This document shows, one piece after another, positions 1 to 64,000 of a DNA stretch of 64,000 nt; within the stretch, counting starts at the first letter, position 1; each line of letters opens with the position of its first letter. The notes beneath the pieces were generated by a model. The model was not told the origin of the DNA. It did no database searches and was given only the letters and a program-made list of their open reading frames with translations. Position numbers and translations under genes: made by a program. The stretch is from Clostridiaceae bacterium (GTDB lineage: Bacteria; Bacillota; Clostridia; Oscillospirales; Acutalibacteraceae). The stretch covers positions 1,871-65,870 of the forward strand of contig JAEDLK010000005.1 of the NCBI GenBank assembly GCA_016295355.1, read 5' to 3'.

Positions 1-850
1 TCTTCAATGCGTCCAAGGACTTTTGCTTACCGCCGTACAGACCCATCGGTTCTACATGGATAGCTGCCACGGAAACCAGGTGTGTCTTGTTTTCGGCGTT
101 AAAGTCATCCAAATACGGCACATGCTGGAAGTAGTTGGCATCAACCGTACCGTCCTCAACAACGTTATTCGGAACAACATAATCGTTATATTCCTGAATA
201 TCCAAGGTAATGTTCTTGGCCGACAGAATCTCCTTTGCCAGCTTCAAAATCTCAGCATGGGGTGTGGGAGAAGCGGCCACGCTGATGGTGGTGCCGGACA
301 AAGCGGCATAATCGACCGAATCATCATAGCCGTTACCGGGGTTCGCAACCACGCTGACCACGGCGCCGCCGTACTGATTGGTGATATAATCGGCAACGGT
401 TTTGCTGGACAACGCTGCAATCAAAGCCTTAATCTTGGGGGTAGCCTCATTGCCGGCCTTAACAGCCAAAATGTTACCGTAAGCGGAGGCAGAACCTTCA
501 ATTACCAAAGACTGCTTAACCGGATTAAGCCCGGCGTTGATGGCATAGTTGGAGTTGATGACGGCATAGTCGACATCCTGCAGCTGGCTGGGCAACTGAG
601 CAGCTTCGGTTTCAACAATTTCCACATTATAAGGATTCTCGACGATATCCAACTTGGTGGCGGTGATACCGGCGCCCTCTTTTAGCTTAATGATACCGTT
701 AGCCTCTAACAAAAGCAAGGCTCTGGCCTCGTTGGTGGTATCGTTGGGAACGGCAATTTGAATCTTGGCCGACTTGGAACCGCAACCGGCAAAAAGGGCA
801 ACTGTCAACAAAACGGCTAACAAACATGTGAACACTCTTACTTTTTTCAT
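1..850 (-). CDS. metQ: MetQ/NlpA-family methionine-binding lipoprotein (3' end runs off the window)
   Basis: Minus-strand ORF absent from the track because it leaves the window. ATG at 850. Signal peptide MKKVRVFTCLLAVLLTVALFAGC with lipobox. Family motifs IAVPNDTTNEARALLLL, ENPYNVEIVETEAAQLP and DANYFQHVPYL. Confidence 0.85.
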   Translation of the reverse strand, partial: MKKVRVFTCLLAVLLTVALFAGCGSKSAKIQIAVPNDTTNEARALLLLEANGIIKLKEGAGITATKLDIVENPYNVEIVETEAAQLPSQLQDVDYAVINSNYAINAGLNPVKQSLVIEGSASAYGNILAVKAGNEATPKIKALIAALSSKTVADYITNQYGGAVVSVVANPGNGYDDSVDYAALSGTTISVAASPTPHAEILKLAKEILSAKNITLDIQEYNDYVVPNNVVEDGTVDANYFQHVPYLDDFNAENKTHLVSVAAIHVEPMGLYGGKQKSLDALK

Positions 851-890
851 AATCATACGACCTTTCTTTTTTTAACATAAAACGATTCGT

Positions 891-953
891 TCAATAACAA
901 ATGAAAGATGTGTCCAAAGGACACATTCGCTCATGATATAAAAATCGTTTCAT
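891..953 (-). CDS. 20-codon sORF MKRFLYHERMCPLDTSFICY between the leader terminator and metQ (possibly regulatory)
   Basis: AAGGAG lies 8 nt upstream of the ATG at 953. The ORF encloses an 8-bp hairpin (908..926) followed by a U-rich tract. No homology evidence. Confidence 0.3.
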   Translation of the reverse strand: MKRFLYHERMCPLDTSFICY

Positions 954-980
954 AGCATTCTCTCCTTAAGAAAGTTTTAC

Positions 981-1012
981 AACAAAAATCGGGAAGCAAA
1001 ATGCTTCCCGAT
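981..1012 (-). terminator. Intrinsic terminator of the metQ leader
   Basis: Minus strand reads ATCGGGAAGC-ATTTT-GCTTCCCGAT (10-bp stem) followed by TTTTTGTTG. Confidence 0.7.
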
Positions 1013-1034
1013 CTCGTTTTGCTTTATGCGAGCC

Positions 1035-1142
1035 TTAGGCCACAGTCAAACAAGGAAAGCATTTTGAAAAATCTGCACGACGAAACATGCACATGGAACC
1101 CATGTACATACGCATCATCATAGAACGGCCTAACTTTTTCAT
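1035..1142 (-). CDS. 35-codon Met-rich leader peptide MKKLGRSMMMRMYMGSMCMFRRADFSKCFPCLTVA
   Basis: GAGGA RBS 8 nt upstream of the ATG at 1142. Seven ATG codons among codons 8-19 (1121..1086). Located between a consensus promoter and a terminator, upstream of metQ. Confidence 0.55.
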   Translation of the reverse strand: MKKLGRSMMMRMYMGSMCMFRRADFSKCFPCLTVA

Positions 1143-1175
1143 GTGGCTTTCCTCACTTTCTCAAGATTTTATGTC

Positions 1176-1204
1176 ATTGTAGCACAAAGCTCTTTGTCTG
1201 TCAA
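1176..1204 (-). promoter_or_regulatory. Sigma-A type promoter of the metQ leader
   Basis: Minus strand TTGACA (1204..1199), 17-nt spacer, TACAAT (1181..1176). Confidence 0.6.
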
Positions 1205-1368
1205 GCATTTTTTGGAAAAAATTCAAATTTGACGCATTGCAGCAAAGCAGCCCCCCCTGCTCTCCACCCCGATACCGGTGACAAACAAGGTGCCGGAACC
1301 GTCATACCGATGGATGGCATCAATGATAAAGAGATTATTATTCTTACTTGCATCCTTTTCGGGATTGA

Positions 1369-2058
1369 TTATGTTGTTTCTTCGGCTTTCTTCAAAGCCG
1401 GACGAATGGCCTCCATAAAGCGATCGGCAATTAGTTGCATACCCAAATCGCCCGGATGATTAAATCCACCGTGAGCATCCTCACGGTTGCGAATATCCTC
1501 AAGATTGATAAAGATGTCGCCGTACTGATCAGCCACAGCCTTCTTTTCGGCATCCAACACGGGACGGATATAAAAGCCCTGCGAAATAGCCACAACGGCC
1601 TTATTGTCGGGATTTAGATAATTCCGCAAATCCTCCACGGCCCGGCGGAAGGTCTTGGGAGGATTCTCCATGGTGTCATACTGCTTATCCACATTGGCCC
1701 CAAAGAACATAATGATGATGTCGGCTGCGAACTGACGGGCCAATTCATATCGGTCGGCCGGGGACATCTTGAAAAATTCCCATTCGTATCCTGCTACCTG
1801 CAAGATGGCAAATTCTGCCTTTGGATGACTTTTGAGAATTTCGGCCTGCATCAAATGAACATAATCCTTTTCAAGAGAAGAAGCACACATGCCGCAATCC
1901 CGATTCCAACCGACCTCGGGCTTGGGGGCGTGCTTGGTAATGGAGTTGCCCACAAACAGCACTCTGATACCACCCCTCTTCTTTCCGGGGAAAAAACTGC
2001 CGGGATTCTGATTGAGAACCGGGATGATATTTTCCTGAAAATCTTTCTTTTCATTCAT
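1369..2058 (-). CDS. SGNH/GDSL-family hydrolase
   Basis: Motifs VLFVGNSIT and GGFNHPGD. GGGGAG RBS 6 nt before the ATG at 2058. The track start at 2091 would overlap the upstream gene. Confidence 0.8.
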   Translation of the reverse strand: MNEKKDFQENIIPVLNQNPGSFFPGKKRGGIRVLFVGNSITKHAPKPEVGWNRDCGMCASSLEKDYVHLMQAEILKSHPKAEFAILQVAGYEWEFFKMSPADRYELARQFAADIIIMFFGANVDKQYDTMENPPKTFRRAVEDLRNYLNPDNKAVVAISQGFYIRPVLDAEKKAVADQYGDIFINLEDIRNREDAHGGFNHPGDLGMQLIADRFMEAIRPALKKAEETT

Positions 2059-2068
2059 ATTGACTCCC

Positions 2069-2779
2069 CTATTCCGCATTAAAAATTTCATCGGCTTCCT
2101 CGGCCGTTAATTTTCCGTAAGATACCATGCTGTCCAACACCTGACGATGGCGTTGCGCCGTCAGTGGTGTGTTGTTATCCGGTGAGTAAACGCTGGGAGC
2201 ATTTGGCAGTCCGGCCAAAAGGGTTGCCTGATGCGGTGTCAAATCAGACGGCGCAACCCCATAATAACCCATTGCCGCATCATAAAGACAATAATACCCA
2301 CTGCCGTAATAAATACTGTTGATATACACTTCCAAAATTTCGTCTTTGCTGAAACGCCTCTCAAGCTCAACCGACAAAAACAGCTCGCTGAATTTTCTCG
2401 TTAAAGACCGTTCCATGCCGAAATACAGATTTTTGGCCACCTGTTGAGTAATGGTACTGCCGCCCTCAACCAGATCGCCTCGTCTGATATTGGTGGCAAT
2501 TGCACGCAAAATGGACCAAACACTGAATGCACCGTGCTGATAATAGCGGTGATCCTCCACCGACACCACCGCCTCCTTATAGTAGGGCGGTAATTCGTCT
2601 ATGGTCACATAGTGCTCTTGATTTTTGATTTCTTCAAAGGCTGTTTCTACCGGTCTCTCTGCCACTGCCTGCCGGTAAATTCGATAGCCCGGCAAAGCAT
2701 ACCGCACGCCCACATAGCCGACCGCCAGCAAAATCATGCAGAGCAAAGCAAGCAGAATTCGTTTGATAACCTTTTTCAT
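2069..2779 (-). CDS. Monofunctional peptidoglycan glycosyltransferase (GT51)
   Basis: N-terminal TM helix. Motifs EDHRYYQH, GGSTITQQVAKN and RKFSE. At 236 aa it has no transpeptidase domain. Confidence 0.85.
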   Translation of the reverse strand: MKKVIKRILLALLCMILLAVGYVGVRYALPGYRIYRQAVAERPVETAFEEIKNQEHYVTIDELPPYYKEAVVSVEDHRYYQHGAFSVWSILRAIATNIRRGDLVEGGSTITQQVAKNLYFGMERSLTRKFSELFLSVELERRFSKDEILEVYINSIYYGSGYYCLYDAAMGYYGVAPSDLTPHQATLLAGLPNAPSVYSPDNNTPLTAQRHRQVLDSMVSYGKLTAEEADEIFNAE

Positions 2780-2798
2780 ACAATCCCCTATTTATGTA

Positions 2799-3299
2799 TC
2801 AGTAAGAGCGAATCGCCAGACTGTCATCGTCCTTGCCCTTGACAAGAGCGGTAATGACAGCGTGATAACCGCCGCCGTCCGTCTCAATATAGACCGTATC
2901 CCCGACCTTATGGCCCAGCAAGGCCTTACCAATGGGAGATTCACCGCTGACAATGTTTTCCATAACATCCTGCCGCATGGTGGTGGCCAGCCGAACCGTT
3001 TCCGGCTCATCCTCGTCCTGCGGCAAAAAGGTTACGGTATCAAACAGTCCCACGACATCAGACGGAGAATCATCGGTAACAATTACGGCGGTTTTAATCA
3101 TATTGCGCAAAAAGCGGATTCTGCTTTCATTTTTGCCCCGTTCTTGCTTAGCCGCATGGTATTCGGCGTTTTCGCTCAAATCACCGTGACTGCGGGCAAA
3201 CTTGACCTCCTCCAGTATACGAGGGCGCACCACCGAGATACGCCACTCCATTTCCTCGGTCATTTTTTGAATATCTACCTTTGTGAGTTCGTTATGCAT
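2799..3299 (-). CDS. greA: Transcription elongation factor GreA
   Basis: 166 aa. GDLSENAEYHAAK motif and a GreA C-terminal domain (SPIGKALLGHKVGD). Confidence 0.9.
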   Translation of the reverse strand: MHNELTKVDIQKMTEEMEWRISVVRPRILEEVKFARSHGDLSENAEYHAAKQERGKNESRIRFLRNMIKTAVIVTDDSPSDVVGLFDTVTFLPQDEDEPETVRLATTMRQDVMENIVSGESPIGKALLGHKVGDTVYIETDGGGYHAVITALVKGKDDDSLAIRSY

Positions 3300-3648
3300 T
3301 CTTTTGATCCTTCTTCTTTTTGACCATTGAGCCGACGAAGCCCGTTAACCCGGCCAACGGTTTGGAGCCGTCGGCCTTCGTCGGATGAAAGGACACCCGT
3401 CCGTTTTCAAACACCATATAGCAGACCGGCGTTTTTGTCACACCGGCTCCCGCACCGCCCGTCAAAGGAGTCGTGTCGGATTCGGCGTGTTCTATACCGG
3501 CTCCGGCAAAGCCGTACGACAGCTTATACACCGGTACCACACACACCCCGTCCACCGTGATGGTTTCACCGCACACGGAGTGGTCACGCAACGCCTTCTC
3601 GGCCATACCGGCCGTATCAAGAATCAGTTGATTGAGTTTGTTGTCCAT
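3292..3648 (-). CDS. ytfJ: Sporulation protein YtfJ (GerW family)
   Basis: Pattern VDGVCVVPVYKLSYGFAGAG...GGAGAGVTKTPVCYMVF matches YtfJ/GerW. Internal ATG at 3648 chosen with an upstream AAGGAG. Confidence 0.8.
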   Translation of the reverse strand: MDNKLNQLILDTAGMAEKALRDHSVCGETITVDGVCVVPVYKLSYGFAGAGIEHAESDTTPLTGGAGAGVTKTPVCYMVFENGRVSFHPTKADGSKPLAGLTGFVGSMVKKKKDQKNA

Positions 3649-4240
3649 GCTGAACCTTATCTCCTTTTCGATGATTCTTTTGCGATAATATCCCACCGAC
3701 TGTCGCCACAAGAAACATCAGAATCCAAATCGGGCGAATGCTTGCTTTGCCGAAGCATTTCAGATCGGCCTTTTGCGTTTCGTAATCGCACCAAATGCAA
3801 ACCTCGTCCATGGGAAGCCTCACCACCCCGTTAATGGCGGAAAGAAGGGGGTAGACCACGCCGCAGACAGTGCCGTATTCCAGCGCCGTCACGGCCGCAT
3901 CGGCCTCGCTCACCTTAATTTGAAGCGCAAAACGATGAACATGGACGTGTTGAAGCAATCGTTTAAGTCGGAGCAGCCACCCACGCACCTGCCCGGCCAA
4001 TAATTTCACGGTTTCAAGCAGTTTCTGCTTGGCACCGCGTTCTTCTTTTTCCTTTACCGGTTCTTTTTTCTCTTTTTTCTTTGAGAGAACAGCCGATTGC
4101 CCACCGATTCGATACGATAGAAACAAATACCGTACCCGGCCGGTCAAGCCGTTTTCCGGCGTATAATGCCACTCAAGCGACGCCGGAATCAACGGCAATG
4201 CCAAAAGCAAAAGAACCAAAGGCAGCCACCATAGTTTCAT
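3617..4240 (-). CDS. DUF2953 (YtfI-like) sporulation-associated membrane protein
   Basis: Signal/TM N-terminus and a Lys/Glu-rich linker. Sits immediately upstream of ytfJ, as in the Bacillus ytfI-ytfJ arrangement. Family assignment is from memory. Confidence 0.6.
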   Translation of the reverse strand: MKLWWLPLVLLLLALPLIPASLEWHYTPENGLTGRVRYLFLSYRIGGQSAVLSKKKEKKEPVKEKEERGAKQKLLETVKLLAGQVRGWLLRLKRLLQHVHVHRFALQIKVSEADAAVTALEYGTVCGVVYPLLSAINGVVRLPMDEVCIWCDYETQKADLKCFGKASIRPIWILMFLVATVGGILSQKNHRKGDKVQHGQQTQSTDS

Positions 4241-4479
4241 GCGTTTCTCCTAAACACTCTTTCCCGTGCCGTTCGGTTTCTTTCATCGTTATTGACCGTC
4301 CGACACCCTTTTATACATATTTTCCGAAAAAACAATTCACCGATATGAAGACCATGATTCTCTTTTTTCGTTACATTAAACAAAATCAAATTATCTTTTA
4401 TTGATAGGTTTATTTTATCATATTAGAGGTTGAATTACAACCTCTTTTCCCCTTGGGAGCCGTAAAAAATCAAAGTCGG

Positions 4480-4508
4480 TTGACGAACGTCATGAAATGG
4501 AGTAAAAT
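4480..4508 (+). promoter_or_regulatory. Promoter of the pfkB-family kinase gene
   Basis: TTGACG (4480..4485), 17-nt spacer, TAAAAT (4503..4508). Confidence 0.5.
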
Positions 4509-4544
4509 AGAATCAGCTAATCCCCGTCGAAAGGAGAAACGGGT

Positions 4545-5477
4545 TTGAAAAGAATCACAACTCTAACGCTGAATCCCGCCTTTGACTTACACTGTCAATG
4601 TGCGAGTTTTGATGTCGGCCAAGAAAACTATGCCGGTTCGATTTCCCGTTTTTTGGGAGGTAAAGGAATCAATGTGTCCCGTGCCTTGACGGTCAACGGC
4701 ATTAACAATACCGCTGTGGCGGTTTTGGGAGAGGAAAACGCCTCCTCTTTTTTGGAAATGGCCGGAAATGAGCATTTATCGGTGCGCCCGATCCCCGTGC
4801 CCGGGTGTATTCGCGAAAATCTGACCATTCATCAAGCCAACGGCATTGAAACACGATTGAGCTTTGACAGTTTTTCATGTGCGGATACGGTACTTGATGA
4901 AGTTTACCGAATCTTAAAACCGAACGATCGTGCAGTTGTGGTCTTCAGCGGCCGACTCCCCGGCGGCGTTTCTACGCAAAAAACACTGGACTTTTTATCC
5001 CGCATTATGCGCTCGGGAGCTTTTTTGGCGGTAGACAGCAACTCCTTCTCCTTAGAAGATCTCATCACCTTAAAGCCTTCCTTAATCAAGCCAAATGAGG
5101 CAGAGCTGGCCGCCTTCGGGCTACCGGCTGATACCGACGAAGTCTGCCTATCCTCTGCCAAGCGTCTGCACGAAAGCGGTATTGACTATGTTTTAATCAG
5201 CCGTGGCCATAAGGATGGTTGCTTTGCCGGAAAAGACGGCCTTTTCCGCATTCGGCCGGCCGCCATTCGCCCTTTGTCCACCATCGGTGCCGGTGACAGC
5301 ACCATTGCCGGTTTCTTGGCCGGCTTCACAAATGGGCAATCCATACAGGACTGTTTGAAAACAGCCTTCGCCTTCGGCAGTGCGGCCTGCTTAAAGGAAG
5401 GCACACTACCGCCCGATTCGGCTGACATTGCCCGATTGTTTGAACAAACGCAGATTATACCGGTCACCGCCATGTAA
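4545..5477 (+). CDS. 1-phosphofructokinase-family hexose-phosphate kinase (PfkB family)
   Basis: TLNPAFD, GGKGINVS and GAGDS motifs typical of FruK/LacC. TTG start preceded by AAAGGAG. Confidence 0.8.
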   Translation: MKRITTLTLNPAFDLHCQCASFDVGQENYAGSISRFLGGKGINVSRALTVNGINNTAVAVLGEENASSFLEMAGNEHLSVRPIPVPGCIRENLTIHQANGIETRLSFDSFSCADTVLDEVYRILKPNDRAVVVFSGRLPGGVSTQKTLDFLSRIMRSGAFLAVDSNSFSLEDLITLKPSLIKPNEAELAAFGLPADTDEVCLSSAKRLHESGIDYVLISRGHKDGCFAGKDGLFRIRPAAIRPLSTIGAGDSTIAGFLAGFTNGQSIQDCLKTAFAFGSAACLKEGTLPPDSADIARLFEQTQIIPVTAM

Positions 5478-5772
5478 GGCTTTCATTCAATATCTCCAAT
5501 TTTGCGATTTCAAGCCTTAAACGCTCATTTTCGGTAAGAGTTTTGCTTGTATGCCATGCAGCAAAAGGTTTTCCTGGATGTCCTTTAGGATTAAATGCAG
5601 CTTCGCCATATTGACCGTAATCCCTTAACCAATGACAGAGCATACTTCTGTCAGCATGATATTCTTTTTCAAGTATTCGTACAGACATATGTTCGTTCAA
5701 ACGTTTGCCGATGATTTCTCATGTTTGTTCTTTAGTCCATAATCGTCTTTTTTGTCCTTTTTTCATTTTCAT
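5464..5772 (-). pseudogene. IS3-family transposase OrfA remnant (in-frame TGA, no OrfB)
   Basis: MKMKKGQKRRLWTKEQT-TGA(5721..5719)-EIIGKRLNEHMSVRILEKEYHADRSMLCHWLRDYGQYGEAAF...ENERLRLEIAKLE resembles the IS3/IS150 OrfA HTH-leucine zipper. No catalytic ORF follows, and its end overlaps the pfkB stop region. Confidence 0.7.
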
Positions 5773-5803
5773 GCCTCCCCATTATATTGTAGCATAAGAA
5801 AAA

Positions 5804-5843
5804 GGTAGATACATGGTGGTTTTCCATGTGTCTACCTTTTTTT
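5804..5843. terminator. Bidirectional hairpin terminator
   Basis: GGTAGATACATGG-7 nt-CCATGTGTCTACC (13 bp with one G-U). An A-run precedes it and a T-run follows. Confidence 0.6.
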
Positions 5844-5880
5844 ACTATTGCAAGTTCAACGATCGCGTGGTTTTCGTTAT

Positions 5881-5914
5881 ACAATAAACCGACGCCAAAG
5901 AGAATCGGCGTCGG
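5881..5914 (-). terminator. Terminator downstream of the GH16 gene
   Basis: CCGACGCC/GGCGTCGG stem just after the stop at 5931, with TTTATTG following on the minus strand. Confidence 0.55.
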
Positions 5915-5930
5915 CTTGAAAAATGATCAT

Positions 5931-6812
5931 TTATTTCTTTTTGGCGGCCTCGGCTGCTGCAATTTCGTCTCCCAAATGAATTTCCTCCTTATCCGGATTC
6001 TGATACAGGCGAACCCAGTCAATATAGTAATCAATCGGCATATCCTTTTTATCGGTAATGCTCCAACCGTTGACAACCCAACTGCCCTTTGGGGAGAAGA
6101 ACTCATTGTTGAAGATGATGTAGGCAAAATCGTGAAAACCCTGCATGGTCGGCAGCTTCTCGGTGTCAAAGTCATCTTCCTCACGGATGCTGAAACAGGC
6201 ATACTGCTCTCCGTCAACATAGAAGCGAGTTTCTTCCTCGTTCCACTCAAAGGCATAGGTATGGAATTCATTGTTCAGATTCTCATAATCCTTAAACGTG
6301 TATTCCCAGGGAGAAACATTAGCGCTCAAGCTCGAATGTGTGTTATGACCCCACTTGTGCAAGGTACTGCCCAATTTATTAGGGCTGGAAAAAACCTCAA
6401 AAATATCAATCTCGGCCATGTAATCGGCCTTGGCGAACGGCGTGGCACTCTGCATCCAAAAGGACGGCCAAGCACCGAAACGAAACGGCACCTTTCCGTG
6501 CATTTCCAAATAACCGTACTTAAAGTTCATGGTCTTGGTTGTGGTCAAGCCCTCAGGCAGTGTGTATGGGAATTCCGGGTTGTCATCATTCCAAGAGGTG
6601 TGCATATGCAACAAACCGTTTTCAACCCGAACCTGTTCTTCCCCGTTATCATAGATACGATCCTTACCGCTCATGGTACGGTCAAAACACCATTTTGTCC
6701 GATCCAACGTTTCCTTGTCAAATTCGTCATGCCAGACAAGAACCCGTCCTTTTTTTTCGTAAGGGATGCCCATTGCCTCTGCTTCTTGCTTCATATCTTG
6801 TGTTTTCATCAT
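5931..6812 (-). CDS. Glycoside hydrolase family 16 (beta-glucanase/laminarinase-like), no signal peptide
   Basis: Catalytic EIDIFE motif and a WPSFW motif. AAGGAG lies upstream of the ATG ATG pair at 6812/6809. The N-terminus is hydrophilic. Confidence 0.8.
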   Translation of the reverse strand: MMKTQDMKQEAEAMGIPYEKKGRVLVWHDEFDKETLDRTKWCFDRTMSGKDRIYDNGEEQVRVENGLLHMHTSWNDDNPEFPYTLPEGLTTTKTMNFKYGYLEMHGKVPFRFGAWPSFWMQSATPFAKADYMAEIDIFEVFSSPNKLGSTLHKWGHNTHSSLSANVSPWEYTFKDYENLNNEFHTYAFEWNEEETRFYVDGEQYACFSIREEDDFDTEKLPTMQGFHDFAYIIFNNEFFSPKGSWVVNGWSITDKKDMPIDYYIDWVRLYQNPDKEEIHLGDEIAAAEAAKKK

Positions 6813-6938
6813 GATTCTCCTTTTGACTTGCATATTTATGAGGACCCGTCCTCTTGGTTAATCCTTCGCCGTTACGCCTACGGCCGACAAAAAGACGAAA
6901 GCCGCCTAAAAAGTCTCCCTTTGGCTTCAACGATTTAG

Positions 6939-8870
6939 CTACGCCATGATAATTTGCATTAGTTGCAATAGTAAAAAAATCCCGTTCAGTGAGATGGCTG
7001 CTGTCGCATAATGACGCAATTGCAGTCCGTTAACAATGACCCGATTGCCACGCAGAGCCAAATACAAGGCCGGCAAAGCTGCAATAAAGTACCGACCCTG
7101 AACGCCCTCCACAATCGGACTGCTCAGCGGTGTCCAATCAACCATCAGAATAAGCAGTGTCAACATCACCATGACCAAAAACATCAGTAATCCGTAAACA
7201 CGGCCGATGGGCGTTAAAGCCGCCGGCTCATTCTCATGACGTGCAGTGGATAGCAACAGCAACAAAACAAATGCAATAACCACAACCCACGGTGTTTGGG
7301 TCTCGAGCCAACCGAGCGACCCGCCGATTAGCGATTGCAGATAAAAGTCGCCTCTGGCATAAAGGGTCTTGCCGAACATCATCATGGTATGAGCCGGATT
7401 GCCCAGAACATCCATCAAGGAATAACCCTCTGCCGTTCCGTTGACCGCCGAAGCATCGGTCGCCTTTTCCAAACTACCGAATGAACAAATCACAATAGAA
7501 GCTACAGCGATAACGCCCAACCCGATTTTCAGCCACATATGGGCCTTCGGCCAAGCAAAATTCTTTTTGGGAACAAGCAATACCAATGCCGCTACGCCGA
7601 TGTAAACCAGTTTATACGGAACCGCCAAAATAATCAACCCGGCCGTCACGGCCAACTGCTTCCATCCAACCGTTTCCTTACCGTAAATCATACGCAGCAG
7701 ATAGGCAAACAGAACAAAAATCATGCCGATGCTGTAGCAATCATAGGAATACGAGGCGGCTAAATGGAGTGTCATCGGAAGCAGCGACACCGTCATAACA
7801 AAATTCTTGCCAAACGGAATCAGCTTGACGGCAATTGCCATCAAAAGGGCAAAAAACAATAGGTTAAACAACCGCCCCGCATAATACACGACAACGGCAC
7901 CGAGCCCCAACAGGCGGCAAATCGACATGCCGACAGCCGATGGAAAATACGCCAACGGCCTGGAAACAATGCCGTCCAACGGTGTGTTAACAAGCTCGGT
8001 GTTTTTGGCAATCAGCGATTCTTCCTCTGCCAGATGCCTGTAATGATCGTCACTCAAATTCACTTGGTACCGATTGTAAAAATCATAATCATCTTGACGC
8101 ATCATAATCACGCCGTCGGATAAATTGGCCGACGGTTGGAACGAAAGCACATTGGAATACCGATACGCCGATACATAATGTACCGGCTCATCGGGAATGG
8201 TGTGAGGCGTGAACACGCTCATATACAAAAGACCCATCAAAACGATCATCGAAAAGATCAATTGCACCGATTGACCTTTCAAAAAGCGAATTAGGACAAA
8301 CGAACCCACCAAAACGACGGCAATCAGCACACAAAAGAGCCGATAGAAATGCAATTCTTGCGGCTTTGATAAACAAACAGCCGTACTGACCAATGTTTTG
8401 CCGATTCCTGTATTATCAACAAAGGCTTCGCTCGTCCCATCAGCCACCTGTAAAGCCACGGGATGTTCGGGAGTCAAGCGAATCTTCACGGCCGTTCCTT
8501 GAACGTGGACTGCTTCACCGAAATCAAAATAATAATCACGTTGTTCAAACACCGACAGCGTTTGACGCTCATACACCTTGTCTCCCACCGTCACCTCAAC
8601 CGCCAAGGCCGTTTCCTGTTCGGCCGATGCCGTAAATCGCAACCCATCGACTGACCGATCGGACGAAATCCCATTTTCAAAGTCCTGTGCAAAGGTCTGT
8701 CCGGCTTCAACCGAATAATAGGAAAACTGCTCGGCATACACCTGGGCAGGAAACAATTTTGCCGATTTATTGATAAACCGATCGGCACTAACGCTTATCC
8801 CGGCATATAAAAAAAGGAACAGAACAGCGGCCACGATGCCCTTATACTTTTTCAACCATTGTGATACCAT
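6939..8870 (-). CDS. Large polytopic membrane protein, DUF2142-like (GT-C-like fold suspected)
   Basis: 643 aa with more than 10 hydrophobic segments. PDEPVH and GVQGRYF motifs recalled from DUF2142. GGGAGG RBS. Confidence 0.55.
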   Translation of the reverse strand: MVSQWLKKYKGIVAAVLFLFLYAGISVSADRFINKSAKLFPAQVYAEQFSYYSVEAGQTFAQDFENGISSDRSVDGLRFTASAEQETALAVEVTVGDKVYERQTLSVFEQRDYYFDFGEAVHVQGTAVKIRLTPEHPVALQVADGTSEAFVDNTGIGKTLVSTAVCLSKPQELHFYRLFCVLIAVVLVGSFVLIRFLKGQSVQLIFSMIVLMGLLYMSVFTPHTIPDEPVHYVSAYRYSNVLSFQPSANLSDGVIMMRQDDYDFYNRYQVNLSDDHYRHLAEEESLIAKNTELVNTPLDGIVSRPLAYFPSAVGMSICRLLGLGAVVVYYAGRLFNLLFFALLMAIAVKLIPFGKNFVMTVSLLPMTLHLAASYSYDCYSIGMIFVLFAYLLRMIYGKETVGWKQLAVTAGLIILAVPYKLVYIGVAALVLLVPKKNFAWPKAHMWLKIGLGVIAVASIVICSFGSLEKATDASAVNGTAEGYSLMDVLGNPAHTMMMFGKTLYARGDFYLQSLIGGSLGWLETQTPWVVVIAFVLLLLLSTARHENEPAALTPIGRVYGLLMFLVMVMLTLLILMVDWTPLSSPIVEGVQGRYFIAALPALYLALRGNRVIVNGLQLRHYATAAISLNGIFLLLQLMQIIMA

Positions 8871-9147
8871 GTTTTTCCTCCCGATGTCGGCAGATCGACA
8901 ACCTTATCGGTTTATGAGTAACCCATATGTTATGTGTATTATATAAAACGGCCATGGAAAAGTCAAGAAAATATGTCGATAAAAGCCGTTTTTCGCACAC
9001 TTTTTAACCGGTTATTCTTTCGTTGATCGGCTGCTACAAACCAAAGGAAACGCTGTTGACACAAACCGGTGACAAAATCAAATAGGTCAAGCAAAAAGCA
9101 TCCCTCTATCGCATACAGTTTAATATCCGTCTTAAGGAGTGTTGCTT

Positions 9148-9831
9148 ATGATTTTGACCCTATTGTATCAATTTTTTTCCCGTCTATTCTTATGCGGTCT
9201 TCATGTTTCTCATAAAAATGCTTTTCCGCCGCCACTGTCCGGTCAAGAGGAAGCCGCTTTGCTTGAGCGCATGAAAAACGGAGACGAACAGGCCCGCAAC
9301 AGCCTGATTGAACACAACCTGCGTTTGGTTGTCCATATTGTCAAAAAGTATTACGCCATCGGCCATAACCAGGATGATTTAATATCCATCGGCACCATCG
9401 GTCTGATCAAAGCCGTTTCCACCTTTAAGCCGGAAAAAGGCAGTAAACTAACCACCTATGCGGCAAGGTGCATTGAAAATGAAATTCTGATGTACTTCCG
9501 CAGTCTGCGAAAAAGTGCCCAAGATGTGTATATCTCCGACCCGATTGATATTGACAAGGACGGCAATGCCTTGACCGTTGGTGATTTGCTGTCAGATGAA
9601 GTTGATATTGTAGAGAACATCGACAAGAAAATCAAACTGGAACAATTAAGCCGTATTTGTGAATCGGCGCTGACCAAACGGGAATGGGAAATCCTTTCCT
9701 ACCGGTACGGCCTTAATGACAGAGAAGAATTAACCCAACACGAATTAGCTAAGCGACTAGGTATTTCCCGTTCGTATGTTTCCCGTATTGAAAAGGCGGC
9801 ACTGGCTCGGCTGCGACCGTATTTTAAGTAA
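9148..9831 (+). CDS. sigK: Sporulation sigma factor SigK (pro-sigma-K)
   Basis: NAFPPPLS, LIEHNLRLVVHIVKKY, YAARCIENEILM and LGISRSYVSRIEK match SigK rather than SigE. Hydrophobic pro-sequence. AAGGAG 8 nt before the ATG at 9148. Confidence 0.8.
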   Translation: MILTLLYQFFSRLFLCGLHVSHKNAFPPPLSGQEEAALLERMKNGDEQARNSLIEHNLRLVVHIVKKYYAIGHNQDDLISIGTIGLIKAVSTFKPEKGSKLTTYAARCIENEILMYFRSLRKSAQDVYISDPIDIDKDGNALTVGDLLSDEVDIVENIDKKIKLEQLSRICESALTKREWEILSYRYGLNDREELTQHELAKRLGISRSYVSRIEKAALARLRPYFK

Positions 9832-9972
9832 TGGATCCTGTTGAACAAACGGTACTCATGGCTTTACAACCTTTTGTATGGGCTTTAGACTGTCTATTGG
9901 TCAATAGATGCCACCATTCCCTTGCGTTTGGCTGTAAAGAGCGGTCTTTATGATACATTCTCACATCTGTTC

Positions 9973-10001
9973 TTGACAATCTGTCAGTATTCATGTATAA
10001 T
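9973..10001 (+). promoter_or_regulatory. Consensus sigma-A promoter of the citrate synthase operon
   Basis: TTGACA (9973..9978), 17-nt spacer, TATAAT (9996..10001). Confidence 0.65.
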
Positions 10002-10018
10002 TGTATACAATTATACAA
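10000..10018 (+). promoter_or_regulatory. Palindromic operator candidate (GntR-type)
   Basis: Perfect 12-mer palindrome ATTGTATACAAT (10000..10011) overlaps TTGTATA-CAAT-TATACAA (10001..10018), right at the -10/+1 position. Confidence 0.45.
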
Positions 10019-10030
10019 GGAGGCAAAAAA

Positions 10031-11407
10031 ATGCTGGATATTTCCCCGAAAACAAATCTATTAGAACAAAAAAGCTATCGTTATTCCTTGCAGGATATTC
10101 CCGAACCGAATCTGTATCGAGATGTCTACAACTATGATGAAGTACCCCGTGTGGCTTTTAACCACCGCCGCGTGCCGATTGGTATGCCAAAAGAAATATG
10201 GATTACCGACACCTCCCTGCGAGACGGCCAACAATCGGTAGAGCCTTACACGGTTGAACAAATCGTCAATTTGTACCGCCTGATGTCAAAACTTGGCGGC
10301 CCCTACGGCATCATCCGGCAAACGGAATTCTTTGTTTACAGCAAAAAGGATCGGGAAGCGCTGGAGAAATGTCAGGCACTGGGACTTGACTTCCCCGAAA
10401 TCACCACATGGATAAGAGCGAGCAAAGAGGATTTTAAGCTGGTTAAGGATTTGAACATCCGAGAAACCGGCATTTTGGTGTCTTGCAGTGACTACCACAT
10501 CTTCAAAAAACTCAAAATGTCCCGTAAGCAAGCCTTAGATCACTATCTGTCGACCGTCAGTCTGGCTTTTGAGTCAGGTGTAATGCCCCGTTGCCATTTA
10601 GAAGATATTACACGGGCTGATTTTTACGGCTTTGTGGTGCCCTTTGTCAATGAACTGATGAAGATGTCACGGGATGCCGGCATCCCGGTAAAGATCCGGG
10701 CGTGCGACACCATGGGGTACGGTATTCCCTATCCGGAGGTTGCCCTGCCCCGCAGTGTGCCGGGCATTATTTACGGCTTACAGCATTATTCCGATGTTCC
10801 GAGCGAGATGTTGGAGTGGCACGGTCACAATGATTTTTACAAAGCTGTTTCAAACGCCTCAACCGCATGGTTGTACGGTGCCTGTGCCGTTAACTGCTCG
10901 CTGTTGGGCATCGGTGAGAGAACCGGTAACATTCCCTTGGAGGCCATGGTGATGGAATACGCTTCACTGCGCGGTTCATTAGACGGAATGGATCCCACGG
11001 TGATTACCGAGATTGCCGATTATTTCCGTAAGGACATCGGGTATGATATTCCTCCCATGACGCCCTTTGTCGGCCGCGATTTCAATGTAACCCGCGCCGG
11101 TATTCATGCTGACGGCCTGTTAAAAGATCAGGAAATCTATAACATCTTTAATACCGAAAAAATTCTCGGCCGCCGTCCCACGGTGATGCTGTCAAACACC
11201 TCGGGACTGGCCGGCATTGCCTACTGGATCAACGAAAATTATGCGCTTTCAGGCAGTCAGGCTATTGATAAAAAAGATCCGTTAGTGGCTCATTTGAAGG
11301 AATGGATTGACGAGATCTACGCCGGCGGACGCCAAACCTCGCTCTCGGTACATGAGATAGAGGAAAAAATCGAGACCCTGTGCAAGGGACGATTCCGCAG
11401 GTTATAA
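10031..11407 (+). CDS. Re-citrate synthase candidate (isopropylmalate/homocitrate synthase family)
   Basis: HMGL-like motifs TDTSLRDGQQ, HGHND and GIGERTGN. AGGAGG RBS before the ATG at 10031. The context with aconitase and IDH matches the Clostridium kluyveri-type Re-citrate synthase. Confidence 0.65.
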   Translation: MLDISPKTNLLEQKSYRYSLQDIPEPNLYRDVYNYDEVPRVAFNHRRVPIGMPKEIWITDTSLRDGQQSVEPYTVEQIVNLYRLMSKLGGPYGIIRQTEFFVYSKKDREALEKCQALGLDFPEITTWIRASKEDFKLVKDLNIRETGILVSCSDYHIFKKLKMSRKQALDHYLSTVSLAFESGVMPRCHLEDITRADFYGFVVPFVNELMKMSRDAGIPVKIRACDTMGYGIPYPEVALPRSVPGIIYGLQHYSDVPSEMLEWHGHNDFYKAVSNASTAWLYGACAVNCSLLGIGERTGNIPLEAMVMEYASLRGSLDGMDPTVITEIADYFRKDIGYDIPPMTPFVGRDFNVTRAGIHADGLLKDQEIYNIFNTEKILGRRPTVMLSNTSGLAGIAYWINENYALSGSQAIDKKDPLVAHLKEWIDEIYAGGRQTSLSVHEIEEKIETLCKGRFRRL

Positions 11408-11419
11408 GGAGGAAAAAGC

Positions 11420-12073
11420 ATGGATCACAAGCCTGTTTCACTGGCAAATCAGGTTTTTGAACAACTGGAAAATGACATTTTAAGCGGCAAGTATAAACGG
11501 GGAGAGGTGCTGACCGAGCTGACCCTTTGTCAGAGTCTGGGTGTCAGCCGTACCCCTGTCCGTGAGGCACTTCGGCGGCTGTCCCAGGAGCATTTGATTG
11601 AGGAAATATCACGGGGCAATCTTGTATTAGGCATCGACCGAAAGGATCTTGAGGATATTTACACCATACGGCAGGCCATTGAGCCTCTGACGGCGGCTAT
11701 GGCCGCCGTCAATGCCACCGATGATGAATTAAAAGAGATGAAGGAAACCATAGAGCTTCAGGAGTTCTATCTACAAAAAAACGATCCTTTACATATACGC
11801 CAAATGGACAGCGAGTTTCACCGACAGCTATACGCCGCCAGCCATAGAACCGTCCTTTTTGATACCCTAATGCCGCTTCACAAAAAGGTTCAAAAGTACC
11901 GCAAGCTCTCTGTCGAGGATCACGGTCGGGCGGCCATCTCGGTGTCGGAGCACGCTGCTATTCTTGCCGCCGTCATATCAAGGAATAAGGAAAAGGCTAG
12001 GGACGCCATGAGCTGCCATATTGCAAATGCCTATGACAGCATTATGAGGGAGGAGCATATACAATGGGATTAA
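11420..12073 (+). CDS. GntR-family transcriptional regulator (FadR/FCD subfamily)
   Basis: N-terminal winged HTH (LCQSLGVSRTPVREALRRL) plus a helical FCD-like C-terminal domain. Confidence 0.85.
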   Translation: MDHKPVSLANQVFEQLENDILSGKYKRGEVLTELTLCQSLGVSRTPVREALRRLSQEHLIEEISRGNLVLGIDRKDLEDIYTIRQAIEPLTAAMAAVNATDDELKEMKETIELQEFYLQKNDPLHIRQMDSEFHRQLYAASHRTVLFDTLMPLHKKVQKYRKLSVEDHGRAAISVSEHAAILAAVISRNKEKARDAMSCHIANAYDSIMREEHIQWD

Positions 12074-13995
12074 CACTGGCACAAAAAATCATTAAGGAGC
12101 ATTTGGTGAGCGGAACAATGGTTCCGGGCACCGAAATTTCTCTGCGCATTGACCAAACACTGACTCAGGATGCCACCGGCACCATGGCGTATTTGGAATT
12201 TGAAAGTATGGGTATTGACCGGGTTCGCACCAAGAAAAGCGTTGCCTATATTGATCATAACACCCTGCAATCGGGCTTTGAAAACGCCGACGATCATCGG
12301 TATATTCAGTCCGTGGCCAAAAAGCACGGCATTTGGTTTTCACGGCCCGGCAACGGCATTTGCCACCAGGTGCATCTGGAACGGTTCGGCATTCCCGGAC
12401 AAACGCTCATCGGGTCAGACAGTCATACCCCCACCGCCGGCGGACTCGGTATGTTGGCCTTCGGTGCCGGAGGCATGGATGTTGCGGTTGCGATGGGCGG
12501 CGGTGCCTATTACATCACCATGCCCAAAATGTTTAAGGTCAATCTGACCGGACGGTTGCGCCCCTTTGTCACCGCTAAGGATGTCAGCCTTGAAATTCTG
12601 CGAATTTTATCTGTCAAGGGCGGTGTCGGTGCCATTTTGGAATGGGGCGGCGAAGGATTAGCCTCTTTGAGCGTACCGGAGCGGGCCACCATCACCAACA
12701 TGGGCACCGAGCTGGGTGCCACCACCTCTCTGTTCCCCTCTGACGAGGTAACAAGAGACTTTTTACGCCGGCAGGGGCGAGAGCAGGATTATACACCTCT
12801 TTTCTCTGATGCAGATGCTGTTTACGACCGTGTGATTGACATTGACCTGTCTACACTGGTACCGCTGATTGCCTGCCCTCACAGCCCCGATAGGATTGTG
12901 ACGGTGGAAAGCCTGAAGGGAACCAAGGTTGATCAGGTTTGCATCGGCTCGTGTACAAACTCTTCCTTGCTTGACTTGTTAAAGGTAGCGTCGTTGTTAA
13001 AGGGCAAAACCATTTGCGACAGCGTCAGCGTCTCGGTATCGCCCGGTTCCAAACAGGTATTATCCATGCTGGCCGACAGCGGTGCTCTTTCGGATATTCT
13101 ATCCAGCGGCGCCCGTGTACTGGAATGTGCCTGCGGACCTTGCATCGGCATGGGCTTTTCCCCCAACTCTGCCGGGGTTTCCCTTCGCACCTTCAATCGG
13201 AACTTTGAGGGGCGGAGCGGAACGGCGGATGCCAGAGTTTATTTGGTGTCTCCCGAAACAGCGGTAGCGGCCGCTCTGACGGGAGAGATCACCGATCCCC
13301 GTCTGCTCGGCGAAGCACCTGATGTCTGCCTACCGGAACGCTTTAAGCTGGATGACACCGCCGTCTTGCCACCGGCCGACGAATCAGAAGCCTCCGATGT
13401 TCAGGTGCTGCGCGGCCCGAATATCAAAGAATTCCCCGTGGCAAAAAAAGGAGCCGATTGCCTGTGTGTTCCGGTTTCCCTAAAGGTCGCAGACAATATT
13501 ACCACCGACCATATCATGCCGGCCGGAGCCAAAATTCTGCCCTACCGCTCCAACATTCCGTATTTGTCCCGCTTCTGCTTTGCCGTATGTGATCAAGGCT
13601 TCAGCGAACGAGCCGCATCATTGGGCGAAAGTATCATCATCGGCGGCAGCAATTACGGACAGGGTTCCAGTAGAGAGCACGCCGCCTTAGTACCGATGTA
13701 TTTGGGCGTGCGCTGTGTTATTGCCAAGAGCTTTGCCCGTATTCATGTGGCCAATCTCATTAACGCCGGTATTGTCCCGCTTGTCTTTGAAAACCCCGAC
13801 GATTACGACACGATTGACCAAGGAGACACCCTTTCCCTTTGCCATCTGTTCCAAGGCATGGAAAATGGGCGCATCAAGCTGGAAAACAAAACAAAGGGAA
13901 CCTTTTTCTATGTAACGGCCGACTTCACCGACCGTCAAAAAAGCATTCTGAAGGCCGGCGGATTACTGCCCTATACCAAGGAGGCTAACCAATGA
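12064..13995 (+). CDS. Aconitate hydratase
   Basis: Fe-S ligand motifs IGSDSHT, CIGSCTNSS and CGPCIGMG. 643 aa. Confidence 0.85.
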   Translation: MGLTLAQKIIKEHLVSGTMVPGTEISLRIDQTLTQDATGTMAYLEFESMGIDRVRTKKSVAYIDHNTLQSGFENADDHRYIQSVAKKHGIWFSRPGNGICHQVHLERFGIPGQTLIGSDSHTPTAGGLGMLAFGAGGMDVAVAMGGGAYYITMPKMFKVNLTGRLRPFVTAKDVSLEILRILSVKGGVGAILEWGGEGLASLSVPERATITNMGTELGATTSLFPSDEVTRDFLRRQGREQDYTPLFSDADAVYDRVIDIDLSTLVPLIACPHSPDRIVTVESLKGTKVDQVCIGSCTNSSLLDLLKVASLLKGKTICDSVSVSVSPGSKQVLSMLADSGALSDILSSGARVLECACGPCIGMGFSPNSAGVSLRTFNRNFEGRSGTADARVYLVSPETAVAAALTGEITDPRLLGEAPDVCLPERFKLDDTAVLPPADESEASDVQVLRGPNIKEFPVAKKGADCLCVPVSLKVADNITTDHIMPAGAKILPYRSNIPYLSRFCFAVCDQGFSERAASLGESIIIGGSNYGQGSSREHAALVPMYLGVRCVIAKSFARIHVANLINAGIVPLVFENPDDYDTIDQGDTLSLCHLFQGMENGRIKLENKTKGTFFYVTADFTDRQKSILKAGGLLPYTKEANQ

Positions 13996-15119
13996 GAGAT
14001 GCTGAAATTCGTACCGCCGTTGAGCATTTCGAGGCTCTTTTGAGACGGCAACTGCAACGAGCCGACGACATGAAGCATGCACCGGCCGCACGCCATTACA
14101 CGACGGACACCCCTGTGACCATTGGGCTTGTAGGCGGTGACGGAATCGGCCCCATCATTATGGAACAGGCCACCCGTGTGCTTTCGGTGTTATTAAAGGA
14201 TGAAATAGAGGCCAAAACCGTCACCCTGCGTCGCATCGACGGTTTGACCCTTGAAAACCGCTTGGCGGTAGGACAGGCTGTTCCGGACGATGTTCTGGCC
14301 TCTCTGAAAGAATGTGATCTGTTTCTAAAGGGGCCGACCACCACGCCCAAGGGCGGAAAAATGGAGAGTGCCAATGTGGCCTTGCGTCGTGAACTGGATT
14401 TATATGCCAACATTCGGCCGGTCTGCGTAAAAGAGCAGGGCATTGACTGGATTTTTTACCGTGAAAACACCGAGGGCGAATATGTGTTGGGCTCCAGCGG
14501 CATAGAGATTCCGGGCGCATTGGCCATGGACTTCAAGGTCACGACCGATTGCGGCACCCGACGGATTGCCAAGGCAGCCTTTGACTATGCCAAGGCCAAC
14601 GGAAAAACCAACGTTGCCATTGTCACCAAAGCGAACATCATGAAGAAAACCGATGGTAATTTTTCGGCTATTTGCCACGAGGTCGCCTCCGATTATCCGG
14701 ACATCACTGCCGAGGATTGGTATATTGACATCATGACGGCGAATCTTGTAAACCCGGATATTCGTTCCCGTTTTCAGGTGTTTGTTCTGCCCAATCTGTA
14801 CGGCGACATCATCACGGATGAAGCCGCTCAGATTCAAGGCGGTGTCGGCACGGCCGGCAGTGCCAATATCGGCGACCGTTATGCCATGTTTGAGGCCATT
14901 CACGGATCGGCTCCCCGTCTCATTGAAGAGGGCCTGGGTGATTATGCCAATCCGCAAAGCATCCTCAAAGCGGCCGCTATGATGCTGCGCCACATGGCTC
15001 GTTTTTCTCTTGCAGATCGTTTGGAGAGAGCCTTAGAGGAGGAGCCGTTCCGTTCGGCAGCCGACGGTAGAGGCGACACCGCCAAAGGCTATACCGACCG
15101 TCTGATAGAACGGCTGTAA
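13992..15119 (+). CDS. Isocitrate dehydrogenase (isocitrate/isopropylmalate dehydrogenase family)
   Basis: LRRELDLYANIRP and NLYGDIITDEAAQIQGGVG motifs. ATGA overlap with the aconitase stop. Confidence 0.75.
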   Translation: MRDAEIRTAVEHFEALLRRQLQRADDMKHAPAARHYTTDTPVTIGLVGGDGIGPIIMEQATRVLSVLLKDEIEAKTVTLRRIDGLTLENRLAVGQAVPDDVLASLKECDLFLKGPTTTPKGGKMESANVALRRELDLYANIRPVCVKEQGIDWIFYRENTEGEYVLGSSGIEIPGALAMDFKVTTDCGTRRIAKAAFDYAKANGKTNVAIVTKANIMKKTDGNFSAICHEVASDYPDITAEDWYIDIMTANLVNPDIRSRFQVFVLPNLYGDIITDEAAQIQGGVGTAGSANIGDRYAMFEAIHGSAPRLIEEGLGDYANPQSILKAAAMMLRHMARFSLADRLERALEEEPFRSAADGRGDTAKGYTDRLIERL

Positions 15120-15179
15120 CATCACGCCTGTCATAAGGCTTTAACGGCACAGACCGTCACACCTCTCAAACAACAAGAA

Positions 15180-15233
15180 AGAGTACCGCTCACAAACAAG
15201 GCACAAAGCCGTGAGCGATACTCTTTTTATTTG
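15180..15233 (+). terminator. Terminator of the citrate synthase-IDH operon
   Basis: AGAGTACCGCTCAC...GTGAGCGATACTCT (14 bp with 1 mismatch) followed by TTTTTATTTG. Confidence 0.7.
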
Positions 15234-15508
15234 TTTTACCAAAGCCTTCAGCTCGCATCGGTTTTACGGTATCTTTTGCCGATGCCTCATCGTACAAATA
15301 CTTACCAATACGGTGTAACGGCTGTGCTTTGGTCTCTTTTAGAGAAAAACTTACCCATAACATGGTTTGACCAAAAAGGTATGACGGTTTGTGCGAATAC
15401 CTACGAAGCAAAGTCCATTGGGCTGCCAACTATGAGCGACCATGAGCCGGAAGCCGCCTAAAAACCGCCCTTTAAGGCCATTTTGTTAACCGCTTTGGTT
15501 ATGCCCGA

Positions 15509-16906
15509 TTACTTGCAGAATTCAGCCATAGCACGATAACACATATACACATCCAACTTGGCCGTGGTTTCAAACGGCGCGTGCATGGACAGAACCGGCA
15601 CACCCAAATCAATCACATCCGCTCCCAAATTGGCCACATACATGGCTACCGTCCCGCCACCGCCGATATCCACCCTGCCAAGCTCACCGGTTTGCCAAAT
15701 GATGCCGGCATCGTCCAACAACTGGCGGACATACCCGACATATTCCGCCGAAGCATCACTGGTACCCGCTTTGCCTCTCGAACCGGTGTACTTTGTCAGA
15801 CACACACCGTAGTTGAGATAACTGGCGTTTTTAGCTTCCATAACATCCTTAAAGGTCGGATCGGTGGCCGCATTCACATCGGCCGACAGGCATTTGGTGC
15901 GGCGCAGAGCCAAAGTAACATCACCGCCCTGCATCCGGCAAAGGTCACCCACGGTGTACTTTAAGAAAGCCGAGTTCAAGCCGGTGTTGCCGTCCGACCC
16001 GATCTCCTCCTTGTCGGTTAACACCGCCATGGCTGTGTAACGGGGATTTTCGGTATCGCAAATCGCCCGAAGTGCCGGATAGGCACAAACCCGGTCGTCC
16101 TGTCCGTACGAGCCGATCATAGAGCGGTCAAAGCCGATATCACTGGCTGTAAAGGCCGGCACACATTCCAGTTCGGCCGACAAAAAGTCGCTTTCGGTAA
16201 TGCCGTATTTTTCAAACAGCAGCTCCAAAATGTTCAGCTTGACCAGTTCGCTGGCTTTATCGTCACGGAACGGACGGCTGCCCACTAAAACATTGAGTTC
16301 CTCGCCCTTAATCCCCTCATTTAAGGTGCGCTTGTTCTGCTCGCTTGCCAAATGCGGCAGTAAATCATTCACCACAAATTTCGGTTCGTCAGCCTGTTCA
16401 CCGAGGCTCACCGTAACCGTTTTACCGTCACGCAACGCAAACACGCCGTGCAGGGCCAGCGGAACGGCTGTCCATTGATACTTCTTTATACCGCCGTAGT
16501 AATGAGTCTTTAACAGTGCCAATTCCAGATCCTCATACAGTGGATTCGGCTTAATATCCAACCGAGGAGAATCAATATGAGCGGCTGTCAAGCGAAGGCC
16601 GTTCTCGACCGGCTCGGTACCGATGACGGCAAAGGCCACTGTCTTGCCCCGATTGTTAAAGTAAACCTTTTCGCCGGCGGCATAGGTTTGGCCCTCTTCA
16701 AACGGCACAAAGCCCTTGCTCTCGGCCAATTTGACGGCCTCGATAACCGCCTCTCTCTCGGTTTTGGCGGCATTCAAAAACGCCTTATAGTCCTCGCAAA
16801 ATGCATACGCCTTTTCAATGCAGTCATCCGACACCCGTAAAAGACCGTTTTTACGATTCAGACATAAATGATCCTTTAATTGCTCTGCTTTGGTTTTTTC
16901 GCTCAT
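15509..16906 (-). CDS. M18-family aminopeptidase
   Basis: 465 aa. AAHIDSPRLD motif and overall M18 (aminopeptidase 1) pattern. Confidence 0.8.
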   Translation of the reverse strand: MSEKTKAEQLKDHLCLNRKNGLLRVSDDCIEKAYAFCEDYKAFLNAAKTEREAVIEAVKLAESKGFVPFEEGQTYAAGEKVYFNNRGKTVAFAVIGTEPVENGLRLTAAHIDSPRLDIKPNPLYEDLELALLKTHYYGGIKKYQWTAVPLALHGVFALRDGKTVTVSLGEQADEPKFVVNDLLPHLASEQNKRTLNEGIKGEELNVLVGSRPFRDDKASELVKLNILELLFEKYGITESDFLSAELECVPAFTASDIGFDRSMIGSYGQDDRVCAYPALRAICDTENPRYTAMAVLTDKEEIGSDGNTGLNSAFLKYTVGDLCRMQGGDVTLALRRTKCLSADVNAATDPTFKDVMEAKNASYLNYGVCLTKYTGSRGKAGTSDASAEYVGYVRQLLDDAGIIWQTGELGRVDIGGGGTVAMYVANLGADVIDLGVPVLSMHAPFETTAKLDVYMCYRAMAEFCK

Positions 16907-17508
16907 GATTCTATCTCCTTCATCAGTTTAATAAGCATGGCCGAAACCGATTCCGCCAGTTCTTGTTTTGTTGCGTTGTTATACACGACATAGTTTGTCC
17001 GATCGGTGTAAAACTCATCCGGCTGTCCGACCGATAACCGACTGTCAGCTTGCGTTTCGCTCAACGAATCTCGGCTGATGATTCTGGTTCGACAGAGCGT
17101 TCTGTCACACAATAAGGCCACCACCGCCATGCAAATCTCATCCAATCCGCTTTCAAACAGCGTCGGGGCATCCAACAAAATGCGGTCACTGTCATTCTCT
17201 TCAATTTGTCGCAAAATCTCCTCGTCAATAAAGGGAAGCACCATATTGTTTAATTGCTGTTTGTGTGCTTCATCGGCAAAGGCCACCGTCGCCAACGCCC
17301 GACGGTTGATTTTTCCGTCTGTCAAAATATCCTGCCCGAACGCCTTGACCAACTGTGCCACGCACAGTGGATTGGTGTCGTAGACATGGCGGCAAACGGC
17401 ATCACAGTCGATGCAGTAAAAGCCGTGTTGCTTAAACACCGCCGCGGCGGTGCTTTTGCCGGCACCGCTCGGACCGGTCAGACCGATCACCGTTTTGCGT
17501 TTTGTCAT
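16903..17508 (-). CDS. coaE: Dephospho-CoA kinase
   Basis: P-loop GLTGPSGAGKST. About 200 aa. ATGA-type overlap with neighbouring genes. Confidence 0.85.
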   Translation of the reverse strand: MTKRKTVIGLTGPSGAGKSTAAAVFKQHGFYCIDCDAVCRHVYDTNPLCVAQLVKAFGQDILTDGKINRRALATVAFADEAHKQQLNNMVLPFIDEEILRQIEENDSDRILLDAPTLFESGLDEICMAVVALLCDRTLCRTRIISRDSLSETQADSRLSVGQPDEFYTDRTNYVVYNNATKQELAESVSAMLIKLMKEIES

Positions 17509-18530
17509 AAAACCACCTTCCGATAACCGCAGGAACGAATGGCACGGTTATAAACCGCCAAGCTGACGCCGGTTTGACCCGGTGCGTGAAGATAAGCCTT
17601 TTCGATCCGATCTTCATCCAGCCGTCGAAGCACCTCAAACAACGCATAGGCCTGGGTGCGCCCGTCATCACTTGCACCGTAACAATAGACCGGCACGCCC
17701 AACCGATCGACATCCTCCTTAAAACAAACGGCGACACCGTCTGCCTGTTCATTGACATACCGGCAGTACTGCTCCCTGTCTCCCTCCACCATAATAAGGG
17801 TTGCCTTGGGGGCATAATGCTTGTATTTCATGCCCGGAGAAGCCACCTGTTCGCCCTCTTTCGGACGGTCGAGTACCGCCGGATCAACCTCAATATCGGG
17901 CAAAACCGTCTTTAGCTGTTCCAATGTGACCGCTCCCGGACGCAACAGCCGCGGCGGATGGGCGGTTAGAGAAATCACCGTAGATTCCACTCCCACCTCA
18001 CAACGGGGACCCATTAACACAGCGTCGATCGAGCCGTCTAAATCTCTTAAAACATGATCAGCCGAAATCGGACTGGGCAAGCCGGAGCGATTGGCCGAAG
18101 GTGCCGCCAAGGGAAGACCGGCCGCCCGAATCAGTTCTCGGGCAATCTGCGAGGACGGCATCCGTACGCCCACGCTGTCGAGTCCGGCACAAACGCTGTC
18201 GGCAATTCTCTCACCCTTTGGCAAAACCATGGTAAAGGGACCCGGCCAAAAGGCCTCGGCACATCGTTTGGCCTGCTCTGATACCTGTGAAGTCACCCAA
18301 GGGAGCATGGAAAGGTCGGCAATATGCACGATCAGCGGATTGTCCTGCGGACGTCCCTTGGCCGCAAACACACGGGCAATGGCGGCATCATCATAAGCCG
18401 ATGCTGCCAGACCGTATACCGTCTCGGTCGGCATAGCGACAATACCGCCGTTTGCCAATAAGTCCCCTGCCTGTTTGTAACCGGCTTGGTTTGGTATAAT
18501 TCGTTTGGTTTCCATTTCTTTTTCTTCCAT
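17505..18530 (-). CDS. tsaC: L-threonylcarbamoyladenylate synthase (Sua5/YwlC/TsaC)
   Basis: YGLAASAYD...KGRPQDNPLIVHI YrdC-domain motifs plus a Sua5 C-terminal domain. Start uncertain (18530 or 18515); the track start at 18614 would overlap prfA. Confidence 0.8.
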   Translation of the reverse strand: MEEKEMETKRIIPNQAGYKQAGDLLANGGIVAMPTETVYGLAASAYDDAAIARVFAAKGRPQDNPLIVHIADLSMLPWVTSQVSEQAKRCAEAFWPGPFTMVLPKGERIADSVCAGLDSVGVRMPSSQIARELIRAAGLPLAAPSANRSGLPSPISADHVLRDLDGSIDAVLMGPRCEVGVESTVISLTAHPPRLLRPGAVTLEQLKTVLPDIEVDPAVLDRPKEGEQVASPGMKYKHYAPKATLIMVEGDREQYCRYVNEQADGVAVCFKEDVDRLGVPVYCYGASDDGRTQAYALFEVLRRLDEDRIEKAYLHAPGQTGVSLAVYNRAIRSCGYRKVVL

Positions 18531-18600
18531 CCATTCGCCACCATGGCCAGATATCCCTAAAAGCAAGCCTTTTCGGTCGATAGGCTCTGATATCCTTGAC

Positions 18601-19677
18601 TTATGCCATTTCACTGTTCTTTAACTGCTCACTGCGGTCAAATGTGGTCAGGGCATCAACGATCTCATCCAACGCCCCGTTCATCACGGCATCAATCTTG
18701 TACAGCGTCAAGCCGATCCTATGGTCGGTGACCCGACCCTGGGGAAAATTATACGTGCGAATCCTCTCACTGCGATCGCCGGTGCCCACCTGACTGCGCC
18801 GGGAAGAGGCGATCTCATTTTCTTGTTTGGCACAGGCCTGCTCATATAACCGAGAGCGCAAAACCTTTAAGGCCTTATCCTTGTTTTTATACTGGCTTCT
18901 CTCGTCCTGGCATTCCACCACCATGCCGGTCGGCAAATGGGTGATGCGAATGGCCGAGGAGGTCTTGTTAATATGCTGACCTCCCGCACCGCTGGAACGG
19001 AAGGTATCAATTTTAAGATCCTTTGGGTTAAGTTCAAATTCCACCTCATCCGCCTCCGGCAAAACTGCCACGGTCACGGTGGAGGTATGAATCCGCCCTT
19101 GTGTCTCGGTATCGGGAACCCGTTGCACCCGATGCACACCGCTCTCATACTTCAGTCTTGAAAAAGCACCGGCGCCGGTAATCATAAACGACACTTCCTT
19201 GTAGCCGCCCAGCTCGGTTTCATTGGCCCCGACAACCTCGGTCTGCCAGCCCTTACTCTCGGCATACATGGTATACATTCGAAACAGTGATCCGGCAAAC
19301 AGTGCCGCCTCCTCACCGCCGGCACCGCCCCGAATCTCGATAATGACATTTTTTTCATCGTTGGGATCATGCGGCAACAGCAACAACCGCAATTCTTCCG
19401 AAAGGCATTCTTCCTCTTGTTGCGCCGTTAACAGCTCCTGTTCCACCAACGCCTTAAAATCCTTATCCAGTCCGCCGGTCTCTAACAGCGTGCGAGCCTC
19501 TTGCTTGGTAGACACCGCCTTCCGATAGGCCTTATAGGCGTCAACAACAGGAGAGATTTGGGCGTATTCCTTACTTAAAGCGGTATATCGGTCACTGTCG
19601 CACACAACCTGAGGTTGCGTCAGCAAAACGCTGATTTCCTCAAGCCTGGTGGCCACTCCCTCTAACTGTTCAAACAT
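18601..19677 (-). CDS. prfA: Peptide chain release factor 1
   Basis: GGQ motif ([11 protein letters not shown]) and an RF1-type PxT loop ([14 protein letters not shown]). GGGAG RBS before the ATG at 19677. Confidence 0.9.
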
Positions 19678-19864
19678 GGTCTTCTCCCTCACGCATGACT
19701 TTTTTAATCATTTTTTCGCATTTGCTTCTGGGCAGCATAATTTCTCGACCGCAGGTTTCACACCGAATGCGAAAATCCGATCCGATTCGCAAAACGGTAA
19801 ACACCACTCCCCCACAGGGATGACTTTTTTTCATCTGCAATTTGTCTGATAAGCGTATATCCAT
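19670..19864 (-). CDS. DUF951-family small protein
   Basis: MKKSHPCGG...[15 protein letters not shown] pattern. ATG at 19864 with a GGAAAGGA RBS. Overlaps the prfA start by 8 nt. Confidence 0.7.
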
Positions 19865-20181
19865 AGGCCATCCTTTCCTGCTGTGTATCGGTCGGTTATA
19901 CGCCCATTGTTCCCCCATATTCTTTGACCGCCGCGACGACATAACCGTTAAACGGCCAAAAGGCACCGATGGAAAGCAATAAGCAATTTTTTCCTTTGTA
20001 TATTATATCTTATTTTTCCTCTCTAATCAATATTTTCCTTAAATATTCTTGCACAGGCTGTCAAAACACGATATAATAAGAATACCAATTGTGTTAAAGC
20101 CCTGCCAAACGATCTGTTTTGACGCCGTCGCCGTTCAGGGGGCTGTTCTTTATCTCACTATTTCTATCAAGGAGGATGTTC

Positions 20182-21306
20182 ATGGCCAGTGTTCGTATTC
20201 TGCATACCGCCGATTGGCACATCGGCGCCGAAAACGCCTATTTAGGCCCTCTTGCCGCTGCAAGACAGGCTGAAATGCTAACCACGGTTCGCCGTATCAC
20301 CGATCTGTGTACCGCACAAAGTGTCAATCTGTTATTGATTGCCGGTGATTTATTCGACAACAACCACATCGATGCTTCCTTGATCGGCGAGGTCTTTGCA
20401 CTGCTTGGAAGTCTCATCGACACCAAGGTGGTGATCGCCGCCGGTAACCACGATCCGCTGTCGGCCGATTCACCCTATCAATCGGCCCTTTTGCCCAAAA
20501 ACTGCTTTGTTTTGGGAACCAAGGACAGTGTGATTGCCTTTCCGGAATTTCATTGTCGGGTTTACGGAAAATCCTTTGCCGGTGTTTACTGCGCCGGCAA
20601 GCCGTCCTTCTCATTAAAACCGCCGGCTGATGATATGATCAACCTTATGGTATTACACGGAGAAACACGCAGTGATTACAGCTCCTGTTATTGCTCAATC
20701 ACCAAGGAATTCATTGCCTCGTGCGGCATGGATTATCTGGCACTTGGGCATATTCATCAGCGTTCTGATATTCACAAAATTGAAAATACCTTCTTTTCCT
20801 ACAGCGGTTGTCCCGAAGGGCAAGGATACGATGAAAGCGGTATCAAGGGTGTCTACATGGGTGAGGTGGAAAAGGGCTTTCATTCGTTGGCCTTTGTGCC
20901 CATTGCCGGGCGCACCCACCACTGCCTATCGGTACCGCTTACCGAAGAAGAGGATCCCTATACCACCGTTATGGAAGCCATCAAGGCCACAGGCGAGCAT
21001 TATACCGATGATTTGTTCCGTATCACCCTGACCGGCGCTTTGCCCGACGGCAAACGGGTGCACCCCGATCGGCTGGCCGCCCAACTGGCAAGTGAAGTAT
21101 ATCATCTGCGCCTGCGGGACGAAACCACCGTCAAGGCTGATTGGCAGGCACTGGCCAATGAGCCGTCCCTGAAAGGGCTGTTTGTGAAGGCCTGCTTGGA
21201 AAAAGCGTCCGCCACCCACGACGAGCAAGAGAAAAAATCCATTTTATATGCGTTGGAATTGGGACTGAGAAGTTTTGAGGGGAAGGTGAAGTACGGTGAA
21301 GATTAA
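20182..21306 (+). CDS. Metallophosphoesterase, SbcD/YhaO-like exonuclease
   Basis: Motifs HTADWHIG, AGDLFD, GNHD and GHIH. AAGGAGG RBS before the ATG at 20182. Confidence 0.75.
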   Translation: MASVRILHTADWHIGAENAYLGPLAAARQAEMLTTVRRITDLCTAQSVNLLLIAGDLFDNNHIDASLIGEVFALLGSLIDTKVVIAAGNHDPLSADSPYQSALLPKNCFVLGTKDSVIAFPEFHCRVYGKSFAGVYCAGKPSFSLKPPADDMINLMVLHGETRSDYSSCYCSITKEFIASCGMDYLALGHIHQRSDIHKIENTFFSYSGCPEGQGYDESGIKGVYMGEVEKGFHSLAFVPIAGRTHHCLSVPLTEEEDPYTTVMEAIKATGEHYTDDLFRITLTGALPDGKRVHPDRLAAQLASEVYHLRLRDETTVKADWQALANEPSLKGLFVKACLEKASATHDEQEKKSILYALELGLRSFEGKVKYGED

Positions 21307-23665
21307 AGAACTGTATTTAGCCTCGTTCGGCAAATTCAAGGACTATCGGCTGACGTTAGAGGACGGCTTCAATCTGCTGTACGGCCATAATGAGGACGGA
21401 AAAACCACCCTGATGGCCTTTATTCGCATGATGTTTTACGGCTCTGCCACCCGTGGCTCCGATTTATCCAAAAATCCTCGTAAGCGGTATGCTCCGTGGG
21501 ATGGTTCTCCCATGGCCGGCGCCATTACCTTCTCGTCGGACGGCACCGACTACCGTTTAGAACGGGTCTTTTTGGCCTCAAACGCCACCGATCAAATCAC
21601 CTTAACCGATTTATCCACCGGTGAAGCCGAACGCCGCACAGCCGATATCGGCCAGCGTTTTTTCGGCTTGAGTGCCGCCGCCTTTGATCGCTGTGCCTTT
21701 ATCGGACAATGCCTCATCGGCGACAAGGACGAGCAGGCAGAAGGCGAATTGAATGCCCGTCTGTCCAGCCTGGCACAAACCGGCGACGAGGGTGTTTCGG
21801 TGCAAAAGCTCCTGTCTAACCTAACCGACGGCAAGGAAGAACTGATGTCCAAGGGCGGTAACAAAGGACGCTACGACAAGGGCGCTAAGCAACTGGAAGC
21901 CTTAAAAGAAGAGCTGCTGTTTTCCCGTAAGGCGGTTGAAAACAAACAGGCGTTGGCCATTCAAATCGACAATAAGAAGAATCGGTTGCTTTCGGCACAA
22001 AAAGATTGCGACCGCTATGAAGCGCAGCTTCGTGCCGCCGAGGACTACCGGAATCTAAAAAAATTAGGAGACTTTGTTGAGGCCTCTGCCATGCTGTCCT
22101 CCTTAGAAAGAAAGCTGAAAAAGACCGACGGGACACTCATCAGCGCCGCTGATTTAAGCCGTGCCGATCAACTGACCATGGACGGCAAATTGGCAGCCAC
22201 CCGTTTGGAGGATGCGACCCAACAGTTATCGCTTTGCAAGGAGACGTTAACAACAACGCAAGCCTCTTTGACGGATCATTCGTGCGACGGTGAAAAGGCC
22301 GCCATTAAGGCCTTACGAGATGAGGTCGAGCGGCTGAGCGATGAGGAAAACCGCCTGACACAGCAGGCCGAGGCCTTATCCCGTCAAATTGATGAAGCCA
22401 ACGCACAAAAAAGCAAGATACGTCCGATGTTTGTCATTCTCACGCTGTGCGGTCTTTTGGCTACGGCTGCCGGCTTCGTCACCGATGCCTTACGCCCTCT
22501 GCCATGGCTTGTGGGAGGCTCTTTGACGCTCATAGGTTTACTGCTGACCGTCTTGTGTAAAAGGAAGCCGAAGGGTGCCGGTAAAGAATTGACCGACCAA
22601 TTGGCATCCATACAGAATCGCTTGGGTGAATTAAAGCCGGATTTGGCCGCTAAAACCACCGATTTGACCGCTAAAACCGCCGCTCTTTCGGTGAGAGAAG
22701 AAACCGACGGGCAAAACAAGGCACGGCTTGACGAGCTAATCCGTCGTGAGGCCGCCCTAACAAAAACGGTCGAGGAACTGACCGCCACCGTGACAGGGTC
22801 TTTGCAGGGATTAAGCGAATTGTTCCCGAATGTCACACCGCAGACCTCTTTTTCGGGCATTGAAATCATACTGCATGCCTATCATGAGAGTCTGCAAAAG
22901 TGGGAAACTGTCACGGCTCGACTGAATTTGTTAAAGCACGATTTAGGCGAGGACATCACCGTGGAGACCGCCAAGGCCATGCAACGCCAAATCAGCCGCG
23001 AGGAAAACGCCATCGGCGATCCGAAAACCATCCGGGAGCTATTGGCGTTCAAGCGTCGCGAATTGGCCGAAACCGAAAAGGATTTGGCTTTGGATGAGGC
23101 TCGCTTGGCTACCGACTTTAAGAATCTACGCCACCCCACCGAATTAGAGCATGAGATTGAACGGTTGTTGGCTGTTTTGGCGCGTCAAAAGGCCTTTTGC
23201 GAGGCAAGTGAGCTGGCCTGTTCACTTTTAAGCGATGCCGCCGCCAAGCTCCGGCAGAATTACGGCGAACGATTGGAAAAGCGTGCCGGTGAAATTTTCT
23301 CGGCACTGACCGGCGGTGTTTATCACGCCTTACACATTTCCCGCAGCTTTGACTTGCAGGTTGAAAAGACCGGCGTCTTCGGCCGTAAGGAATGGCAGTA
23401 TCTGTCAACCGGCGCCGCCGACCAAGCCTATTTTGCTCTGCGGTTGGCCGTATCTGAGCTTTTGTGCGAAGGTAAGGAGACTCTGCCGTTGCTCTTGGAT
23501 GACGCCTTTTGTCAGTATGACGACACCCGTCAGGCGGTTGCACTTGCCTTTTTGGAGGACTATGCCAAACAGAATCAAATTTTGTTCTTTACCTGCCACA
23601 AACTGCCGACCGAACGTATCGCCGTCCCAATCTGTCCACCAATAAACGAGCCATCGTTTGAGTAG
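21296..23665 (+). CDS. SMC/Rad50-like AAA ATPase (YhaN/SbcC-like) with a central TM hairpin
   Basis: Walker A GHNEDGKTT, long coiled-coil regions, C-terminal LLLDDAF. Two hydrophobic helices fall at about nt 22418..22570. GTG start overlaps the upstream gene. Confidence 0.7.
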   Translation: MKIKELYLASFGKFKDYRLTLEDGFNLLYGHNEDGKTTLMAFIRMMFYGSATRGSDLSKNPRKRYAPWDGSPMAGAITFSSDGTDYRLERVFLASNATDQITLTDLSTGEAERRTADIGQRFFGLSAAAFDRCAFIGQCLIGDKDEQAEGELNARLSSLAQTGDEGVSVQKLLSNLTDGKEELMSKGGNKGRYDKGAKQLEALKEELLFSRKAVENKQALAIQIDNKKNRLLSAQKDCDRYEAQLRAAEDYRNLKKLGDFVEASAMLSSLERKLKKTDGTLISAADLSRADQLTMDGKLAATRLEDATQQLSLCKETLTTTQASLTDHSCDGEKAAIKALRDEVERLSDEENRLTQQAEALSRQIDEANAQKSKIRPMFVILTLCGLLATAAGFVTDALRPLPWLVGGSLTLIGLLLTVLCKRKPKGAGKELTDQLASIQNRLGELKPDLAAKTTDLTAKTAALSVREETDGQNKARLDELIRREAALTKTVEELTATVTGSLQGLSELFPNVTPQTSFSGIEIILHAYHESLQKWETVTARLNLLKHDLGEDITVETAKAMQRQISREENAIGDPKTIRELLAFKRRELAETEKDLALDEARLATDFKNLRHPTELEHEIERLLAVLARQKAFCEASELACSLLSDAAAKLRQNYGERLEKRAGEIFSALTGGVYHALHISRSFDLQVEKTGVFGRKEWQYLSTGAADQAYFALRLAVSELLCEGKETLPLLLDDAFCQYDDTRQAVALAFLEDYAKQNQILFFTCHKLPTERIAVPICPPINEPSFE

Positions 23666-23725
23666 GGTTCAACTCATTGCATCAACCGTCCAAGAACCGT
23701 ATACTTCTGTTACAGCACCCAAACC

Positions 23726-23761
23726 ATGCAGGGCATCAAAAGACGCCCTGCATTGTTTTTT
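23726..23761 (+). terminator. Terminator after the yhaN-like gene
   Basis: ATGCAGGGC-10 nt-GCCCTGCAT followed by TGTTTTTTT. Confidence 0.7.
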
Positions 23762-23809
23762 AGTCGCCTTAATCCGCTCTTTTTCGGCATAAAACCGGCA
23801 TCCGGATTC

Positions 23810-23838
23810 TTGACTTTATATAGGTGATACAGTATAAT
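23810..23838 (+). promoter_or_regulatory. Promoter of the trkA-trkH operon
   Basis: TTGACT (23810..23815), 17-nt spacer, TATAAT (23833..23838). Confidence 0.6.
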
Positions 23839-23895
23839 GACTATTATTAGGCCCTTTGGCCGAGGAGTACTTATCGGCATTAAGGAGTGCATGGG

Positions 23896-25254
23896 ATGAA
23901 CATTATCGTCGTAGGTTGCGGTAAGATCGGCACAGCGATTTTAGACACACTTTTGTCCGAGGGACATAATGTCACCGCCGTTGACAGCGATCCGGCTGTC
24001 ATTGACGAAATCACCAACATTTATGACGTTATGGGTGTTTGCGGAAACGGCACCGACTGTGAAGTCTTACAGCAGGCGGATGTCGGCAGTACCAATCTGC
24101 TGGTGGCGACAACCCATTCAGATGAATTGAATATGCTTTGTTGTTTTTTAGCTCGCCGTATGGGCGCCCGGCACACCATTGCCCGGATTCGGAATCCGGA
24201 ATACAACGACCAAAGCCTGGGCTTCATGAAAGATCAGTTGGGCCTTTCGATGTCGATCAACCCGGAGTTGTTAACCGCACAGGAATTGTATAATCTACTC
24301 CGTCTGCCGAGTGCTGCTAATTTGGAAACGTTTTCGGGGCGAAACTTTGAAATGGTGGAATTGGCGCTCAAAAGCGATTCTGTGCTAAACGGACTGTCCT
24401 TATTGGAATTAAGAAAAAGGTGTCCTGCCAACTTCTTGGTCTGTGCCGTTCGTCGAGGTGATTGCGTCACCATTCCCGATGGCCGTTTTGTGTTAAAAGA
24501 CGGCGACCATGTGATTTTAACCGCCGCTTTTTCGGAGATTCAAAAGCTTCTTAAGAGCTTGGGACTGATGAAAAAGCACGCTCGTACCGTTATGCTGTTG
24601 GGCGCTTCCCGCACGGCTTATTATTTGGCCAAAATGTTACTGAAAAGCGGCAACTCGGTAAAAGTCATTGAAAAGGACATTCACCGTTGTGAAGAATTCG
24701 GCCAACACCTGCCGGGTGCAACGATGATCTGCGGTGACGGCAGTTCTCAAGAATTGCTGCTTGAAGAGGGCATTCGCTCTACCGATGCCTTTGTGTCGCT
24801 GACCGGCATGGACGAACAGAATATCTTGATTTCCTTTTATGCGTCCTCGCAAAATGTTCCAAAAGTGATCTCCAAGGTCAATCTGCCGCAAATGAATGCT
24901 ATGGCGCAACGCCTCGGAATGGACTCGTTGGTATCCCTGCCCAAGGCCGTAACCAATGTGGTATCCCGTTATGCACGGGCGCTGGAAAACTCTCTCGGCA
25001 GTCAAATGGAAACGCTATACAAGTTACTGGACGGAAAGGCTGAGGCCTTGGAATTCATTGTAAAGGCCGACTTCCCCTATTGCAACACTCTCTTAAAGGA
25101 CTTACGCCTGAAAGAAAACACCCTATTTGCCGGTATCATCCGTAAGCGGAAGACCATTATTCCATCCGGCGATGATTGCATTTTAGCCGGTGACCGCGTG
25201 ATTGTCGTTTCAACCGGAAAACGCTTGGGTGCACTTTTAGATGTCATGAGTTAG
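23896..25254 (+). CDS. trkA: Trk potassium uptake protein TrkA
   Basis: Two tandem NAD-binding/RCK modules (VVGCGKIG; LLGASRTA). AAGGAG 8 nt before the ATG at 23896. Confidence 0.9.
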   Translation: MNIIVVGCGKIGTAILDTLLSEGHNVTAVDSDPAVIDEITNIYDVMGVCGNGTDCEVLQQADVGSTNLLVATTHSDELNMLCCFLARRMGARHTIARIRNPEYNDQSLGFMKDQLGLSMSINPELLTAQELYNLLRLPSAANLETFSGRNFEMVELALKSDSVLNGLSLLELRKRCPANFLVCAVRRGDCVTIPDGRFVLKDGDHVILTAAFSEIQKLLKSLGLMKKHARTVMLLGASRTAYYLAKMLLKSGNSVKVIEKDIHRCEEFGQHLPGATMICGDGSSQELLLEEGIRSTDAFVSLTGMDEQNILISFYASSQNVPKVISKVNLPQMNAMAQRLGMDSLVSLPKAVTNVVSRYARALENSLGSQMETLYKLLDGKAEALEFIVKADFPYCNTLLKDLRLKENTLFAGIIRKRKTIIPSGDDCILAGDRVIVVSTGKRLGALLDVMS

Positions 25255-25263
25255 GAGCATATC

Positions 25264-26718
25264 ATGAACCGAAGAATCGTTTTATTCACCGTCGGTCGCA
25301 TTGCGCTCATCGAAACAGCTCTGCTTATTTTGCCGATGATTGTTTGCCTGATTTACGGTGAGTACAGCATCCTTTTCTGCTTTGCCGTCACGGCCGGTAT
25401 CAGCTTGGCCTTTGGTCTGGTTTTACGTCTGATTGCCCGTCCTCGCAACCACCTAATTTTCGCAAGAGAAGGCTTTTTCATTGTTGCCTCTGCGTGGATT
25501 TTTGTATCGGCTGTCGGTGCTTTGCCCTTTGTTTTCAGCGGTAGCATTCCTAACTATTGTGATGCTTTTTTTGAAACGGTCAGTGGCTTCACCACCACCG
25601 GTGCCTCGATTCTGCCCAATGTGGAAGAAGCCATTCAAAGCCAAGGCCTTTTGTTTTGGCGCAGTTTTACCCACTGGATCGGCGGCATGGGTGTTTTGGT
25701 CTTTTTGTTGGCCGTTTTGCCCAGCGGTAATGAGCGTTCCATTCATATTTTACGCGCAGAGGTGCCCGGCCCAATGGTCGGCAAATTGGTGCCCCGTTTA
25801 AAGGACACCGCCAAAATCCTATACTTGATTTACTTTGCCATCACCCTGCTTGAAACCGTTTTGCTGATAGCCGGCGGTATGTCGCTGTTTGACAGCCTGG
25901 TGCACACCTTCGGCACTGCCGGTACCGGCGGTTTCGGCATAAAAGCGGACAGCGTCGCCTCCTATTCCCCCTATTGTCAATGGGTTATCACAGTCTTTAT
26001 GCTGATTTTCGGCATAAACTTCAACCTTTTTTATCTGTTACTGCTCAAACGGTTGCGCCCGGTCTTGCACAGTGCCGAATTATGGGCCTATTTGGGTATC
26101 GCAGCCGCCGCCACCATGGTAATCACTTGGGATATCTCCAAATATGCCGACTGTTTGTGGCCGGAGTCATTGCGCCACGCCGCCTTCCAGGTCTCCTCCA
26201 TCATGACCACCACCGGCTTTTCAACCACCGACTTTAATGCTTGGCCGTCGCTTTCCAAGAGCATCCTCTTTTTGCTGATGCTGGTGGGCGGTTGTGCCGG
26301 CTCTACGGCAGGCGGACTGAAAGTTTCACGAGTGGTCCTGCTGTTCCGCATGGCACGCCGTGAATTAAGCCGTCTGCTGCATCCGAGATCGGTTAGAGTC
26401 ATTGTCTTTGAAGAAAAGCGGGCAGACGAGCCGATGCTGAATAGTGTTGCCTTATATTTTGTCGTATACATGATGTTTATCGGCGGTGTTTTTCTGCTGT
26501 TGTCCTTTGAACCATTCAACTTAGAAACAAATTTAAGCGCCACGGTCGCTTGTTTTAACAACGTCGGTCCCGGATTTGCCGGAGTCGGTCCGACAGCTTC
26601 CTATGCGGCCTATTCCGACCTTTCCAAGCTGGTTCTTTCCCTGGCTATGCTGGCCGGGCGATTGGAAATTTTCCCCATTCTGCTCTTCTTTTCTCCCTCC
26701 TCTTGGAAAGCCCAATAA
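25264..26718 (+). CDS. trkH: TrkH-family potassium transporter
   Basis: 484-aa polytopic protein with repeated TTTGF/SGFTTTG selectivity-filter-like motifs. Adjacent to trkA. Confidence 0.9.
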   Translation: MNRRIVLFTVGRIALIETALLILPMIVCLIYGEYSILFCFAVTAGISLAFGLVLRLIARPRNHLIFAREGFFIVASAWIFVSAVGALPFVFSGSIPNYCDAFFETVSGFTTTGASILPNVEEAIQSQGLLFWRSFTHWIGGMGVLVFLLAVLPSGNERSIHILRAEVPGPMVGKLVPRLKDTAKILYLIYFAITLLETVLLIAGGMSLFDSLVHTFGTAGTGGFGIKADSVASYSPYCQWVITVFMLIFGINFNLFYLLLLKRLRPVLHSAELWAYLGIAAAATMVITWDISKYADCLWPESLRHAAFQVSSIMTTTGFSTTDFNAWPSLSKSILFLLMLVGGCAGSTAGGLKVSRVVLLFRMARRELSRLLHPRSVRVIVFEEKRADEPMLNSVALYFVVYMMFIGGVFLLLSFEPFNLETNLSATVACFNNVGPGFAGVGPTASYAAYSDLSKLVLSLAMLAGRLEIFPILLFFSPSSWKAQ

Positions 26719-26734
26719 ATAAGGAGCTGGTTTC

Positions 26735-27667
26735 GTGGAATTTTTGTATTTTCTCGAAAAAATCAGGACCCCGTTCTTGGATTCGTTTTTTTCCTTTTTA
26801 ACCTATTTCGGAGATGAAACGCTGTTTATTGTCATTGCCCTACTGGTGTTTTGGTGCGCCGATAAGTATGAAGGTTATTATTTGATGATCACCTGCTTTA
26901 TGGGTACCGTAGCCAACCAGTTTTTGAAAATCACCTGCCGTATTGCACGGCCGTGGGTGCGGAATCCCGCCTTTTCTCCCGTACCCAACGCCATCCCGCG
27001 AGCCGGAGGTTATTCCTTCCCCAGCGGTCACACCCAATCCTCGGTCGGTCTGTTCGGCGGTTTGGCTCGCCATAAGAATCCAACCTGGCTACGGTTTATT
27101 TGCCTGACGCTTTGTCTGTTGGTGCCGTTTTCGCGGATGTATCTGGGTGTCCATACCCCGTTGGATGTCAGTGTTGCCTTCGCCCTGGGCGTGATTCTCG
27201 TCTTTTTGCTGTATCCGCTGTTTGACGGACAGCACAAAAAAGGTATGGCGATTCTCATTTTAGGCACGATTGTGCTTACCGTCGGCTTTGCCGTGTATGT
27301 TTTCTTGATGCCCTTTCCGTCAGAGGTTTACCTGCCTGAAAACATCGGTAATTTGGAATCGGCTCGCAAAAATGCCTGCTCCATGCTCGGCTGCGCCCTG
27401 GGTCTGCCCTTCGTCTATTATTGGGATGAGACACGCCTGCATTTCTCTGCCAACGCACCTCCCGCCTTCCAAGTCTTTAAGGCACTTGTCGGAATGGCCT
27501 TGGTTTTCTGTGTTAAAGAGGGGCTGAAAGTACCGCTGGAGGCACTCTTCCCCGCACAGAGCTTTACGCATATCATTTGTTATTTTTTTGTGGTGATAAC
27601 GGCCGGTTGCTTTTGGCCCACCCTATTTACAGCACTGCAAGTTCGTCTTTATAGAAAGGAATGTTGA
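26735..27667 (+). CDS. PAP2-family phosphatase (membrane)
   Basis: Motifs CRIARPW, SFPSGHT and SRMYLGVHTPLDV. GTG start with an AAGGAG RBS. Confidence 0.8.
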   Translation: MEFLYFLEKIRTPFLDSFFSFLTYFGDETLFIVIALLVFWCADKYEGYYLMITCFMGTVANQFLKITCRIARPWVRNPAFSPVPNAIPRAGGYSFPSGHTQSSVGLFGGLARHKNPTWLRFICLTLCLLVPFSRMYLGVHTPLDVSVAFALGVILVFLLYPLFDGQHKKGMAILILGTIVLTVGFAVYVFLMPFPSEVYLPENIGNLESARKNACSMLGCALGLPFVYYWDETRLHFSANAPPAFQVFKALVGMALVFCVKEGLKVPLEALFPAQSFTHIICYFFVVITAGCFWPTLFTALQVRLYRKEC

Positions 27668-27673
27668 TAACTT

Positions 27674-28609
27674 ATGGAATTTGTTCAAAATTTTGGTTGG
27701 TTTTTCCTGGCATTAGCCGCCATGTTTTTTTGGAGCGGCTCTGACCTTTTTTCAAAAATCGGTTGTATGGGTGAAAAAGACCGATACGCCTATCTGAAGA
27801 TGATTACGGCGGTCGGCGTGGTGATGGGTCTGCACGCCTGTTATCAAATCTTTGTAGGCGGTGTGACCATCAACGGCAGCGTTCTGCTGACCTATTTGCC
27901 TGTATCGGCCCTGTATATTGTATCCATGGCCATGGGCTATTTGGGGCTTCATTATATTGAGCTGTCCGTTTCCAGCCCCATTTGCAACTCATCGGGTGCG
28001 ATTGTTGCCGTCCTGACGGCCATCACGGTGGGTATCGGTTCTCTTAATCTGTATCAAAAGTTGGCTGTTGTGGCCGTCTGTTTCGGCGTTATCGGATTGG
28101 GCTTTGTTGAGGCTCATGAGGACGAGGAACTGCGTCGTCGTCGTCAGGAAAAAGGCAACCGTCGCTATGCCAAGAGTGCGTTGGCGTTGGCCTTGCCGAT
28201 TTTGTACTGCGCGTTAGACGCCGTCGGCACCTTTGCCGATAATCGTGTGCTGGAAACATTAGATGAAGACAGCGCCAATGTGGCTTATGAATTAACCTTC
28301 TTGGTCTGTGGCTTGGTCAGCTTATTCTATGTAGCTGTTGTCCGCCGTCAGAAATTTACCATTCGGGAAGAAACCCCGAAATATATCGGAGCCGTATTTG
28401 AAACAGCCGGACAGTTTGCCTATATCTATGCCATTGCAGATACAGAGCATCTGGCCATGACCGCCCCGATGATTTCGGCGTATTGTCTGCTTTCGGTTGT
28501 GTGGGGACGCCTTTTCCTAAAAGAAAGACTTTCGTATAAGCATTATATTATGATTGGCTTGGCCGCCGTAGGCATTGCCGTCTTAGGTTTGTTTGATGAA
28601 GCCGGTTAG
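27674..28609 (+). CDS. EamA/DMT-family transporter
   Basis: About 10 TM segments in two halves separated by a charged loop (EDEELRRRRQEKGNRR). Confidence 0.7.
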   Translation: MEFVQNFGWFFLALAAMFFWSGSDLFSKIGCMGEKDRYAYLKMITAVGVVMGLHACYQIFVGGVTINGSVLLTYLPVSALYIVSMAMGYLGLHYIELSVSSPICNSSGAIVAVLTAITVGIGSLNLYQKLAVVAVCFGVIGLGFVEAHEDEELRRRRQEKGNRRYAKSALALALPILYCALDAVGTFADNRVLETLDEDSANVAYELTFLVCGLVSLFYVAVVRRQKFTIREETPKYIGAVFETAGQFAYIYAIADTEHLAMTAPMISAYCLLSVVWGRLFLKERLSYKHYIMIGLAAVGIAVLGLFDEAG

Positions 28610-28736
28610 TGAACGCCATTATTCCTACAGGCATACGCAAACCCGTTTAGGCGGCTTTACCAAATATATTCATCAAAATGAGGGCTCACACCGACTGCGG
28701 TTTGACCGACAATAAATGAAAGATATGGTGATTCTT

Positions 28737-30137
28737 ATGAAACAATTTATGGACAAAAACTTTTTGCTCGACACCGAAACAGCTGTTCATCTGTATCACA
28801 CCTATGCCGCAAAACAGCCGATTATTGACTACCATTGCCACATCAGCCCCGAAGAAATCGCCAAAGACCGTCATTTTGATAATATCACCCAGCTTTGGTT
28901 GGGCGGTGACCATTACAAATGGCGTCTGATTCGCAGCAACGGCGTGCCGGAGGAGGAAATCACCGGGGACGCAACCGACCGTATTAAATTTCAATGCTTC
29001 GCCGAAACGCTGGAAAAGTGTGTCGGTAACCCGATGTATCATTGGACCCATTTGGAGTTACAACGCTATTTCGGCTACTATGGCGTTTTATCGGGTGAAA
29101 CCGCCGAAGAAGTTTGGAATCTTTGCAATGAAAAGTTAAAGAACATGTCGGTGCGTCAGCTCATTTTAAGCTCCAATGTTCGCTTTATCGGCACCACGGA
29201 TGACCCCATTGACACCTTAGAGTGGCACAAAGCACTGGCCGAGGAAACCGACTTCCCGGTCACGGTTGCTCCCTCCTTTCGACCCGACAAGGCTATCAAT
29301 ATTGATAAGCCGGGCTTTGTCGACTACATGGAACGCCTAAGCGAGACTGTCGGCTATCCGATCGACAGCGTGGCCGATGTTTGCCGTGCTATATCCGATC
29401 GATTGGATTATTTCAAGGCCGTCGGTTGCCGTGCATCAGATCACGGCTTGGATTTTGTCCCCTTCTTAACTGCTGACGAGCATGAGCTTGACAAGATTTT
29501 CAAGACGGCCATGAAGGGTAAGACCATTACCGCGCAAGAGGCCGAACAGTACAAGACCGCCCTTTTGTTACACTGCGCCAAAGAGTACGCCGAGAAGGAC
29601 ATTGTGATGCAGCTTCATTACAATGCCCTGCGTAACCCCAATAGCCGGATGTTTGAAAAACTGGGTCCCGATACCGGTTACGATGTCATCAATTCGGTCT
29701 TCTGCGGCGAAAAAATCTGTGCGTTTCTTGACACACTCGAACAGGAGCATCACCTGCCCAAGACCGTTTTGTACTCGTTGAATCCCTCTGACAACGCCAT
29801 GCTGGACACCATTTTGGGTGCTTTCCAGGGCACCGAGGCAGCAGGAAAGCTACAGCACGGCTCGGCTTGGTGGTTTAATGACCACAAAGCCGGCATGGAA
29901 GCACAGCTCACCTCACTGGCCAACCTGTCGGTACTGGGCAACTTCATCGGTATGTTGACCGATTCCCGGAGCTTCCTGTCCTACACCCGCCATGAGTATT
30001 TCCGACGGATTCTGTGTATGTTTATCGGCCGATTGGTGGAAAACGGTGAATATCCGAATGACGAAAAAGCTCTGCAAAAACTCGTGGAGGGCATCTGCTA
30101 CAAAAACGCAGCCGCTTATTTCGCCATTGAAGGCTGA
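28737..30137 (+). CDS. uxaC: Glucuronate isomerase
   Basis: The N-terminus MKQFMDKNFLLDTETAVHLYH...IIDYHCHI aligns with UxaC. About 466 aa. Confidence 0.9.
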   Translation: MKQFMDKNFLLDTETAVHLYHTYAAKQPIIDYHCHISPEEIAKDRHFDNITQLWLGGDHYKWRLIRSNGVPEEEITGDATDRIKFQCFAETLEKCVGNPMYHWTHLELQRYFGYYGVLSGETAEEVWNLCNEKLKNMSVRQLILSSNVRFIGTTDDPIDTLEWHKALAEETDFPVTVAPSFRPDKAINIDKPGFVDYMERLSETVGYPIDSVADVCRAISDRLDYFKAVGCRASDHGLDFVPFLTADEHELDKIFKTAMKGKTITAQEAEQYKTALLLHCAKEYAEKDIVMQLHYNALRNPNSRMFEKLGPDTGYDVINSVFCGEKICAFLDTLEQEHHLPKTVLYSLNPSDNAMLDTILGAFQGTEAAGKLQHGSAWWFNDHKAGMEAQLTSLANLSVLGNFIGMLTDSRSFLSYTRHEYFRRILCMFIGRLVENGEYPNDEKALQKLVEGICYKNAAAYFAIEG

Positions 30138-30202
30138 CCTTTCTTTAGATACTGTCTAATTCTGCCGCATACTAAAACCGTTTTCCAAAATAATTCTATC
30201 AA

Positions 30203-30244
30203 CAAACCGTCCCTGATGATGAACATTGAGGGACGGTTTGTTTG
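30203..30244 (+). terminator. Terminator of uxaC
   Basis: CAAACCGTCCCT-14 nt-AGGGACGGTTTG followed by TTTG. Confidence 0.65.
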
Positions 30245-30308
30245 TACTTGACAGGTATCATGCCGAATCAAGAGGACAAGCCGTCGCTTATGATCCTCCC
30301 ACATCCAT

Positions 30309-30349
30309 AAAGAAAGCGACCGAAGCAAATTCTTCGGTCGCTTTTTTTA
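30309..30349. terminator. Bidirectional terminator after the immR-immA-membrane protein operon
   Basis: AGCGACCGAAG-6 nt-CTTCGGTCGCT with T-runs on both strands. Confidence 0.7.
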
Positions 30350-30361
30350 TGATGAATTAAC

Positions 30362-31207
30362 TTACAAAACACCTTTAATGAAATGACGGTCAACCCAAAT
30401 AGAGGCGATGATTAAAGCGGCAGCCGTAGATCCGGTGGCCAGTGCATTCATCGGGGATGTAGCCAAAACGGTTAGGGCCGAAAGGCCGTTGAGAACACCA
30501 AAGGCCATTAACCAGCCCTTACCCGCTTTCAATTTATCAATCTGTTCGTAATTGTTCAACACACTGGTACACATGGTTTTCATCATGCGATGAATGGAAT
30601 GATACCCGAAAATGTTGAAAAGGGTTAATATCACCGCCATGAAAAGAAAAACAAAACCGATAGCTACCGAAACCATCGAACCGCCTAACACGAATAGGCC
30701 CGACAACTCTTCTTCGTAGTGTTGTAGCGCTGTCTCAAAGAGCCCGCCGAGAAGAGAGGGCACTGCAAAAAAGATGATGCCAAAAAGTGCCAAAAAGCCG
30801 ACCGCTATCCATAAAAGGATACACAATGCCTTCATAGTTCCGCTAACGCCCTTCATACCGGTCAAATTAACGGTGTTCTTTTGGGCACCGGCAAAGATCA
30901 TCCACAAAAAGATCACAAACAAAAGGCTGATGACATTCAACGAAAGAGATTTGTCGACAGCACTGCTTAAAATGCTTAAACCCAATGCGGTACTCATCAA
31001 AATGCAAACAGCCATGAACAGCTTATCGCGAAAGGCCGATGCAAACCGTCCAACCACACCGATGGATTGCGGCTCTAAACCGGCGGTATCGCACGAGCAG
31101 GCCTGCGCGTCGGCAGTCGGCTCCCCCGGTGCCGAAACGGTTGCCCCGCAGATGGGACAGAACTTACTTTCGTCAGGTATTTCTTTACCACAATTTGAAC
31201 AATACAT
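30362..31207 (-). CDS. Zinc-ribbon domain membrane protein (unknown function)
   Basis: MYCSNCGKEIPDESKFCPICG zinc ribbon followed by about 6 TM helices. AAGGGG RBS before the ATG at 31207. Confidence 0.6.
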   Translation of the reverse strand: MYCSNCGKEIPDESKFCPICGATVSAPGEPTADAQACSCDTAGLEPQSIGVVGRFASAFRDKLFMAVCILMSTALGLSILSSAVDKSLSLNVISLLFVIFLWMIFAGAQKNTVNLTGMKGVSGTMKALCILLWIAVGFLALFGIIFFAVPSLLGGLFETALQHYEEELSGLFVLGGSMVSVAIGFVFLFMAVILTLFNIFGYHSIHRMMKTMCTSVLNNYEQIDKLKAGKGWLMAFGVLNGLSALTVLATSPMNALATGSTAAALIIASIWVDRHFIKGVL

Positions 31208-31221
31208 ACCAAAACCCCTTT

Positions 31222-31620
31222 TCAATTTTTATAATAAAGCAATGCTTTATACATAAACTCATTGGTCACACCGAAATAATCCGACAAAGCTGTCAAATCG
31301 CTACGACCGCTCTTGATGGCCATTTTTAATTCATCCAACGGCACCAGTTGGCCAATGGCCCAACTTTCGGCCTTGCGCTCCTGTTTAGCCCGATTGTCCA
31401 ATGTTGAATAGCAGTTATAGAAGGCCTCGGTCTGACAATGACCCAGCTCGTGCGCCAAGCACACCTTCTCCTCACTGGATGAGCATAGGACAGACGGATC
31501 AATGGCTACATAATACTTGCCGCCCAGCTTAAGAGTTAACGCTTTATTTTCCGGCAGAGGAAAACCCTCCACCGCAATCTGGTTATCCTCAGCCATCTTA
31601 TACAACCGATCTGTTTTCAT
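31222..31620 (-). CDS. ImmA/IrrE-family (COG2856) metallopeptidase
   Basis: HEXXH motif (CLAHELGHCQ). About 130 aa. Immediately downstream of, and overlapping, the XRE gene. An alternative start exists at 31596. Confidence 0.8.
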   Translation of the reverse strand: MKTDRLYKMAEDNQIAVEGFPLPENKALTLKLGGKYYVAIDPSVLCSSSEEKVCLAHELGHCQTEAFYNCYSTLDNRAKQERKAESWAIGQLVPLDELKMAIKSGRSDLTALSDYFGVTNEFMYKALLYYKN

Positions 31621-31936
31621 GTTCCCGTTCCTTTATATATTCAGCGTACCGCTTAACCTCATCCCACATGGCGTCGGTCACTTCACCATCGCCCCCAAAC
31701 AGGGCCGCCTTCAGTTGATCCTGGCTGATGCTGTCATGCCCTTCCATTAGGTAATCAACGCTGACGGAAAAATAAGCGGCGATTTTAGAAAGCACGGCAG
31801 CCGACAACGATTTCACCCGGCCGGTCTTAAAATCCGACAAAGTCGCCCGAGGAATCGAGCAATCCCGACAAAGAGCTGTTATGTTGATGCCTGCGTCCCG
31901 ACACAATGACTCAATGCGACCGTAAATACTGTCCAT
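31598..31936 (-). CDS. XRE-family HTH repressor (ImmR/DdrO-like)
   Basis: HTH_3 pattern (ITALCRDCSIPRATLSDFKTGRVKSLSAAVLSKIAAYFSVSVDYL). Paired with ImmA. Confidence 0.85.
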   Translation of the reverse strand: MDSIYGRIESLCRDAGINITALCRDCSIPRATLSDFKTGRVKSLSAAVLSKIAAYFSVSVDYLMEGHDSISQDQLKAALFGGDGEVTDAMWDEVKRYAEYIKEREHENRSVV

Positions 31937-31994
31937 TTTTCTGTACTCCCACTCCGTTTTTCCAAAAAATTAAGAATTTTTTGCACAAACTCCA

Positions 31995-32023
31995 TTGACA
32001 ATTACGAATTTTCGTAATATAAT
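31995..32023 (+). promoter_or_regulatory. Perfect-consensus sigma-A promoter of the Zn-ribbon/sigma-like/polymerase operon
   Basis: TTGACA (31995..32000), 17-nt spacer, TATAAT (32018..32023). Confidence 0.7.
32001..32018 (+). promoter_or_regulatory. Operator O1 (perfect 8-2-8 palindrome)
   Basis: ATTACGAA-TT-TTCGTAAT fills the promoter spacer exactly. Confidence 0.6.
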
Positions 32024-32031
32024 AGACTTGC

Positions 32032-32049
32032 GTTACGAAATCATGTAAT
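32032..32049 (+). promoter_or_regulatory. Operator O2 (imperfect copy)
   Basis: GTTACGAA-AT-CATGTAAT, 31 nt downstream of the O1 start. Confidence 0.45.
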
Positions 32050-32072
32050 TTTTCCACTTGCAAGTTCATTGT

Positions 32073-32090
32073 ATTACATCATTCCGTAAT
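32073..32090 (+). promoter_or_regulatory. Operator O3 (imperfect copy)
   Basis: ATTACATC-AT-TCCGTAAT, 41 nt downstream of the O2 start. Confidence 0.45.
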
Positions 32091-32124
32091 TGTCAAGAAG
32101 TATTTATAAAACGGAGGAAGTCAC

Positions 32125-32499
32125 TTGTACATTTGCAGGAATTGTCAAAAATCATTCACCTTTGCCCGTATTGTCTTTACAGATGCGATCGACAGTCCGG
32201 GTGTTCGAAAGAAGGTGATGTTATGTCCGTTTTGCGACAGTAGTGATTTTTACGAAAAGAAAGGTGGCTACTGTCGTTGCTGCGGCACTAAAATCAGTTT
32301 GCCGGGTCGGGAATATTGCTCTTCCACCTGTCAAAGAGCCGGCGAAAAACTATGGGAACGACAAAGACAGCGTACCATCGCCCGTCTGACCGACCCGATA
32401 TTGAACGCCGTTGCAGAGGTTGATGCTTATAATCAGCGCACCGGACAAAAACTCAGCTACGGACAATACTTCGCCTTAAAGGGGGCCGGTCATATATGA
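32125..32499 (+). CDS. Cys-rich double zinc-ribbon protein (unknown function)
   Basis: CRNC...CPFC, then CRCCG...CSSTC. TTG start 6 nt after GGAGGA. The C-terminal LSYGQYFALKG tail is reminiscent of small phage/ICE proteins (from memory). Confidence 0.55.
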   Translation: MYICRNCQKSFTFARIVFTDAIDSPGVRKKVMLCPFCDSSDFYEKKGGYCRCCGTKISLPGREYCSSTCQRAGEKLWERQRQRTIARLTDPILNAVAEVDAYNQRTGQKLSYGQYFALKGAGHI

Positions 32500-32816
32500 T
32501 GAATGTTGACGAAAAGCGCCACTACTTAAACCGTTATCCTCTGTTAATCGCCCGTATTGACCGCTTGACCAAGCAAAGTCGCATCAACGCCGATCGAAAA
32601 TCCTTTTACTTTGACGAAATGGCCAAAACAAAACAATTGCGGGATAGCATTGAGGATGCCATTTACGGTATCGGAGACGAACGGGAGCGTGAAATTTTAG
32701 CCCAAAAATATCTGTGCGGCCGCAGCTTAGAGGAAACCGCCGAACTGCTCAATTACAGCAAACGGCAGATTGAACGGCTGCATTTACAGGCGTTAGAGCA
32801 TCTGTGCCCCACCTAA
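32496..32816 (+). CDS. Sigma-70 region-4-like HTH protein (DUF1492/RinA-like)
   Basis: 106 aa. C-terminal EREILAQKYLCGRSLEETAELLNYSKRQIERLHLQAL resembles sigma region 4. ATGA overlap with the upstream ORF. Confidence 0.6.
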   Translation: MMNVDEKRHYLNRYPLLIARIDRLTKQSRINADRKSFYFDEMAKTKQLRDSIEDAIYGIGDEREREILAQKYLCGRSLEETAELLNYSKRQIERLHLQALEHLCPT

Positions 32817-32889
32817 TCCATAAAGGACGGAAACACCATCCAATAAAACCGGCAGGGCAGACTCTGCCGCACACAAACAGGAGTTTATC

Positions 32890-34122
32890 ATGGAAAGAAC
32901 CATTTTGCATTGCGACATGAACAACTTTTTCGCCTCGGTCAGCCTACTATACAACCAAACCCTCATCGGCGAGCCTGTGGCGGTCTGCGGCGATAAAGAA
33001 AACCGTCACGGTATCATCCTGGCCAAAAACGAACTGGCCAAGCAATATGGTGTAAAAACCGCCGAACCGATTTTTGAAGCACAGAGAAAATGTCCGGGGC
33101 TGTACTTACTTCCCCCTCTTTATGAAGAATACGAACGCTTTTCCAAGGCTGCCAAAGCCATTTATCTGCGGTACACCGACCTTGTGGAATCTTTCGGCAT
33201 GGATGAATGTTGGTTGGATGTCACCGGCAGCCGCCTGCTGTTCGGGGACGGTGAAACCATCGCCCGTCGCATCCGTCAGGATATGATTAACGAACTGGGC
33301 GTGAGCGTTTCTGTGGGAATCAGCTTTAATAAGGTCTTTGCCAAATTGGGATCCGATATGAAAAAGCCCAACGGGCAGACGCTCATTACCCGTGAAAACT
33401 TCAAGCAGGTTGTTTGGCCGTTGCCGGTGGAGGATTTGCTGTTTGTCGGCAAGCGAACGGCCGAACAGCTTCGGCGCATCGGCGTGTTAACCATCGGTGA
33501 TTTGGCCATTTGTCCCACCGACACCCTGCAACGGCTTTTTGGAAAAAACGGAATGGCTTTGCATCGGTACGCCTGGGGTAATGACACCGGTACAGTCCAT
33601 AACCATCAATTGACACAACTGCCTAAAAGCATTGGAAGAAGCGAAACCACCGCCGAGGATTTGACCGATGAGGAGGCGGTTTGGCAGGCCTTGCTCTCGT
33701 TCGGTGAGGAGATCGCCCACCATCTGTATCGTTTAGGTCTTTCGGCCGGTGGCATTCAGCTCTGCGTGCGATTTCCCGACTTAAAAACCAAGGAGTATTC
33801 CATGCGATTAAACGAGCCGACGGCGGTGGGGCTTTCCCTGGCCAAAGCCGGCATGGAGCTATATCATCGCCATTCACCGGGAGTATGCCGTTCGGTCGGC
33901 CTTCGTGCCACCCTGCTTTGCTCCAATACCGACGCCGTGCAAACCGGCCTTTTTGACAATGAAGCAGAGCAAAAAAAAGAGTGTTTAGGACAGGAGATCA
34001 TTCGTCTGAAGGAACGTTACGGGACTCATATCATTGACCGCGGCACCGTTTGGCAACGCCAAACACGGCGTTCACCGTCCGGCTCTCTGTCGTTTGGCCG
34101 CGGACCGTTCAAGCGCTCGTAA
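32890..34122 (+). CDS. Y-family DNA polymerase (DinB/UmuC-like)
   Basis: Motifs HCDMNNFFASV, MDECWLDVTG and SVGISFNKVFAKLGSDMKKPNG. Confidence 0.9.
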   Translation: MERTILHCDMNNFFASVSLLYNQTLIGEPVAVCGDKENRHGIILAKNELAKQYGVKTAEPIFEAQRKCPGLYLLPPLYEEYERFSKAAKAIYLRYTDLVESFGMDECWLDVTGSRLLFGDGETIARRIRQDMINELGVSVSVGISFNKVFAKLGSDMKKPNGQTLITRENFKQVVWPLPVEDLLFVGKRTAEQLRRIGVLTIGDLAICPTDTLQRLFGKNGMALHRYAWGNDTGTVHNHQLTQLPKSIGRSETTAEDLTDEEAVWQALLSFGEEIAHHLYRLGLSAGGIQLCVRFPDLKTKEYSMRLNEPTAVGLSLAKAGMELYHRHSPGVCRSVGLRATLLCSNTDAVQTGLFDNEAEQKKECLGQEIIRLKERYGTHIIDRGTVWQRQTRRSPSGSLSFGRGPFKRS

Positions 34123-34256
34123 AAAAGCCCCTTGGGCGGTATAATACAGAGATAGGCTGGCTTTTTCCTACACGAAGGGCATTACACCGCACAGCACAAT
34201 CCATCCCTATGCCGTTCCGCTCTTATCGGGATAATTCTTGTATTGATTTCATATAA

Positions 34257-34285
34257 ATAACCGACAGAAACCTGTCGGTTATTTT
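34257..34285 (+). terminator. Terminator after the polymerase operon
   Basis: TAACCGACAG-AAAC-CTGTCGGTTA followed by TTTTT. Confidence 0.7.
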
Positions 34286-34309
34286 TCATCATGATAAGGA
34301 GTGACCTTC

Positions 34310-34729
34310 ATGGTACAAGACGAGACTATGCTGGACCAAGAGCAAGCCGGTCCTTTGGACTCCTTCGGAGAGCTGATTGTGGTACTAACTCATTCAAAAG
34401 GCAATTATCCCCTGCCGGGTGGGGTGGTAACGGTTTACACACAAAGCGGTCAAACCATTGCTTCAGCCATAACCGACCAAAGCGGTCGCACCGCTCCCTT
34501 ACGGTTGGCGACACCCGCACGATCGGCCTCGCTGACCCCCGGCGGCACCCGGAATCAAGTGGCCGCTTACTATACGGTTCAAGCCTCAGCAGAGGATTAT
34601 CTCACCGCTGTCATCCCCAACATTCCTGTTTTTTCGGGCGTTTCCTCCATTCAAAACTTGGATCTTGTATATGGCGAATCAGTTGAAACGACCCTGCCGA
34701 TACAAAGCAGCACAGAGCCCACCCCTTAG
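34310..34729 (+). CDS. Carboxypeptidase-regulatory-like domain protein
   Basis: Beta-rich segment GGVVTVYTQSGQTIASAITDQSGRT. AAGGAG 8 nt before the ATG at 34310. Weak assignment. Confidence 0.45.
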   Translation: MVQDETMLDQEQAGPLDSFGELIVVLTHSKGNYPLPGGVVTVYTQSGQTIASAITDQSGRTAPLRLATPARSASLTPGGTRNQVAAYYTVQASAEDYLTAVIPNIPVFSGVSSIQNLDLVYGESVETTLPIQSSTEPTP

Positions 34730-34742
34730 AAAGGAGCTGCCT

Positions 34743-36101
34743 ATGCCTGTCATCACCCCGGTTATCCCCACCAATATCACGGTTCATTTGGGAGCGCCCG
34801 ATGCTCCTGCCGAGAATATCACGGTACCCTACACAACCTATCTGAAAAATGTGGCCTCGGGTGAAATCTATCCGACCTGGCCTGAGGAATCCTTAAAGGC
34901 CAATATTTACGCCATCAACAATTTTGCTCTTAATCGCATTTACACCGAATGGTACCCATCCAAAGGCTACCCGTTCGACATCACTTCCACCACAGCCTAT
35001 GACCAAAGCTTTGCCAAGAACCGAGAGGTTTTTGAAAACATCTCACAGCTCGTTGATGAGCAGTTTAACAACTATATTGTGCGCCAAGGCGAGGTGCAAC
35101 CGCTGTTTACACCGTTCTGTAACGGCACAACCTCAACCTGTCCCGGTCTTTCTCAATGGGGCACGGTGACGCTGGCTGATCAGGGAAAGACTGCCTTTGA
35201 AATTCTGCAGTATTACTACGGTGACAATATCACACCGGTTTCCAATGCGCCGGTGCAAAACATAGAGCCGTCCTATCCGGGAAGACCCTTGCGTATAGGC
35301 GATGCCGAGAATGCCGTGGCGGTCCTGCAAAACGAGCTGAACCGTATTCGGCAAAATTTTCCGGCCATTCCCCTTATTCCGGATGTTTTCGGCATTTTTG
35401 ACGATGCAACCGAGTCGGCCGTGCGTTCCTTTCAGCAAATTTTCAATTTGCCGGTTAACGGAACAGTGGATAAGGCCACCTGGTATAGAATTAAAGAAGT
35501 GTATAACGGTGTGAAACGGCTGGGAGAATTAAGCAGTGAGGGGTTGACCTACGCCGAAGCCACTTTGCTATATCCGGAATTGCTGGAGCAGGGCATGAGC
35601 GGGCCGGAGATCGGCACGATTCAGTATTTATTAAATGTGATTGCCTATTTTAATCCCAACATCAATCTATTTCCCATTTCCTATGTTTTTGACACCGATA
35701 CACTCAATGCCGTTAATTTGTTTCAACAGGAATACGGTTTACCCGTGACCGGAAAGGTCGATCAGCCGACCTATGATTTAATTGTCAAAACTTATCGGGA
35801 TATTTTGCGTTCTCAACCGCCCAACTACACCGGCGGGCTGGCTAAGCTATACCCCGGTTATTTTCTGACACCCGGTATGGTGAACACCGATGTCAGAGAT
35901 TTGCAAACCTACCTATCGGTGATCGCCGAAAACAACCCGGAGGTGCCGCCGGTGGCGGTAGACGGCGTCTACGGCCCGGAGACAAGAGACGCCGTTTATG
36001 TGATCCAACGCCTTTACGGACTTCCTTTAACCGGCACTGTCGGCCCACTGACTTGGCGGGCCATTGCCGACGCTTATGATGCTATCATCGTCGGTCAATG
36101 A
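34743..36101 (+). CDS. Peptidoglycan-binding protein (3x PG_binding_1 repeats, SpoIID-like N-terminal region)
   Basis: Three repeats ending in ...FQQIFNLPVNGTVDKATW, ...FQQEYGLPVTGKVDQPTY and ...IQRLYGLPLTGTVGPLTW. N-terminal YLKNVASGEIYPTWPEESLKANIYA. AAGGAG RBS. Confidence 0.7.
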   Translation: MPVITPVIPTNITVHLGAPDAPAENITVPYTTYLKNVASGEIYPTWPEESLKANIYAINNFALNRIYTEWYPSKGYPFDITSTTAYDQSFAKNREVFENISQLVDEQFNNYIVRQGEVQPLFTPFCNGTTSTCPGLSQWGTVTLADQGKTAFEILQYYYGDNITPVSNAPVQNIEPSYPGRPLRIGDAENAVAVLQNELNRIRQNFPAIPLIPDVFGIFDDATESAVRSFQQIFNLPVNGTVDKATWYRIKEVYNGVKRLGELSSEGLTYAEATLLYPELLEQGMSGPEIGTIQYLLNVIAYFNPNINLFPISYVFDTDTLNAVNLFQQEYGLPVTGKVDQPTYDLIVKTYRDILRSQPPNYTGGLAKLYPGYFLTPGMVNTDVRDLQTYLSVIAENNPEVPPVAVDGVYGPETRDAVYVIQRLYGLPLTGTVGPLTWRAIADAYDAIIVGQ

Positions 36102-37156
36102 TCGCTCATATGGCGCCCTGTCAGATACAAAGCAATCGGCAAGAATAGTTCAAAGGCCAACAGAATTCCCGTCGTAGCATCGGTTAACAGAAGAGCCCGA
36201 GAAACGGGCCATACCACCGTGATGAGTGTTACAACGGCCAACACGGTGCAGGGGATCCATCGCCGCCAACCGAACAAGGCATTGGCGGCATCGGCTGACA
36301 CTGTCAGAATGACCGACGCCTTCAGAAAGGAACAAACAAAATACAGATAATATGTCCAACCGTCCATACGGGAATAAGCGTTGCCCAGCGTGATACTGCC
36401 TGTAGCCGCCGCATACGGAAAGGACACACGGTTCAAGACACCGCTCCCGAGTAAAAACAGCACCTGCAACAGGCAAATCAAAAACACACCGCCGCCGCAC
36501 AGCAATCCCCGTGTTTGACAGAAAAAGGCCGATTTTCTGTCTTGAAAACCAATATATAAAATCGGAAAAATCAGTTGACCAAAGCTATGCACATAAAAGG
36601 AAAGGCCCTGCCGGAAAGTTCCTGAGGCACTGATGCCCAGTCCCGATACAAACAGTTCGCTATCCATATCCGGAAGGGACAACAGGAGCATACCCACCGC
36701 AATCAGCACCACCGCCAACAGTGAAACAAGACAAAAAATATCGGTCATTTGGCGGTGCATTTGGGCAAAAAACGCCGTAAGCGCCAAAAACAGCACGGCA
36801 ATCACCACCGTGTGGGTTTGCGGAAGACGCACTTCATCCACCAAACGGATATAATCAAGACAACAGTTGGCATAGCAAATAAAGCAAAACGCCAACAGCA
36901 ACACGGTTAAGAGTTTTGCCCAAACCCGATGCTTGCAATCCGCCAGCATACGAGTGCCGAAGGCCGGTGTACAGCTCGGCAGACGAGCCGTCACAACACA
37001 AAGAAGCAAACTGATAAGAAGGCAAGCCAGAAAACCTGTCAAACCCTCGTTTTGTCCCTGTCCTTTGGGAAAGGAAATAATTAAATTACCCAAAATAAAA
37101 AGGCCGATTAACGCCACCGGGTGATGAAAAACGCCGGCCGATGTTTCTCTCTTCAC
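36095..37156 (-). CDS. Spore germination protein, GerAB/GerKB family (permease-like)
   Basis: About 10 TM segments. Last gene of a gerA-type operon. GTG start overlaps the gerAC-like stop. Confidence 0.75.
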   Translation of the reverse strand: MKRETSAGVFHHPVALIGLFILGNLIISFPKGQGQNEGLTGFLACLLISLLLCVVTARLPSCTPAFGTRMLADCKHRVWAKLLTVLLLAFCFICYANCCLDYIRLVDEVRLPQTHTVVIAVLFLALTAFFAQMHRQMTDIFCLVSLLAVVLIAVGMLLLSLPDMDSELFVSGLGISASGTFRQGLSFYVHSFGQLIFPILYIGFQDRKSAFFCQTRGLLCGGGVFLICLLQVLFLLGSGVLNRVSFPYAAATGSITLGNAYSRMDGWTYYLYFVCSFLKASVILTVSADAANALFGWRRWIPCTVLAVVTLITVVWPVSRALLLTDATTGILLAFELFLPIALYLTGRHMSDH

Positions 37157-38061
37157 AACTGCTCCTTCCAGGATAAAGACACCTGCGTGACCGATCCCCC
37201 TACAAAGGGTGCTATCGTCGGGTCACTGACCAATTCCTTGATTTGTGTTTCCATCGCATACCGAACCGTGTCCTCCATGATTTCTCTTGAGCGAACTTCT
37301 AAACAAAGCACCCCATCACGCAAGCTCTTTCGCTTGATGCGACCAAAGTGAATTCTCCGGCCGTCCACCAAAAGTAGGCTATCATATAGCTCCCCTCTCG
37401 TACCGGCCAACAACTGTGATTGCTGCAGAGGTAGTACCCGTTGGCATTTACCTCTTTCGAACAGGCCGACGCCGTCAATTTGATACTGCTCGTTTTCTTT
37501 TCTTAAATGAAACAGCAGATACCGCCCGTCCTGTTGCCAAGCATTGACCACTCGCGGCAGGCTGCCGGCCTTTTTCATGCCGAAGGTTTCCTTGCCGTGC
37601 CGGACAAGCCGGGACAATTCCTCGCCGGTGGTTGTGCCGGTTTGCTCATTGCCGGAAATCAAAAGCGCCGGATCCTCGCAGCATAAAAGATCTATCGACG
37701 GCGACAGATCATATCCCGAAAAACAGAAATCCAAAACCTGTTGCATACTGCCTTGATCCATGCCTGCCCCCAACAAGATAACCGGGCACTGGCTGAGCAT
37801 CATACGGCCATAGGTGCTGTTTTGCAAATCGGACAAAGCGGCTTCTAGGGTCACGCCGCGCCCCTTGGCTACCAAAGCATGATAAGATAGTTCTCCGCCT
37901 ACATCCACATCCAATGTTTCGGCCGTAAGACAAATCCCGCTTTCATCCCGATTGACGCCCAATGCCGTAATGATGCGTCGGTCCTCCGGTTCACAGTAAT
38001 CACTGCAACCGCATAAAAGCAGCATTAAAAGCACCATCACTATCAGCACAAACCGTTTCAT
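37153..38061 (-). CDS. Ger(x)C-family spore germination lipoprotein
   Basis: MKRFVLIVMVLLMLLLCGC lipobox. The ATG at 38061 follows directly after the gerAA-like stop. Confidence 0.8.
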   Translation of the reverse strand: MKRFVLIVMVLLMLLLCGCSDYCEPEDRRIITALGVNRDESGICLTAETLDVDVGGELSYHALVAKGRGVTLEAALSDLQNSTYGRMMLSQCPVILLGAGMDQGSMQQVLDFCFSGYDLSPSIDLLCCEDPALLISGNEQTGTTTGEELSRLVRHGKETFGMKKAGSLPRVVNAWQQDGRYLLFHLRKENEQYQIDGVGLFERGKCQRVLPLQQSQLLAGTRGELYDSLLLVDGRRIHFGRIKRKSLRDGVLCLEVRSREIMEDTVRYAMETQIKELVSDPTIAPFVGGSVTQVSLSWKEQL

Positions 38062-38063
38062 CT

Positions 38064-39551
38064 TTATCGCTTCCTTCTCTGCCGTACCCGATTCCGGCTC
38101 AAGGAAAACGGACGCAAAATCATCCGATTCCAAGGTGAGCGAATCAGTGTGTCTTTTAAGCTCTGCGGGGTAAAACGCAGTCCGGGCTCCACATAGCCGA
38201 CCTCAAAGGAATGCAAAGCATACAAATGAATGTGCCACAATGTAAAACCTAAAAAGAAGCCGAACAGTCCCAAAAGCGATGCCAGCACCAAAAGCATAAG
38301 TCTTAAATAAAAGATCGCTCCTTTTAATCGGGGTAACATCAAGCCGGCAATCCCGCACAGGGCGGTGATGATCAAGACCGGTGCGCTGACAAGCCGCGCC
38401 TCCACGGCCGCCTGTCCCACCACCAGACCGCCGACAATGCTCATGGCATTACCGACGCTTTGTTGCATTCGTATGCCGGTTTCTTTTAGAATTTCAAAAA
38501 CCAAGATTAGTAACAGAATTTCGGCAAACGAGGAAAACGGCACCCCGTTACGGGCGGCGGCAATGCTGATAAAAAACGAGGTAGGCAACAGGGCCGGGTG
38601 AAAGACCGTAACGGCCAAATACAATGCCGGCAAACAGACCGCCAAATAAAAACACAGATATCTGAGAACCCGTCCTATACCGGCCACTAAATAGTGTGTA
38701 TAATAATCATCATCGGATTGAAAATTCTCGGCGAACAGATACGGCATCGTCAGCACAACGGGTGTACCGTCCACCATGATCGCCACACGTCCCTCTAACA
38801 GTCTGGCGGCCACAATATCAGGTCGTTCGGTACTGCCCATGGTCTTAAACAGCGACCATCGGTGATCACTGATTAGCTCATTGATGTAATGGCTGTCTAA
38901 AATGCCGTCAATATCAATGCTATCTAAGCGCTTGCGAATCAATTCCACCGTTTCCTTCCTCACCACCGATTCCAAATAGCAAATAAAGATTTTTGTGTCG
39001 CTTTTTCGCCCGATGGAACGGCCTTCGATGCACAAATCCGGGGTGGGCAACTTGCGGCGTAACATGGCCGCATTGAACATCAGTGCCTCATCAAAGCCCT
39101 CTCTCGGCCCCTGTTGCACCCGTTCATCCCCCGGCTCACTGATGCCCCGTGTGCGCCAGCCCTTGGTGTTGATGACCAACGCACCAACACTGCCGTCTAA
39201 CAACAGAATGCTGTCGCCGTACAAAAGGCCCGTCAGCATCTCTTTAACATCTGTGACGATTTTGACTTCATTAGCACACAAAATCCGTCGAGCCACGCAG
39301 TCGGCCAACGGCTCATCGCCTCGGTCGGCCGAAGAAATCGTCAAGGGCTTAATCACGCCCTCGTTGATGATTTCAGCATTAACCATACCGTCAAAAAACA
39401 ACAGGCAACCGGCCACGCCCTTATACCGCAACACAAGCGGACGCTCACGGAACACGGCATCCTTTTCAAAAATGCGGCTGAACAAGGCTCGATCGGTTTC
39501 TAAACATCCGGTCAAATTGACCCCTGCAAAGCCGGCTAAATCTCGCTTCAT
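38064..39551 (-). CDS. Spore germination protein, GerAA/GerKA family
   Basis: LLEGRVAIMVDGTPVVLTMPYLFAENFQSDDDYY and a C-terminal TM region. Internal ATG at 39551 chosen; the track N-terminal extension looks non-coding. Confidence 0.85.
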   Translation of the reverse strand: MKRDLAGFAGVNLTGCLETDRALFSRIFEKDAVFRERPLVLRYKGVAGCLLFFDGMVNAEIINEGVIKPLTISSADRGDEPLADCVARRILCANEVKIVTDVKEMLTGLLYGDSILLLDGSVGALVINTKGWRTRGISEPGDERVQQGPREGFDEALMFNAAMLRRKLPTPDLCIEGRSIGRKSDTKIFICYLESVVRKETVELIRKRLDSIDIDGILDSHYINELISDHRWSLFKTMGSTERPDIVAARLLEGRVAIMVDGTPVVLTMPYLFAENFQSDDDYYTHYLVAGIGRVLRYLCFYLAVCLPALYLAVTVFHPALLPTSFFISIAAARNGVPFSSFAEILLLILVFEILKETGIRMQQSVGNAMSIVGGLVVGQAAVEARLVSAPVLIITALCGIAGLMLPRLKGAIFYLRLMLLVLASLLGLFGFFLGFTLWHIHLYALHSFEVGYVEPGLRFTPQSLKDTLIRSPWNRMILRPFSLSRNRVRQRRKR

Positions 39552-39872
39552 ACAATCCCTCTTCTCATTCTCCTTTAGTATGACAACCACGGGAATGATT
39601 ATGCGAAGAGCAGATGAAATCGGCCGTCTGTCGCCGGCAAAAACAGCGATCTTTATGACAACGATGATCAATATCCGAACAAAAAAAGCGTTGCTACAAG
39701 CCGACTGAATCGTCTTGTGCACTGGCAAATGATTGGTTATTTGACTGTGCTCTAGATTCATGGCCATGGATATAGTCAAATGATCTTTGAAAAATTGTGT
39801 CAAATCTTTGATTTAGGGTCAAACTATCAAAGTTTTTCGTTCTTTCGACTGACCACAACCTCAATCATTGCC

Positions 39873-39901
39873 TTGCATTGCCGCATGCGATATGATACAA
39901 T
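39873..39901 (+). promoter_or_regulatory. Promoter of the cobalamin riboswitch transcript
   Basis: TTGCAT (39873..39878), 17-nt spacer, TACAAT (39896..39901). Confidence 0.6.
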
Positions 39902-39907
39902 AAAAAC

Positions 39908-40110
39908 CGCATCAAGGGAAACGGGTGGGAATCCCGTACGAGCCCGTCGCCGTGTTAAACGCCATATGTTTTTTCTACGCCTCTGCCGCAAGGGGCGGAC
40001 AAGCCATTGGACTGCTTCCGAGAAGGCGAAAAAACAGGTTTTCAGTCGAAATATCTTGGTGCAGAAATCGGTCATACCGCAACTCCTTCAAGTTGCGGAC
40101 ACTGCGAGCG
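39908..40110 (+). ncRNA. Cobalamin (B12) riboswitch
   Basis: AAGGGAAACGGGTGGGAATCCCGTACGAGCCCGTCGCCGTG core and the B12-box-like GCCATTGGACTGCTTCCGAGAAGGCG. A downstream hairpin carries CTCCTT (40083..40088), complementary to the RBS AAGGAG (40135..40140). Confidence 0.8.
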
Positions 40111-40148
40111 CCGGTGAAAGATCCAATACAAAAAAAGGAGACTTTCTT

Positions 40149-40601
40149 ATGAAAAGAAACACCACAGCCACTCTTTTGGTTCGCCTGTCCTGTTTGGTGC
40201 TGATTGCGGCATTAGCACTGACCTTGTCCGCCTGCGGACAAAAGCAACCCGAAACCACCGCCCCAATAGACGGTGTGGCCGAACAGGCAAGCCCGGCCGT
40301 TTTAGGCACCGGTGCCACCGTCTTTACCTTAAAGGTCACCACCGATACGGGCAGTAGCACCGATTTTATCATCCACACCGATGAAAAAACCGTGGGGGCC
40401 GCTTTACTTAACGTCGGTTTGATTGCCGGAACCCCGAGTGAATACGGTTTGTATGTCACCACGGTCAACGGTATCACTGCCGATTATAACACCGACGGCA
40501 CCTACTGGGCTTTTTATGTCAACGGCGACTATGCCACAACCGGCGTGGACACCACCGATGTAACCCCCGACGGTTGCTATGAACTGAAAAAGCAAAAATG
40601 A
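40149..40601 (+). CDS. DUF4430-domain lipoprotein (transcobalamin-like, putative B12-binding)
   Basis: Lipobox LTLSAC. Single beta-rich domain ending in WAFYVNGDYATTGVD. Sits under B12 riboswitch control. Confidence 0.7.
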   Translation: MKRNTTATLLVRLSCLVLIAALALTLSACGQKQPETTAPIDGVAEQASPAVLGTGATVFTLKVTTDTGSSTDFIIHTDEKTVGAALLNVGLIAGTPSEYGLYVTTVNGITADYNTDGTYWAFYVNGDYATTGVDTTDVTPDGCYELKKQK

Positions 40602-41101
40602 AATGCCCAAGCTTAAAGGACATTTGCCTTTTTTCTATCCTTGGTACCTTAATGTTTATCTCAAAGCTAATCATGGAATTTCTGCCTAATGTACATTTGT
40701 TAGCCATGCTAACCATTATCTACACGGTTGTTTTCCGAAAAAAAGCTCTGTGGGCATTGGCGGTCTTCCTGCTTTTAAGCGGTATTTATGCCGGCTTTAA
40801 TCTGTGGTGGCTCCCCTATTGCTATCTTTGGCCGTTGTTATGGGGTGCGACCATGCTGTTGCCAAAAAACATGAAGCCCAAAACCGCCGCCCTTGTCTAT
40901 ATGATGATTGCCGGCCTGCACGGTTTTTTGTTTGGTACGCTGTATGCGCCGGCACAGGCCATCATGTTTGGCCTTTCCTTTAAGAGCACCCTTGCATGGA
41001 TTGTTGCCGGGCTTCCCTTTGATGCCATTCATGGCATCAGCAATTTTTTGGTGACAGCCTTGGCTCTGCCCTGCATTCGTATCTTAAGGCGTCTTGCCTA
41101 A
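40598..41101 (+). CDS. ECF-transporter S-component-like membrane protein (CbrT/CblT-like)
   Basis: 167 aa with 5-6 TM segments. ATGA overlap with the DUF4430 gene. Co-regulation by the B12 riboswitch is inferred. Confidence 0.6.
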   Translation: MKCPSLKDICLFSILGTLMFISKLIMEFLPNVHLLAMLTIIYTVVFRKKALWALAVFLLLSGIYAGFNLWWLPYCYLWPLLWGATMLLPKNMKPKTAALVYMMIAGLHGFLFGTLYAPAQAIMFGLSFKSTLAWIVAGLPFDAIHGISNFLVTALALPCIRILRRLA

Positions 41102-41163
41102 CAAAAGATACACTAAAAAAACCATGTGATAGGTTCACATTCTTTTACTTGATGCCCAAAAAA

Positions 41164-41199
41164 CAACATCCGATTCGACTGCCGTCGGATCGGATGTTG
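41164..41199. terminator. Bidirectional terminator between the ECF-S gene and mgtE
   Basis: CAACATCCGAT-14 nt-ATCGGATGTTG. An A-run precedes it and TATTATTTT follows. Confidence 0.7.
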
Positions 41200-41214
41200 T
41201 ATTATTTTACATAA

Positions 41215-42645
41215 TTAGGCAACCGGTGCAAAGTTGATCAGCAACAGCCATGCCAAGCCGTAATAGGTGACCACAGCCACCAAGTCGTTCACCGTGGTAA
41301 TGAGCGGTCCGGAGGCTACGGCCGGATCAATCTTTAAGCTCTTAAAGATTAACGGAATCACCGTGCCGGTCAAACTGGACACCGTCATGGAAATGCAAAG
41401 GGCCAGTCCGGCACAGCCGGAGGTCGCAAAGGAAAAAACCGGCGGTTTATCTTTGAAAAACATAATATATAAGCCAATCAGAACAAAGGAAACGATTCCT
41501 AAAAACAGACCATTACAAAAACCGACTCGCATTTCTTTAAGCACAAACGACAGCCGTTTTTTGAAATTGAGGTTTTCGTCGGTCAGCACACGAATGGTCA
41601 CGGCCAATGACTGAGTTCCCACATTGCCGGCCATACCCAAAATTAAAGACTGAAAACAGATGATCAAGGTCAAAGAACTGACAACCGGCTCAAAGACCGC
41701 CACAACTGAGGAAACCAACAGCCCTAAAAACAGCAGAATAACCAGCCACGGGATCCGCTTACGCATACTTTTCAAAAGCGGTTCCTTCAAATCCTCCTCG
41801 GCAGTCAAACCGGCCAATTTAGCGTAGTCATCGCCCATTTCATTGTCTACGATTTCCACAATGTCCTGCGAGGTGATGACACCAATCAGCGTCTTATCTT
41901 CGCTGCTTAACACAGGGATAGAATCCTCAGAGTATTCCTTTAACTGCTCAATGGTGTCACTGATGATTTCATTATCGTAAACAAACGGATAGGAGGTGGT
42001 GATTAAATCCTCCAGTGGGGTATCCTGTCGGGCAATAATCAAATCCTTTAGATCAATCGCCCCGTAGAACGTGTCATCATCCTCCACCACATAGATGGTC
42101 GAAATGTTATCATTGTCGGCTGCCTGGTCAATTAAGGCCTTCATAGCCTGCTTCACTGTCAAATGTCTCTTAATGTCGATGAAGTTGGTGGTCATGATGC
42201 TACCGAACTCGCCGTCATCGTACGAACGAATCAGCTCGATATCCTCTTTGGCCTGCGGCTCGATGAGTTGCATCAGCTCCTGCCGTTTGTCCTCATCTAA
42301 CTCATCCAAAATATCAATAGCATCGTCGGCGTCCATGTTTTCAATAACATCGGCCGCCTCATCAGCATCCAATTCCTCAATGTAGGTGCTGACATCATCC
42401 AAATAAGCGAAGATGTCTGACACCCGATCGGGTCCCAGCACCTCATACAACCGTTCACGCTCTTGCGGGGAAAGCTCTTCGACCACCGAGGCAATATCGT
42501 TATCGTGATAATTCTCTAATCCCTCGGCAATTTCGTCATCTGATTTGCCACTGCGAATGAGTGATAATATCTCATCACTGTAGCCGCGGTTTTCCAAAAC
42601 AGCCTCGTCCTCAAACTGTTCCGTCAACACTTCTTTTTCATCCAT
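41215..42645 (-). CDS. mgtE: Magnesium transporter MgtE
   Basis: Acidic MgtE N-domain, CBS pair and a C-terminal 5-TM domain. ATG at 42645 with a GGGAGG RBS. Confidence 0.9.
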   Translation of the reverse strand: MDEKEVLTEQFEDEAVLENRGYSDEILSLIRSGKSDDEIAEGLENYHDNDIASVVEELSPQERERLYEVLGPDRVSDIFAYLDDVSTYIEELDADEAADVIENMDADDAIDILDELDEDKRQELMQLIEPQAKEDIELIRSYDDGEFGSIMTTNFIDIKRHLTVKQAMKALIDQAADNDNISTIYVVEDDDTFYGAIDLKDLIIARQDTPLEDLITTSYPFVYDNEIISDTIEQLKEYSEDSIPVLSSEDKTLIGVITSQDIVEIVDNEMGDDYAKLAGLTAEEDLKEPLLKSMRKRIPWLVILLFLGLLVSSVVAVFEPVVSSLTLIICFQSLILGMAGNVGTQSLAVTIRVLTDENLNFKKRLSFVLKEMRVGFCNGLFLGIVSFVLIGLYIMFFKDKPPVFSFATSGCAGLALCISMTVSSLTGTVIPLIFKSLKIDPAVASGPLITTVNDLVAVVTYYGLAWLLLINFAPVA

Positions 42646-42835
42646 AAAAAACAGACCTCCCGTATTCGGGCGGTCCGCAAACACAACAACGCCGACGGCA
42701 AAAAACTACCGCAGCGACAAAAAGGACAGGCGCAGACCGTCCGTTGCTATTAAAATGTACTGACTACTTCGGGGATTCGCACCGGCATCCACGCCTTTTC
42801 ACCTCACAAATTCTGTTTTAGCTTTCGCCATGGAT

Positions 42836-42864
42836 ATTGTAACACACTCCTCCCACTTTTGCAA
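42836..42864 (-). promoter_or_regulatory. Promoter of mgtE
   Basis: Minus strand TTGCAA (42864..42859), 17-nt spacer, TACAAT (42841..42836). Confidence 0.55.
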
Positions 42865-42887
42865 GAGACAAACTAAAAAAGGGTAGC

Positions 42888-42916
42888 TTGACAACCAACT
42901 TTCTTTGGGCTATAAT
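42888..42916 (+). promoter_or_regulatory. Consensus promoter of the tyrS leader
   Basis: TTGACA (42888..42893), 17-nt spacer, TATAAT (42911..42916). Confidence 0.7.
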
Positions 42917-43200
42917 AAGAAAAAAAACAAACAGGCTATGACAGGAAACAAGTAGCATGGTTTTCCCCGGCACAGAGAGGTTCGATCTGCTGAAACGAAC
43001 TCCGGGCAACCTTTGTCGAATACCCTCCTCAGCCGCCGCCTGAACCGTCAGTAGGGTGTGCCGGGTGATACCCGTTAGCGTATCGGTGTGTTACACACGC
43101 AAAGGTTTGCTTATCGGTTGCTAAGCAAATAAATTGAGGTGGTACCGTGGCTTTGTCACCCTCATTCCCTCTTTTGGGGAGTGGGGGTGTTTGATTTTTT
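42917..43200 (+). ncRNA. T-box leader (tyrosine specifier)
   Basis: T-box sequence AAATTGAGGTGGTACCGTGG (43131..43150). AGAGA bulge at about 42974. Candidate GAA-UAC specifier (TAC at 43021..43023). Terminator CACCCTCATTCCC...GGGGAGTGGGGGTG plus a T-run (43157..43200). tyrS lies downstream. Confidence 0.85.
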
Positions 43201-43218
43201 CGGAGAGGATGTTTTTGA

Positions 43219-44439
43219 ATGGGAATTTACGAGGAATTGAAAGCAAGAGGCTTGATAGCACAGGTGACCGATGAGGAAAAGGTGCGTGAGCTGGTCAACA
43301 CCGGCAAGGCTGTGTTCTATATCGGGTTTGACCCCACGGCCGACAGTCTGCATGTAGGTCACTTTATGGCTCTGTGCTTGATGAAGCGTCTGCAAATGGC
43401 CGGCAACCGTCCGATCGCCTTAATCGGCGGCGGTACCGGCTACATCGGCGACCCATCCGGTCGCAGTGATATGCGTACCATGATGACCAAAGAAACCATT
43501 GAGCACAACTGTGCCTGCTTCAAAAAGCAGATGGAACGGTTTATTGAATTCGGAGAGGGCAAAGCCTTGATGGTCAACAACGCCGACTGGCTGTTAAAGC
43601 TCAATTATGTCGATTTATTGCGTGAGGTCGGCGCCTGCTTCTCGGTCAACAATATGTTGCGTGCCGAGTGCTACAAGCAACGCATGGAAAAGGGTCTTTC
43701 CTTCTTGGAATTCAATTATATGATTATGCAAAGCTATGACTTTTATCATATGTATCAGACACTTGGTTGTAATTTACAGTTCGGCGGCGACGATCAGTGG
43801 AGCAATATGCTCGGCGGACGGGAATTGATTCGTCGCAAGTTAGGCGGTGAAGCCGAGTCCATGACCATTACCCTGCTGTTAAACAGCGAGGGCAAAAAAA
43901 TGGGCAAGACTGTCGGCGGTGCCGTATGGCTGGATCCCGAAAAGACCAGTCCCTATGACTTCTTCCAGTATTGGCGGAATGTCGGGGATGCCGATGTACT
44001 CAAATGTATTCGTATGCTGACCTTCCTACCGCTGGAGACTATTGACGAAATGGATACCTGGAGCGGTAGCCAATTAAACAAAGCTAAGGAAATTTTGGCC
44101 TTTGAGTTGACCAAGCTGGTACACGGTGAGGAAGAAGCAAGGAAGGCGCTGGATGCTTCCCACAGTATGTTTGCCGGCTGTAAAGATTCCAACGATATTC
44201 CCACCCATACCTTAAGTGCCGATGATTTGACCGATGACCGTATCGGTTTGTTGGACATCATGGTCAAGAGTGGTTTGTGCGTCTCCAAGAGTGATGCCAG
44301 AACCGTGGTGCAGCAGGGCGGCGTCACGGTAAACGAGGAAAAGGTTGCCGACCCCAAGACCTTTTATGAGCCCGATGCCTTAAAAGAGGGTCTGCTCATT
44401 CGCAAGGGCAAAAAGAAATTCATTCGCGTCAGTCTGTAA
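43219..44439 (+). CDS. tyrS: Tyrosine--tRNA ligase
   Basis: HIGH-type HVGH, KMSKS-type KMGKT and a C-terminal S4-like domain. Confidence 0.95.
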   Translation: MGIYEELKARGLIAQVTDEEKVRELVNTGKAVFYIGFDPTADSLHVGHFMALCLMKRLQMAGNRPIALIGGGTGYIGDPSGRSDMRTMMTKETIEHNCACFKKQMERFIEFGEGKALMVNNADWLLKLNYVDLLREVGACFSVNNMLRAECYKQRMEKGLSFLEFNYMIMQSYDFYHMYQTLGCNLQFGGDDQWSNMLGGRELIRRKLGGEAESMTITLLLNSEGKKMGKTVGGAVWLDPEKTSPYDFFQYWRNVGDADVLKCIRMLTFLPLETIDEMDTWSGSQLNKAKEILAFELTKLVHGEEEARKALDASHSMFAGCKDSNDIPTHTLSADDLTDDRIGLLDIMVKSGLCVSKSDARTVVQQGGVTVNEEKVADPKTFYEPDALKEGLLIRKGKKKFIRVSL

Positions 44440-44650
44440 GTGAATTTGGCGGGTGTAGGTCATCCATCTATCGCCCCGACAAACGAACAATTGAATCAGG
44501 CAAAGCCTTCCCTGTGTAAAGGAAGGTGGATGCGCCGTTAGTCAAAGACGAAAGGGTTTTGCTTGAGTCGAAGGGAATCGAACCCCACACGCCCTACAAA
44601 TGAAATTCTTTCGTTTCCCTGTACTCTATTGCCGGACACACGCCGGTATC

Positions 44651-44858
44651 ATGACTATAGAATATCGAAACGCTACAAAGCGTTTCGATAAAGCCGATTT
44701 TATCGGCTCTTGCCAATTCAAATACGCACTGTTTTGAATTGGCTCTATATTCATGGCAATGGTGTCGACAAATTTTCTTTGAAAATTTGCTGCCAAATCG
44801 AAGATTTGGTGTCGAAATCGTGTGTTTAACCACTATTTCGACTATCTATAACCATTAT
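44651..44858 (+). repeat. Hairpin-rich ~208-nt element, copy A
   Basis: Hand alignment to the reverse complement of 55280..55486 gives about 16 substitutions plus one 1-nt indel. Contains six consecutive hairpins. The termini ATGACTATAGA / TCTATAACCAT are complementary. Confidence 0.8.
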
Positions 44859-45052
44859 GACGCCGCTTCGCCCTTTTTGTATAAGCAAAAATGATCTGTT
44901 TGTAAGGTTGAAAGAAGTTACTCCCAACGGGTTGCCTGTACGGTGCAGCCGTGAATAGGCAACCAGGCTGATGCCTTGCATAAACAATGGAAATGCCGCC
45001 ATTTAATAGGCGGCCGCCAAAACCGACACCTGTTCTATTCTGTCACATGAAC

Positions 45053-45088
45053 CACCTGATGAAAGCTTTTTTCATTGGGTGTTTTTTT
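45053..45088 (+). terminator. Intrinsic terminator (first convincing one downstream of tyrS)
   Basis: CACCTGATGAAA-5 nt-TTTCATTGGGTG (12 bp with two G-U) followed by TTTTTTT. Confidence 0.65.
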
Positions 45089-45142
45089 GCTCCATTCTGC
45101 CCGATGCCACCCCCCTTTCTTCCATACTTTTGAAAAAAAGAC

Positions 45143-45188
45143 TTGACAAACCGGCATAATTGTATTATTTTGATAGTAAACTAATACA
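45143..45188 (+). promoter_or_regulatory. Promoter plus inverted-repeat operator candidate of the ytrA-like operon
   Basis: TTGACA (45143..45148), 17-nt spacer, TATTTT. Inverted repeat TGTATTA (45161..45167) ... TAATACA (45182..45188). Confidence 0.5.
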
Positions 45189-45192
45189 GTTG

Positions 45193-45570
45193 ATGAGAGG
45201 AGTGAATGTATTGGATTGGCATTTAGACAAAAACCGTCCGCTCTGCCCGCAGATTGAAGAACAGCTTTGCGTAAGCATTGCCACAGGAGAAATCAAACCG
45301 TCCGATCGTCTGCCTTCGGTCAGGGAGCTGGCTGTCAGTGCATCGGTCAACCCCAACACCGTGCAAAAGGCACTGGAGTCATTGGAGCAAAAAGGCCTGC
45401 TGTCTTCGGTACGGGGATCGGGCTGGTTTGTCAGTCCGCAGCCACAAAAGGCCAAGGAGATCGTCAATCAGTTAATCCACGCCCGCACAGGCACCTATCT
45501 GGAAGCCATGCGGTTATACGGATGTGATCGGGAAGAAATTATAAGAATTGTTAAGGAGTGGACTCCATGA
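45193..45570 (+). CDS. GntR-family regulator, YtrA subfamily
   Basis: Short (about 120 aa) winged HTH, LPSVRELAVSASVNPNTVQKALESLEQKGLL. Start ambiguous: ATG 45193, GTG 45202 or TTG 45211. Confidence 0.8.
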   Translation: MRGVNVLDWHLDKNRPLCPQIEEQLCVSIATGEIKPSDRLPSVRELAVSASVNPNTVQKALESLEQKGLLSSVRGSGWFVSPQPQKAKEIVNQLIHARTGTYLEAMRLYGCDREEIIRIVKEWTP

Positions 45571-46265
45571 GTGAATTACTGCGCTGTGAAGATTTATGCA
45601 AGTGTTACGGTCATTTGGTCGCTTTGGACCATATCAACCTGACGGTGGAAAGCGGAAAAATCATCGGCCTGTTAGGCCCCAACGGATCGGGAAAAACAAC
45701 CTTGATCAAACTGCTAAACGGTCTTTTAACCCCTTCGGCCGGTCATATCACGGTATGCGGCGATGAACCGGGCGTGCAAACCAAAAAAGCGGTCGCCTAC
45801 CTGCCTGACACGGTGTTCTTGGGCGGCAACATGACCGTGCGCCAGACGGTGAATCTGTTTGATGACTTTTTTGACGATTTTCGTCCGTCATTGGCTTATG
45901 AAATGCTCAACCGCTTGAACATCGACCCGAATGCCCGTCTTAAAACCCTTTCAAAGGGCAACAAGGAGAAGGTTTCCTTAATATTAACCATGAGTCGCAA
46001 CGCCCGTTTATACGTATTGGACGAACCGATCGCCGGCGTTGACCCTGCCACCAGAGATTACATCATCTCCACCATTTTGAATAACTACAATCCGGAGGCA
46101 TCGGTCATTATTTCCACCCATTTGATTGCCGACATCGAGCAAGCCTTGGACGAGGTCATCTTTATCAAAAACGGTCATATTGTCATGCAAAAGTCCGTGG
46201 ATGAGATACGCACAGAGAACAACAAGAGCGTTGACGAGTTGTTCCGGGAGGTATTCAAATGGTAA
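45567..46265 (+). CDS. ABC transporter ATP-binding protein
   Basis: Walker A GPNGSGKTT, signature LSKGNKEK, Walker B LYVLDEP. ATGA overlap with the regulator stop. Confidence 0.9.
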   Translation: MSELLRCEDLCKCYGHLVALDHINLTVESGKIIGLLGPNGSGKTTLIKLLNGLLTPSAGHITVCGDEPGVQTKKAVAYLPDTVFLGGNMTVRQTVNLFDDFFDDFRPSLAYEMLNRLNIDPNARLKTLSKGNKEKVSLILTMSRNARLYVLDEPIAGVDPATRDYIISTILNNYNPEASVIISTHLIADIEQALDEVIFIKNGHIVMQKSVDEIRTENNKSVDELFREVFKW

Positions 46266-47068
46266 AAAAATTATTGAAATACGAGTTTATTTCCTTTGCC
46301 AAGACCATTCTGCCCATGGAAATCATTCTGTTGGGCATTGCCGTGTTGACCCGTTTCATCCAGTTTTTTGAGGATGACAGTGTCACCTATCGCATTTTCA
46401 GCATTTCCTCTGTTGTAGCTTTGGTGATTTCCTGCATCGTTTGTTTGGTGATGACCGTGTTTGTCAATTTGATTCGGTTTTACCGCAACCTGTATACAGG
46501 CGAGGGATATCTGACCCTCACACTGCCGGTCACTCATCATCAGCATATCCTCTCCAAACTGATCGCAGCGGTTTGCTCCACGATTTTCTCCGTCATCTCC
46601 ATTCTTTTGGCCATTGCTATCAGCACAGCCGGCGAGGTCTTTCATGAACTGCTCAAGGCCTTCGGCTATTTATTCGGACTCTTCACCCAAAAGCTCGGTG
46701 CTGACGCCTGGCTGTATGTGTTAGAGTTTCTGATTTTAGCCCTACTCATGACGACAAGCGAATACCTGCTCTGCTACGGCTGTATCACGGTCGGACAGAT
46801 GGCCAAAAAGAACCGTGTGCTGGCCGCCTTCGGCGTCTTTTTCGGCTATTATATGTTTGGTCAAGTGCTCTCGACCGTCCTGCTTGTGATCACCGGTAAC
46901 TTTTATAAGGAACTGCATCTGGATGAATTATTGCGGTGGTTCTCTGAAAATCCCAGACCGGCTGCCCATATCATACTGATTTCCCTGTCGGCGTTTGCGA
47001 TATTGATGGGTTGCATCTACTATCTGATCACCCATAAGTTGATGAAACAAAAACTCAATCTGGAATAA
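46259..47068 (+). CDS. ABC-2-type membrane protein (permease partner)
   Basis: Six hydrophobic segments. Overlaps the ATPase stop. Confidence 0.6.
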   Translation: MVKKLLKYEFISFAKTILPMEIILLGIAVLTRFIQFFEDDSVTYRIFSISSVVALVISCIVCLVMTVFVNLIRFYRNLYTGEGYLTLTLPVTHHQHILSKLIAAVCSTIFSVISILLAIAISTAGEVFHELLKAFGYLFGLFTQKLGADAWLYVLEFLILALLMTTSEYLLCYGCITVGQMAKKNRVLAAFGVFFGYYMFGQVLSTVLLVITGNFYKELHLDELLRWFSENPRPAAHIILISLSAFAILMGCIYYLITHKLMKQKLNLE

Positions 47069-47081
47069 AGGAGTGTTTGCC

Positions 47082-47192
47082 ATGAAAAAAACCATATTGG
47101 TCATCACGGCTGTGGCCACCTTGCTTCTGTTGGCCGTTCGCTTAATCGGCAAACAGCCTAAAACCGACCCCACACAGGAGGATGTGTTATGA
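47082..47192 (+). CDS. 36-aa single-TM peptide MKKTILVITAVATLLLLAVRLIGKQPKTDPTQEDVL
   Basis: AAAGGAG 8 nt upstream. Its stop overlaps the next gene's start (ATGA). Below the ORF-track size cutoff. Confidence 0.45.
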   Translation: MKKTILVITAVATLLLLAVRLIGKQPKTDPTQEDVL

Positions 47193-47890
47193 AGAAAAAC
47201 AAAATTAAAAAACTCATTGCCCTTGCGGGTGCGGTGCTGCTGATGCTACCGCTGACCGGCTGCCGTTCGCTGGATGAAATGCGTTCCAAGCAGGCGTTTT
47301 GGAACGGCGAAGACCGTCAAGCTATTTCCTTTAACGGCAACAGCTACAAAAGACTGGACTCCTGTGCAGATCTTCGTTTACCCACATCGGTCAATACTTG
47401 TTATATCACCGAAACAGATGTGCCGGTGTTATTGAGCCAATCGATGGGCTACCGAGCGTCGGTGTCGACGGATCATCGGTTTATTTCAAACAATGATCAT
47501 ATCTACGCCCGCGAGGATGTTTTTGATACCTTCCAAGCCTTGATTCAAAATCACCCCATGCCCTATTATGCCACTTATGTCATCGAAAAAAACTACGAAG
47601 TCACTGTTCGGGCGCTTGATTCTTCCCTGCAACAGACGTTGCAATCGGCCATAGACGGCATGGTCAAAACCACAGCTTTCACAACCGGTCTGCCGGAAGT
47701 GCCGATCTTTAAGTGCGATGAAACCGGCCTTTTCTACACCGAGGCGTTCTCTCTGTATTTGGATCGAACAACCGCAACCATCTATTTAAGAGATGACGAT
47801 GACATTTACCGTCTGCCCGACGGATCATCCCTGCCGCTATCTGTTTTGTTCAACGATAACGAAAAGTATATCTCAACCGATTCTTACTGA
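47189..47890 (+). CDS. Lipoprotein of unknown function
   Basis: Signal peptide with lipobox LPLTGC. No recognisable domain. Confidence 0.6.
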   Translation: MKKNKIKKLIALAGAVLLMLPLTGCRSLDEMRSKQAFWNGEDRQAISFNGNSYKRLDSCADLRLPTSVNTCYITETDVPVLLSQSMGYRASVSTDHRFISNNDHIYAREDVFDTFQALIQNHPMPYYATYVIEKNYEVTVRALDSSLQQTLQSAIDGMVKTTAFTTGLPEVPIFKCDETGLFYTEAFSLYLDRTTATIYLRDDDDIYRLPDGSSLPLSVLFNDNEKYISTDSY

Positions 47891-47996
47891 AAATGCCCCC
47901 TGTAAACCGTCCTTGCCACTCTTTCTTAAAGGGTCGGCAAGGGCGATTTTGTATGAACGGCTCGTTGCGGTGCATACTACCAACGGAGGCGATTGC

Positions 47997-48626
47997 ATGA
48001 AAAAAGCAGGGTTGATCGGACTTTGTCTGCTTCTATGCCTGTGCGTGTCCCAGCCGGCGGTAGCACTGTCCAAGCGCGGCTCCCGCGGTGAAGAGGTTAC
48101 ACGCATTCAACAGGCTCTTAAACAAAGAGGCTATTACACCGGTGCTGTTGACGGCGTTTACGGGAGCGGTACGCAGGCCGCCGTTACAGCTTTTCAAAGA
48201 GATAACGGTCTGTCTGCCGATGGCATTGCAGGCCATCAAACGCTGACGGCCCTCGGTCTGTCGGCCGGCAACACCGACAGCGATTATCAGTTGTTGGCTC
48301 GTGTCATTTCAGCCGAGGCCCGTGGTGAACCCTATATCGGACAGGTGGCCGTGGGTGCAGTGATTCTCAACCGCATCGAGCATCCTTCCTTTCCCGATTC
48401 TCTGACGGGTGTCATCTTTCAAAACGGCGCCTTTACTTGCATGACCGACGGTCAATTCAGTGTAGAGATTGCAGAAAGCGCCTACAGTGCCGCACGGGAT
48501 GCCCTAAACGGATTAGACCCAACCGGCGGTGCCATTTATTATTACAACCCCGCCACCGCAACCAATCAATGGATTCGTAATCGACCGGTGGTTTACACCG
48601 TCGGTGCTCATGTCTTTTGTCAATAG
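47997..48626 (+). CDS. sleB: Spore cortex-lytic enzyme SleB-like (PG_binding_1 + Hydrolase_2)
   Basis: Signal peptide, PG-binding repeat (VTAFQRDNGLSADGIAGHQT) and ARVISAEARGEPYIGQVAVGAVILNRIEHPSFPDSL. ACGGAGG RBS before the ATG at 47997. Confidence 0.8.
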   Translation: MKKAGLIGLCLLLCLCVSQPAVALSKRGSRGEEVTRIQQALKQRGYYTGAVDGVYGSGTQAAVTAFQRDNGLSADGIAGHQTLTALGLSAGNTDSDYQLLARVISAEARGEPYIGQVAVGAVILNRIEHPSFPDSLTGVIFQNGAFTCMTDGQFSVEIAESAYSAARDALNGLDPTGGAIYYYNPATATNQWIRNRPVVYTVGAHVFCQ

Positions 48627-48712
48627 AAAATCATTACTGCCGGTAAGCCGGCTTTGCTGTGCGGTTGTAAGCTGCTGTTACCGGCAAGGCTCAAAGCTCA
48701 CCGAATGATCTG

Positions 48713-48760
48713 CCAACCGCAAGCGGATTCTTGCTGCCGCTAAAGCGGTTGGTTACTTTT
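48713..48760 (+). terminator. Terminator after sleB
   Basis: CCAACCGC...GCGGTTGG with a nested AGCGG/CCGCT stem, followed by TTACTTTTTG. Confidence 0.5.
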
Positions 48761-49046
48761 TGCTTGCCTTAACTCACTGACCTGTAAACTGTCTATGGGT
48801 TCTTTATACTCCCCTGTTTATACGCTTAGTGGATTGCTTCTGTGTTCTGCTGTTGACTTTTCCCTTCCCACTATATCTCATAAAGATTCTTAACACCAAA
48901 ACGCTCTGTTTCCGGATTGATCTTTTAGATTCGCGTATTTATCAAAGATCCTAAATCCTCTTTTCCTTTTAATATTCCATAGGAGTTCTCTTTTACTCAT
49001 CGACAAAAGTTATCACGTCACCACCCGCTTAGCAAGTGGGTCTTGA

Positions 49047-49085
49047 TACAAACAAAGGCCGTCAAGCCTAATCACGACTTGACGG
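49047..49085 (-). terminator. Terminator after the surface-anchor fragment
   Basis: CCGTCAAG-11 nt-CTTGACGG, with CCTTTGTTTG following on the minus strand. Confidence 0.6.
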
Positions 49086-49096
49086 TCTTTATAGTG

Positions 49097-49459
49097 TTAA
49101 TTGCTAATACTGTTTTTCCTGTTGTGAACCAAGAATCCAACCATACTGGTTCCTGACACAACCAACAATGCTATCCAAAGCCACATCATACTGTAATCAC
49201 CCGTTTGCGGTGCTTTTTGTGAATTAGAACCTCCGCCGTTTTCGGTCTGTGATGCTTTTACCTCAAAATGCGTACTGCACTCGCCGTCATTCAATAAAAC
49301 AGTCAAACTGTGTGTGCCGGCAGAAAGTGTTTTGAGATAATCAGCCTTAAGTGTCACAATCGTGGAACCGGACACAGCCGTATATCGCAGCGACAAAGTA
49401 ACCGAGTTTAATGCTTTTCTGATTACAGACTCGGAAAAAGCCGGTAAACGCAGAAGCAT
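49097..49459 (-). pseudogene. C-terminal fragment of a sortase-anchored surface protein
   Basis: Ends with the sorting signal APQTGD, a hydrophobic helix and the basic tail HNRKNSISN. It has no signal peptide and no N-terminal domains. Confidence 0.5.
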
Positions 49460-49484
49460 CCTTTCAACACGGCCGCTTTACACA

Positions 49485-49955
49485 ATGAGCGAGGAGCTTT
49501 TGAATTCGCTACTCAGTCGGCATCGGATGACAGACGAAGAAAGACAAACGATTTTGGACTTTGCCGCTGCCAAACGAAGAAGAATCGAGACGATACTGGA
49601 AAACAATACCATAGAAGATGAAATATCCGAACTGACAGAGGATGACTTGATCCGCCATCCTCTGCCGCTGGACCTTTCCGGCGCTTTCTGTGAACAGGAT
49701 ATTTTTTATACCTACGAAGAATATCATGAACATTTGAAAAGTACGGAACAATTTACCCAGGCCCATCCAAACTATGCGCTGAAAAGGACCTCATCTCACG
49801 CCTTTCACAATTTGCAGATAATCATTCACGAGGGTAAATGGGCTATGATATCCAAAGGAAAAACGCCGTCCATTCCTTTTGTGGTTTATCATCCAAAGAT
49901 GGTAAATGCCATTGAAACCTTTATTCCTCCTGTGGTGGAGGATAAGGCAGAATAG
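49485..49955 (+). CDS. Hypothetical protein (possibly the C-terminal part of a larger regulator-like protein)
   Basis: ATG at 49485 (MSEELLNSLL...). No recognisable motif. Abuts the opposite-strand fragment. Confidence 0.4.
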   Translation: MSEELLNSLLSRHRMTDEERQTILDFAAAKRRRIETILENNTIEDEISELTEDDLIRHPLPLDLSGAFCEQDIFYTYEEYHEHLKSTEQFTQAHPNYALKRTSSHAFHNLQIIIHEGKWAMISKGKTPSIPFVVYHPKMVNAIETFIPPVVEDKAE

Positions 49956-50135
49956 TATACAGCATGATTCTCATCGCATGATGGTGACCAATCTGTAGCA
50001 AGCGGTCTTAAATATGATCTGCAAAAGCCCCGATGTGTATCAGACAAGATCAACCGAGCCAGGCTGTCGGACAAAGGTTTTCATACATTGGTTAACCTCT
50101 TTTGAACCATGAGACGATTGCGTGGTTTTCGGGAT

Positions 50136-50170
50136 ACAAAAAGGCCGTGCGGTACCGTTGTCCGCACGGC
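50136..50170 (-). terminator. Terminator after the 245-aa membrane protein gene
   Basis: GGCCGTGCGG-9 nt-CCGCACGGC, with CTTTTTGTAT following on the minus strand. Confidence 0.65.
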
Positions 50171-50210
50171 TATATGATGCCTATAGGGCACCGTCAATCG
50201 GTGTCAAGTA

Positions 50211-50948
50211 CTATTCAATCCAGCCTTTATCCTTTAAGGCCTGCAAAAAGATTTCAGCTCTGCGTGTCGCCTCCAGGGCTTCCCCGTTTTTCTCCATCAG
50301 CGTTCCGCCAATGTTTTTAACGGCAATACCGATGTTTTGCGGAGCCGGAAAATCTGACACGACATCAATGGTCTCGTAAAATGCTTTTGTAAAAGGATGA
50401 TAAGCATACAAAAGGCCCGTGTCCGATAGGTCGTTCAAATAGTCCCAAGTATCCGCCGATGTGATAAACAGAGAAGTCTTGGTGTCAACCGCCACCAATG
50501 ACTGGAGCTTTTGCATCTTCACCTGCTGTTGCTCGGCCGTCGAAACCCCCACCTCAAAGGTACAGTTAATGACCTCGACCAACGCCGACCCATTGCCATC
50601 AAAATCGGGGCAGACCGACGAAAGGCTGTCCTGTATGCCGCTGATGTGCATTTCTGAAATATAATGATAATCGAAGGCGGCTATTCTGATATCCTTATTT
50701 GGGTTTTTGGCGCACTGCACACAGAAAAAGGCGGCAAACCCCGCAACAAGCAACAGACCGATAAAGGGAACCCGATAATAATACCACCAATGAGCGATTT
50801 TTTGCACAAAGCCCTGCGGACGAATCTCATCCTGATAGGGCGTATGCTCCACTGTCACACCGGCCTGTTTCGCCTTTTTCAGTTCCATTAAATCCTGTTG
50901 TGCTTTTCGCCTTTGTCGCAGGGTTTCACTTTCCGGTTTATGATCCAT
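50211..50948 (-). CDS. Membrane-anchored protein of unknown function
   Basis: Charged N-terminus, one TM helix (VPFIGLLLVAGFAAFFCVQ) and an extracytoplasmic domain of about 170 aa. Confidence 0.5.
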   Translation of the reverse strand: MDHKPESETLRQRRKAQQDLMELKKAKQAGVTVEHTPYQDEIRPQGFVQKIAHWWYYYRVPFIGLLLVAGFAAFFCVQCAKNPNKDIRIAAFDYHYISEMHISGIQDSLSSVCPDFDGNGSALVEVINCTFEVGVSTAEQQQVKMQKLQSLVAVDTKTSLFITSADTWDYLNDLSDTGLLYAYHPFTKAFYETIDVVSDFPAPQNIGIAVKNIGGTLMEKNGEALEATRRAEIFLQALKDKGWIE

Positions 50949-50959
50949 TTGTTTCTCCT

Positions 50960-51793
50960 TTACAGCTTTTCAAGAAAGGCCTTGAGTACCGATTCAAAAT
51001 TCACGCCGTACCGTCGGTCGGGATTTTCCGAAAGGGTGGCGGAAATACTATCACACACCAAATCAGCCGCCAGTGAAGTACTTTGAGGCAGTGTGTATCC
51101 GGCCAACAAAGCCCCCACCAAGCCACTGCCGAAAACATCGCCCGTGCCGTGATACAGTCCCGGTAAACGATCCTTTAAGATGTAGGAAATATGGCCGTTT
51201 TTAAGTACCGCCGCCCCCAAATGATCATGATCAAACGCCACACCGGTTAAGACCACATCCGCCTTGGTCAGCTCATACAAACGATGAAGCAGCATTTCTA
51301 TCATGGGCTTATCATACGGCGGTTCGCTGTAAGGCAAGCCGGTCATCAAGCAAGCCTCGGTGATATTGGGGACAATGATGTCGGCCTGTTGGCACAGTTC
51401 GAGCATAGCCCCCGGAAAATCCTGTTCAAAGCCGGGGTACAATTTGCCGTCATCGGCCATAGCCGGGTCGGTCACAATCAAAGAATCTTTTGTTCTGATA
51501 AGTGAAACGGCCTTGGCAACCAACGACGCTTGTTCGGGTGAGCCTAAATAGCCGGTATAAAAGGCATCGGCCGTAATGCCTTCCTTTTTCCAATGCTCGG
51601 CTATGGGCAAAATATCCTCAGTCAAATCCCGAAAGGTGTAGCCCGTAAAGCCACCTGTGTGGGTGGAAAGAACCGCTGTGGGAATAACCGCACATTCATG
51701 GCCGCAGGCCGAAAGAATGGGCAACGCAACCGTCAGAGAACATTTCCCGAAACAGGAAATGTCATGAATCGCCACCACTCTTTTTTGTGACAT
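50960..51793 (-). CDS. pdxK: Pyridoxal/pyridoxamine kinase
   Basis: RVVAIHDISCFGKCSLTVALPILSACG N-terminus and a ribokinase-like fold (GTGDVFGS). ATG at 51793 is 8 nt after AGAGG. Confidence 0.8.
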   Translation of the reverse strand: MSQKRVVAIHDISCFGKCSLTVALPILSACGHECAVIPTAVLSTHTGGFTGYTFRDLTEDILPIAEHWKKEGITADAFYTGYLGSPEQASLVAKAVSLIRTKDSLIVTDPAMADDGKLYPGFEQDFPGAMLELCQQADIIVPNITEACLMTGLPYSEPPYDKPMIEMLLHRLYELTKADVVLTGVAFDHDHLGAAVLKNGHISYILKDRLPGLYHGTGDVFGSGLVGALLAGYTLPQSTSLAADLVCDSISATLSENPDRRYGVNFESVLKAFLEKL

Positions 51794-51795
51794 TT

Positions 51796-52422
51796 TCATA
51801 ACCTCTTTTGACAAATTCCATGTAGGCAACAGCTCTCACAATCCGGCTTGCGTGCCGTACAAACGGCACGACCGTGTAATACCACACGGTGACAAAAGGC
51901 GTTAGAGTCCATACCCTTCAACAATGACCGCATTTTTTGCTCCACTTTATACGGATCGGTTGTTTTAACAAACCCCATTCGATTGCATAACCGGATAAAG
52001 TGCGTATCTGTGACCACTGCCGGCTTACCGTAGATATCGCCGCAAACCAAATTGGCCGTTTTCCGCCCGACACCGGGCAATCGAACCAATGCCTCAATCG
52101 TATCCGGCACCTCTCCGCCGAATTCTTCGACCAACATTCGAGCAATCCCACATAAATCCTTGGCCTTGCTGTGGAAAAGCCCACAGGTCATAATATACGG
52201 CTCAATGTCCTGCGGTGTGGCCTTTGCCATAGTATAACAATCGGGATAGTCTGAAAACAGCGCCGGTGTAACCAGATTAACCCGTGCATCGGTACATTGT
52301 GCCGATAATCGGGTGGCAATCAATAGCTGGAAGGGCGTTTGATAGGTTAGCGAACAAACCGCCTGAGGATAGGCCATCTTCAATGCCTCGACAGCGGTTG
52401 CCGCACGCATCTTTTCAGTCAT
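51796..52422 (-). CDS. nth: Endonuclease III
   Basis: HhH-GPD motif (LPGVGRKTANLV) and Fe-S cluster loop CTARKPDCESCCLHGIC. Confidence 0.9.
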   Translation of the reverse strand: MTEKMRAATAVEALKMAYPQAVCSLTYQTPFQLLIATRLSAQCTDARVNLVTPALFSDYPDCYTMAKATPQDIEPYIMTCGLFHSKAKDLCGIARMLVEEFGGEVPDTIEALVRLPGVGRKTANLVCGDIYGKPAVVTDTHFIRLCNRMGFVKTTDPYKVEQKMRSLLKGMDSNAFCHRVVLHGRAVCTARKPDCESCCLHGICQKRL

Positions 52423-53461
52423 CGGTACCCAACTTCATATAGCCCGGGCGAATCATGCCCAGCTTACGCATGGCCTCGCTGATGCCAAGGCATACCACCG
52501 CCGGCAGAACAAACTGCATCACGGCAATCTGCAACAACGCCATACCGGCACTCGTGCCGGCCGCCGTCATGGCCTCAAACGAAGCAAACTGACCTACCAG
52601 TCCGGCACTGCCCATGCCCGAACCGACCGGCGTACTGACCATTTTGAGTACAGCCGAGGAAATCGGTCCTAAAATAGCACTGGAAAGAATGGCCGGTAAC
52701 CAAATCTGCGGGTGTCGCACAATGTTGGGCATTTGCAACATCGAGGTGCCGATCCCCTGCGAAACCAAACCGCCGATCTTGTTTTCCCGATAGCTGATGA
52801 CAGCAAAGCCGACCATATTACAGCAACAACCGATGGTAGCCGCACCTGCCGCCAAACCTGTAATGCCCATGGAAATACCAATGGCAGCCGAAGAAATCGG
52901 CAGAGTCAACAGAATACCCATCAAGGTTGATACAATGATACCGCCGATAATCGGATGTAATGCCACATTATAGTTGACCAAGTTACCGATCCATTTCATA
53001 GCAAAAGAGATGTACGGTCCTACAAAAAAGCCGATCACCGATCCGCTCAACACACAACAAAGCGGTGTAAGAATAATATCCAGCTTGGTTCTGCCGGCCA
53101 CCAACGCACCGATCTCCACCGCCACATAAGCGGCAATAAATGCACCCAACGGTTCGCCGGGAGCACCGAGCTTGAACTGTTCAACCAGTAAATTGGGGAA
53201 AGCACCGACAAAACCGGCCACAGCCGCTGAAACAGAGGTCAGCGTGGACGCCTTCAGCTTACTGGCCACCCCGACACCGATGCCGGCGCCGGTAAGAGTC
53301 TTGGCAAAATTACCGATCACCGTCAGATAAGTACCTACGGTATTAGAGCCGACTAATGCACCGATCTGAACAATAATGGTGCCGATAATCAGCGTTGAGA
53401 ACAACCCCATGGCCATACCGGACAGGCCGTCAATAAACAATCGATTCAAATACTTTTTCAT
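52415..53461 (-). CDS. PTS EIIC_2-family membrane transporter (substrate unknown)
   Basis: Gly/Ala-rich polytopic protein starting MKKYLNRLFIDGLSGMAMGLF. AGGAGGAGG RBS before the ATG at 53461. Family assignment is from memory. Confidence 0.6.
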   Translation of the reverse strand: MKKYLNRLFIDGLSGMAMGLFSTLIIGTIIVQIGALVGSNTVGTYLTVIGNFAKTLTGAGIGVGVASKLKASTLTSVSAAVAGFVGAFPNLLVEQFKLGAPGEPLGAFIAAYVAVEIGALVAGRTKLDIILTPLCCVLSGSVIGFFVGPYISFAMKWIGNLVNYNVALHPIIGGIIVSTLMGILLTLPISSAAIGISMGITGLAAGAATIGCCCNMVGFAVISYRENKIGGLVSQGIGTSMLQMPNIVRHPQIWLPAILSSAILGPISSAVLKMVSTPVGSGMGSAGLVGQFASFEAMTAAGTSAGMALLQIAVMQFVLPAVVCLGISEAMRKLGMIRPGYMKLGTDD

Positions 53462-53598
53462 GTTACCTCCTCCTGCGCTTGCCGAACATCTCGCACGCTT
53501 TTGACGGCCCTGTTTCGGACGTTCATCTCCTAAAACAGCTTTGTGCCGCATCCGCCGAAATATTTTATGTAAAACGCATATCAAAATTTGTTTCGGTC

Positions 53599-53628
53599 AT
53601 TATACTACAGAACAAACAATACTGTCAA
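53599..53628 (-). promoter_or_regulatory. Promoter of the EIIC_2-nth-pdxK operon
   Basis: Minus strand TTGACA (53628..53623), 18-nt spacer, TATAAT (53604..53599). Confidence 0.55.
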
Positions 53629-53663
53629 TTCTTAAGGATAGAATAATGACCTTTTTTCTTTTA

Positions 53664-53710
53664 TAAAACAGCACACAGCAGGGATCATCCCTGCCGTGTT
53701 TTCTTTTTTG
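53664..53710. terminator. Hairpin terminator after the GT4 gene
   Basis: CACAGCAGGG...CCCTGCCGTG stem with U-rich tracts on both strands. Confidence 0.55.
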
Positions 53711-53713
53711 GTT

Positions 53714-55081
53714 TTACGGCCGCCGAATCACATTGTCGAGCTTGTCCTTGGCTTGGTTGCCGATTTTCTGCACACCGGCCTTCCATTCCGCCCCCATCTG
53801 AATGGCACCTGTCTTTAAGGAGTCAAAATGATCCTTACGACGGTTAAAATAATCCATCATAGCAGCGGCCGCATGAAGCATATCATCCGAAAATTGCTCC
53901 CGTTTGGGATAGTGGCCGGCCTGATAGTTGTCAATCACCGTTTCATAGCGAGCAGAGGCTTGCTTTACGGAATCCTCCCAGGACACATATAAGTCATATT
54001 GAGCCGACTCGCCCACCTGTCGAACGGTTTGAAGACAATGGCACAGCTTTGTCAGCATGGCGGCCATGCTGTCGGCGTTTTCCTCAATCAAAAAGCCGTT
54101 GACACCGTCACTGACATCCTCTGCGGCACAGCTGCCTTTAATCAGCACGCTGGGCAGGGCACAAGCGGCAGCCTCACGCACCACCAGCCCGTTGGTATCA
54201 AAGGTGGACGGGAACAAAAACAAGTCTGCACGACAATACCAAGCCCGCAGCACTTCCCTATCGTGAATGGCCGGAGAAAAAAACACCTTGTCATCCAAGC
54301 AAAGCGACCGGGCATAGGCCTTGATTGCATCCTTGTCGGTGCCTTTTCCAATGAACACCATGCGAAAATCAGCACCGTCAGCCTTCAGACGACGCAAGGC
54401 ATCCAACATCAGACGAATGCCCTTATACCACATCATACGACCGACAAACAAAAAGACCGGTACTCCTTTGGGTAAATCAAAACCTTTGGTCGCCTGACAA
54501 ATTTGCTCGTCGTTCACTCGTCCTTTTGGCAAATCCACACCGTTGGGCACAACCACATAACGTCCCTCGTATCCGAGTTTTCGCAGGTTATCCCCTGCCC
54601 CGTTACTGACCGTCCAAACCTCATCGCAGGCCGAAATGTTACTAACCAACAGCTTAAGGGCAATATCCTGTAATTGCTTATTTTTAACAGCGTTGGCAAT
54701 ATCAATATCAAATTTGGTATGATAGGTCAACACCAGCGGTGCCTTAATGCGGTCACGCAACGTGCGTGCCAGCATGGTGGAGGTAATGGGACAATGGCTA
54801 TGAATAATATTAAAATGAGAGGACTGCAACCGGCGCATAACCGATGCCGAAAACGGCATACCGGCACGATACCCTACCAACCGCGTCATGTCCACACTGG
54901 GATACCGAATCACCGGAAACGGCCAGACAGAGTCATCCGTATTGGGATAATACGGGGTTACCACCGATGCTTTGCCGCCGTTTGATGAAATAATTTCTGC
55001 ATAATTCTTCACCGCATTGGACACACCGTCAATCAGCGGCGGAAAGGAATCATTTACAAGACAGACATTCAATGCTCTCAT
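53714..55081 (-). CDS. GT4-family glycosyltransferase (glycolipid-synthase-like) with a C-terminal extension
   Basis: N-terminal NDSFPPLIDGVSNAV, EX7E-region LFLFPSTFDTNGLVVREAAACALP. 455 aa. Confidence 0.8.
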   Translation of the reverse strand: MRALNVCLVNDSFPPLIDGVSNAVKNYAEIISSNGGKASVVTPYYPNTDDSVWPFPVIRYPSVDMTRLVGYRAGMPFSASVMRRLQSSHFNIIHSHCPITSTMLARTLRDRIKAPLVLTYHTKFDIDIANAVKNKQLQDIALKLLVSNISACDEVWTVSNGAGDNLRKLGYEGRYVVVPNGVDLPKGRVNDEQICQATKGFDLPKGVPVFLFVGRMMWYKGIRLMLDALRRLKADGADFRMVFIGKGTDKDAIKAYARSLCLDDKVFFSPAIHDREVLRAWYCRADLFLFPSTFDTNGLVVREAAACALPSVLIKGSCAAEDVSDGVNGFLIEENADSMAAMLTKLCHCLQTVRQVGESAQYDLYVSWEDSVKQASARYETVIDNYQAGHYPKREQFSDDMLHAAAAMMDYFNRRKDHFDSLKTGAIQMGAEWKAGVQKIGNQAKDKLDNVIRRP

Positions 55082-55117
55082 TACCTCACCGTCCTTTCAA
55101 GGAGAGTTTTTTATATT

Positions 55118-55146
55118 AGTATACCAAAAAAAGCGGTTTGTTGCAA
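55118..55146 (-). promoter_or_regulatory. Promoter of the GT4 gene
   Basis: Minus strand TTGCAA (55146..55141), 17-nt spacer, TATACT (55123..55118). Confidence 0.5.
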
Positions 55147-55171
55147 GCGGTTTTGAGCAACCAACAAACCG
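55125..55171 (-). terminator. Terminator of the AbrB-like/ABC operon
   Basis: Minus strand CGGTTTGTTG-18 nt-CAACAAACCG followed by CTTTTTTTGG. Confidence 0.6.
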
Positions 55172-55227
55172 ACACAGATGATGGATTTTGGGAATAAGGA
55201 TCTGTTGTTCTTGCACAAATCCAAGAT

Positions 55228-55265
55228 AGAATCTCCCCGTCGGCAACGGCCGACGGGGAGATTCT
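55228..55265. other. Perfect 17-bp hairpin flanking repeat copy B
   Basis: AGAATCTCCCCGTCGGC-AACG-GCCGACGGGGAGATTCT. No adjacent U-tract. Confidence 0.8.
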
Positions 55266-55279
55266 ACACCTATTTCCTT

Positions 55280-55486
55280 ATAATGGTTATAGATAGTCGA
55301 AATAGTGGTTAAATACACGATTTCGACACCAAATCTTCGATTTGGTAGAAAATTTTCAAAGAAAATTTGTCGATACCATGGCCATGAATATAGAGCAAAT
55401 TCAAAAACTTGCGTATTCGAATTTGCAAAAGCCGATAAAATCGGCTTATCGAAACGCTTTCCAGCGTTTGGATATTCTATAGTCAT
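55280..55486 (-). repeat. Hairpin-rich ~208-nt element, copy B (inverted relative to copy A)
   Basis: Its reverse complement aligns end to end with 44651..44858. On the minus strand it starts at the last base of the permease stop codon. Confidence 0.8.
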
Positions 55487-56139
55487 TATAAATCCAACTG
55501 TTCAAAACGTTTAACGCAAAAGCGATAGGACAAAAGTGTGGTTGTGACAAAGAACACAAGACCGAACGCAAAAACAGCCAGTTGTACGTCCATATCGGTA
55601 AAACCGGTTGCATTAAGCCCGGCACATCCCGGTAAATAGTGTAGGCTTTCTCCCACAAGGACGGCAATAAAGGCGAACACGATAAAGCGAATAAACGCTC
55701 CTGCAAATCGGTAGGCCGTGCGGAAGAAACCACACAAAAAGCAGGCCTGGAAAAGGCCAAACACAATCAGTGCAAAACCTAAGAACACAAAGTTTGCGTT
55801 CATCAGTGCATTGCCGACATATGGGCCGGCATCACACAGAAAAATCATGCGAATCAGCGTGATCATCGCCATCAGCAAAAAGGCCACCAGCTCAATGGTC
55901 ACCGTAAAGACAAATTTGGCCAACACCACATCCCGTTTTTTAACCGGCAACAAAGCCGTGTACAGGATGTCGTTGTTTTCCCGCCCCTGCTGAAAGCTCT
56001 GGAAAATACCCATGCAAACAAAGAAAGCCCCTATTAAGATCGGATAGCCCGGGAAAAAGGTCAACAGCGAAAAAGCAATAAACAAAAACGAAAGCACCGA
56101 TGCCGTTAGTCGACATTCTTTTTTCAATAATTTAAGCAT
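55486..56139 (-). CDS. ABC-2-type transporter permease
   Basis: Six TM segments. The ATG at 56139 overlaps the ATPase stop (ATGCTTAA). Confidence 0.7.
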   Translation of the reverse strand: MLKLLKKECRLTASVLSFLFIAFSLLTFFPGYPILIGAFFVCMGIFQSFQQGRENNDILYTALLPVKKRDVVLAKFVFTVTIELVAFLLMAMITLIRMIFLCDAGPYVGNALMNANFVFLGFALIVFGLFQACFLCGFFRTAYRFAGAFIRFIVFAFIAVLVGESLHYLPGCAGLNATGFTDMDVQLAVFAFGLVFFVTTTLLSYRFCVKRFEQLDL

Positions 56140-56989
56140 GAGATTCACCCTCTTTGTTCTTTTCAAGATGTCCCATAATATCTTGCAAATCCGGAAGGGT
56201 CATTTCGGCCCCGTCGAACCACCGGGCATCCTCGGCTAACACCAAGCCTGTGTTGCCTTTTTTCGAGCAGCAAACGCCTAAAAGATGTTGCTCCTGCTCC
56301 GGCGTGACACTTTCGGGCAAATGAACCAACCGATAGGTATTGATAAAATCCTCGGTCGTCTTAGAGGCCACAATGCTTCCCTGCTTCATGTAGGTAATAA
56401 TATCGGCGCATTTTTCCAAATCCGAGGTGATATGGGTGGAAAACAAAATGGCAACACCCTCGCCGGCTAAATCCAGGAAGATTTCCAACAGTTCGTCTCT
56501 GGACACGGGATCCAATCCGCTGGTCGGCTCATCCAACAACAAAAGCCGTGCCTTGTGGGACAAAGCCAACACCAAGTTGAATTTGACCTTCATACCTTCG
56601 GACAGATCCATCACCCGTTTGTTTTCATTCAAAGCAAAGCGAGCCATGTACCGCCGGTAGGCATCCTCATCCCAATTTTCATAGAAAGTCTTGGTCACGC
56701 TCACGATTTCCTTGAGCGTTTTGCGCAGATAATAATGAGCGCCACCCGAAGCATAGCCGATATCCGCCTTAATGTCCGTTTCATGCGCGGCGAAATCAAG
56801 TCCGAAAAAGCGAACCGTGCCGCTTGACGGATGAGCCAAATTTTGAATACAGCGAAGAGTGGTGGTTTTGCCGGCCCCGTTTCGGCCGATAAATCCCATG
56901 ATTTTTCCTTCTTCCAAAGAAAAACAGACATTGTTCAAGGCAAAACCCTCATAGACCTTGCACAGGTTTTCCACCTCTAAAACCTTCAT
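56132..56989 (-). CDS. ABC transporter ATP-binding protein
   Basis: Walker A GRNGAGKTT, signature LSEGMKVK, Walker B LLLLDEPTSGLD. Confidence 0.9.
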   Translation of the reverse strand: MKVLEVENLCKVYEGFALNNVCFSLEEGKIMGFIGRNGAGKTTTLRCIQNLAHPSSGTVRFFGLDFAAHETDIKADIGYASGGAHYYLRKTLKEIVSVTKTFYENWDEDAYRRYMARFALNENKRVMDLSEGMKVKFNLVLALSHKARLLLLDEPTSGLDPVSRDELLEIFLDLAGEGVAILFSTHITSDLEKCADIITYMKQGSIVASKTTEDFINTYRLVHLPESVTPEQEQHLLGVCCSKKGNTGLVLAEDARWFDGAEMTLPDLQDIMGHLEKNKEGESHA

Positions 56990-56991
56990 GC

Positions 56992-57300
56992 TTAACCCTC
57001 CTCTTGCGGCGGTTGTTCATCAAAGATCCGCTGTGCCATTCGATCAAGAAGCCCCTTGGGCGGAATCGCAATACCACGGTTAATATCCGCTAAAACCAAA
57101 ATGGAATCCCCCGGCTTAAAGCCGAAAAGATCTCTGGCCTGCTTGGGAATAACAAACTGCCCCTTTTCGCCGATTCTCACTGTCCAGGCATACTTGCCCT
57201 GTGCCGGGCACTCTGAGTGCCGTGACTGTTCGTGGACAGTTGGCTGATTCTCTTGCTCGACAGACGTTTCCCCCGTCGTTTTTCGCTCCACGCTTTTCAT
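56992..57300 (-). CDS. AbrB/MazE/SpoVT-family DNA-binding protein
   Basis: SpoVT-AbrB domain pattern RIGEKGQFVIPKQARDLFGFKPGDSILVL. First gene of the ABC operon. Confidence 0.75.
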   Translation of the reverse strand: MKSVERKTTGETSVEQENQPTVHEQSRHSECPAQGKYAWTVRIGEKGQFVIPKQARDLFGFKPGDSILVLADINRGIAIPPKGLLDRMAQRIFDEQPPQEEG

Positions 57301-57332
57301 CGTATCACCTCAAAGTATGATTTATACAACTA

Positions 57333-57360
57333 ATTATACTATTCATACCATTTTTGTCAA
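57333..57360 (-). promoter_or_regulatory. Promoter of the AbrB-like/ABC operon
   Basis: Minus strand TTGACA (57360..57355), 16-nt spacer, TATAAT (57338..57333). Confidence 0.55.
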
Positions 57361-57495
57361 GTGTTCCTACTGTTTTTTCATATTTTATCTGTGCTCTTTG
57401 CCGTTTTCGCAAAGCTCACTGCGAAATCACAGCCACTATTTACCGGGATGGTTATGATTGGAAATAAGACGTTCGCGACGCCAAATTGTTTTTGA

Positions 57496-57524
57496 TTGCC
57501 AAAGCGTGAAATTTGCTGTATAAT
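57496..57524 (+). promoter_or_regulatory. Promoter of the alaX-like gene
   Basis: TTGCCA, 17-nt spacer, extended -10 TGTATAAT (57517..57524). Confidence 0.5.
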
Positions 57525-57637
57525 ATAAAACAGATGTCGAAGAAGGTCAAAGCCCAATGCGTGACTCATAGAAGGTTTCGTTTCACTTTGACTTGTCGCC
57601 TGTCATAGAAATACCCAATGGAAACGGACGGATGTAT

Positions 57638-58789
57638 ATGACCCGAAAACTCTACGATGAAGACAGTTTTGCCACACAGTTTACAGCCACGGTACTCTCC
57701 TGCGAAAAGGGCAAGCACGGTTGGCTTGTGGTCACGGACGCCACCCTCTTTTTTCCGACAGAGGGCGGTCAAAGCTTTGATACCGGCCTGTTGGGGAATC
57801 AGCGTGTAACCGATGTTCTGTTACAGCCGGACGGCACCATTGTTCATCAAACCGACGGTCCTGTCAGCGGTACCATAAGCGGTGTCATTGACTTCGAACC
57901 CCGTTTTCGTAAAATGCAAAATCACACCGGCGAGCATATATTATCGGGACTTATTTACCGTGCCTACGGCTATGAGAATGTCGGCTTTCACCTGGGCGAC
58001 ACCGAGGTGACCATGGATGTCGGCGGTGTACTGACTGCCGAGCAGATTGAAGCGCTTGAACGGCAGGCCAACGAGGTCATTTGGAAAGATTTGCCGGTAA
58101 CGGCCTGTTATCCCGATGAGCAGACGCTCTCACATCTTTCATTTCGTTCCAAAAAGGATTCGTATGAGCACACCCGTATTGTCACCATTGAATCGGTGGA
58201 TTGCTGTGCCTGTTGTGCGCCTCATGTACGCTCCACCGGACAAGTCGGTCAAATCAAGATTCTCTCTTTTGCCTCAAACCGCGGCGGCACTCGTTTGTTG
58301 ATCGCCTGCGGCCGTGATGCGCTTGACTATGCGGCCGACATACATCGGCAAATTAAGCAGATTTCGGCCGCCCTTAAAGCCCCTAAGCACCAAACGGCCG
58401 AAGCCGTTTTGTCCTTGCAAAAGGAAAACGAACGGTTACAGTTTGAACTCATCGGCCTTAAACGCTCTGTTTTACAAAGCAAAGTCGAAAGCCTTCCAAT
58501 CAAAAAAGGCAACCTTTGCTATTTCGGCGAGGATTTATCTCGGGATGACCGAATCTATCTGCTGAATTTGCTAAAGGAAAAATGTGATGGCCTGTGTGCC
58601 GTGTTAAGCGGTAACGACGCCGTCGGGTATGCCTTTGTGTTAAGTGCTCAAACGCCGTCGTTGCAAAAAGAAGCCGCCGACCTGATGACCTGTTTGAACG
58701 GTCGAGGCGGCGGACAAAAGGGTTGTATGCAGGGCGTTTTTTATGCCAAAAAGCAACAGATTCTTACTTGCTTTAATGACCCTGTATGA
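57638..58789 (+). CDS. Alanyl-tRNA editing protein AlaX-L
   Basis: HTGEHILSG and CCACCAPHV zinc motifs of the AlaRS editing domain, plus a C-terminal DHHA1-like region. Start at 57632 or 57638. Confidence 0.8.
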   Translation: MTRKLYDEDSFATQFTATVLSCEKGKHGWLVVTDATLFFPTEGGQSFDTGLLGNQRVTDVLLQPDGTIVHQTDGPVSGTISGVIDFEPRFRKMQNHTGEHILSGLIYRAYGYENVGFHLGDTEVTMDVGGVLTAEQIEALERQANEVIWKDLPVTACYPDEQTLSHLSFRSKKDSYEHTRIVTIESVDCCACCAPHVRSTGQVGQIKILSFASNRGGTRLLIACGRDALDYAADIHRQIKQISAALKAPKHQTAEAVLSLQKENERLQFELIGLKRSVLQSKVESLPIKKGNLCYFGEDLSRDDRIYLLNLLKEKCDGLCAVLSGNDAVGYAFVLSAQTPSLQKEAADLMTCLNGRGGGQKGCMQGVFYAKKQQILTCFNDPV

Positions 58790-59471
58790 AAATATCCCGA
58801 TAAGCGGCCGAGGAAGCCAAGGAAACATAATCCTCCCCTGCCACAATAATGTGGTCTATTAAATGGATCCCGAGGGGTTCGAGAATATCCCGAATCATTT
58901 CGGTGATGCAGATGTCGGCCTTTGAAGGCAACGCGATACCGCCGGGATGATTGTGGCACAACACAACCTCGCTGGCACGGGTGCGCAGCACCGTTTCCAC
59001 AACCTTGCGGGTGCTGACACCGACCGAGGAAATATCGCCCTCGCCCACCACATCACAGGATAAGAACTTGCGTTTATTGTTCAGGCTCATCACGGTGAGC
59101 TTTTCATCAATACAATTGCCGTAATACACCAAAAAATAAGTGCCGATTTCATCCAAAGTGGTCATATACTCTTTTTGAGCACCCTTTTCCATGCGGTACA
59201 GAACGGAGGTTTCCTTTATCATTTGAAACAACTGGCAGGTACGCTTGGTAATATGCGGAAATGCCAATAATTCCTTTTCGGGGGCATCCATGACCGCCGA
59301 AACGGTGTGATACCGGTTCAGCAGCAAATGTGCCAATTCATTGGTATCATGTCGGGGAATCGAAAAGAACAGAATGATCTCCAGTTTTTCATGATCTTTC
59401 ATTCCGTGAAATCCGTTTTGGCTGAATTTTGCTAACATTCGTTCCCTGTGACCGTCATGAATTCCGGGCAT
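58773..59471 (-). CDS. radC: RadC-family (JAB/MPN) protein
   Basis: HhH-like N-terminus and JAMM motif VLCHNHPGG...SKAD. Confidence 0.85.
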   Translation of the reverse strand: MPGIHDGHRERMLAKFSQNGFHGMKDHEKLEIILFFSIPRHDTNELAHLLLNRYHTVSAVMDAPEKELLAFPHITKRTCQLFQMIKETSVLYRMEKGAQKEYMTTLDEIGTYFLVYYGNCIDEKLTVMSLNNKRKFLSCDVVGEGDISSVGVSTRKVVETVLRTRASEVVLCHNHPGGIALPSKADICITEMIRDILEPLGIHLIDHIIVAGEDYVSLASSAAYRDIFIQGH

Positions 59472-59562
59472 ATCCGTTCCCTCCCCTCGTTTTCTTCTCT
59501 ATCATACTACAAATAATAACAAAATCCAATCTTTTTTTCAATTTTTTCTAAGGTGATTATGT

Positions 59563-60546
59563 ATGAAGGTATTGACCGTAACAAAAAATGATGCCGGTCA
59601 GCGTTTAGACAAATTCATATCGAAGGCAGCCCCGCAATTACCGCCTGCTTTGCTATATAAAAATATTCGGCTCAAGAATATTAAAGTCAACGGCAAGCGT
59701 GCGCAAATCAACACCCGTTTGTGCGAAAACGATGTTGTTTCGGCCTATTTACCGGATGATTTTTTTGCCAAAATGCCGCCGCATTATGATTTTCTGCGCG
59801 CCGGTGATCAGCTCACCGTGGTTTATGAGGATGAAAATATCCTTTTGGCAGACAAACCGCAGGGACTGCTGGTACATCCCGATAAAAATGAATACTCTGA
59901 TACCCTCATCGGTCGCATTCAGAAATACCTTTACAAAAAAGGTTGTTATAACCCCGAGGATGAGAATGCCTTTCATCCGGCCTTAGCCAACCGCATCGAC
60001 CGCAACACCGGCGGTTTAGTCATCGCCGCCAAAAACGCCCGAGCCCTACGAATTTTATGCGACAAAATCAAAAGCCGCGAAATCGACAAGCGATATTTGG
60101 CCTTGGTGCATGGCATTCCCGATAAAAAGGAAGCTACACTGACCGGCTATTTGGAAAAAAACGAGCAAAAGAACAAGGTCTTTTTGCAAAAGCAAAAAAC
60201 CGCTGACAACCGAACAATTGTGACCCGGTACCGGGTTTTGAAGGCTAAAAACAATATGGCGTTATTGGAAATCGAACTGCTGACAGGACGCACCCATCAA
60301 ATCCGTGCCCACATGGCAAGCATCGGACATCCGTTGGTAGGCGACGGCAAGTACGGAACATTGGCCGCCGATAAGAAGAACGGGTTTTCTCGTCAGGCGC
60401 TTTACTCCTATTCGTTGCAGTTTTGCTTTAAGGAGGACGCCGATATTCTCAACAATCTAAACGGTCAGCGATTCTGTGTTGACGATGTTTGGTTTGCCCG
60501 TCAAATATTCGGCGTAAGAGTGGCCGATTTAATCCATCAACCATAA
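59563..60546 (+). CDS. RluA-family pseudouridine synthase with an S4 domain
   Basis: S4-like N-terminus. Catalytic motif ANRIDRNTGGLVIAAK. GRTHQIRAH motif. Confidence 0.85.
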   Translation: MKVLTVTKNDAGQRLDKFISKAAPQLPPALLYKNIRLKNIKVNGKRAQINTRLCENDVVSAYLPDDFFAKMPPHYDFLRAGDQLTVVYEDENILLADKPQGLLVHPDKNEYSDTLIGRIQKYLYKKGCYNPEDENAFHPALANRIDRNTGGLVIAAKNARALRILCDKIKSREIDKRYLALVHGIPDKKEATLTGYLEKNEQKNKVFLQKQKTADNRTIVTRYRVLKAKNNMALLEIELLTGRTHQIRAHMASIGHPLVGDGKYGTLAADKKNGFSRQALYSYSLQFCFKEDADILNNLNGQRFCVDDVWFARQIFGVRVADLIHQP

Positions 60547-60570
60547 TTCAGTGATAAGGAGTTGCCTGTT

Positions 60571-61536
60571 ATGAAACATTCCGCCCCTCTGCCCCCGCCG
60601 TACAGTGCCGAAAAAGCGTATACGCGTGTATCTCTTTCTCTGTTCTGTTATCTGCTGACAAGTCTGATTCTCTCTATGATCATTTCCGCCGTTGCCATGA
60701 ATGTGAATCCATCCCTTATCAACAACGATTTGTTTGAACTGGGTGTCATGGTGTTCAGTCAATACATCATCGGTATTTTACTTGTCTTTCTCATTGTACG
60801 AAAACTGCCGGTCTATCGATATATGCCCGAGCGGATGACATGTAGCAGCTTTTTAGGCACCTTTACAGCCTGTGTGGCCATCGCTTTTGTCGGCAATCAG
60901 ATCGGCAGACTCATCACCGCCCTTTTGGAAAACCAGTTAGGGTATGACATCACCGATCGATTGGAGCAAACATTGGACGGTCCGCACGCCTTGATCAGCT
61001 ACACGCTTGTGGCTGTGTTAGGGCCGATTATGGAGGAGGTCTTATTCCGTCATTTGCTCTTGGACCGTCTGCGTCCCTACGGCGAAAAGAATGCCCTGCT
61101 TTTTACCGCTGTGACCTTCGGACTCTCGCACGGCAATGTTATGCAATTATTCTATGCGACCGGCGTCGGTTTGGTTCTCGGGTATGTCTATTTGCGCACC
61201 AAAAATTTCTGGTATCCGATTTTACTGCATTGTCTGTTCAACTTACTGTTGGGTGTTTTGCCGGCCTTTATTCAGCGGATTTATCCGGATTCTGTCGCAG
61301 GTGTGGGTGAAGGAATGCTGTTTTTGGGTCTATTGACCGTTTTTGAACTGGTTGCAACCGTTGTGGGCATCATTTGGCTCATTCGCAAACGAAAACAACT
61401 GTATCTGCCGGGCAATGCCTTTGCCATCAAAAAAGGCCGGGTGTTTACAACCGTTTATTTGAATGTCGGCACTATCCTATATTTTGTGCTGGTTTTGGCA
61501 ATATTTGTTTTGGGTATTTTACCACAAAACGGTTGA
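60571..61536 (+). CDS. CPBP-family intramembrane glutamic endopeptidase
   Basis: EEVLFR, FGLSHG and HCLFN motifs. AAGGAG 9 nt before the ATG at 60571. Confidence 0.8.
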   Translation: MKHSAPLPPPYSAEKAYTRVSLSLFCYLLTSLILSMIISAVAMNVNPSLINNDLFELGVMVFSQYIIGILLVFLIVRKLPVYRYMPERMTCSSFLGTFTACVAIAFVGNQIGRLITALLENQLGYDITDRLEQTLDGPHALISYTLVAVLGPIMEEVLFRHLLLDRLRPYGEKNALLFTAVTFGLSHGNVMQLFYATGVGLVLGYVYLRTKNFWYPILLHCLFNLLLGVLPAFIQRIYPDSVAGVGEGMLFLGLLTVFELVATVVGIIWLIRKRKQLYLPGNAFAIKKGRVFTTVYLNVGTILYFVLVLAIFVLGILPQNG

Positions 61537-61561
61537 TAATAGCTGTGGGAGGTTAAAACCC

Positions 61562-61765
61562 ATGTCACATAAAAAAGACAGCAAACCGCTGTTAGAAATC
61601 TCCGTTAACCCCGTTCACGGTATTCCCCATTCCTCGTTCGACATGATCAATAAGTACGGCACCTATCAAGTACAAGATACCGCCAACACGCCGAACGAAT
61701 ATCCAACCATTTCACAAGGGTTGGCCAAAAGGGACAAGGCGATACGGGAAAACCAAAAGACCTAA
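61562..61765 (+). CDS. 67-aa hydrophilic protein of unknown function
   Basis: GGGAGG RBS 9 nt before the ATG at 61562 (MSHKKDSKPLLEISVNP...). Followed by a terminator. Confidence 0.4.
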   Translation: MSHKKDSKPLLEISVNPVHGIPHSSFDMINKYGTYQVQDTANTPNEYPTISQGLAKRDKAIRENQKT

Positions 61766-61792
61766 CGGCGGTCGGTTTCCTACCCAAGGAAA

Positions 61793-61831
61793 AGAGTCTG
61801 TAAAGGCAACAGCTTTTACAGACTCTTTTTT
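61793..61831. terminator. Terminator between convergent genes
   Basis: AGAGTCTGTAAA-10 nt-TTTACAGACTCT followed by TTTTT. Confidence 0.7.
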
Positions 61832-61851
61832 GTGTATCACCGAACAATGCG

Positions 61852-62454
61852 TCAAATGGTTTCCTTAACCTCAACCACACCACTGCTGTGATAAAGGGAC
61901 GGGTTTACAATCAGCGTATAGCCGCGCCCCGGCTCGCACGCCCATTCAAAATTACGGCGTCTGGGCAAGGCCGTGCAGGAGAGAAGCGTCATAATAACCC
62001 CTCCGTGCACAATTAAGGCGGCATCATGCACCATAGAATCCATCATATCCAACACCACTTCGTTCAGTCCCAAGCAAATACGTTTGGCAAACTCGGTGCT
62101 GTCCTCGCCACCCGGCGGACAGGGAATCTGCCCGGAAGTCCAACGGAAAAAATCCGGGTCGCTCTCCAATTCAACCGCCGTGCGCCCCTCAAAAACACCG
62201 AAATCATATTCCCGCAGATTATCCATGTTTTCCGCCGTAAAATCGGGATATAAAATCGAAGCGGTTTGCCGACAGCGTAACAACGGGCTGGTATAAACCT
62301 TTTCAACCGTCGGATAGGTTATCTGATCGGTAAGGTTTTTCAAATTACGAACACCGGCCGGTGACAACGGTAAATCGGTCACGCCGATATACGCCCCTTG
62401 TTCATTGCCCAGCGTCAGCCCATGGCGAATTACATGAATTCTATAGGTTCTCAT
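61852..62454 (-). CDS. Histidine phosphatase family protein (PGM/CobC-like)
   Basis: RHG motif (VIRHGLTLGN). About 200 aa. Confidence 0.8.
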   Translation of the reverse strand: MRTYRIHVIRHGLTLGNEQGAYIGVTDLPLSPAGVRNLKNLTDQITYPTVEKVYTSPLLRCRQTASILYPDFTAENMDNLREYDFGVFEGRTAVELESDPDFFRWTSGQIPCPPGGEDSTEFAKRICLGLNEVVLDMMDSMVHDAALIVHGGVIMTLLSCTALPRRRNFEWACEPGRGYTLIVNPSLYHSSGVVEVKETI

Positions 62455-63616
62455 ACAAGTCCTCCTCGGATAATTGAGTGATAATGCTGTTTGAAACCAG
62501 CATACCCTTTTCGGTCAGCGCAAAGGTGGTGCCGTCAAACTCCGCCAGTTGTTGTTCGGACAACGCCTGAGCTTTTGAGATAAAGGCATCTGAAAAACGC
62601 TTTCCGTAACGCTGGCCGAGTGTTTTGGCGTTCAACCCTTCGTCCAACCGCAAAGCCAACATCAGCCATTCAAAAAGGGTGCCGCCCGGCTCGTCATACA
62701 CCGTTTCTTCACCCTGTAAATAGGCCGATACATTCGCCGGCTGATGAAACCGCCGACCGTCTAAAAACGAATACGCCGATGGTCCTAACCCTAAATACTC
62801 TCTGTCCTGCCAGTAACGCAAATTATGTCGACTTCGCTTTTCATCCAAACAAAAATTGGATATTTCATAGTGGCGGTATCCCCACTCTCGCAACCGTTCG
62901 CAAAGCCGCAGATATTGCTGGCACAATGCTTCATCATCCAAAAAGCGATATTCCTCACGGCGTGCCTTGAAACGCGTGTTTTCCTCTAAAATCAACATAT
63001 AAGCCGATAGATGCTCCGGACGAAGCGTCTTGACCATTTGCAGGGTCTTTTCCAGTGTCTGCTCATCACTGTTGGGCACACCCAGCATAACATCCACACT
63101 GATATTGTCAAAGCCGACTCTTTTGGCATCGGTTATAACCTGCGCACCCTGCTTTGCCGTGTGTCTTCGACCCAAGGTTTTCAACGCACGGTCATCCCCC
63201 GATTGCAAACCAACTGATAAACGGTTGACCCCGACCTGCCGATAGCCGGCCAAGGTATCCTTATCAGCCGTGTCGGGATTAAGTTCCAATGTGATTTCGG
63301 CATCCGACAACAGGGTGAAGGATTGTTGCACAGCCGTCATCAGCCCGTTCAACTGATTGACCGTCAACAAAGACGGTGTACCGCCGCCGAAGTACAATGT
63401 GTCAATGGGGCGGTCAATACGGCCACCCCATTCTTCTATCTCTTGCGTCAATCGGGAAAGATACGCCTGTATTCGAACCGGACTCGGGCAAGCCGTGTAA
63501 AAGTCACAGTAAGCACACCGATGCCGGCAAAACGGAATATGTAGATACAGACCGATCGGATCAGACAAGAATTTCCGCCTCGCAACTACCCGGAACAGCG
63601 GCTGCATTTGCCTCAT
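62441..63616 (-). CDS. hemW: Radical SAM heme chaperone HemW (coproporphyrinogen III oxidase-like)
   Basis: LYLHIPFCRHRCAYCDFY radical SAM motif. Start uncertain: ATG 63616/63607, or TTG 63568 overlapping the pduL stop. Confidence 0.85.
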   Translation of the reverse strand: MRQMQPLFRVVARRKFLSDPIGLYLHIPFCRHRCAYCDFYTACPSPVRIQAYLSRLTQEIEEWGGRIDRPIDTLYFGGGTPSLLTVNQLNGLMTAVQQSFTLLSDAEITLELNPDTADKDTLAGYRQVGVNRLSVGLQSGDDRALKTLGRRHTAKQGAQVITDAKRVGFDNISVDVMLGVPNSDEQTLEKTLQMVKTLRPEHLSAYMLILEENTRFKARREEYRFLDDEALCQQYLRLCERLREWGYRHYEISNFCLDEKRSRHNLRYWQDREYLGLGPSAYSFLDGRRFHQPANVSAYLQGEETVYDEPGGTLFEWLMLALRLDEGLNAKTLGQRYGKRFSDAFISKAQALSEQQLAEFDGTTFALTEKGMLVSNSIITQLSEEDLYENL

Positions 63617-64000
63617 CGGTATCCAAGTGCATGGCCAGCTTATAGTTCGGATTTACGCGGGCCACCACATCGTCAAAGACCAAAGCACGATCCTCTGTCT
63701 GGATTTTTACGCTGACAACCTGCTTATCGGTGATACCGTACTTTTCAGCATCCTCAGGAGCCAAATGAATGTGACGCTTCGCTGCAATCACGCCCTGTGT
63801 GACTTCAACCTCGCCGCAGGGACCGACCAAACGGCATCCGGCACTGCCGTCTAAATCACCCGACTCACGGATGGGAGCCTTAACACCGATGCTTCTGGCG
63901 TCGGTCAAGGACAATTCAACCTGTGTATGACTACGGCAGGGGCCCAAAATGGACACACCGGCCAACTCACGCTTTGGGCCGACAACGGTTACACGCTCCT
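63561..64000 (-). CDS. pduL: Phosphate propanoyltransferase PduL-like (5' end outside the window)
   Basis: The reading frame is open to the window edge (...ERVTVVGPKRELAGVSILGPCR...). AAKRHIHL and LAMHLDTDEANA repeats are typical of PduL. Confidence 0.8.
   Translation of the reverse strand, partial: ERVTVVGPKRELAGVSILGPCRSHTQVELSLTDARSIGVKAPIRESGDLDGSAGCRLVGPCGEVEVTQGVIAAKRHIHLAPEDAEKYGITDKQVVSVKIQTEDRALVFDDVVARVNPNYKLAMHLDTDEANAAAVPGSCEAEILV

Follow-up and report, generated by a model that had tools for sequence, protein, structure and literature searches.

Leader-peptide attenuation is the textbook mode of regulation for Trp, His, Leu, Phe, Thr and Ile/Val. The signature of the leaders that sense tRNA charging, such as those of trp, his, leu and phe, is the presence of multiple scattered codons for one amino acid. 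Methionine regulation in bacteria is credited to SAM riboswitches, to Met T-boxes and to the proteins MetJ, MetR and MtaR. In Firmicutes, leaders with his codons are found before hisS/hisZ (Naville & Gautheret 2010, PMC2965389), and "regular" leader peptides substitute for T-boxes in some members of this group, the Met case not being reported there (PMC2965389). The ilv-leu attenuator of Staphylococcus aureus uses a leucine-rich leader peptide (PMC5794164), and the met-transporter of Lactococcus lactis is preceded by a Met-specific T-box (PMC7058034). Our search of Rfam, Pfam, NCBIfam and the literature, the latter including few subscription-journal papers, found no description of a leader-peptide attenuator for Met, in agreement with an earlier interpretation of the locus from its letters (hereafter, the sequence-only reading), to which none was known in Clostridia.

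The window, i.e., the whole 64-kb stretch of DNA analysed here, carries upstream of metQ an element that is probably a ribosome-mediated (leader-peptide) transcription attenuator of metQNI responding to Met codons; a further input from Cys codons is possible. The core of this interpretation, namely a translated leader rich in Met codons, mutually exclusive antiterminator and terminator helices, a methionine-uptake gene downstream and neither an S-box nor a T-box, is supported by the sequence analyses described below. The trp/his/leu-type logic keyed to Met that had been proposed for this locus likewise finds support in comparative evidence. As to how the element would operate, leader translation, ribosome stalling and a kinetic competition between helices are what we infer.

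The leader ORF and the operon it precedes

The features of the locus, all read on the minus strand, are listed in Table 1. The TTGACA-17-TACAAT promoter (1204..1176), the GAGGA Shine-Dalgarno sequence (SD) and the 35-codon ORF (1142..1035) are present where the sequence-only reading had placed them, and its count of seven ATG in codons 8-19 is correct. A consensus scan gives 11/12 consensus matches for the promoter, and both TTGACA and the -10 box align and are kept in relatives. The Met residues of the run are found at leader codons 8, 9, 10, 12, 14, 17 and 19. This density, already said to exceed chance, is indeed exceptional: across the six frames of the 64-kb window, it is the sole site with at least five ATG per 12 consecutive codons (maximum 7), and shuffles (n = 50) contain on average 0.04 windows of this kind.

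Table 1. Features of the leader region and its surroundings, in window coordinates (MFE, feature taken from the minimum free energy fold).
Feature	Coordinates	Strand	Details
metQ (regulated gene; NlpA/Lipoprotein_9 substrate-binding lipoprotein)	1..850	-	truncated at window edge; Pfam PF03180, E=3e-75
Second uORF and its SD	891..967	-	SD AAGGAGA 967..961; ORF 953..891, MKRFLYHERMCPLDTSFICY
Invariant CGA-ATG-TGT of second uORF	929..921	-	hairpin ATGTGTCC/GGACACAT at 926..908
Predicted intrinsic terminator	981..1012	-	stem 1012..1002/998..988 (10-11 bp), U-tract 987..981, -20.2 kcal/mol; terminator scan
Region 3, terminator 5' arm and loop, GGGAAGCATTTTG	997..1009	-	pairs with region 2 as antiterminator
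Small hairpin, 3-nt loop formed by the leader stop UAA (1037..1035)	1027..1044	-	MFE
Leader ORF MKKLGRSMMMRMYMGSMCMFRRADFSKCFPCLTVA, 35 codons and stop	1035..1142	-	ORF list; 8 Met, 3 Cys
Region 2, 3' half of anti-antiterminator hairpin	1052..1096	-	antiterminator strand 1066..1054, CAAAATGCTTTCC
Regulatory codon run, codons 8-19 (7 Met, 1 Cys)	1086..1121	-	putative ribosome stalling zone
Region 1, 5' half of anti-antiterminator hairpin (SD, start codon, first Met codons)	1100..1154	-	MFE
SD region GAGGAAAG, also 5' strand of outer helix	1147..1154	-	partner GCUUUCCUU (1060..1052); MFE helix 1154..1146/1060..1052
SD GAGGA of leader ORF	1154..1150	-	7 nt before ATG at 1142
Sigma-70-type promoter	1176..1204	-	TTGACA 1204..1199, 17-nt spacer with TGn extension, TACAAT 1181..1176

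Placement of the leader before a Met-uptake gene is confirmed by Pfam, which identifies metQ, and by the gene order in relatives, where metQ is followed by metN (ABC_tran and NIL domains) and then by metI (BPD_transp_1), forming a metQNI operon. All the gene contexts seen for the Met leader are metQNI. The leader is linked to this operon and not to the gene upstream, which is not the same in the window as in one relative (L082).

The covariance model R1 has one copy in the window, and in 59 of the 80 related Oscillospiraceae-type genomes it has one immediately before metQ; the sequence-only reading had suggested checking relatives for a conserved Met-rich short ORF at this position. R1 also matches 48 metagenome contigs. 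Each of the 59 copies carries an SD spaced 7-8 nt from the ATG and an ORF 28-44 codons long that contains 7-11 Met. These ORFs are retained despite many indels and sequence divergence, as illustrated by a divergent leader that is devoid of Cys (L075, MTRSYFWMMSGMMRMMRTMGMRMSENSNDR). The ATG triplets of the family are distributed as 468/23/1 among frames 0/+1/+2, and the internal codons comprise 23.6% Met and 9.5% Cys family-wide. A peptide identical to that of the window leader is called on one public contig, a profile of the leader peptide retrieves 209 protein clusters, all without a name, and one variant is indexed in 1605 blocks of an assembly collection. A profile search performed with the most divergent leader peptides yielded 6 hits only, such short ORFs being rarely called.

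Alternative helices of the leader transcript

The fold of the 201-nt leader has z = -5.3 relative to dinucleotide shuffles. Regions 1 and 2 are predicted to form a hairpin (1154..1052) with an energy of -37.2 kcal/mol, whose MFE helices are 1154..1146/1060..1052, 1141..1135/1071..1065, 1121..1115/1083..1077 and 1109..1100/1096..1087; 12 relatives have MFE folds built in this way too. In two of the leaders (L005 and L010), the SD strand reads GAAAGGA with TCCTTTC, replacing GAAAGC with GCTTTC, a covarying change. The purine repeat of this SD:region-2 helix shifts the alignment register between subgroups. The sequence-only reading had proposed another anti-antiterminator, with GCATGTTT (1090..1083) paired to AAAATGC; this pairing occurs in no fold and was rejected, the 3' part of the ORF pairing instead with the SD, the start and the early codons.

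The antiterminator was correctly described as a 12-bp helix with one G-U between AAAATGCTTTCC (1065..1054) and GGGAAGCATTTT (1009..998), which RNAduplex extends to 13 bp (1066..1054 with 1009..997, -18.3 kcal/mol). It shares the 5' arm and loop of the terminator predicted at 1012..981, and the mutual exclusion claimed for the two structures holds at the level of prediction. Both helices also display covariation, for which a check had been suggested. Family-wide, the 17 aligned pairs of the antiterminator are 88% paired, versus 38-60% when the strands are slid; double changes are found at 7 pairs, and the observed covariation is reached by 0 of 500 shuffles. The terminator is 96% paired family-wide, with covariation at 10 of 14 pairs, and its loops vary together with matching upstream strands (AAAATGC/GCATTTT in the window, GGTCAT/ATGACC in the consensus and AGCCA/TGGCT in L003).

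The equivalent of region 2 in relatives (GGTCAT..CTTTCYG..CTGTT) starts ~21 nt past the last Met codon and, in most family members, ends 0-8 nt before the stop codon. The small hairpin that presents the stop codon in its loop also has an equivalent (GACGGCTT...AAGCCG) in many relatives. It had been argued that a ribosome reaching the stop would sit at or over the antiterminator strand. The distance on which this argument was built is right, the stop codon lying 16 nt past the strand, but a ribosome at this position would barely contact it. Because such a ribosome scarcely masks region 2 in the window, the OFF state would rest mainly on the re-forming of the hairpin.

The 2:3 pairing averages -16 to -17 kcal/mol versus -17 to -26 kcal/mol for the terminator; the antiterminator of E. 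coli trp is weaker than the terminator too. When equilibrium folding is performed with a 30-nt ribosome mask covering any one of the Met codons, or the stop codon, the terminator stays intact in nearly all members; folding of this kind does not discriminate between the states, and the switch would have to be kinetic. A transcript ending at region 3 has the antiterminator as its MFE structure even in the absence of a ribosome, which implies that the OFF state requires the 1:2 hairpin to form first. The energies relative to dinucleotide shuffles are moderate (z ~ -1.75 for 2:3 and -2.05 for SD-region:2, with about half of the members at p<=0.05), and the duplex energies differ in the expected direction but modestly between cognate (-17.4 kcal/mol) and non-cognate (-15.0 kcal/mol) strands. 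The modest shuffle effect is explained by the composition of the strands, one pyrimidine-rich and the other purine-rich, which pair well even after shuffling, and column covariation is consequently preferred as evidence. The invariant ATG columns also form a conserved apical hairpin. Because ATG is the only Met codon and repeats of ATG/TGC can pair with themselves, selection at the RNA level is not fully separable from selection on codons.

Proposed mechanism and alternative explanations

In the proposed model, transcription would start ~7 nt past the -10 box, and a ribosome would load at the SD and translate the 35-codon leader while RNA polymerase proceeds downstream. When Met-tRNA(Met) is plentiful, the ribosome would pass the Met codons, reach the stop and depart. 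Region 1, containing the SD, the start and the first Met codons, would then pair with region 2 in the long hairpin, leaving region 3 to form the terminator with region 4, so that transcription would stop at 981 (OFF state). The 1:2 hairpin would also hide the SD, preventing the loading of new ribosomes. When Met-tRNA(Met) is scarce, the ribosome, together with any others queued behind it, would stall within 1121..1086 and cover region 1. Region 2, located ~21 nt past the last Met codon and just beyond the ribosome footprint, would stay free to pair with the nascent region 3, which would block the terminator and allow readthrough into metQNI (ON state). A further point stands against this model: methionine starvation also depletes initiator fMet-tRNA, and the initiation of leader translation could drop as a result, which would favour termination.

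Among the alternatives, it could be envisioned that the leader encodes a sequence-specific nascent arrest peptide, comparable to TnaC or SpeFL, which would respond in the ribosome to a small molecule such as free methionine or SAM and not to a shortage of charged tRNA(Met). The conserved core M..MMM.M.M..MCM followed by (F/L)RR would fit this proposal, and peptide-dependent control appears plausible in a 5' UTR whose second uORF is conserved at the amino-acid level. However, conservation outside the Met/Cys core is poor (42% mean column identity), the invariant columns are Met only, and distant members have nothing but Met richness in common. Multiple scattered Met codons rather fit a sensor of tRNA charging. 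Moreover, a leader arrested by abundant Met would switch the operon on when Met is present, the opposite of what an uptake operon needs. Altogether, we consider an arrest peptide improbable.

A translation-independent RNA switch, either a riboswitch or a protein-binding leader in which the long hairpin serves as the sensor and the ORF is incidental, is also quite improbable. Such a switch could account for the strength of the leader fold (z = -5.3), for the outer helix 1154..1146/1060..1052, whose 3' strand overlaps the antiterminator strand in a P1-like OFF layout, and for the apical hairpin built of invariant ATGTGCATG repeats. It would not be expected to preserve in 59 of 59 copies an SD at 7-8 nt, a start and an open frame of variable length (28 to 44 codons) that ends near region 2, nor to keep 95% of the ATG triplets in frame. 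In addition, divergent members alter nucleotides and details of the hairpin yet retain Met richness, and the element has neither an aptamer-like multi-helix junction, nor a conserved unpaired pocket, nor a match in Rfam.

It is very improbable that the ORF encodes a functional Met/Cys-rich small peptide, involved in metal or redox binding or serving as a RiPP precursor, and is simply co-transcribed with metQ or terminated just ahead of it at an ordinary terminator. Met/Cys-rich motifs can bind Cu(I), and the leader ORF is annotated as a "hypothetical protein" by gene callers on more than 1000 contigs. However, it always lies between a promoter and metQNI, and its surroundings contain neither modifying enzymes nor exporters nor metal genes; it shows neither a signal peptide nor a conserved C-terminus and matches no Pfam or NCBIfam family. 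Nor does this proposal account for the antiterminator, which covaries and shares sequence with the 3' part of the ORF. Finally, a drug-inducible attenuator of the erm/cat/msr type does not fit the presence of metQNI downstream or the conservation of Met/Cys codon richness only.

A second uORF lies between the terminator and metQ. Of 80 relatives, at least 31 have it, among them some with a T-box or without the Met leader. After its CGA-AUG comes either UGU-CC or a stop codon, and the 18-aa form shows amino-acid-level conservation (…QLV[KR]AN[FY]R[FY][GE]RM-stop). Sequestration of the metQ SD is not consistent in the MFE folds, and the hairpin of the uORF shows one double change only. A 17-nt motif of the second uORF was found without an upstream R1 leader in 32 of the 80 metagenome matches listed; 11 of these 32 were aligned and proved to be unrelated DNA, i.e., chance matches. 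It is conceivable, though rather doubtful, that the metQNI 5' UTR senses sulfur amino acids in two translation-based stages, with the Met/Cys leader gating termination, and with the second uORF (953..891), whether through one codon that reads Met-tRNA or through a Met/SAM arrest peptide, gating metQ translation or the fate of the transcript.

If true, a Met-codon attenuator would close the methionine gap in this mode of regulation and provide a rare case of classical attenuation in Clostridia. It also raises the puzzle of a translated sensor whose own initiation requires the limiting amino acid. The element is common in abundant Oscillospiraceae of the human and animal gut and would thus bear on the competition of gut anaerobes for methionine. 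Candidate carriers in culture are Vescimonas sanitatis MH37-1 (L019), Hominicoprocola fusiformis CLA-AA-H269 (L010) and an Oscillibacter isolate. Annotation could be improved as well, as the leader ORFs are at present "hypothetical proteins" or are not called. The second uORF offers a separate lead toward a new regulatory peptide; combinable with either the leader attenuator or a T-box, it would, if true, represent a new kind of bacterial regulatory peptide.

Comparison with known regulators of methionine and amino acid operons

The absence of both S-box and T-box claimed for this region is upheld by the Rfam covariance models: a cmscan of positions 1..3000 at E<=10 with permissive filters returned no SAM family, no T-box and nothing relevant, and a scan of the whole window at the gathering score returned only a cobalamin riboswitch located elsewhere. 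SAM-I riboswitches (S-box) are the usual terminator-based regulators of Met/Cys genes in Firmicutes, with an OFF layout in which the 3' strand of P1 alternates with the terminator. They differ from the element described here in sensing SAM rather than the presumed signal, tRNA charging, and in having a four-way junction, which is absent from the window element.

Met T-boxes resemble the proposed attenuator in controlling Met ABC uptake, in their presumed signal, the charging of tRNA(Met), and in their terminator/antiterminator output. However, a T-box binds uncharged tRNA directly and without translation, whereas the window element would use a translated ORF and fails the T-box model. In one relative (L071), a T-box (RF00230, 94.6 bits) with an AUG specifier precedes metQ at the position occupied elsewhere by the Met leader. 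Its detection by RF00230 indicates that the search is capable of finding a T-box, and this T-box may be regarded as a different sensor of the same putative signal, tRNA(Met) charging.

The his and ilv-leu leaders of Firmicutes perform ribosome-mediated attenuation, the mode proposed for the Met leader, in Gram-positives, where T-boxes are usual, but they respond to other amino acids, control other genes and are unrelated in sequence to the Met leader. The closest organisation is that of the E. coli leaders trpL, hisL, leuL, pheL, thrL and ilvL, with which the window element has in common a short ORF preceded by an SD and enriched in cognate codons, predicted alternative 1:2, 2:3 and 3:4 helices, an intrinsic terminator, presumed regulatory codons within region 1 and an antiterminator weaker than the terminator. 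Unlike these leaders, it would rely on Met (plus Cys) codons, resides in a Clostridia host and precedes a transporter operon rather than a biosynthetic one. Region 1 of the window contains the SD, and the stop codon lies downstream, not upstream, of region 2. Lastly, the Met leader is longer (28-44 codons) than its E. coli counterparts, its Met codons being spread over ~12 codons.

Anatomy of the leader and search for known families

The promoter, Met-rich ORF, terminator and antiterminator that the sequence-only reading had placed upstream of metQ were all recovered at the same positions on the minus strand (see table). In a consensus scan, the promoter is the top promoter-like site of the first 3 kb. 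At least five ATG per 12 consecutive codons are found at one place only in the six frames of the 64-kb window, namely the leader (maximum 7), and 50 shuffles of the window give a mean of 0.04 such ATG windows; the density is thus above chance, as had been claimed. The fold of the 201-nt leader has an energy of -69.4 kcal/mol (z = -5.3). In this leader, AAAATGCTTTCC (1065..1054) can pair with GGGAAGCATTTT (1009..998), the 5′ arm and loop of the terminator, and this 13-bp antiterminator reaches -18.3 kcal/mol (RNAduplex) in the window versus -20.2 kcal/mol for the terminator. A hairpin (GACGGCTT…AAGCCG) is seen at or near the leader stop in many relatives and may serve in pausing or ribosome release.

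Features of the leader region and of the second uORF in the window
Feature	Position	Strand	Basis or detail
Promoter TTGACA-17-TACAAT	1204..1176	minus	11/12 consensus matches, TG extension
Leader SD GAGGA	1154..1150	minus	7 nt 5′ of ATG at 1142
Leader ORF MKKLGRSMMMRMYMGSMCMFRRADFSKCFPCLTVA	1142..1035	minus	ORF list
Leader Met codons 8, 9, 10, 12, 14, 17, 19	1121..1086	minus	ORF translation
Long hairpin, four helices	1154..1146/1060..1052; 1141..1135/1071..1065; 1121..1115/1083..1077; 1109..1100/1096..1087	minus	MFE
Small hairpin UGUGGCC/GGCUCGCA, 3-nt loop exactly the leader stop UAA (1037..1035)	1027..1044	minus	fold
Terminator stem	1012..1002 with 998..988, then TTTTGTT to 981	minus	terminator scan, fold
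Second uORF MKRFLYHERMCPLDTSFICY	SD 967..961; ORF 953..891	minus	sequence
Invariant CGA-ATG-TGT of second uORF	929..921	minus	sequence comparison
Hairpin ATGTGTCC-TTT-GGACACAT of second uORF, AUG within 5′ arm	926..908	minus	sequence
metQ, NlpA/Lipoprotein_9	from 850, cut by window edge	minus	E=3e-75

A cmscan of window positions 1..3000 against all 4227 Rfam 15 families (E<=10, permissive filters) gave no match to a SAM riboswitch or a T-box, in agreement with the earlier statement that neither an S-box nor a T-box is present. The sole match at the leader was a sub-threshold sroE (938..1020), an identity that was rejected since the match corresponds only to the terminator hairpin. The leader peptides have no match in Pfam or NCBIfam. 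Across the whole 64-kb window, the single Rfam element at the gathering threshold is a cobalamin riboswitch aptamer (RF00174, 39868..40076, plus strand, 38.7 bits, above the gathering score). A 240-aa ORF without a Pfam match at E<=1e-5 (1369..2091, minus strand) lies directly upstream of the leader promoter and is also found on L001, the sole public contig with an identical leader peptide. Read on the plus strand, the 988..1012 terminator hairpin follows an A-tract and precedes a T-tract; it scores as a terminator in this orientation too and so may act bidirectionally.

Occurrence in relatives and translation signature

A scan with MetQ, limited to one genome per GTDB species, yielded 80 loci with 66-82% MetQ identity, all from Oscillospiraceae-type Clostridia (Oscillibacter, Vescimonas, Hominicoprocola, Brotocaccenecus and many MAGs). 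The same layout recurs with different sequences, as in the leaders of relatives L003 (MKRFLSSSMMMEMCMPMCMCMFSCAHNSHLLSQNA) and L019 (MKRNVTMMMCEMCMGMMSMCMFRRAEKVISFPKTV). A covariance model made from eight leaders matches the window just once (977..1166, minus strand). In 59 of the 80 loci it also has one match immediately 5′ of metQ and in the same orientation, 51 of them at 102-184 bits. The model misses L081 and L042, which carry a divergent Met/Cys-rich leader ORF and a terminator. Other leader sORFs followed by a terminator precede metQ in L055, in L056 (MKKGFTATAITATTMYTSMYMLFCAPLFNTLRENA, Thr- as well as Met-rich) and in L042 (MCMRVSFLMFALCMCADDFMRACF…); these three may represent attenuators that have diverged or are tuned differently. 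In public gene calls, a profile of the leader peptide retrieves 209 protein clusters, and all 120 of the listed clusters are unnamed or "hypothetical protein", without a Pfam domain; one peptide variant is indexed in 1605 blocks of an assembly collection. The Met leader is widespread in gut Oscillospiraceae. In every context examined, metQ, metN (ABC_tran and NIL domains, the latter typical of MetN) and metI lie downstream, while the upstream gene varies between lineages, which assigns the leader to the metQNI operon.

The conserved ATG-rich sORF, proposed earlier as a check in relatives, is present in all 59 copies, each with an SD whose distance to the ATG or GTG start is 7-8 nt and an open frame of 28-44 codons that includes 7-11 Met. 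Among the 56 distinct ORFs, internal ATG are distributed 468/23/1 over frames 0/+1/+2, Met and Cys account for 23.6% and 9.5% of internal codons, and the invariant peptide columns are Met only. The internal Met codons run from a median codon 8 to a median codon 21, followed by about 15 codons to the stop. The most divergent leaders have little nucleotide sequence in common with the window and are still Met-rich (L075 MTRSYFWMMSGMMRMMRTMGMRMSENSNDR, L057 MIFARLIMMMLGMGMAMYMCMRLTRAFRKS, L018 MAKHSFTMNMMMRRHMEMCLPLLHTVSE). This comparative signature strongly suggests that the leader ORF is translated. Cys codons are enriched about eight-fold, with one nearly invariant MCM triplet, and may add a cysteine input; alternatively, they may simply reflect the self-complementarity of the ATGTGCATG repeats that form the apical hairpin. 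Since the L075 leader contains zero Cys, Met is the common denominator of the leaders.

Alternative helices and proposed mechanism

Helix covariation was assessed in a model-based alignment of 51 leaders, in which only the apical hairpin and the terminator were constrained, leaving the other helices unbiased by the model. The antiterminator (regions 2:3) consists of three nested sub-helices, 17 pairs in total, joining region 2 (GGTCAT..CTTTCYG..CTGTT in most leaders) to the base, 5′ arm and loop of the terminator (regions 3:4). It is 88% paired, versus 38-60% after a shift of the 3′ partners by 1-3 columns, and shows double changes at 7 of 17 pairs (40 cells), a value that 0 of 500 shuffles reach. 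The terminator is 96% paired, with double changes in 10 of 14 pairs, so that both helices covary as the sequence-only reading would have it. The window is an informative outlier: the GGTCAT segment is missing, the terminator loop differs, and the AAAATGC of its region 2 fits this new loop, GCATTTT, as AGCCA fits TGGCT in L003-type leaders. Per-sequence 2:3 duplexes average about -16 to -17 kcal/mol, versus -17 to -26 kcal/mol for the terminators.

That reading stands as regards an attenuator, with its anti-antiterminator in need of correction: the proposed pairing of GCATGTTT, as region 1, with AAAATGC occurs in no fold. Instead, the MFE structures of the window and of each of 12 relatives contain one long hairpin (regions 1:2), whose 5′ half spans SD, start codon and first Met codons, and whose 3′ half comprises the later Met codons and the remainder of the ORF. 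Its four helices in the window amount to -37.2 kcal/mol. In the outer helix, the SD-proximal GAAAGC pairs with a GCTTTC located inside the antiterminator strand (GAAAGGA with TCCTTTC in L005/L010-type leaders). This SD:region-2 helix is likely but less secure than the antiterminator and terminator, with a shuffle z of -2.05 and a purine repeat that shifts the alignment register between subgroups.

In most members, about 21 nt separate the last Met codon from the start of region 2, whose end lies 0-8 nt before the stop. This geometry fits classical attenuation, because region 2 starts just beyond the downstream edge of a ribosome stalled at the last Met codon. Ribosomes stalled on the Met codons, and those queued behind, would occupy region 1, leaving region 2 free to pair with the emerging region 3 and allowing readthrough. 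With unimpeded translation, the ribosome would clear the leader and the 1:2 hairpin would re-form, burying the SD as well, so that the terminator forms. In equilibrium folding with ribosome masks, the terminator persists in nearly all members and states, and a transcript that stops at region 3 adopts the antiterminator as its MFE with no ribosome needed; the choice therefore has to be a kinetic one, governed by the order of synthesis, as in textbook attenuation systems. In the original proposal a terminating ribosome also masks region 2; this effect is marginal in the window, where region 2 ends 16 nt short of the stop codon. As a conceptual caveat, fMet-tRNA falls as well when methionine is short, which could reduce initiation on the leader. 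Altogether, the leader is likely a methionine-sensing, ribosome-mediated attenuator of metQNI.

The second uORF and comparison with known systems

Between the leader terminator and metQ lies a second uORF, which is not in Rfam, Pfam or NCBIfam. Its invariant CGA-AUG is followed by UGU-CC or by a stop codon. A single GAATGYGTCC 10-mer, located on the coding strand, is found here in 24 of 80 relatives; others have an 18-codon form with a CGA-ATG-stop end (MKNFFEQLVRANFRFGRM, MKHILKRLVKANYRYERM, MKNLLAQLVKANSLNDRM), whose amino acids (…QLV[KR]AN[FY]R[FY][GE]RM-stop) are conserved despite codon changes. Carriers include the window, L003, L005, L007, L026, L036, L042, L055, L056 and L071, and L007, without a Met leader, has a longer, hairpin-bearing version. 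In a metagenome scan with a 17-nt motif of this uORF, unrelated to the leader and downstream of it, 48 of the contigs listed, 80 in number, have a covariance-model match to the Met leader 40-70 nt upstream. The other 32 are without one; the 11 of those aligned were rejected as true uORFs, being unrelated DNA in line with chance for a motif of this size. Covariation in the uORF hairpin is weak, and folds of the region do not consistently sequester the metQ SD. The second uORF may be a second, translation-level methionine sensor.

In L071, which lacks the Met leader, a T-box (94.6 bits, 3589..3840) stands in its place just before the metQ orthologue; AUG occupies its specifier position (GAA-G-AUG-G), and the 18-aa second uORF comes after it. 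Different in kind from the leader, this T-box is predicted to sense the same signal, tRNA(Met) charging, and its location lends independent support to that charging as the leader's signal. The replacement echoes the statement that leader peptides and T-boxes substitute for each other (Naville & Gautheret, PMC2965389), and in Lactococcus lactis, according to PMC7058034, the methionine transporter is under Met T-box control.

In the full-text literature searched, which covers subscription papers only in part, no methionine leader-peptide attenuator was found, in line with the earlier reading, which knew of none in Clostridia; an earlier description may exist. An Actinobacteria survey explicitly reports no attenuators upstream of methionine operons (PMC1262725), and neither PMC2965389 nor a second comparative paper on attenuation and non-coding RNA discovery mentions one for methionine. 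As far as could be determined, the Met leader is undescribed. It would work like the attenuators of the trp/his/leu type, whose defining sequence-level features of an SD-preceded leader ORF, clustered cognate codons, an intrinsic terminator and a competing antiterminator it displays, with a 1:2 helix likely as well. Such a mechanism is known; the novelty lies in the amino-acid specificity, the unusual lineage, the transporter target and a region 1 that contains the SD.

Follow-up and report, generated by a model that had tools for sequence, protein, structure and literature searches.

Several described systems pair a DNA-binding repressor with a peptidase of the M78/COG2856 family. In ImmR/ImmA of the Bacillus subtilis element ICEBs1, as in the repressor/ImmA pair of phage phi105, an XRE repressor lies beside a small GAF-less M78/COG2856 peptidase, and this arrangement is also found at the locus described here. 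In both, moreover, the control region is bidirectional with several operators, and the origin lies in a phage or ICE. However, the promoters of ICEBs1 are arranged back-to-back, whereas those of the present locus are face-to-face, and the present module lies off mobile elements, with a polymerase operon under its control in place of excision and transfer genes. ImmR, which carries a short two-helix C-terminal tail like the XRE protein here, is cut after a Phe residue, at F95-M96 (PMC8960796).

CapH/CapP, which regulates CBASS and further defence operons, is located upstream of the chromosomal operon that it controls, on the opposite strand; the system responds to damage, and CapH is cleaved at F82-R83, within its C-terminal domain (bioRxiv 10.1101/2022.04.27.489752). 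The HTH and GAF domains of CapP (~288 aa) form an ssDNA groove, often with a cysteine switch, and both CapP and IrrE sense ssDNA through such HTH/GAF domains (bioRxiv 10.64898/2026.05.16.725639). Translesion polymerases are absent from the cargos listed in the latter paper. The present locus resembles CapH/CapP in its HTH repressor, M78 peptidase, and opposite-strand layout, and both proteins matched the corresponding profiles. In contrast, its peptidase comprises the peptidase domain only, in 132 aa, and its cargo is a translesion polymerase instead of an immune system. In Deinococcus, the XRE repressor DdrO is cut by the COG2856 peptidase IrrE, and DNA-repair genes are thereby induced independently of LexA. 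IrrE has three domains and acts on a dispersed regulon via the RDRM motif, whereas the peptidase here is minimal and all operator-type sites in the 64 kb analyzed are local. Furthermore, ddrO/irrE has not been described as a divergent cassette with cargo, unlike the present module.

The rumAB operon likewise encodes a Y-family polymerase under a mobile-element-type repressor, and it is under dual control with LexA. Its repressor SetR is an S24 self-cleaving protein activated by RecA, not an XRE/M78 pair. Unlike the locus here, rumAB includes the UmuD-like partner RumA and resides on an intact ICE in Gammaproteobacteria. On SXT/R391 ICEs, rumAB (polV-R391) is repressed by the cI-like SetR plus the Cro-like CroS (PMC8460599). 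A gene-neighbourhood link of DUF955 (now Peptidase_M78) to DinB/ImuB-C has also been reported, and an M78-type zincin was predicted to help control translesion polymerases in connection with SOS (Aravind, Anand and Iyer 2013, PMC3765255). That link concerned ImuB-C/DinB contexts, with no XRE partner, operators, or Cys/Sig4 proteins described, and we found no experimental follow-up of the DUF955-DinB link in the literature.

Results

Gene content and chromosomal setting

The window, which is the whole 64-kb stretch of DNA that was analyzed, derives from one of the gut Clostridia, and the cassette lies on the chromosome. All six open reading frames of the preliminary description were recovered at the same coordinates (Table 1), and the gene layout agreed with its XRE/M78 pair divergent from a polymerase operon. 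The xre and immA reading frames overlap by 23 nt, and the Cys stop and Sig4 start overlap by 4 nt. Housekeeping genes (SbcCD-like, TrkAH, UxaC, SpoIID-like, GerA operon, MgtE, and TyrS) occupied the 12 kb on each side. No integrase or phage structural genes were found there or elsewhere in the window, which upheld the statement that no mobile element lies nearby. The GC content of the block was 0.485, compared to 0.49 for the window, and a composition anomaly was absent.

Table 1. Positions of genes and predicted control elements in the window.
Feature	Position	Strand	Details
Zinc-ribbon membrane protein	30362-31207	(-)	281 aa from ATG; Zn_Ribbon_1 1e-9 (Pfam)
M78 peptidase (ImmA-like)	31222-31620	(-)	132 aa; Peptidase_M78 6e-7 (Pfam)
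XRE repressor	31598-31936	(-)	112 aa; HTH_26 8e-11, HTH_3 2e-5 (Pfam)
Control region	31937-32124		188 bp intergenic, between xre and Cys genes
P(+)	TTGACA 31995-32000, 17 nt, TATAAT 32018-32023	(+)	promoter scan 12/12
O1 predicted operator	32001-32018		in P(+) spacer; ATTAC-N8-GTAAT
O2 predicted operator	32032-32049		between start sites; ATTAC-N8-GTAAT
O3 predicted operator	32073-32090		in P(-) spacer; ATTAC-N8-GTAAT
P(-)	-35 at 32091-32096, -10 at 32068-32073	(-)	promoter scan 11/12
Cys (double-zinc-ribbon protein)	32125-32499	(+)	124 aa; first gene of rightward operon
Sig4 (sigma-region-4 protein)	32496-32816	(+)	106 aa; Sigma70_r4 1.5e-7 (Pfam)
Y-family polymerase	32890-34122	(+)	410 aa; last operon gene; IMS 2e-41, IMS_C 4e-17

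Four hydrophobic segments of the zinc-ribbon membrane protein passed a Kyte-Doolittle scan, and the gene is probably co-transcribed with ImmA at this locus. No homologue was found in any related locus at 1e-5; its cluster has only four members and is lineage-specific, and in the relatives unrelated housekeeping genes follow ImmA at its position. The protein had been counted as part of the module, but since homologues are confined to this lineage, that assignment was not retained.

Control region

P(+) and P(-) are face-to-face consensus promoters within the intergenic region, and a 37-nt inverted repeat spans both. Three 18-bp palindromes (ATTAC-N8-GTAAT) were detected, with no further sites of this form in the 64 kb, and two of them fill the promoter spacers. 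Matches of the TTACG-N6-CGTAA type numbered three in the 64 kb, all in a stretch of ~90 bp inside the control region. The promoter/operator architecture was kept in ~30 distinct loci, and the palindrome is conserved among the relatives, with the consensus TTGACAATTACGGAATTCCGTAATATAAT. The earlier proposal that the polymerase is under an XRE/M78-type switch is partly supported at the sequence level, with palindromic predicted operators inside its promoter and an architecture kept across species.

XRE repressor and M78 peptidase

The XRE repressor consists of an N-terminal HTH and a conserved C-terminal tail, LK.ALF80-G81G..VTD.MW.EV.RYA.YIKERE, in which F80, G81, and G82 are invariant in the family alignment. 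It matched the PADLOC CapH profile at 1.2e-5 over residues 8-103, and the best matches of the family among PDB profiles were the HTH domains of DdrO and SinR (~2e-3). Similarity to ImmR was weak, with a BLASTP value of 4e-4 when the two were compared one to one; the alignment pairs ALF-GGDGE of XRE with LLF95-M96NDGE of ImmR, so that F80 corresponds to ImmR F95. For ImmR residues 67-127, the alignment used a presumed sequence, which agrees with the numbering and primers in the literature. The predicted cleavage site of XRE is F80-G81.

The M78 peptidase scored 29.7 bits for Pfam Peptidase_M78, where the gathering cut-off is 22, and matched the phrog_87 metallo-protease at 8e-22. PADLOC CapP was matched at 1.8e-5, over the peptidase domain only. 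Its motif is HELGH, HExxH+E is intact, and the residues H57, E58, H61, and E81..A84..W87A88..L92.P94 are invariant in the family alignment. The protein is a minimal form without an HTH or GAF sensor domain. In ~30 distinct loci, ImmA adjoins XRE, usually with overlapping genes.

Products of the rightward operon

Cys matched no Pfam family. Its eight invariant Cys residues form two CxxC...CxxC/CxxxC ribbons (alignments A1, A5), and its C-terminal helical part ends with EV..YN.....SYGQYFALKG, of which YGQY is invariant. The AF2 model had a pLDDT of 85, and no fold match was found for it in the PDB. In a set of 1.84 billion representatives, ~47 clusters of relatives were obtained at E<=1e-10, and a further ~120 matches were more distant and mostly short. 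In Sig4, a helical hairpin at the N-terminus is joined to a sigma-70 region-4 HTH, whose recognition helix NYSKRQ.ER is invariant (alignment A2). The C-terminal half of its AF2 model (pLDDT 96.7) superposes on sigma region 4 of SigB, SigD, and SigE, and the protein matches phrog_36 and phrog_248 (transcriptional regulator/activator).

The polymerase also matches Pfam IMS_HHH, and it matched NCBIfam DNA polymerase IV models at 1e-90, below their equivalog cut-offs. Comparison with E. coli DinB (4IR1) indicated that the catalytic residues are intact (D9=D8, D105/E106=D103/E104) and that F13 is the steric gate, with N11 replacing D10. We predict from these residues that the polymerase is catalytically active. 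A PADLOC search yielded no match among the cargo genes.

Conservation of the module and its phage relatives

The conserved module comprises the ImmA-like M78 peptidase and XRE on one side and, divergently, Cys, Sig4, and the Y-family polymerase on the other. At least 29 species genomes of Acutalibacteraceae/Oscillospiraceae carried this five-gene layout, in differing chromosomal neighbourhoods. Chance does not account for the arrangement, as dozens of independent genomes have the genes in this order. Of the six-gene arrangement for which a neighbourhood survey had been proposed, five genes therefore recur together, and the membrane protein is not among them. The ORFs are intact and all five genes are under purifying selection, with dN/dS values of 0.13 (XRE), 0.19 (ImmA), 0.12 (Cys), 0.19 (Sig4), and 0.12 (polymerase), which are approximate because dS was near saturation.

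The left flank was fixed in one genus (htpG, a cNMP-binding regulator, and an ABC transporter), and different housekeeping genes formed the flanks in other lineages. In several relatives, the gene next downstream of the polymerase encodes a tyrosine integrase. Sig4 and Pol abut or overlap in most loci, and the polymerase is linked more tightly to Cys and Sig4 than to XRE/ImmA. Cys-Sig4-Pol was found beside XRE in the absence of a neighbouring ImmA (L046) and with neither regulator (L047, L048), indicating that the switch is dispensable for the operon. ImmA/XRE/Cys/Sig4 without an adjacent polymerase was found in nine distinct loci with housekeeping flanks, and hence the polymerase may not be the primary target.

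In Ca. Heliusvirales gut phages (e.g., PV036413, PV036448), the rightward operon starts with, or has among its early genes, a Y-family polymerase that is 44-46% identical. In these two, it is divergent from an XRE-type repressor and a HELGH or HELGH-like metalloprotease, and the repressor tail is similar (ALFAGGE...D). PV036413 has the same face-to-face TTGACA/TATAAT promoter geometry as the locus, and in PV036444 the regulator and metallo-protease are further upstream of the polymerase. Homology of the XRE-like repressor and protease of Heliusvirales to the pair of the locus was not detectable. Moreover, these are complete phage genomes, in contrast to the chromosomal cassette here, and no Cys/Sig4 precedes their polymerase; a Sig4-like gene is found in the late region. 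The hosts of Heliusvirales include Acutalibacteraceae and Oscillospiraceae. The published description of Heliusvirales does not discuss the repressor/protease-polymerase region. Two scans of 2.9 million viral contigs for a full-length Cys relative gave nothing in the first and two partial short-form matches in the second. The layout is not without precedent, given the DUF955-DinB link, the CapH/CapP layout, and the switch-plus-polymerase of Heliusvirales.

Discussion

On balance, and with moderate confidence, we regard the locus as a chromosomally fixed, phage-derived switch controlling the Cys-Sig4-PolY operon. An XRE dimer would bind the three 18-bp palindromes. Since O1 lies in the P(+) spacer and O3 in that of the xre-immA promoter, XRE would repress the polymerase operon and autoregulate. 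The co-translated M78 peptidase may cut the C-terminal tail of XRE, by prediction after Phe80 (ALF/GG). The oligomerisation part would thereby be lost or unfolded and the DNA set free; with XRE gone, the rightward promoter would fire. DNA damage is the most likely trigger. As the peptidase has none of the domains with which CapP/IrrE sense ssDNA, it probably depends on a partner signal, which, as for ImmA, may be RecA-dependent or other. The output would be a translesion polymerase, judged catalytically competent, together with the zinc-ribbon protein and the LtrA-like sigma-region-4 protein. Cys and Sig4 are probably a joint transcription factor pair, which may serve feed-forward or autoregulation, or act on distant targets.

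It is rather unlikely that Cys-Sig4 is the real payload, such that an immunity switch precedes a late activator of the LtrA type and its zinc-ribbon partner, and the polymerase is an optional passenger. The derepressed pair would then activate genes elsewhere, and the polymerase would have been picked up from or shared with phages. The nine polymerase-free loci are consistent with this, as are the invariant recognition helix of Sig4, its sigma region-4 fold, and its likeness to the phage regulators phrog_36 and phrog_248. Short Cys-like and Sig4-like gene pairs also occur just upstream of HNH/TerL/portal genes in phage contigs, and a late-region regulator of Heliusvirales at that position matched the Sig4 profile at 2e-9. 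LtrA (Sigma70_r4) proteins, the late transcriptional activators of Gram-positive phages, are proven activators of late operons (PMC3753634). Like LtrA, Sig4 is small and has sigma region 4 as its sole recognisable domain, and its phage relatives are positioned just upstream of HNH/terminase; unlike LtrA, it lies in a chromosomal operon ahead of a polymerase, always preceded by the zinc-ribbon partner. However, no candidate target promoter was found in the local sequence, and Sig4 and Pol overlap or abut in most loci. Furthermore, the Cys-Sig4-Pol trio outlasts the loss of XRE/ImmA, which favors a functional link with the polymerase.

We judge it quite improbable that the translesion operon is of an ordinary kind, LexA/SOS-type or constitutive, with XRE as a local autoregulated repressor, no proteolytic derepression, and ImmA inert or acting on another substrate. 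A canonical LexA box (GAAC-N4-GTTC) directly follows the -10 in 15 distinct orthologous promoters, and in the L046 lineage a LexA-box promoter lies ahead of the polymerase gene itself. The relatives without ImmA or without both regulators and the lack of a sensor domain in the peptidase point in the same direction. In contrast to those orthologues, no LexA box was found in the control region of this locus; the LexA-independence initially proposed would hold at best for this copy. Against inert ImmA, the gene stands beside XRE in ~30 distinct loci with HExxH+E intact and a dN/dS of 0.19, and the XRE tail, with its invariant Phe-Gly-Gly, is similar to the part of ImmR and CapH that is cut.

A decaying prophage or ICE remnant without host function is very improbable, since despite phage relatives for all parts and the integrase beside the polymerase in several relatives, the ORFs remain intact and evolve under purifying selection, the block is carried by at least 29 species genomes, with a left flank fixed in one genus and different housekeeping flanks in other lineages, the scans of viral contigs gave no full-length Cys relative, and the window had neither a composition anomaly nor integrase or structural genes.

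The switch that we favor is a variant form of a known kind of damage-responsive switch and not another kind of system; its nearest described counterparts are ImmR/ImmA, CapH/CapP, and rumAB under SetR/LexA control. Because orthologous promoters carry LexA boxes, the family belongs to the SOS world, and these boxes would link the operon with the response to damage. Sister lineages, which combine this promoter with a LexA box, would have dual control, as for rumAB, and in this genome the extra XRE operators may stand in place of the absent LexA box.

Gene content and control region of the cassette

All six genes named in the preliminary description were recovered in the ORF list. The XRE and ImmA genes overlap by 23 nt, and ImmA scored 29.7 bits against Pfam PF06114 (cut-off 22). 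On the opposite strand, the start-stop overlap of Cys and Sig4 suggests translational coupling and complex formation of the two products. Pol showed the IMS palm/finger, HhH thumb and little-finger parts of Y-family polymerases, together with the catalytic Asp/Asp/Glu. In alignment with E. coli DinB, D9, D105 and E106 of Pol fell on the catalytic residues D8, D103 and E104, and the Phe of the steric gate was retained. Given this conservation, Pol is predicted to be catalytically active. PADLOC gave no match for Cys, Sig4, Pol or the membrane protein, and a reading of the locus as an anti-phage defence system was rejected because its cargo had no such match. The 73-nt gap between Sig4 and Pol contains a 6-bp GC-rich hairpin, CGGCAG...CTGCCG (32850-32869), whereas the two genes in relatives overlap without a gap or, in the related locus L046, are separated by an internal LexA-box promoter. 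An Rfam search of 29000-36000 returned zero matches.

Genes of the cassette region and predicted control elements of the XRE-Cys intergenic region
Feature	Position	Strand or direction	Remarks
XRE repressor	31598-31936	-	HTH_26 (8e-11), HTH_3
M78 metallopeptidase (ImmA)	31222-31620	-	132 aa; motif HELGH; Peptidase_M78 above Pfam gathering score
Zinc-ribbon membrane protein	30362-31207	-	ORF list
Cys	32125-32499	+	124 aa, Cys-rich; no Pfam family
Sig4	32496-32816	+	106 aa, sigma-70 region-4; Pfam Sigma70_r4; 4-nt overlap with Cys stop
Y-family polymerase (Pol)	32890-34122	+	410 aa; Pfam IMS, IMS_HHH_1, IMS_C
P(+), predicted promoter	31995-32023	rightward	perfect TTGACA-17-TATAAT
P(-), predicted promoter	-35 32096-32091, -10 32073-32068	leftward	11/12 match
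O1, predicted XRE operator	32001-32018		fills P(+) spacer
O2, predicted XRE operator	32032-32049		between the two start sites
O3, predicted XRE operator	32073-32090		fills P(-) spacer

The XRE-Cys intergenic region is 188 bp long and holds two promoters, which lie face-to-face; their transcripts are predicted to overlap by ~30 nt. An 18-bp palindrome, ATTAC-N8-GTAAT, occurs there in three copies, O1, O2 and O3. Searching the 64 kb for TTACG-N6-CGTAA with at most one mismatch gave three sites, all in this intergenic region, and the exact O1 pattern occurred once with up to three mismatches allowed. A regulon search found the predicted operator at no second place within the window. The control region has the anatomy of a repressor-controlled bidirectional switch. 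An XRE/M78 pair divergent from the Pol operon had been proposed earlier, and this arrangement was borne out in silico, as were the general features of XRE + M78/COG2856 switches: a peptidase motif, an adjoining XRE gene and putative operators in the cargo promoter.

The flanks, examined over 12 kb on each side, carry SbcCD-like, TrkAH, glucuronate isomerase, SpoIID-like, GerA germination operon, MgtE and TyrS genes. No integrase, conjugation or phage structural genes were found within +/-12 kb of the cassette, in agreement with the preliminary description, which had seen no integrase, recombinase, conjugation or phage structural gene nearby. The base composition of the cassette is unremarkable. 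Att-like repeats had been suggested as a possible sign of a mobile-element remnant. One perfect 15-nt direct repeat, CAAAGCCGGCATGGA (~0.01 expected by chance per 5 kb), was rejected as an att pair because its copies lie inside uxaC (29885-29899) and inside pol (33843-33857) and do not bound the module. An SbcD/SbcC-like nuclease-ATPase pair is located ~9 kb upstream (20119-23665), and a GerA-type spore germination operon directly downstream (36095-39803); the host is therefore probably a spore-forming member of the Clostridia.

Switch proteins XRE and ImmA

Next to the M78 domain match, the alignment of 12-33 ImmA family members showed H57, E58 and H61 to be invariant, and likewise the M78-typical E81..A..WA...L.P further downstream, so that both HExxH and the downstream Glu zinc ligand are present. 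No conserved cysteine was found in the loop after HExxH in this alignment. ImmA comprises the catalytic domain alone, and its PADLOC match to CapP (1.8e-5) spans profile positions 27-137 of 242. CapP and IrrE sense ssDNA in a peptidase-GAF groove (bioRxiv 10.64898/2026.05.16.725639). Because ImmA lacks everything beyond the catalytic domain, this mode of sensing is not directly transferable, and its situation is closer to that of the ImmA of ImmR/ImmA. XRE matched PADLOC CapH over nearly its full length (1.2e-5). Searching the PDB by sequence with XRE or ImmA singly gave nothing useful; profile searches gave HTH-domain matches, with DdrO and SinR as the nearest solved structures for the XRE HTH, and minigluzincins, and neither IrrE nor CapP. 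Fecal virome scaffolds and Flavonifractor phages contained full-length relatives of XRE with 41-43% identity; weaker similarity was seen to staphylococcal CI-like repressors. Two putative fecal virome scaffolds, L060 and L061, carry XRE/ImmA homologues, and L061 ends at the informative side.

The C-terminal 35 residues of XRE are highly conserved (LK.ALFGG..VTD.MW.EV.RYA.YIKERE), and F80, G81 and G82 are invariant. BLASTP aligned XRE ALF80-GGDGE with ImmR LLF95-MNDGE. The ImmR sequence used for this was verified with PDB 7T8I for residues 1-64 and with published primers for the C-terminus, and is provisional for the stretch 67-127 that holds the aligned site. ImmA cuts ImmR at F95-M96, in a linker between two C-terminal helices (PMC8960796), and CapP cuts CapH at F82-R83 (bioRxiv 10.1101/2022.04.27.489752). 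Since the invariant ALF80-GG aligns with ImmR F95-M96 and parallels CapH F82-R83, XRE is predicted to be cleaved after F80.

On balance, we lean towards a mechanism in which XRE would shut both P(+) and P(-) via O1-O3, so that the Pol operon would be repressed and XRE autoregulated. A damage-linked signal would lead ImmA to cleave XRE after F80, upon which Cys, Sig4 and the polymerase would be made. In sister lineages, LexA control would be added on top.

Distribution and variants of the module

Searches for the Cys family gave 9 clusters in a 90% collection. Among 1.84 billion representatives, ~47 clusters reached E<=1e-10, and ~120 further matches were remoter and for the most part short. 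When a single genome per species was scanned, 29 loci with the module emerged, a lower bound, since the pattern-limited scan missed relatives that surfaced later; all belonged to Acutalibacteraceae, Oscillospiraceae or Clostridia gut MAGs. The survey of gene neighbourhoods proposed in the preliminary description thus showed a recurrent five-gene order: ImmA and XRE divergent from Cys and Sig4 in every species-scan locus with enough sequence, and Pol directly after Sig4 in 22 distinct loci. The layout of the intergenic region is kept near base-for-base, with the consensus TTGACAATTACGGAATTCCGTAATATAAT, a facing promoter and 1-4 palindromes. The left flank is always htpG, a cNMP-binding regulator and an ABC transporter in one genus, an aminotransferase or flavin reductase in other lineages, and uxaC plus the membrane protein in the window. 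The membrane protein had been counted as part of the unit at first, but it had no homologue in any related locus and is therefore a lineage-specific passenger outside the module.

Right after Pol, several htpG-flank species have a tyrosine integrase, which can point either way (L002 13675-16597, L017, L022, L023, L025, L028, L029). In L002 a Tn916-type Xis adjoins it, and in the six other loci one common set of gene clusters comes next; two of these clusters had signal-peptidase-like and weak camelysin-like Pfam matches in L022. The region 3' of the module seems to be a preferred place for insertions.

Close relatives of Pol, 54-57% identical, outnumber the loci found via Cys, and contexts were read for three of them. 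L046 encodes an XRE with the same tail and the same operators, without an adjacent ImmA. In L047 and L048, Cys-Sig4-Pol stands among housekeeping genes behind another promoter, and both XRE and ImmA are missing. Conversely, ImmA, XRE, Cys and Sig4 were kept, with no polymerase nearby, in a divergent clade (L030, L031, L033, L035-L037, L039, L040). Because both switch-less and polymerase-less loci exist, Cys and Sig4 are the constant pair, which is usually but not always accompanied by the switch, and likewise by the polymerase. Sig4 and Pol are parted in one Acutalibacteraceae MAG, L014, by an opposite-strand gene of 636 aa (8731-10641). After Sig4 in polymerase-less loci, a barstar-like protein and a DUF6883 protein were seen (L033 8810-9109, L030 8731-9288), which are probably unrelated neighbours. 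Distant Cys-Sig4 pairs, with 34-38% identity to Cys, occur in the metagenome contigs L058 (6001-6695) and L057; XRE, ImmA and polymerase are absent from the 6 kb flank of the former and the 2.3-kb contig of the latter.

The polymerase-less clade would fit a reading in which Cys-Sig4, a pair of transcription factors with targets elsewhere, is the real output and the polymerase an optional addition. We consider this, the main alternative, unlikely, as Cys-Sig4 is retained beside the polymerase where the switch is lacking, which points to a link with the expression or function of the polymerase.

LexA boxes at orthologous promoters

In the htpG-flank genus, AGAACATGTGTTCG or close variants stand directly after the -10 of the rightward promoter. 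Sites of this type are the canonical Firmicutes LexA box, GAAC-N4-GTTC. This pattern occurred 26 times in the 709 kb of fetched sequence, with 21 of the 26 exactly at the post--10 position; these 21, at the Pol-operon promoter, stem from 15 distinct upstream sequences. L046 has a separate TTTACT-17-TATAAT promoter with AGAACAAATGTTCA in its Sig4-Pol gap. In the window locus, no LexA box was found in 31937-32124 or in the Sig4-Pol gap, and the predicted operators O2 and O3 sit where the orthologues have the box. The only other GAAC-N4-GTTC in the window, at 12113, was dismissed because it lies inside a coding region.

Judged by these boxes, the orthologues belong to the LexA regulon, which ties the operon to DNA damage independently and supports the damage-linked function guessed in the preliminary description. 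Its further suggestion of LexA independence cannot be upheld for the family, given the box in 15 distinct orthologous upstream sequences; for the present copy, the missing box only suggests that it may be LexA-independent. Compared with LexA-controlled SOS cassettes (umuDC, yolD-uvrX, streptococcal hdiR-umuC), the window promoter is without a LexA box, and no S24 peptidase partner (UmuD, HdiR/LexA-like) or YolD was found beside the polymerase. Searches with phmmer, using LexA and UmuD query sequences, found no S24-type ORF in the window or ~700 kb of loci, and the cassette, to whose Pfam domains the judgement on YolD is confined, contained no S24 or YolD-type domain.

The boxes, together with the loci that lack the switch, would also be compatible with LexA or constitutive control and an inert ImmA. 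The invariant zinc-binding motif of ImmA speaks against this, as does the adjacent XRE + ImmA pair, kept in ~30 distinct loci, and we regard it as quite improbable.

Phage counterparts of the cassette parts

Sig4 matched the phage regulator families phrog_36 and phrog_248. The C-terminal half of its AF2 model (pLDDT 96.7) is a sigma region-4, with a Foldseek probability of about 1.0. The AF2 model of Cys (pLDDT 85) had no PDB fold match below E=1, and Cys gave only generic zinc-ribbon noise against Pfam. A first viral scan with the Cys alignment had zero matches, and a broader pattern gave only two partial, short-form relatives. In these two IMG/VR contigs, the gene for a 76-aa Cys-like protein precedes a Sig4-like gene, and the genes for HNH endonuclease, TerL and portal come shortly after the pair; the 76-aa protein has one zinc ribbon and ...LSYGQYVAKY, and matches Cys residues 45-117. 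Similarly, the regulator at the pre-HNH position of phage PV036413 matched the Sig4 profile (2e-9). This pre-HNH position of the phage Sig4-like genes is that of Ltr late activators, whose LtrA family is defined by Sigma70_r4 and activates terS promoters (PMC3753634). Sig4 resembles LtrA as a small protein with a sigma-70 region-4 HTH, but precedes the polymerase in the window, with the pre-terS/terL position seen only in distant phage relatives.

By tblastn against GenBank phages, the best matches of Pol (44-46% identity) were in Ca. Heliusvirales with the hosts Evtepia, Oscillospiraceae, Acutalibacteraceae and Clostridium, where the Pol relative stands first or early in a rightward operon. 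In PV036413 and PV036448, the polymerase diverges from an XRE-type repressor, with a tail of the ...ALFAGGE..(S/T)..D.D type, followed by a HELGH or HELGH-like metallo-protease. PV036413 furthermore has facing TTGACA/TATAAT promoters and repeated operator words in the same geometry as the window. A metallo-protease and a weakly XRE-like gene adjoin the polymerase in PV036429, and a single 269-aa repressor takes the place of the repressor/protease pair in PV036438. In PV036444, the transcriptional regulator and metallo-protease lie further upstream; the gene between this pair and the polymerase is annotated as a reverse transcriptase (L044, Clostridium phage NatCom_42228, 1739-3418). The phage repressors and proteases showed no detectable homology to the window XRE and ImmA. 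After the polymerase, PV036413 (L041, 4463-8637) and PV036448 (L042, 1240-5192) encode a second XRE-like protein (124-131 aa) and a second, longer HExxH protein (HEGGH, 261-275 aa); therefore, two HTH/metalloprotease pairs flank the phage polymerase. Both phages also have a conserved 90-101 aa gene after the first protease.

Since each part has phage counterparts, the cassette seems to have been put together from three components of phage type: an immunity switch, a pair resembling late activators and an early polymerase. Such counterparts would also be expected of a functionless prophage remnant, which is very improbable: the conserved order and control region, and median pairwise dN/dS values of 0.13 (XRE), 0.19 (ImmA), 0.12 (Cys), 0.19 (Sig4) and 0.12 (Pol), which are rough because dS is near saturation and are nonetheless all far below 1, indicate a vertically kept chromosomal unit and not debris.

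Comparison with known systems and significance

Cleavage of an XRE repressor by an M78 peptidase is a principle established also for DdrO/IrrE. It has been described for ImmR/ImmA (PMC8960796) and CapH/CapP (bioRxiv 10.1101/2022.04.27.489752). The ImmR/ImmA pair resides on an ICE or prophage and controls excision or transfer, in contrast to the present cassette, which has no mobile genes within +/-12 kb and housekeeping flanks that vary between lineages. The layout is typical of CapH/CapP, with the regulator pair lying upstream of the cargo operon and encoded by the other strand. However, CapP has an HTH and a GAF ssDNA groove, whereas ImmA here is the peptidase part only, and the CapH/CapP cargo serves anti-phage defence, whereas the cargo here is without a PADLOC match. 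IrrE has three domains against the single one of ImmA, and DdrO/IrrE governs a dispersed RDRM regulon, whereas the predicted operators here occur, within the 64 kb, only at the locus. A neighbourhood link between DUF955 and DinB was noted in 2013 (PMC3765255), and SetR and CroS, which control rumAB, are mobile-element repressors gating a Y-family polymerase (PMC8460599). In our literature search, the cassette was found nowhere described, nor were its operators, the partners Cys and Sig4 or the arrangement in Heliusvirales, and the polymerase and switch are not discussed in the description of Heliusvirales. The principle of the cassette is already known and will not surprise specialists; the Cys/Sig4 pair is the interesting part.

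Tentatively, and with little confidence, we put forward that Cys and Sig4 could together form a partner set, so far unrecognised as such, for a UmuC/DinB-like polymerase without UmuD or YolD. Cys-Sig4-Pol would then be a self-contained mutagenesis module of gut Clostridia with lineage-varied sensors (XRE/ImmA, LexA, both or none). One possibility under this partner-set reading is a zinc-ribbon/sigma-region-4 complex that activates the operon; the complex might, in addition, link the polymerase with RNA polymerase or with damaged DNA.

Error-prone polymerases are drivers of mutagenesis under stress and of evolving resistance to antibiotics. To our knowledge, their control outside LexA/UmuD is poorly known, especially in uncultured gut Clostridia. 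In the cassette, a translesion polymerase seems to have come under the control of a domesticated protease/repressor switch of phage type. The module is a compact, testable case, with natural variants that have dual XRE and LexA control, XRE only, or neither, and with the conserved proteins Cys and Sig4 accompanying the polymerase throughout. In Heliusvirales, a widespread order of gut phages, a Y-family polymerase is the first gene released by the lysis-lysogeny switch.

Follow-up and report, generated by a model that had tools for sequence, protein, structure and literature searches.

This locus raises the question of whether a hairpin-rich sequence of ~208 bp, which recurs within the window (the whole stretch of DNA that was analysed, 64 kb in length), is a structured RNA, a mobile element or a coding sequence. 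It is probably a non-coding, non-autonomous, MITE-like mobile repeat, which is inserted between genes in several Clostridia-type genomes. Apparently a previously uncatalogued repeat, it is akin to bcr1, BOX/RUP, Correia and ERIC, and it is unlikely to represent a new RNA class or a new kind of genetic system. Three copies lie in the window:

44647..44859, + strand: copy A with its TATC and TATG flanks (alignment, fold)
44651-44855, + strand: core of copy A, ATGAC...AACCAT
44647-44650 and 44856-44859: TATC flank and TATG flank of copy A, respectively
55279..55490, - strand: copy B with TATA on both sides (alignment, fold)
~39656-39866, + strand: copy C, old and decayed, between a divergent GerA gene and a cobalamin riboswitch

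The sequence 44651-44859 on the plus strand can be aligned end to end with 55279-55486 on the minus strand at 92.3% identity over 208 columns, and one of the 16 differences is a 1-nt indel, in agreement with the first-pass annotation, which had described near-identical inverted copies with about 16 substitutions and a 1-nt indel. Copy C, which had been missed at that stage, was located via a 30-nt inverted match; it shares 58-67% identity with the other copies, and its fold energy is only -46.6 kcal/mol. Directly downstream of copy C, a cobalamin riboswitch (RF00174, 38.7 bits, 39868-40076 on the plus strand) is followed by a small lipoprotein-like ORF and then by a membrane protein.

A metagenome pattern scan and exact-protein look-ups gave the DNA of copies outside the window. 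In total, 14 distinct full-length copies have been found in differing gene neighbourhoods, three in the 64-kb window (winA, winB and winC) and 11 elsewhere, on metagenome contigs of 31-43% GC (L008, L009, L010, L011, which equals L014, L012, L015, which equals L016, L017, L018, which equals L019, L020, L021 and L022). Pairwise identity among the 14 copies ranges from 58% to 95% and the GC content of the loci or contigs carrying them from 31% to 49%, indicating that several host species carry the repeat family.

The ends of the element are the same and sharp in every copy, and they form an imperfect terminal inverted repeat of 25 nt with 19 of 25 positions matching (TATAATGACTATAGAATGTCGAAAC versus TATAATGGTTATAGTTAGTCGAAAT), which is found in all of the 13 intact copies. 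In copy A, the repeats are located as follows:

44647..44671, + strand: left terminal inverted repeat, family consensus TATAATGACTATAGAATGTCGAAAC
44835..44859, + strand: right terminal inverted repeat, reverse complement of family consensus TATAATGGTTATAGTTAGTCGAAAT

The terminal complementarity at 9 of 11 positions noticed earlier is thus real, and it grows to 19/25 with inclusion of the TATA flank and of the TCGAAA arm. TATA on both sides is constant in 12-13 of the 13 intact copies. T prevails at position -5 and A at position +5, with no conservation further out, which suggests a TTATAA-like target sequence in AT-rich intergenic DNA. Two copies (winB and L022) are inserted on stop codons and three (L009, L011 and L015) shortly upstream of ribosome-binding sites, as would be expected from a target that contains TAA and resembles TATAAT. 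The flanking TATA could be part of the inverted repeat in place of a duplication; we infer mobility and the size of the target duplication from sequence.

A transposase encoded elsewhere would move such an element in trans by recognising the terminal repeats, and would duplicate TA or TATA at insertion. The earlier remark that no transposase-type gene stands beside copy A or B holds for the ORF lists and Pfam results, and neither a transposase gene nor extra terminal-repeat matches were detected in the window or in 17 loci. A protein of 423 aa with repeated helix-turn-helix modules (HTH_23, HTH_28, sigma-70 region 4-like and ISL3-transposase-type HTH) is encoded at 5246-6517 on the minus strand of L011, ~1.1 kb from the element copy. 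It was considered as a transposase and rejected, as neither a DDE or other catalytic domain in it nor element-type terminal repeats around it were detected. No match to the element was found in plasmid, phage and viral collections, and the conserved sequence strings gave one irrelevant match only in the searchable literature.

Between its ends the element is a chain of six hairpins around a central junction, located in copy A as follows:

44664..44689, + strand: H1, 11 bp; one covarying pair (G-C in 8 copies, A-U in 4)
44692..44708, + strand: H2, 7 bp, loop TTT; one covarying pair (G-C in 7 copies, A-U in 5)
44712..44743, + strand: H3, 11 bp, variable loop; five covarying pairs, sequence free and pairing kept
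44743..44763, + strand: central junction CTCTATATTCATGGCAATGGT
44769..44789, + strand: H4, 9 bp, loop TTT; near-invariant sequence, two covarying pairs
44793..44809, + strand: H5, 7-8 bp; near-invariant sequence
44811..44842, + strand: H6, 8+3 bp, variable loop; four covarying pairs

All six hairpins, as proposed earlier, are present in the minimum-free-energy folds of copies A and B. These folds reach -78 kcal/mol (copy A) and -68.5 kcal/mol (copy B) versus about -37 kcal/mol for shuffled sequences (z = -10.3 and -8.1, respectively), and none of 200 dinucleotide shuffles equals them. The central junction CTCTATATTCATGGCAATGGT, which is complementary to the two termini, is the part best conserved in the decayed copy C. 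Between copies A and B, the compensatory change of a C-G pair to A-T in H3 and the change of an A-T pair to G-T were reproduced, as was the disruption of pairs in H1 and at the H4 base. Close relatives among the copies differ mainly in the loops.

Whether the pairing is maintained across the family was assessed in an alignment of the 14 copies with 72 pairs, which comprise the six hairpins, a small central hairpin and the terminal helix. The bases are able to pair in 93.5% of the cells. As many as 14 of the 72 pairs are changed on both sides; column shuffles give 6.3 +/- 1.7, with none of 500 reaching 14, and slid controls give 4-9, so that the pairing-preserving substitutions first seen between two copies are strengthened at the family level. 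The double changes are found in H3 (five), H6 (four), H4 (two), H1, H2 and the terminal helix (one each). Column entropy is 0.27 in stems versus 0.71 at unpaired positions (p = 5e-8). Both sequence and pairing are conserved in H2, H4 and H5, and pairing only in H3. The long-range helices GAATAT/ATATTC and AATGGT/ACCATT, which had been supposed to close H1-H3 and H4-H6, have only two covarying pairs, both of which come from one set of three related copies, and show no more covariation than the controls. They compete with the pairing of the two terminal repeats. The helix between the terminal repeats is not clearly preferred.

A variant of copy B has been found in a sample that has exactly the permease protein of the copy-B locus. 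Its positions 1218-1285 (L007) correspond to 55419-55486 of the window and have another H1, ATCCAAACGCT/AGCGTTTGGAT, in which a second change mends a C-C mismatch of copy B in the window. Its H3 starts with GCCAATTC, as in copy A. These differences could be due to strain-level compensatory change or to gene conversion between copies.

The element, 206-211 bp in length, is non-coding. The reading as a mini-gene for a protein, or as an in-frame inserted domain similar to the Rickettsia palindromic elements, has something in its favour at the locus of copy B, where an ATG overlaps the stop codon of the permease gene (TAATG) and opens an ORF through the element, which could be read as the start of a protein of 129 aa translationally coupled to the permease gene. 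When the translation of this ORF was used for a search in a protein collection, 18 'proteins' with a stretch of 69 aa in common were obtained. They match only from MTIEY (ATGACTATAGAATAT) to YNHY (TATAACCATTAT), however, and the homology ends exactly at the borders of the element, outside which their flanks are unrelated; they are ORF predictions that run across further copies of the element. In addition, the copies found by DNA pattern (winA, winC and L009-L012) have stop codons or frameshifts in all six frames, a Pfam search of the element gave no match, and a profile search of 1.84 billion representative proteins returned only 80 short entries (38-172 aa) matching differing parts of the element, as spurious ORFs on a non-coding repeat would do. 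The coding reading is effectively refuted. The earlier argument against coding, that the indel shifts every long ORF across the element, led to the right outcome, and stronger evidence is the closure of six frames in copies found independently of any ORF prediction.

Copy A is located 211 nt past the stop codon of the tyrosyl-tRNA synthetase gene (44439) and 193 nt before a terminator-like hairpin (45053-45081). The first bases of copy B overlap the TAA stop codon of an ABC-2 permease gene (55486-56139, minus strand), and 11 nt after copy B there is a GC-rich terminator-like hairpin of 19 bp (55267-55226, minus strand). Consensus scans detected no intrinsic terminator or sigma-70 promoter within the element. 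If those terminators are used, we infer that copies A and B are transcribed in 3' untranslated regions.

It might be asked whether a functional structured RNA is the better description, as a 3'-UTR or cis element or as an independent small RNA, with the hairpins selected as RNA on the ATGAC...CCAT strand and dispersal secondary. The strong covariation in H1, H2, H3, H4 and H6 would be explained by such an RNA, and copies A and B are both in sense orientation between a stop codon and a terminator-like hairpin. On the same strand, G-U exceeds A-C among the non-Watson-Crick cells (15 versus 4, p = 0.02), hinting that one strand matters more than the other. However, this excess falls to 10 versus 3 when independent positions are counted (p = 0.09) and is reversed in the decayed copy C (2 versus 10), and it would be as compatible with a single-stranded DNA intermediate as with RNA. 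The reverse strand folds equally well in every copy: all 13 intact copies have fold energies of -68 to -87 kcal/mol, about equal on either strand, with -81.3 and -68.2 kcal/mol on the opposite strand of copies A and B, z values of -7 to -12 over both strands of these two copies and z = -10.8 for a single-stranded DNA fold. The G-U excess weakly supports the strand asymmetry reported earlier. The stems are near-perfect Watson-Crick palindromes with few wobbles or bulges, which are more typical of DNA palindromes. Where the neighbouring genes run in one direction, five of the seven informative copies are co-oriented with both neighbours (winA, winB, L008, L017 and L022), a split that is not significant (p = 0.45), while L012 and L018 are antisense to both neighbours and yet intact and folded as well as the others. 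Three copies (winC, L011 and L015) are upstream of genes in divergent promoter regions. The rule that the element follows the direction of the upstream gene, drawn from copies A and B, therefore fails across the family. Since both strands fold equally and some copies are antisense to or upstream of genes, a dedicated 3'-UTR function cannot be what keeps the fold family-wide; what remains is a constraint from the element's own propagation or a mutational process on palindromes. In perfect DNA palindromes, compensatory-looking changes can arise from replication template switching without selection. Rfam contains no match to the element at gathering score, the best one being RF02634 in permissive mode (15.4 bits versus a gathering score of 100, E = 0.3-0.7). 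The sharp ends, the inverted repeats and the constant TATA flanks are those of a transposon, and a functional RNA as the primary identity of the element is unlikely. Of the readings offered in the first-pass annotation, the mobile element is upheld by 14 insertions, sharp ends, inverted repeats, TATA flanks and mixed orientation, and the dedicated 3'-UTR RNA is not.

Mobilisation as single-stranded DNA by a Y1/HUH-type transposase, in the manner of IS200/IS605-derived PATEs or of REP/RAYT, would make the hairpins recognition structures on one strand. A single-strand intermediate predicts hairpins that covary and, on one strand, tolerate G-T; the subterminal hairpins H1 and H6 have the stem TCGAAA/TTTCGA in common, and the constant short left flank (T)TATA resembles the target motifs of IS200/IS605. 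Members of the IS200/IS605 family have asymmetric ends with subterminal hairpins on the same strand and no terminal inverted repeats, and PATEs have neither inverted repeats nor duplications. The element resembles PATEs in being short and non-autonomous, in its subterminal hairpins and in its left-flank motif, but it differs from them in that its terminal inverted repeats are genuine and TATA recurs on either side of it, as a duplication would produce. A true inverted repeat outside the hairpins, in a symmetrical layout, is formed by the outermost 13 nt (ATGryTATAGAww), a REP-type GTAG or CGTC tag is absent, and the window and the examined loci yielded no Y1 transposase, TnpB or IscB. The earlier suggestion of an IS200/IS605-PATE relationship is therefore a poor fit, and movement of this kind is quite improbable. 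Classical terminal-repeat MITEs are not known to need six internal hairpins, and the conservation of structure only in H3 points to a function of single-stranded nucleic acid by a mechanism outside the MITE model. The hairpin array could be the functional core and not mere ballast of an ordinary cut-and-paste MITE, as a recognition structure for a single-strand (DNA- or RNA-guided) mobilisation system of gut Clostridia or as a domesticated, widespread RNA module for mRNA stabilisation or processing by the hosts. This idea, which is kept alive by the structure-only conservation of H3, the weak G-U excess on one strand and the fold across hosts of 31-49% GC, is rather unlikely. For the MITE-like repeat preferred here, the hairpins would be needed for propagation of copies, perhaps as single-stranded DNA, as a cruciform or as palindromes that bind a protein, and only hairpin-keeping lineages would have given rise to new copies. 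A copy inside a transcription unit would furnish the RNA with a very stable multi-hairpin block, which may alter mRNA decay or processing as a side effect and not as the purpose of the element.

MITEs are small (about 50-500 bp) and non-coding, and the small non-coding size, the terminal inverted repeats and the multiple dispersed copies all make the present element MITE-like. The Correia (NEMIS) elements of Neisseria and the ERIC/IRU elements of enterobacteria, both in Proteobacteria, are MITEs with terminal inverted repeats, which insert at TA, have TATA-like ends and form one long hairpin by their terminal repeats. They are often co-transcribed with neighbouring genes, and their hairpins affect mRNA processing. 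The element is like them in being MITE-like with terminal inverted repeats, whereas in its fold six local hairpins, each independent of the others, predominate. Its nearest analogue is bcr1, which is also small, non-coding, dispersed and intergenic in Firmicutes, with a fold maintained by compensatory changes. In the Bacillus cereus group, bcr1 is ~155 bp in length, is flanked by 5-bp AT-rich direct repeats at positions that are not conserved, and has a multi-stem cruciform-like predicted fold kept by compensatory changes, with no known transposase partner (PMC3184786). The present element differs in its 208 bp, in six hairpins instead of two, in its 25-nt terminal inverted repeats and TATA flanks, and in its hosts with anaerobic Clostridia-type genomes; the two presumably have no sequence similarity. 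BOX and RUP are short structured intergenic repeats of pneumococci, which are stable as RNA and presumably mobilised in trans, and in RUP the terminal inverted repeats and target duplications are of the classic kind (PMC3184786). Unlike BOX, which is composed of modules (boxA-B-C) and varies in length, the present element is a fixed unit, and it has neither a sequence relation to BOX or RUP nor a known candidate partner IS. It would thus be a Clostridial addition to the few bacterial repeats, such as bcr1, BOX and Correia, that have a multi-hairpin fold maintained by compensatory changes.

The host looks like a member of a sparsely sampled lineage, given that the ABC-2 permease beside copy B has only one relative of more than 59% identity among 5.8 billion clustered proteins. 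That relative, probably from the same species, is 99% identical and is encoded on a 1.5-kb contig. Species-representative genomes, when scanned with a 21-nt core common to the three window copies, gave only five chance-level matches, which show no similarity outside the 21-mer, and the host species appears to be absent from this collection. The tyrosyl-tRNA synthetase, the permease in its 226-aa form, P0001 and P0004 had no record in exact-protein look-ups. A search for empty sites via homologues of the copy-B permease provided no usable orthologous locus, as the next homologue after the 99% one is only 59% identical. Two Logan contigs with the exact permease of the copy-B locus stop after 47 and 68 nt of the element, which is what a repeat is expected to do to an assembly. 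Short-read assemblies are broken by the repeat in this way, and gene callers turn it into dozens of bogus small 'proteins', so that its recognition removes false genes from Clostridia and metagenomes. Its insertion puts very stable hairpins into 3' and 5' untranslated regions, by which mRNA decay or translation could be changed.

Copies A and B (44647-55490) are also inverted repeats 10.4 kb apart, and homologous recombination between them could invert the housekeeping-type segment in between. This interval encodes a GntR regulator, an ABC transporter, a glycosyltransferase and other ordinary housekeeping-type products, including what we take, from reading of the ORFs, to be SleB-like, Nth-like and kinase-like proteins. 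A composite transposon or an invertible segment bounded by the two copies was set aside, as the interval contains no recombinase.

The spacer between the tyrosyl-tRNA synthetase and GntR genes, in which copy A is located, is unusually long (~720 nt). At 44479-44578 on the plus strand, 72 nt upstream of copy A, there is a sub-threshold match to Clostridiales-2 RNA (RF02937; 21.1 bits versus a gathering score of 58.6, E = 0.025), which covers the full model and includes the conserved AAGGAGGGUG-like and GUCGAAGGGAA stretches. The 3' end of this match (GTCGAAGGGAATCGAACCCC) was considered as the reverse complement of a tRNA T-arm and rejected, as ARAGORN finds no tRNA. On the other side of copy A, ~190 nt of non-coding sequence (44860-45081, plus strand) extend to a 13-bp terminator-like hairpin with a T-run (45053-45081). 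The spacer may hold a small RNA gene, next to which the element has been inserted.
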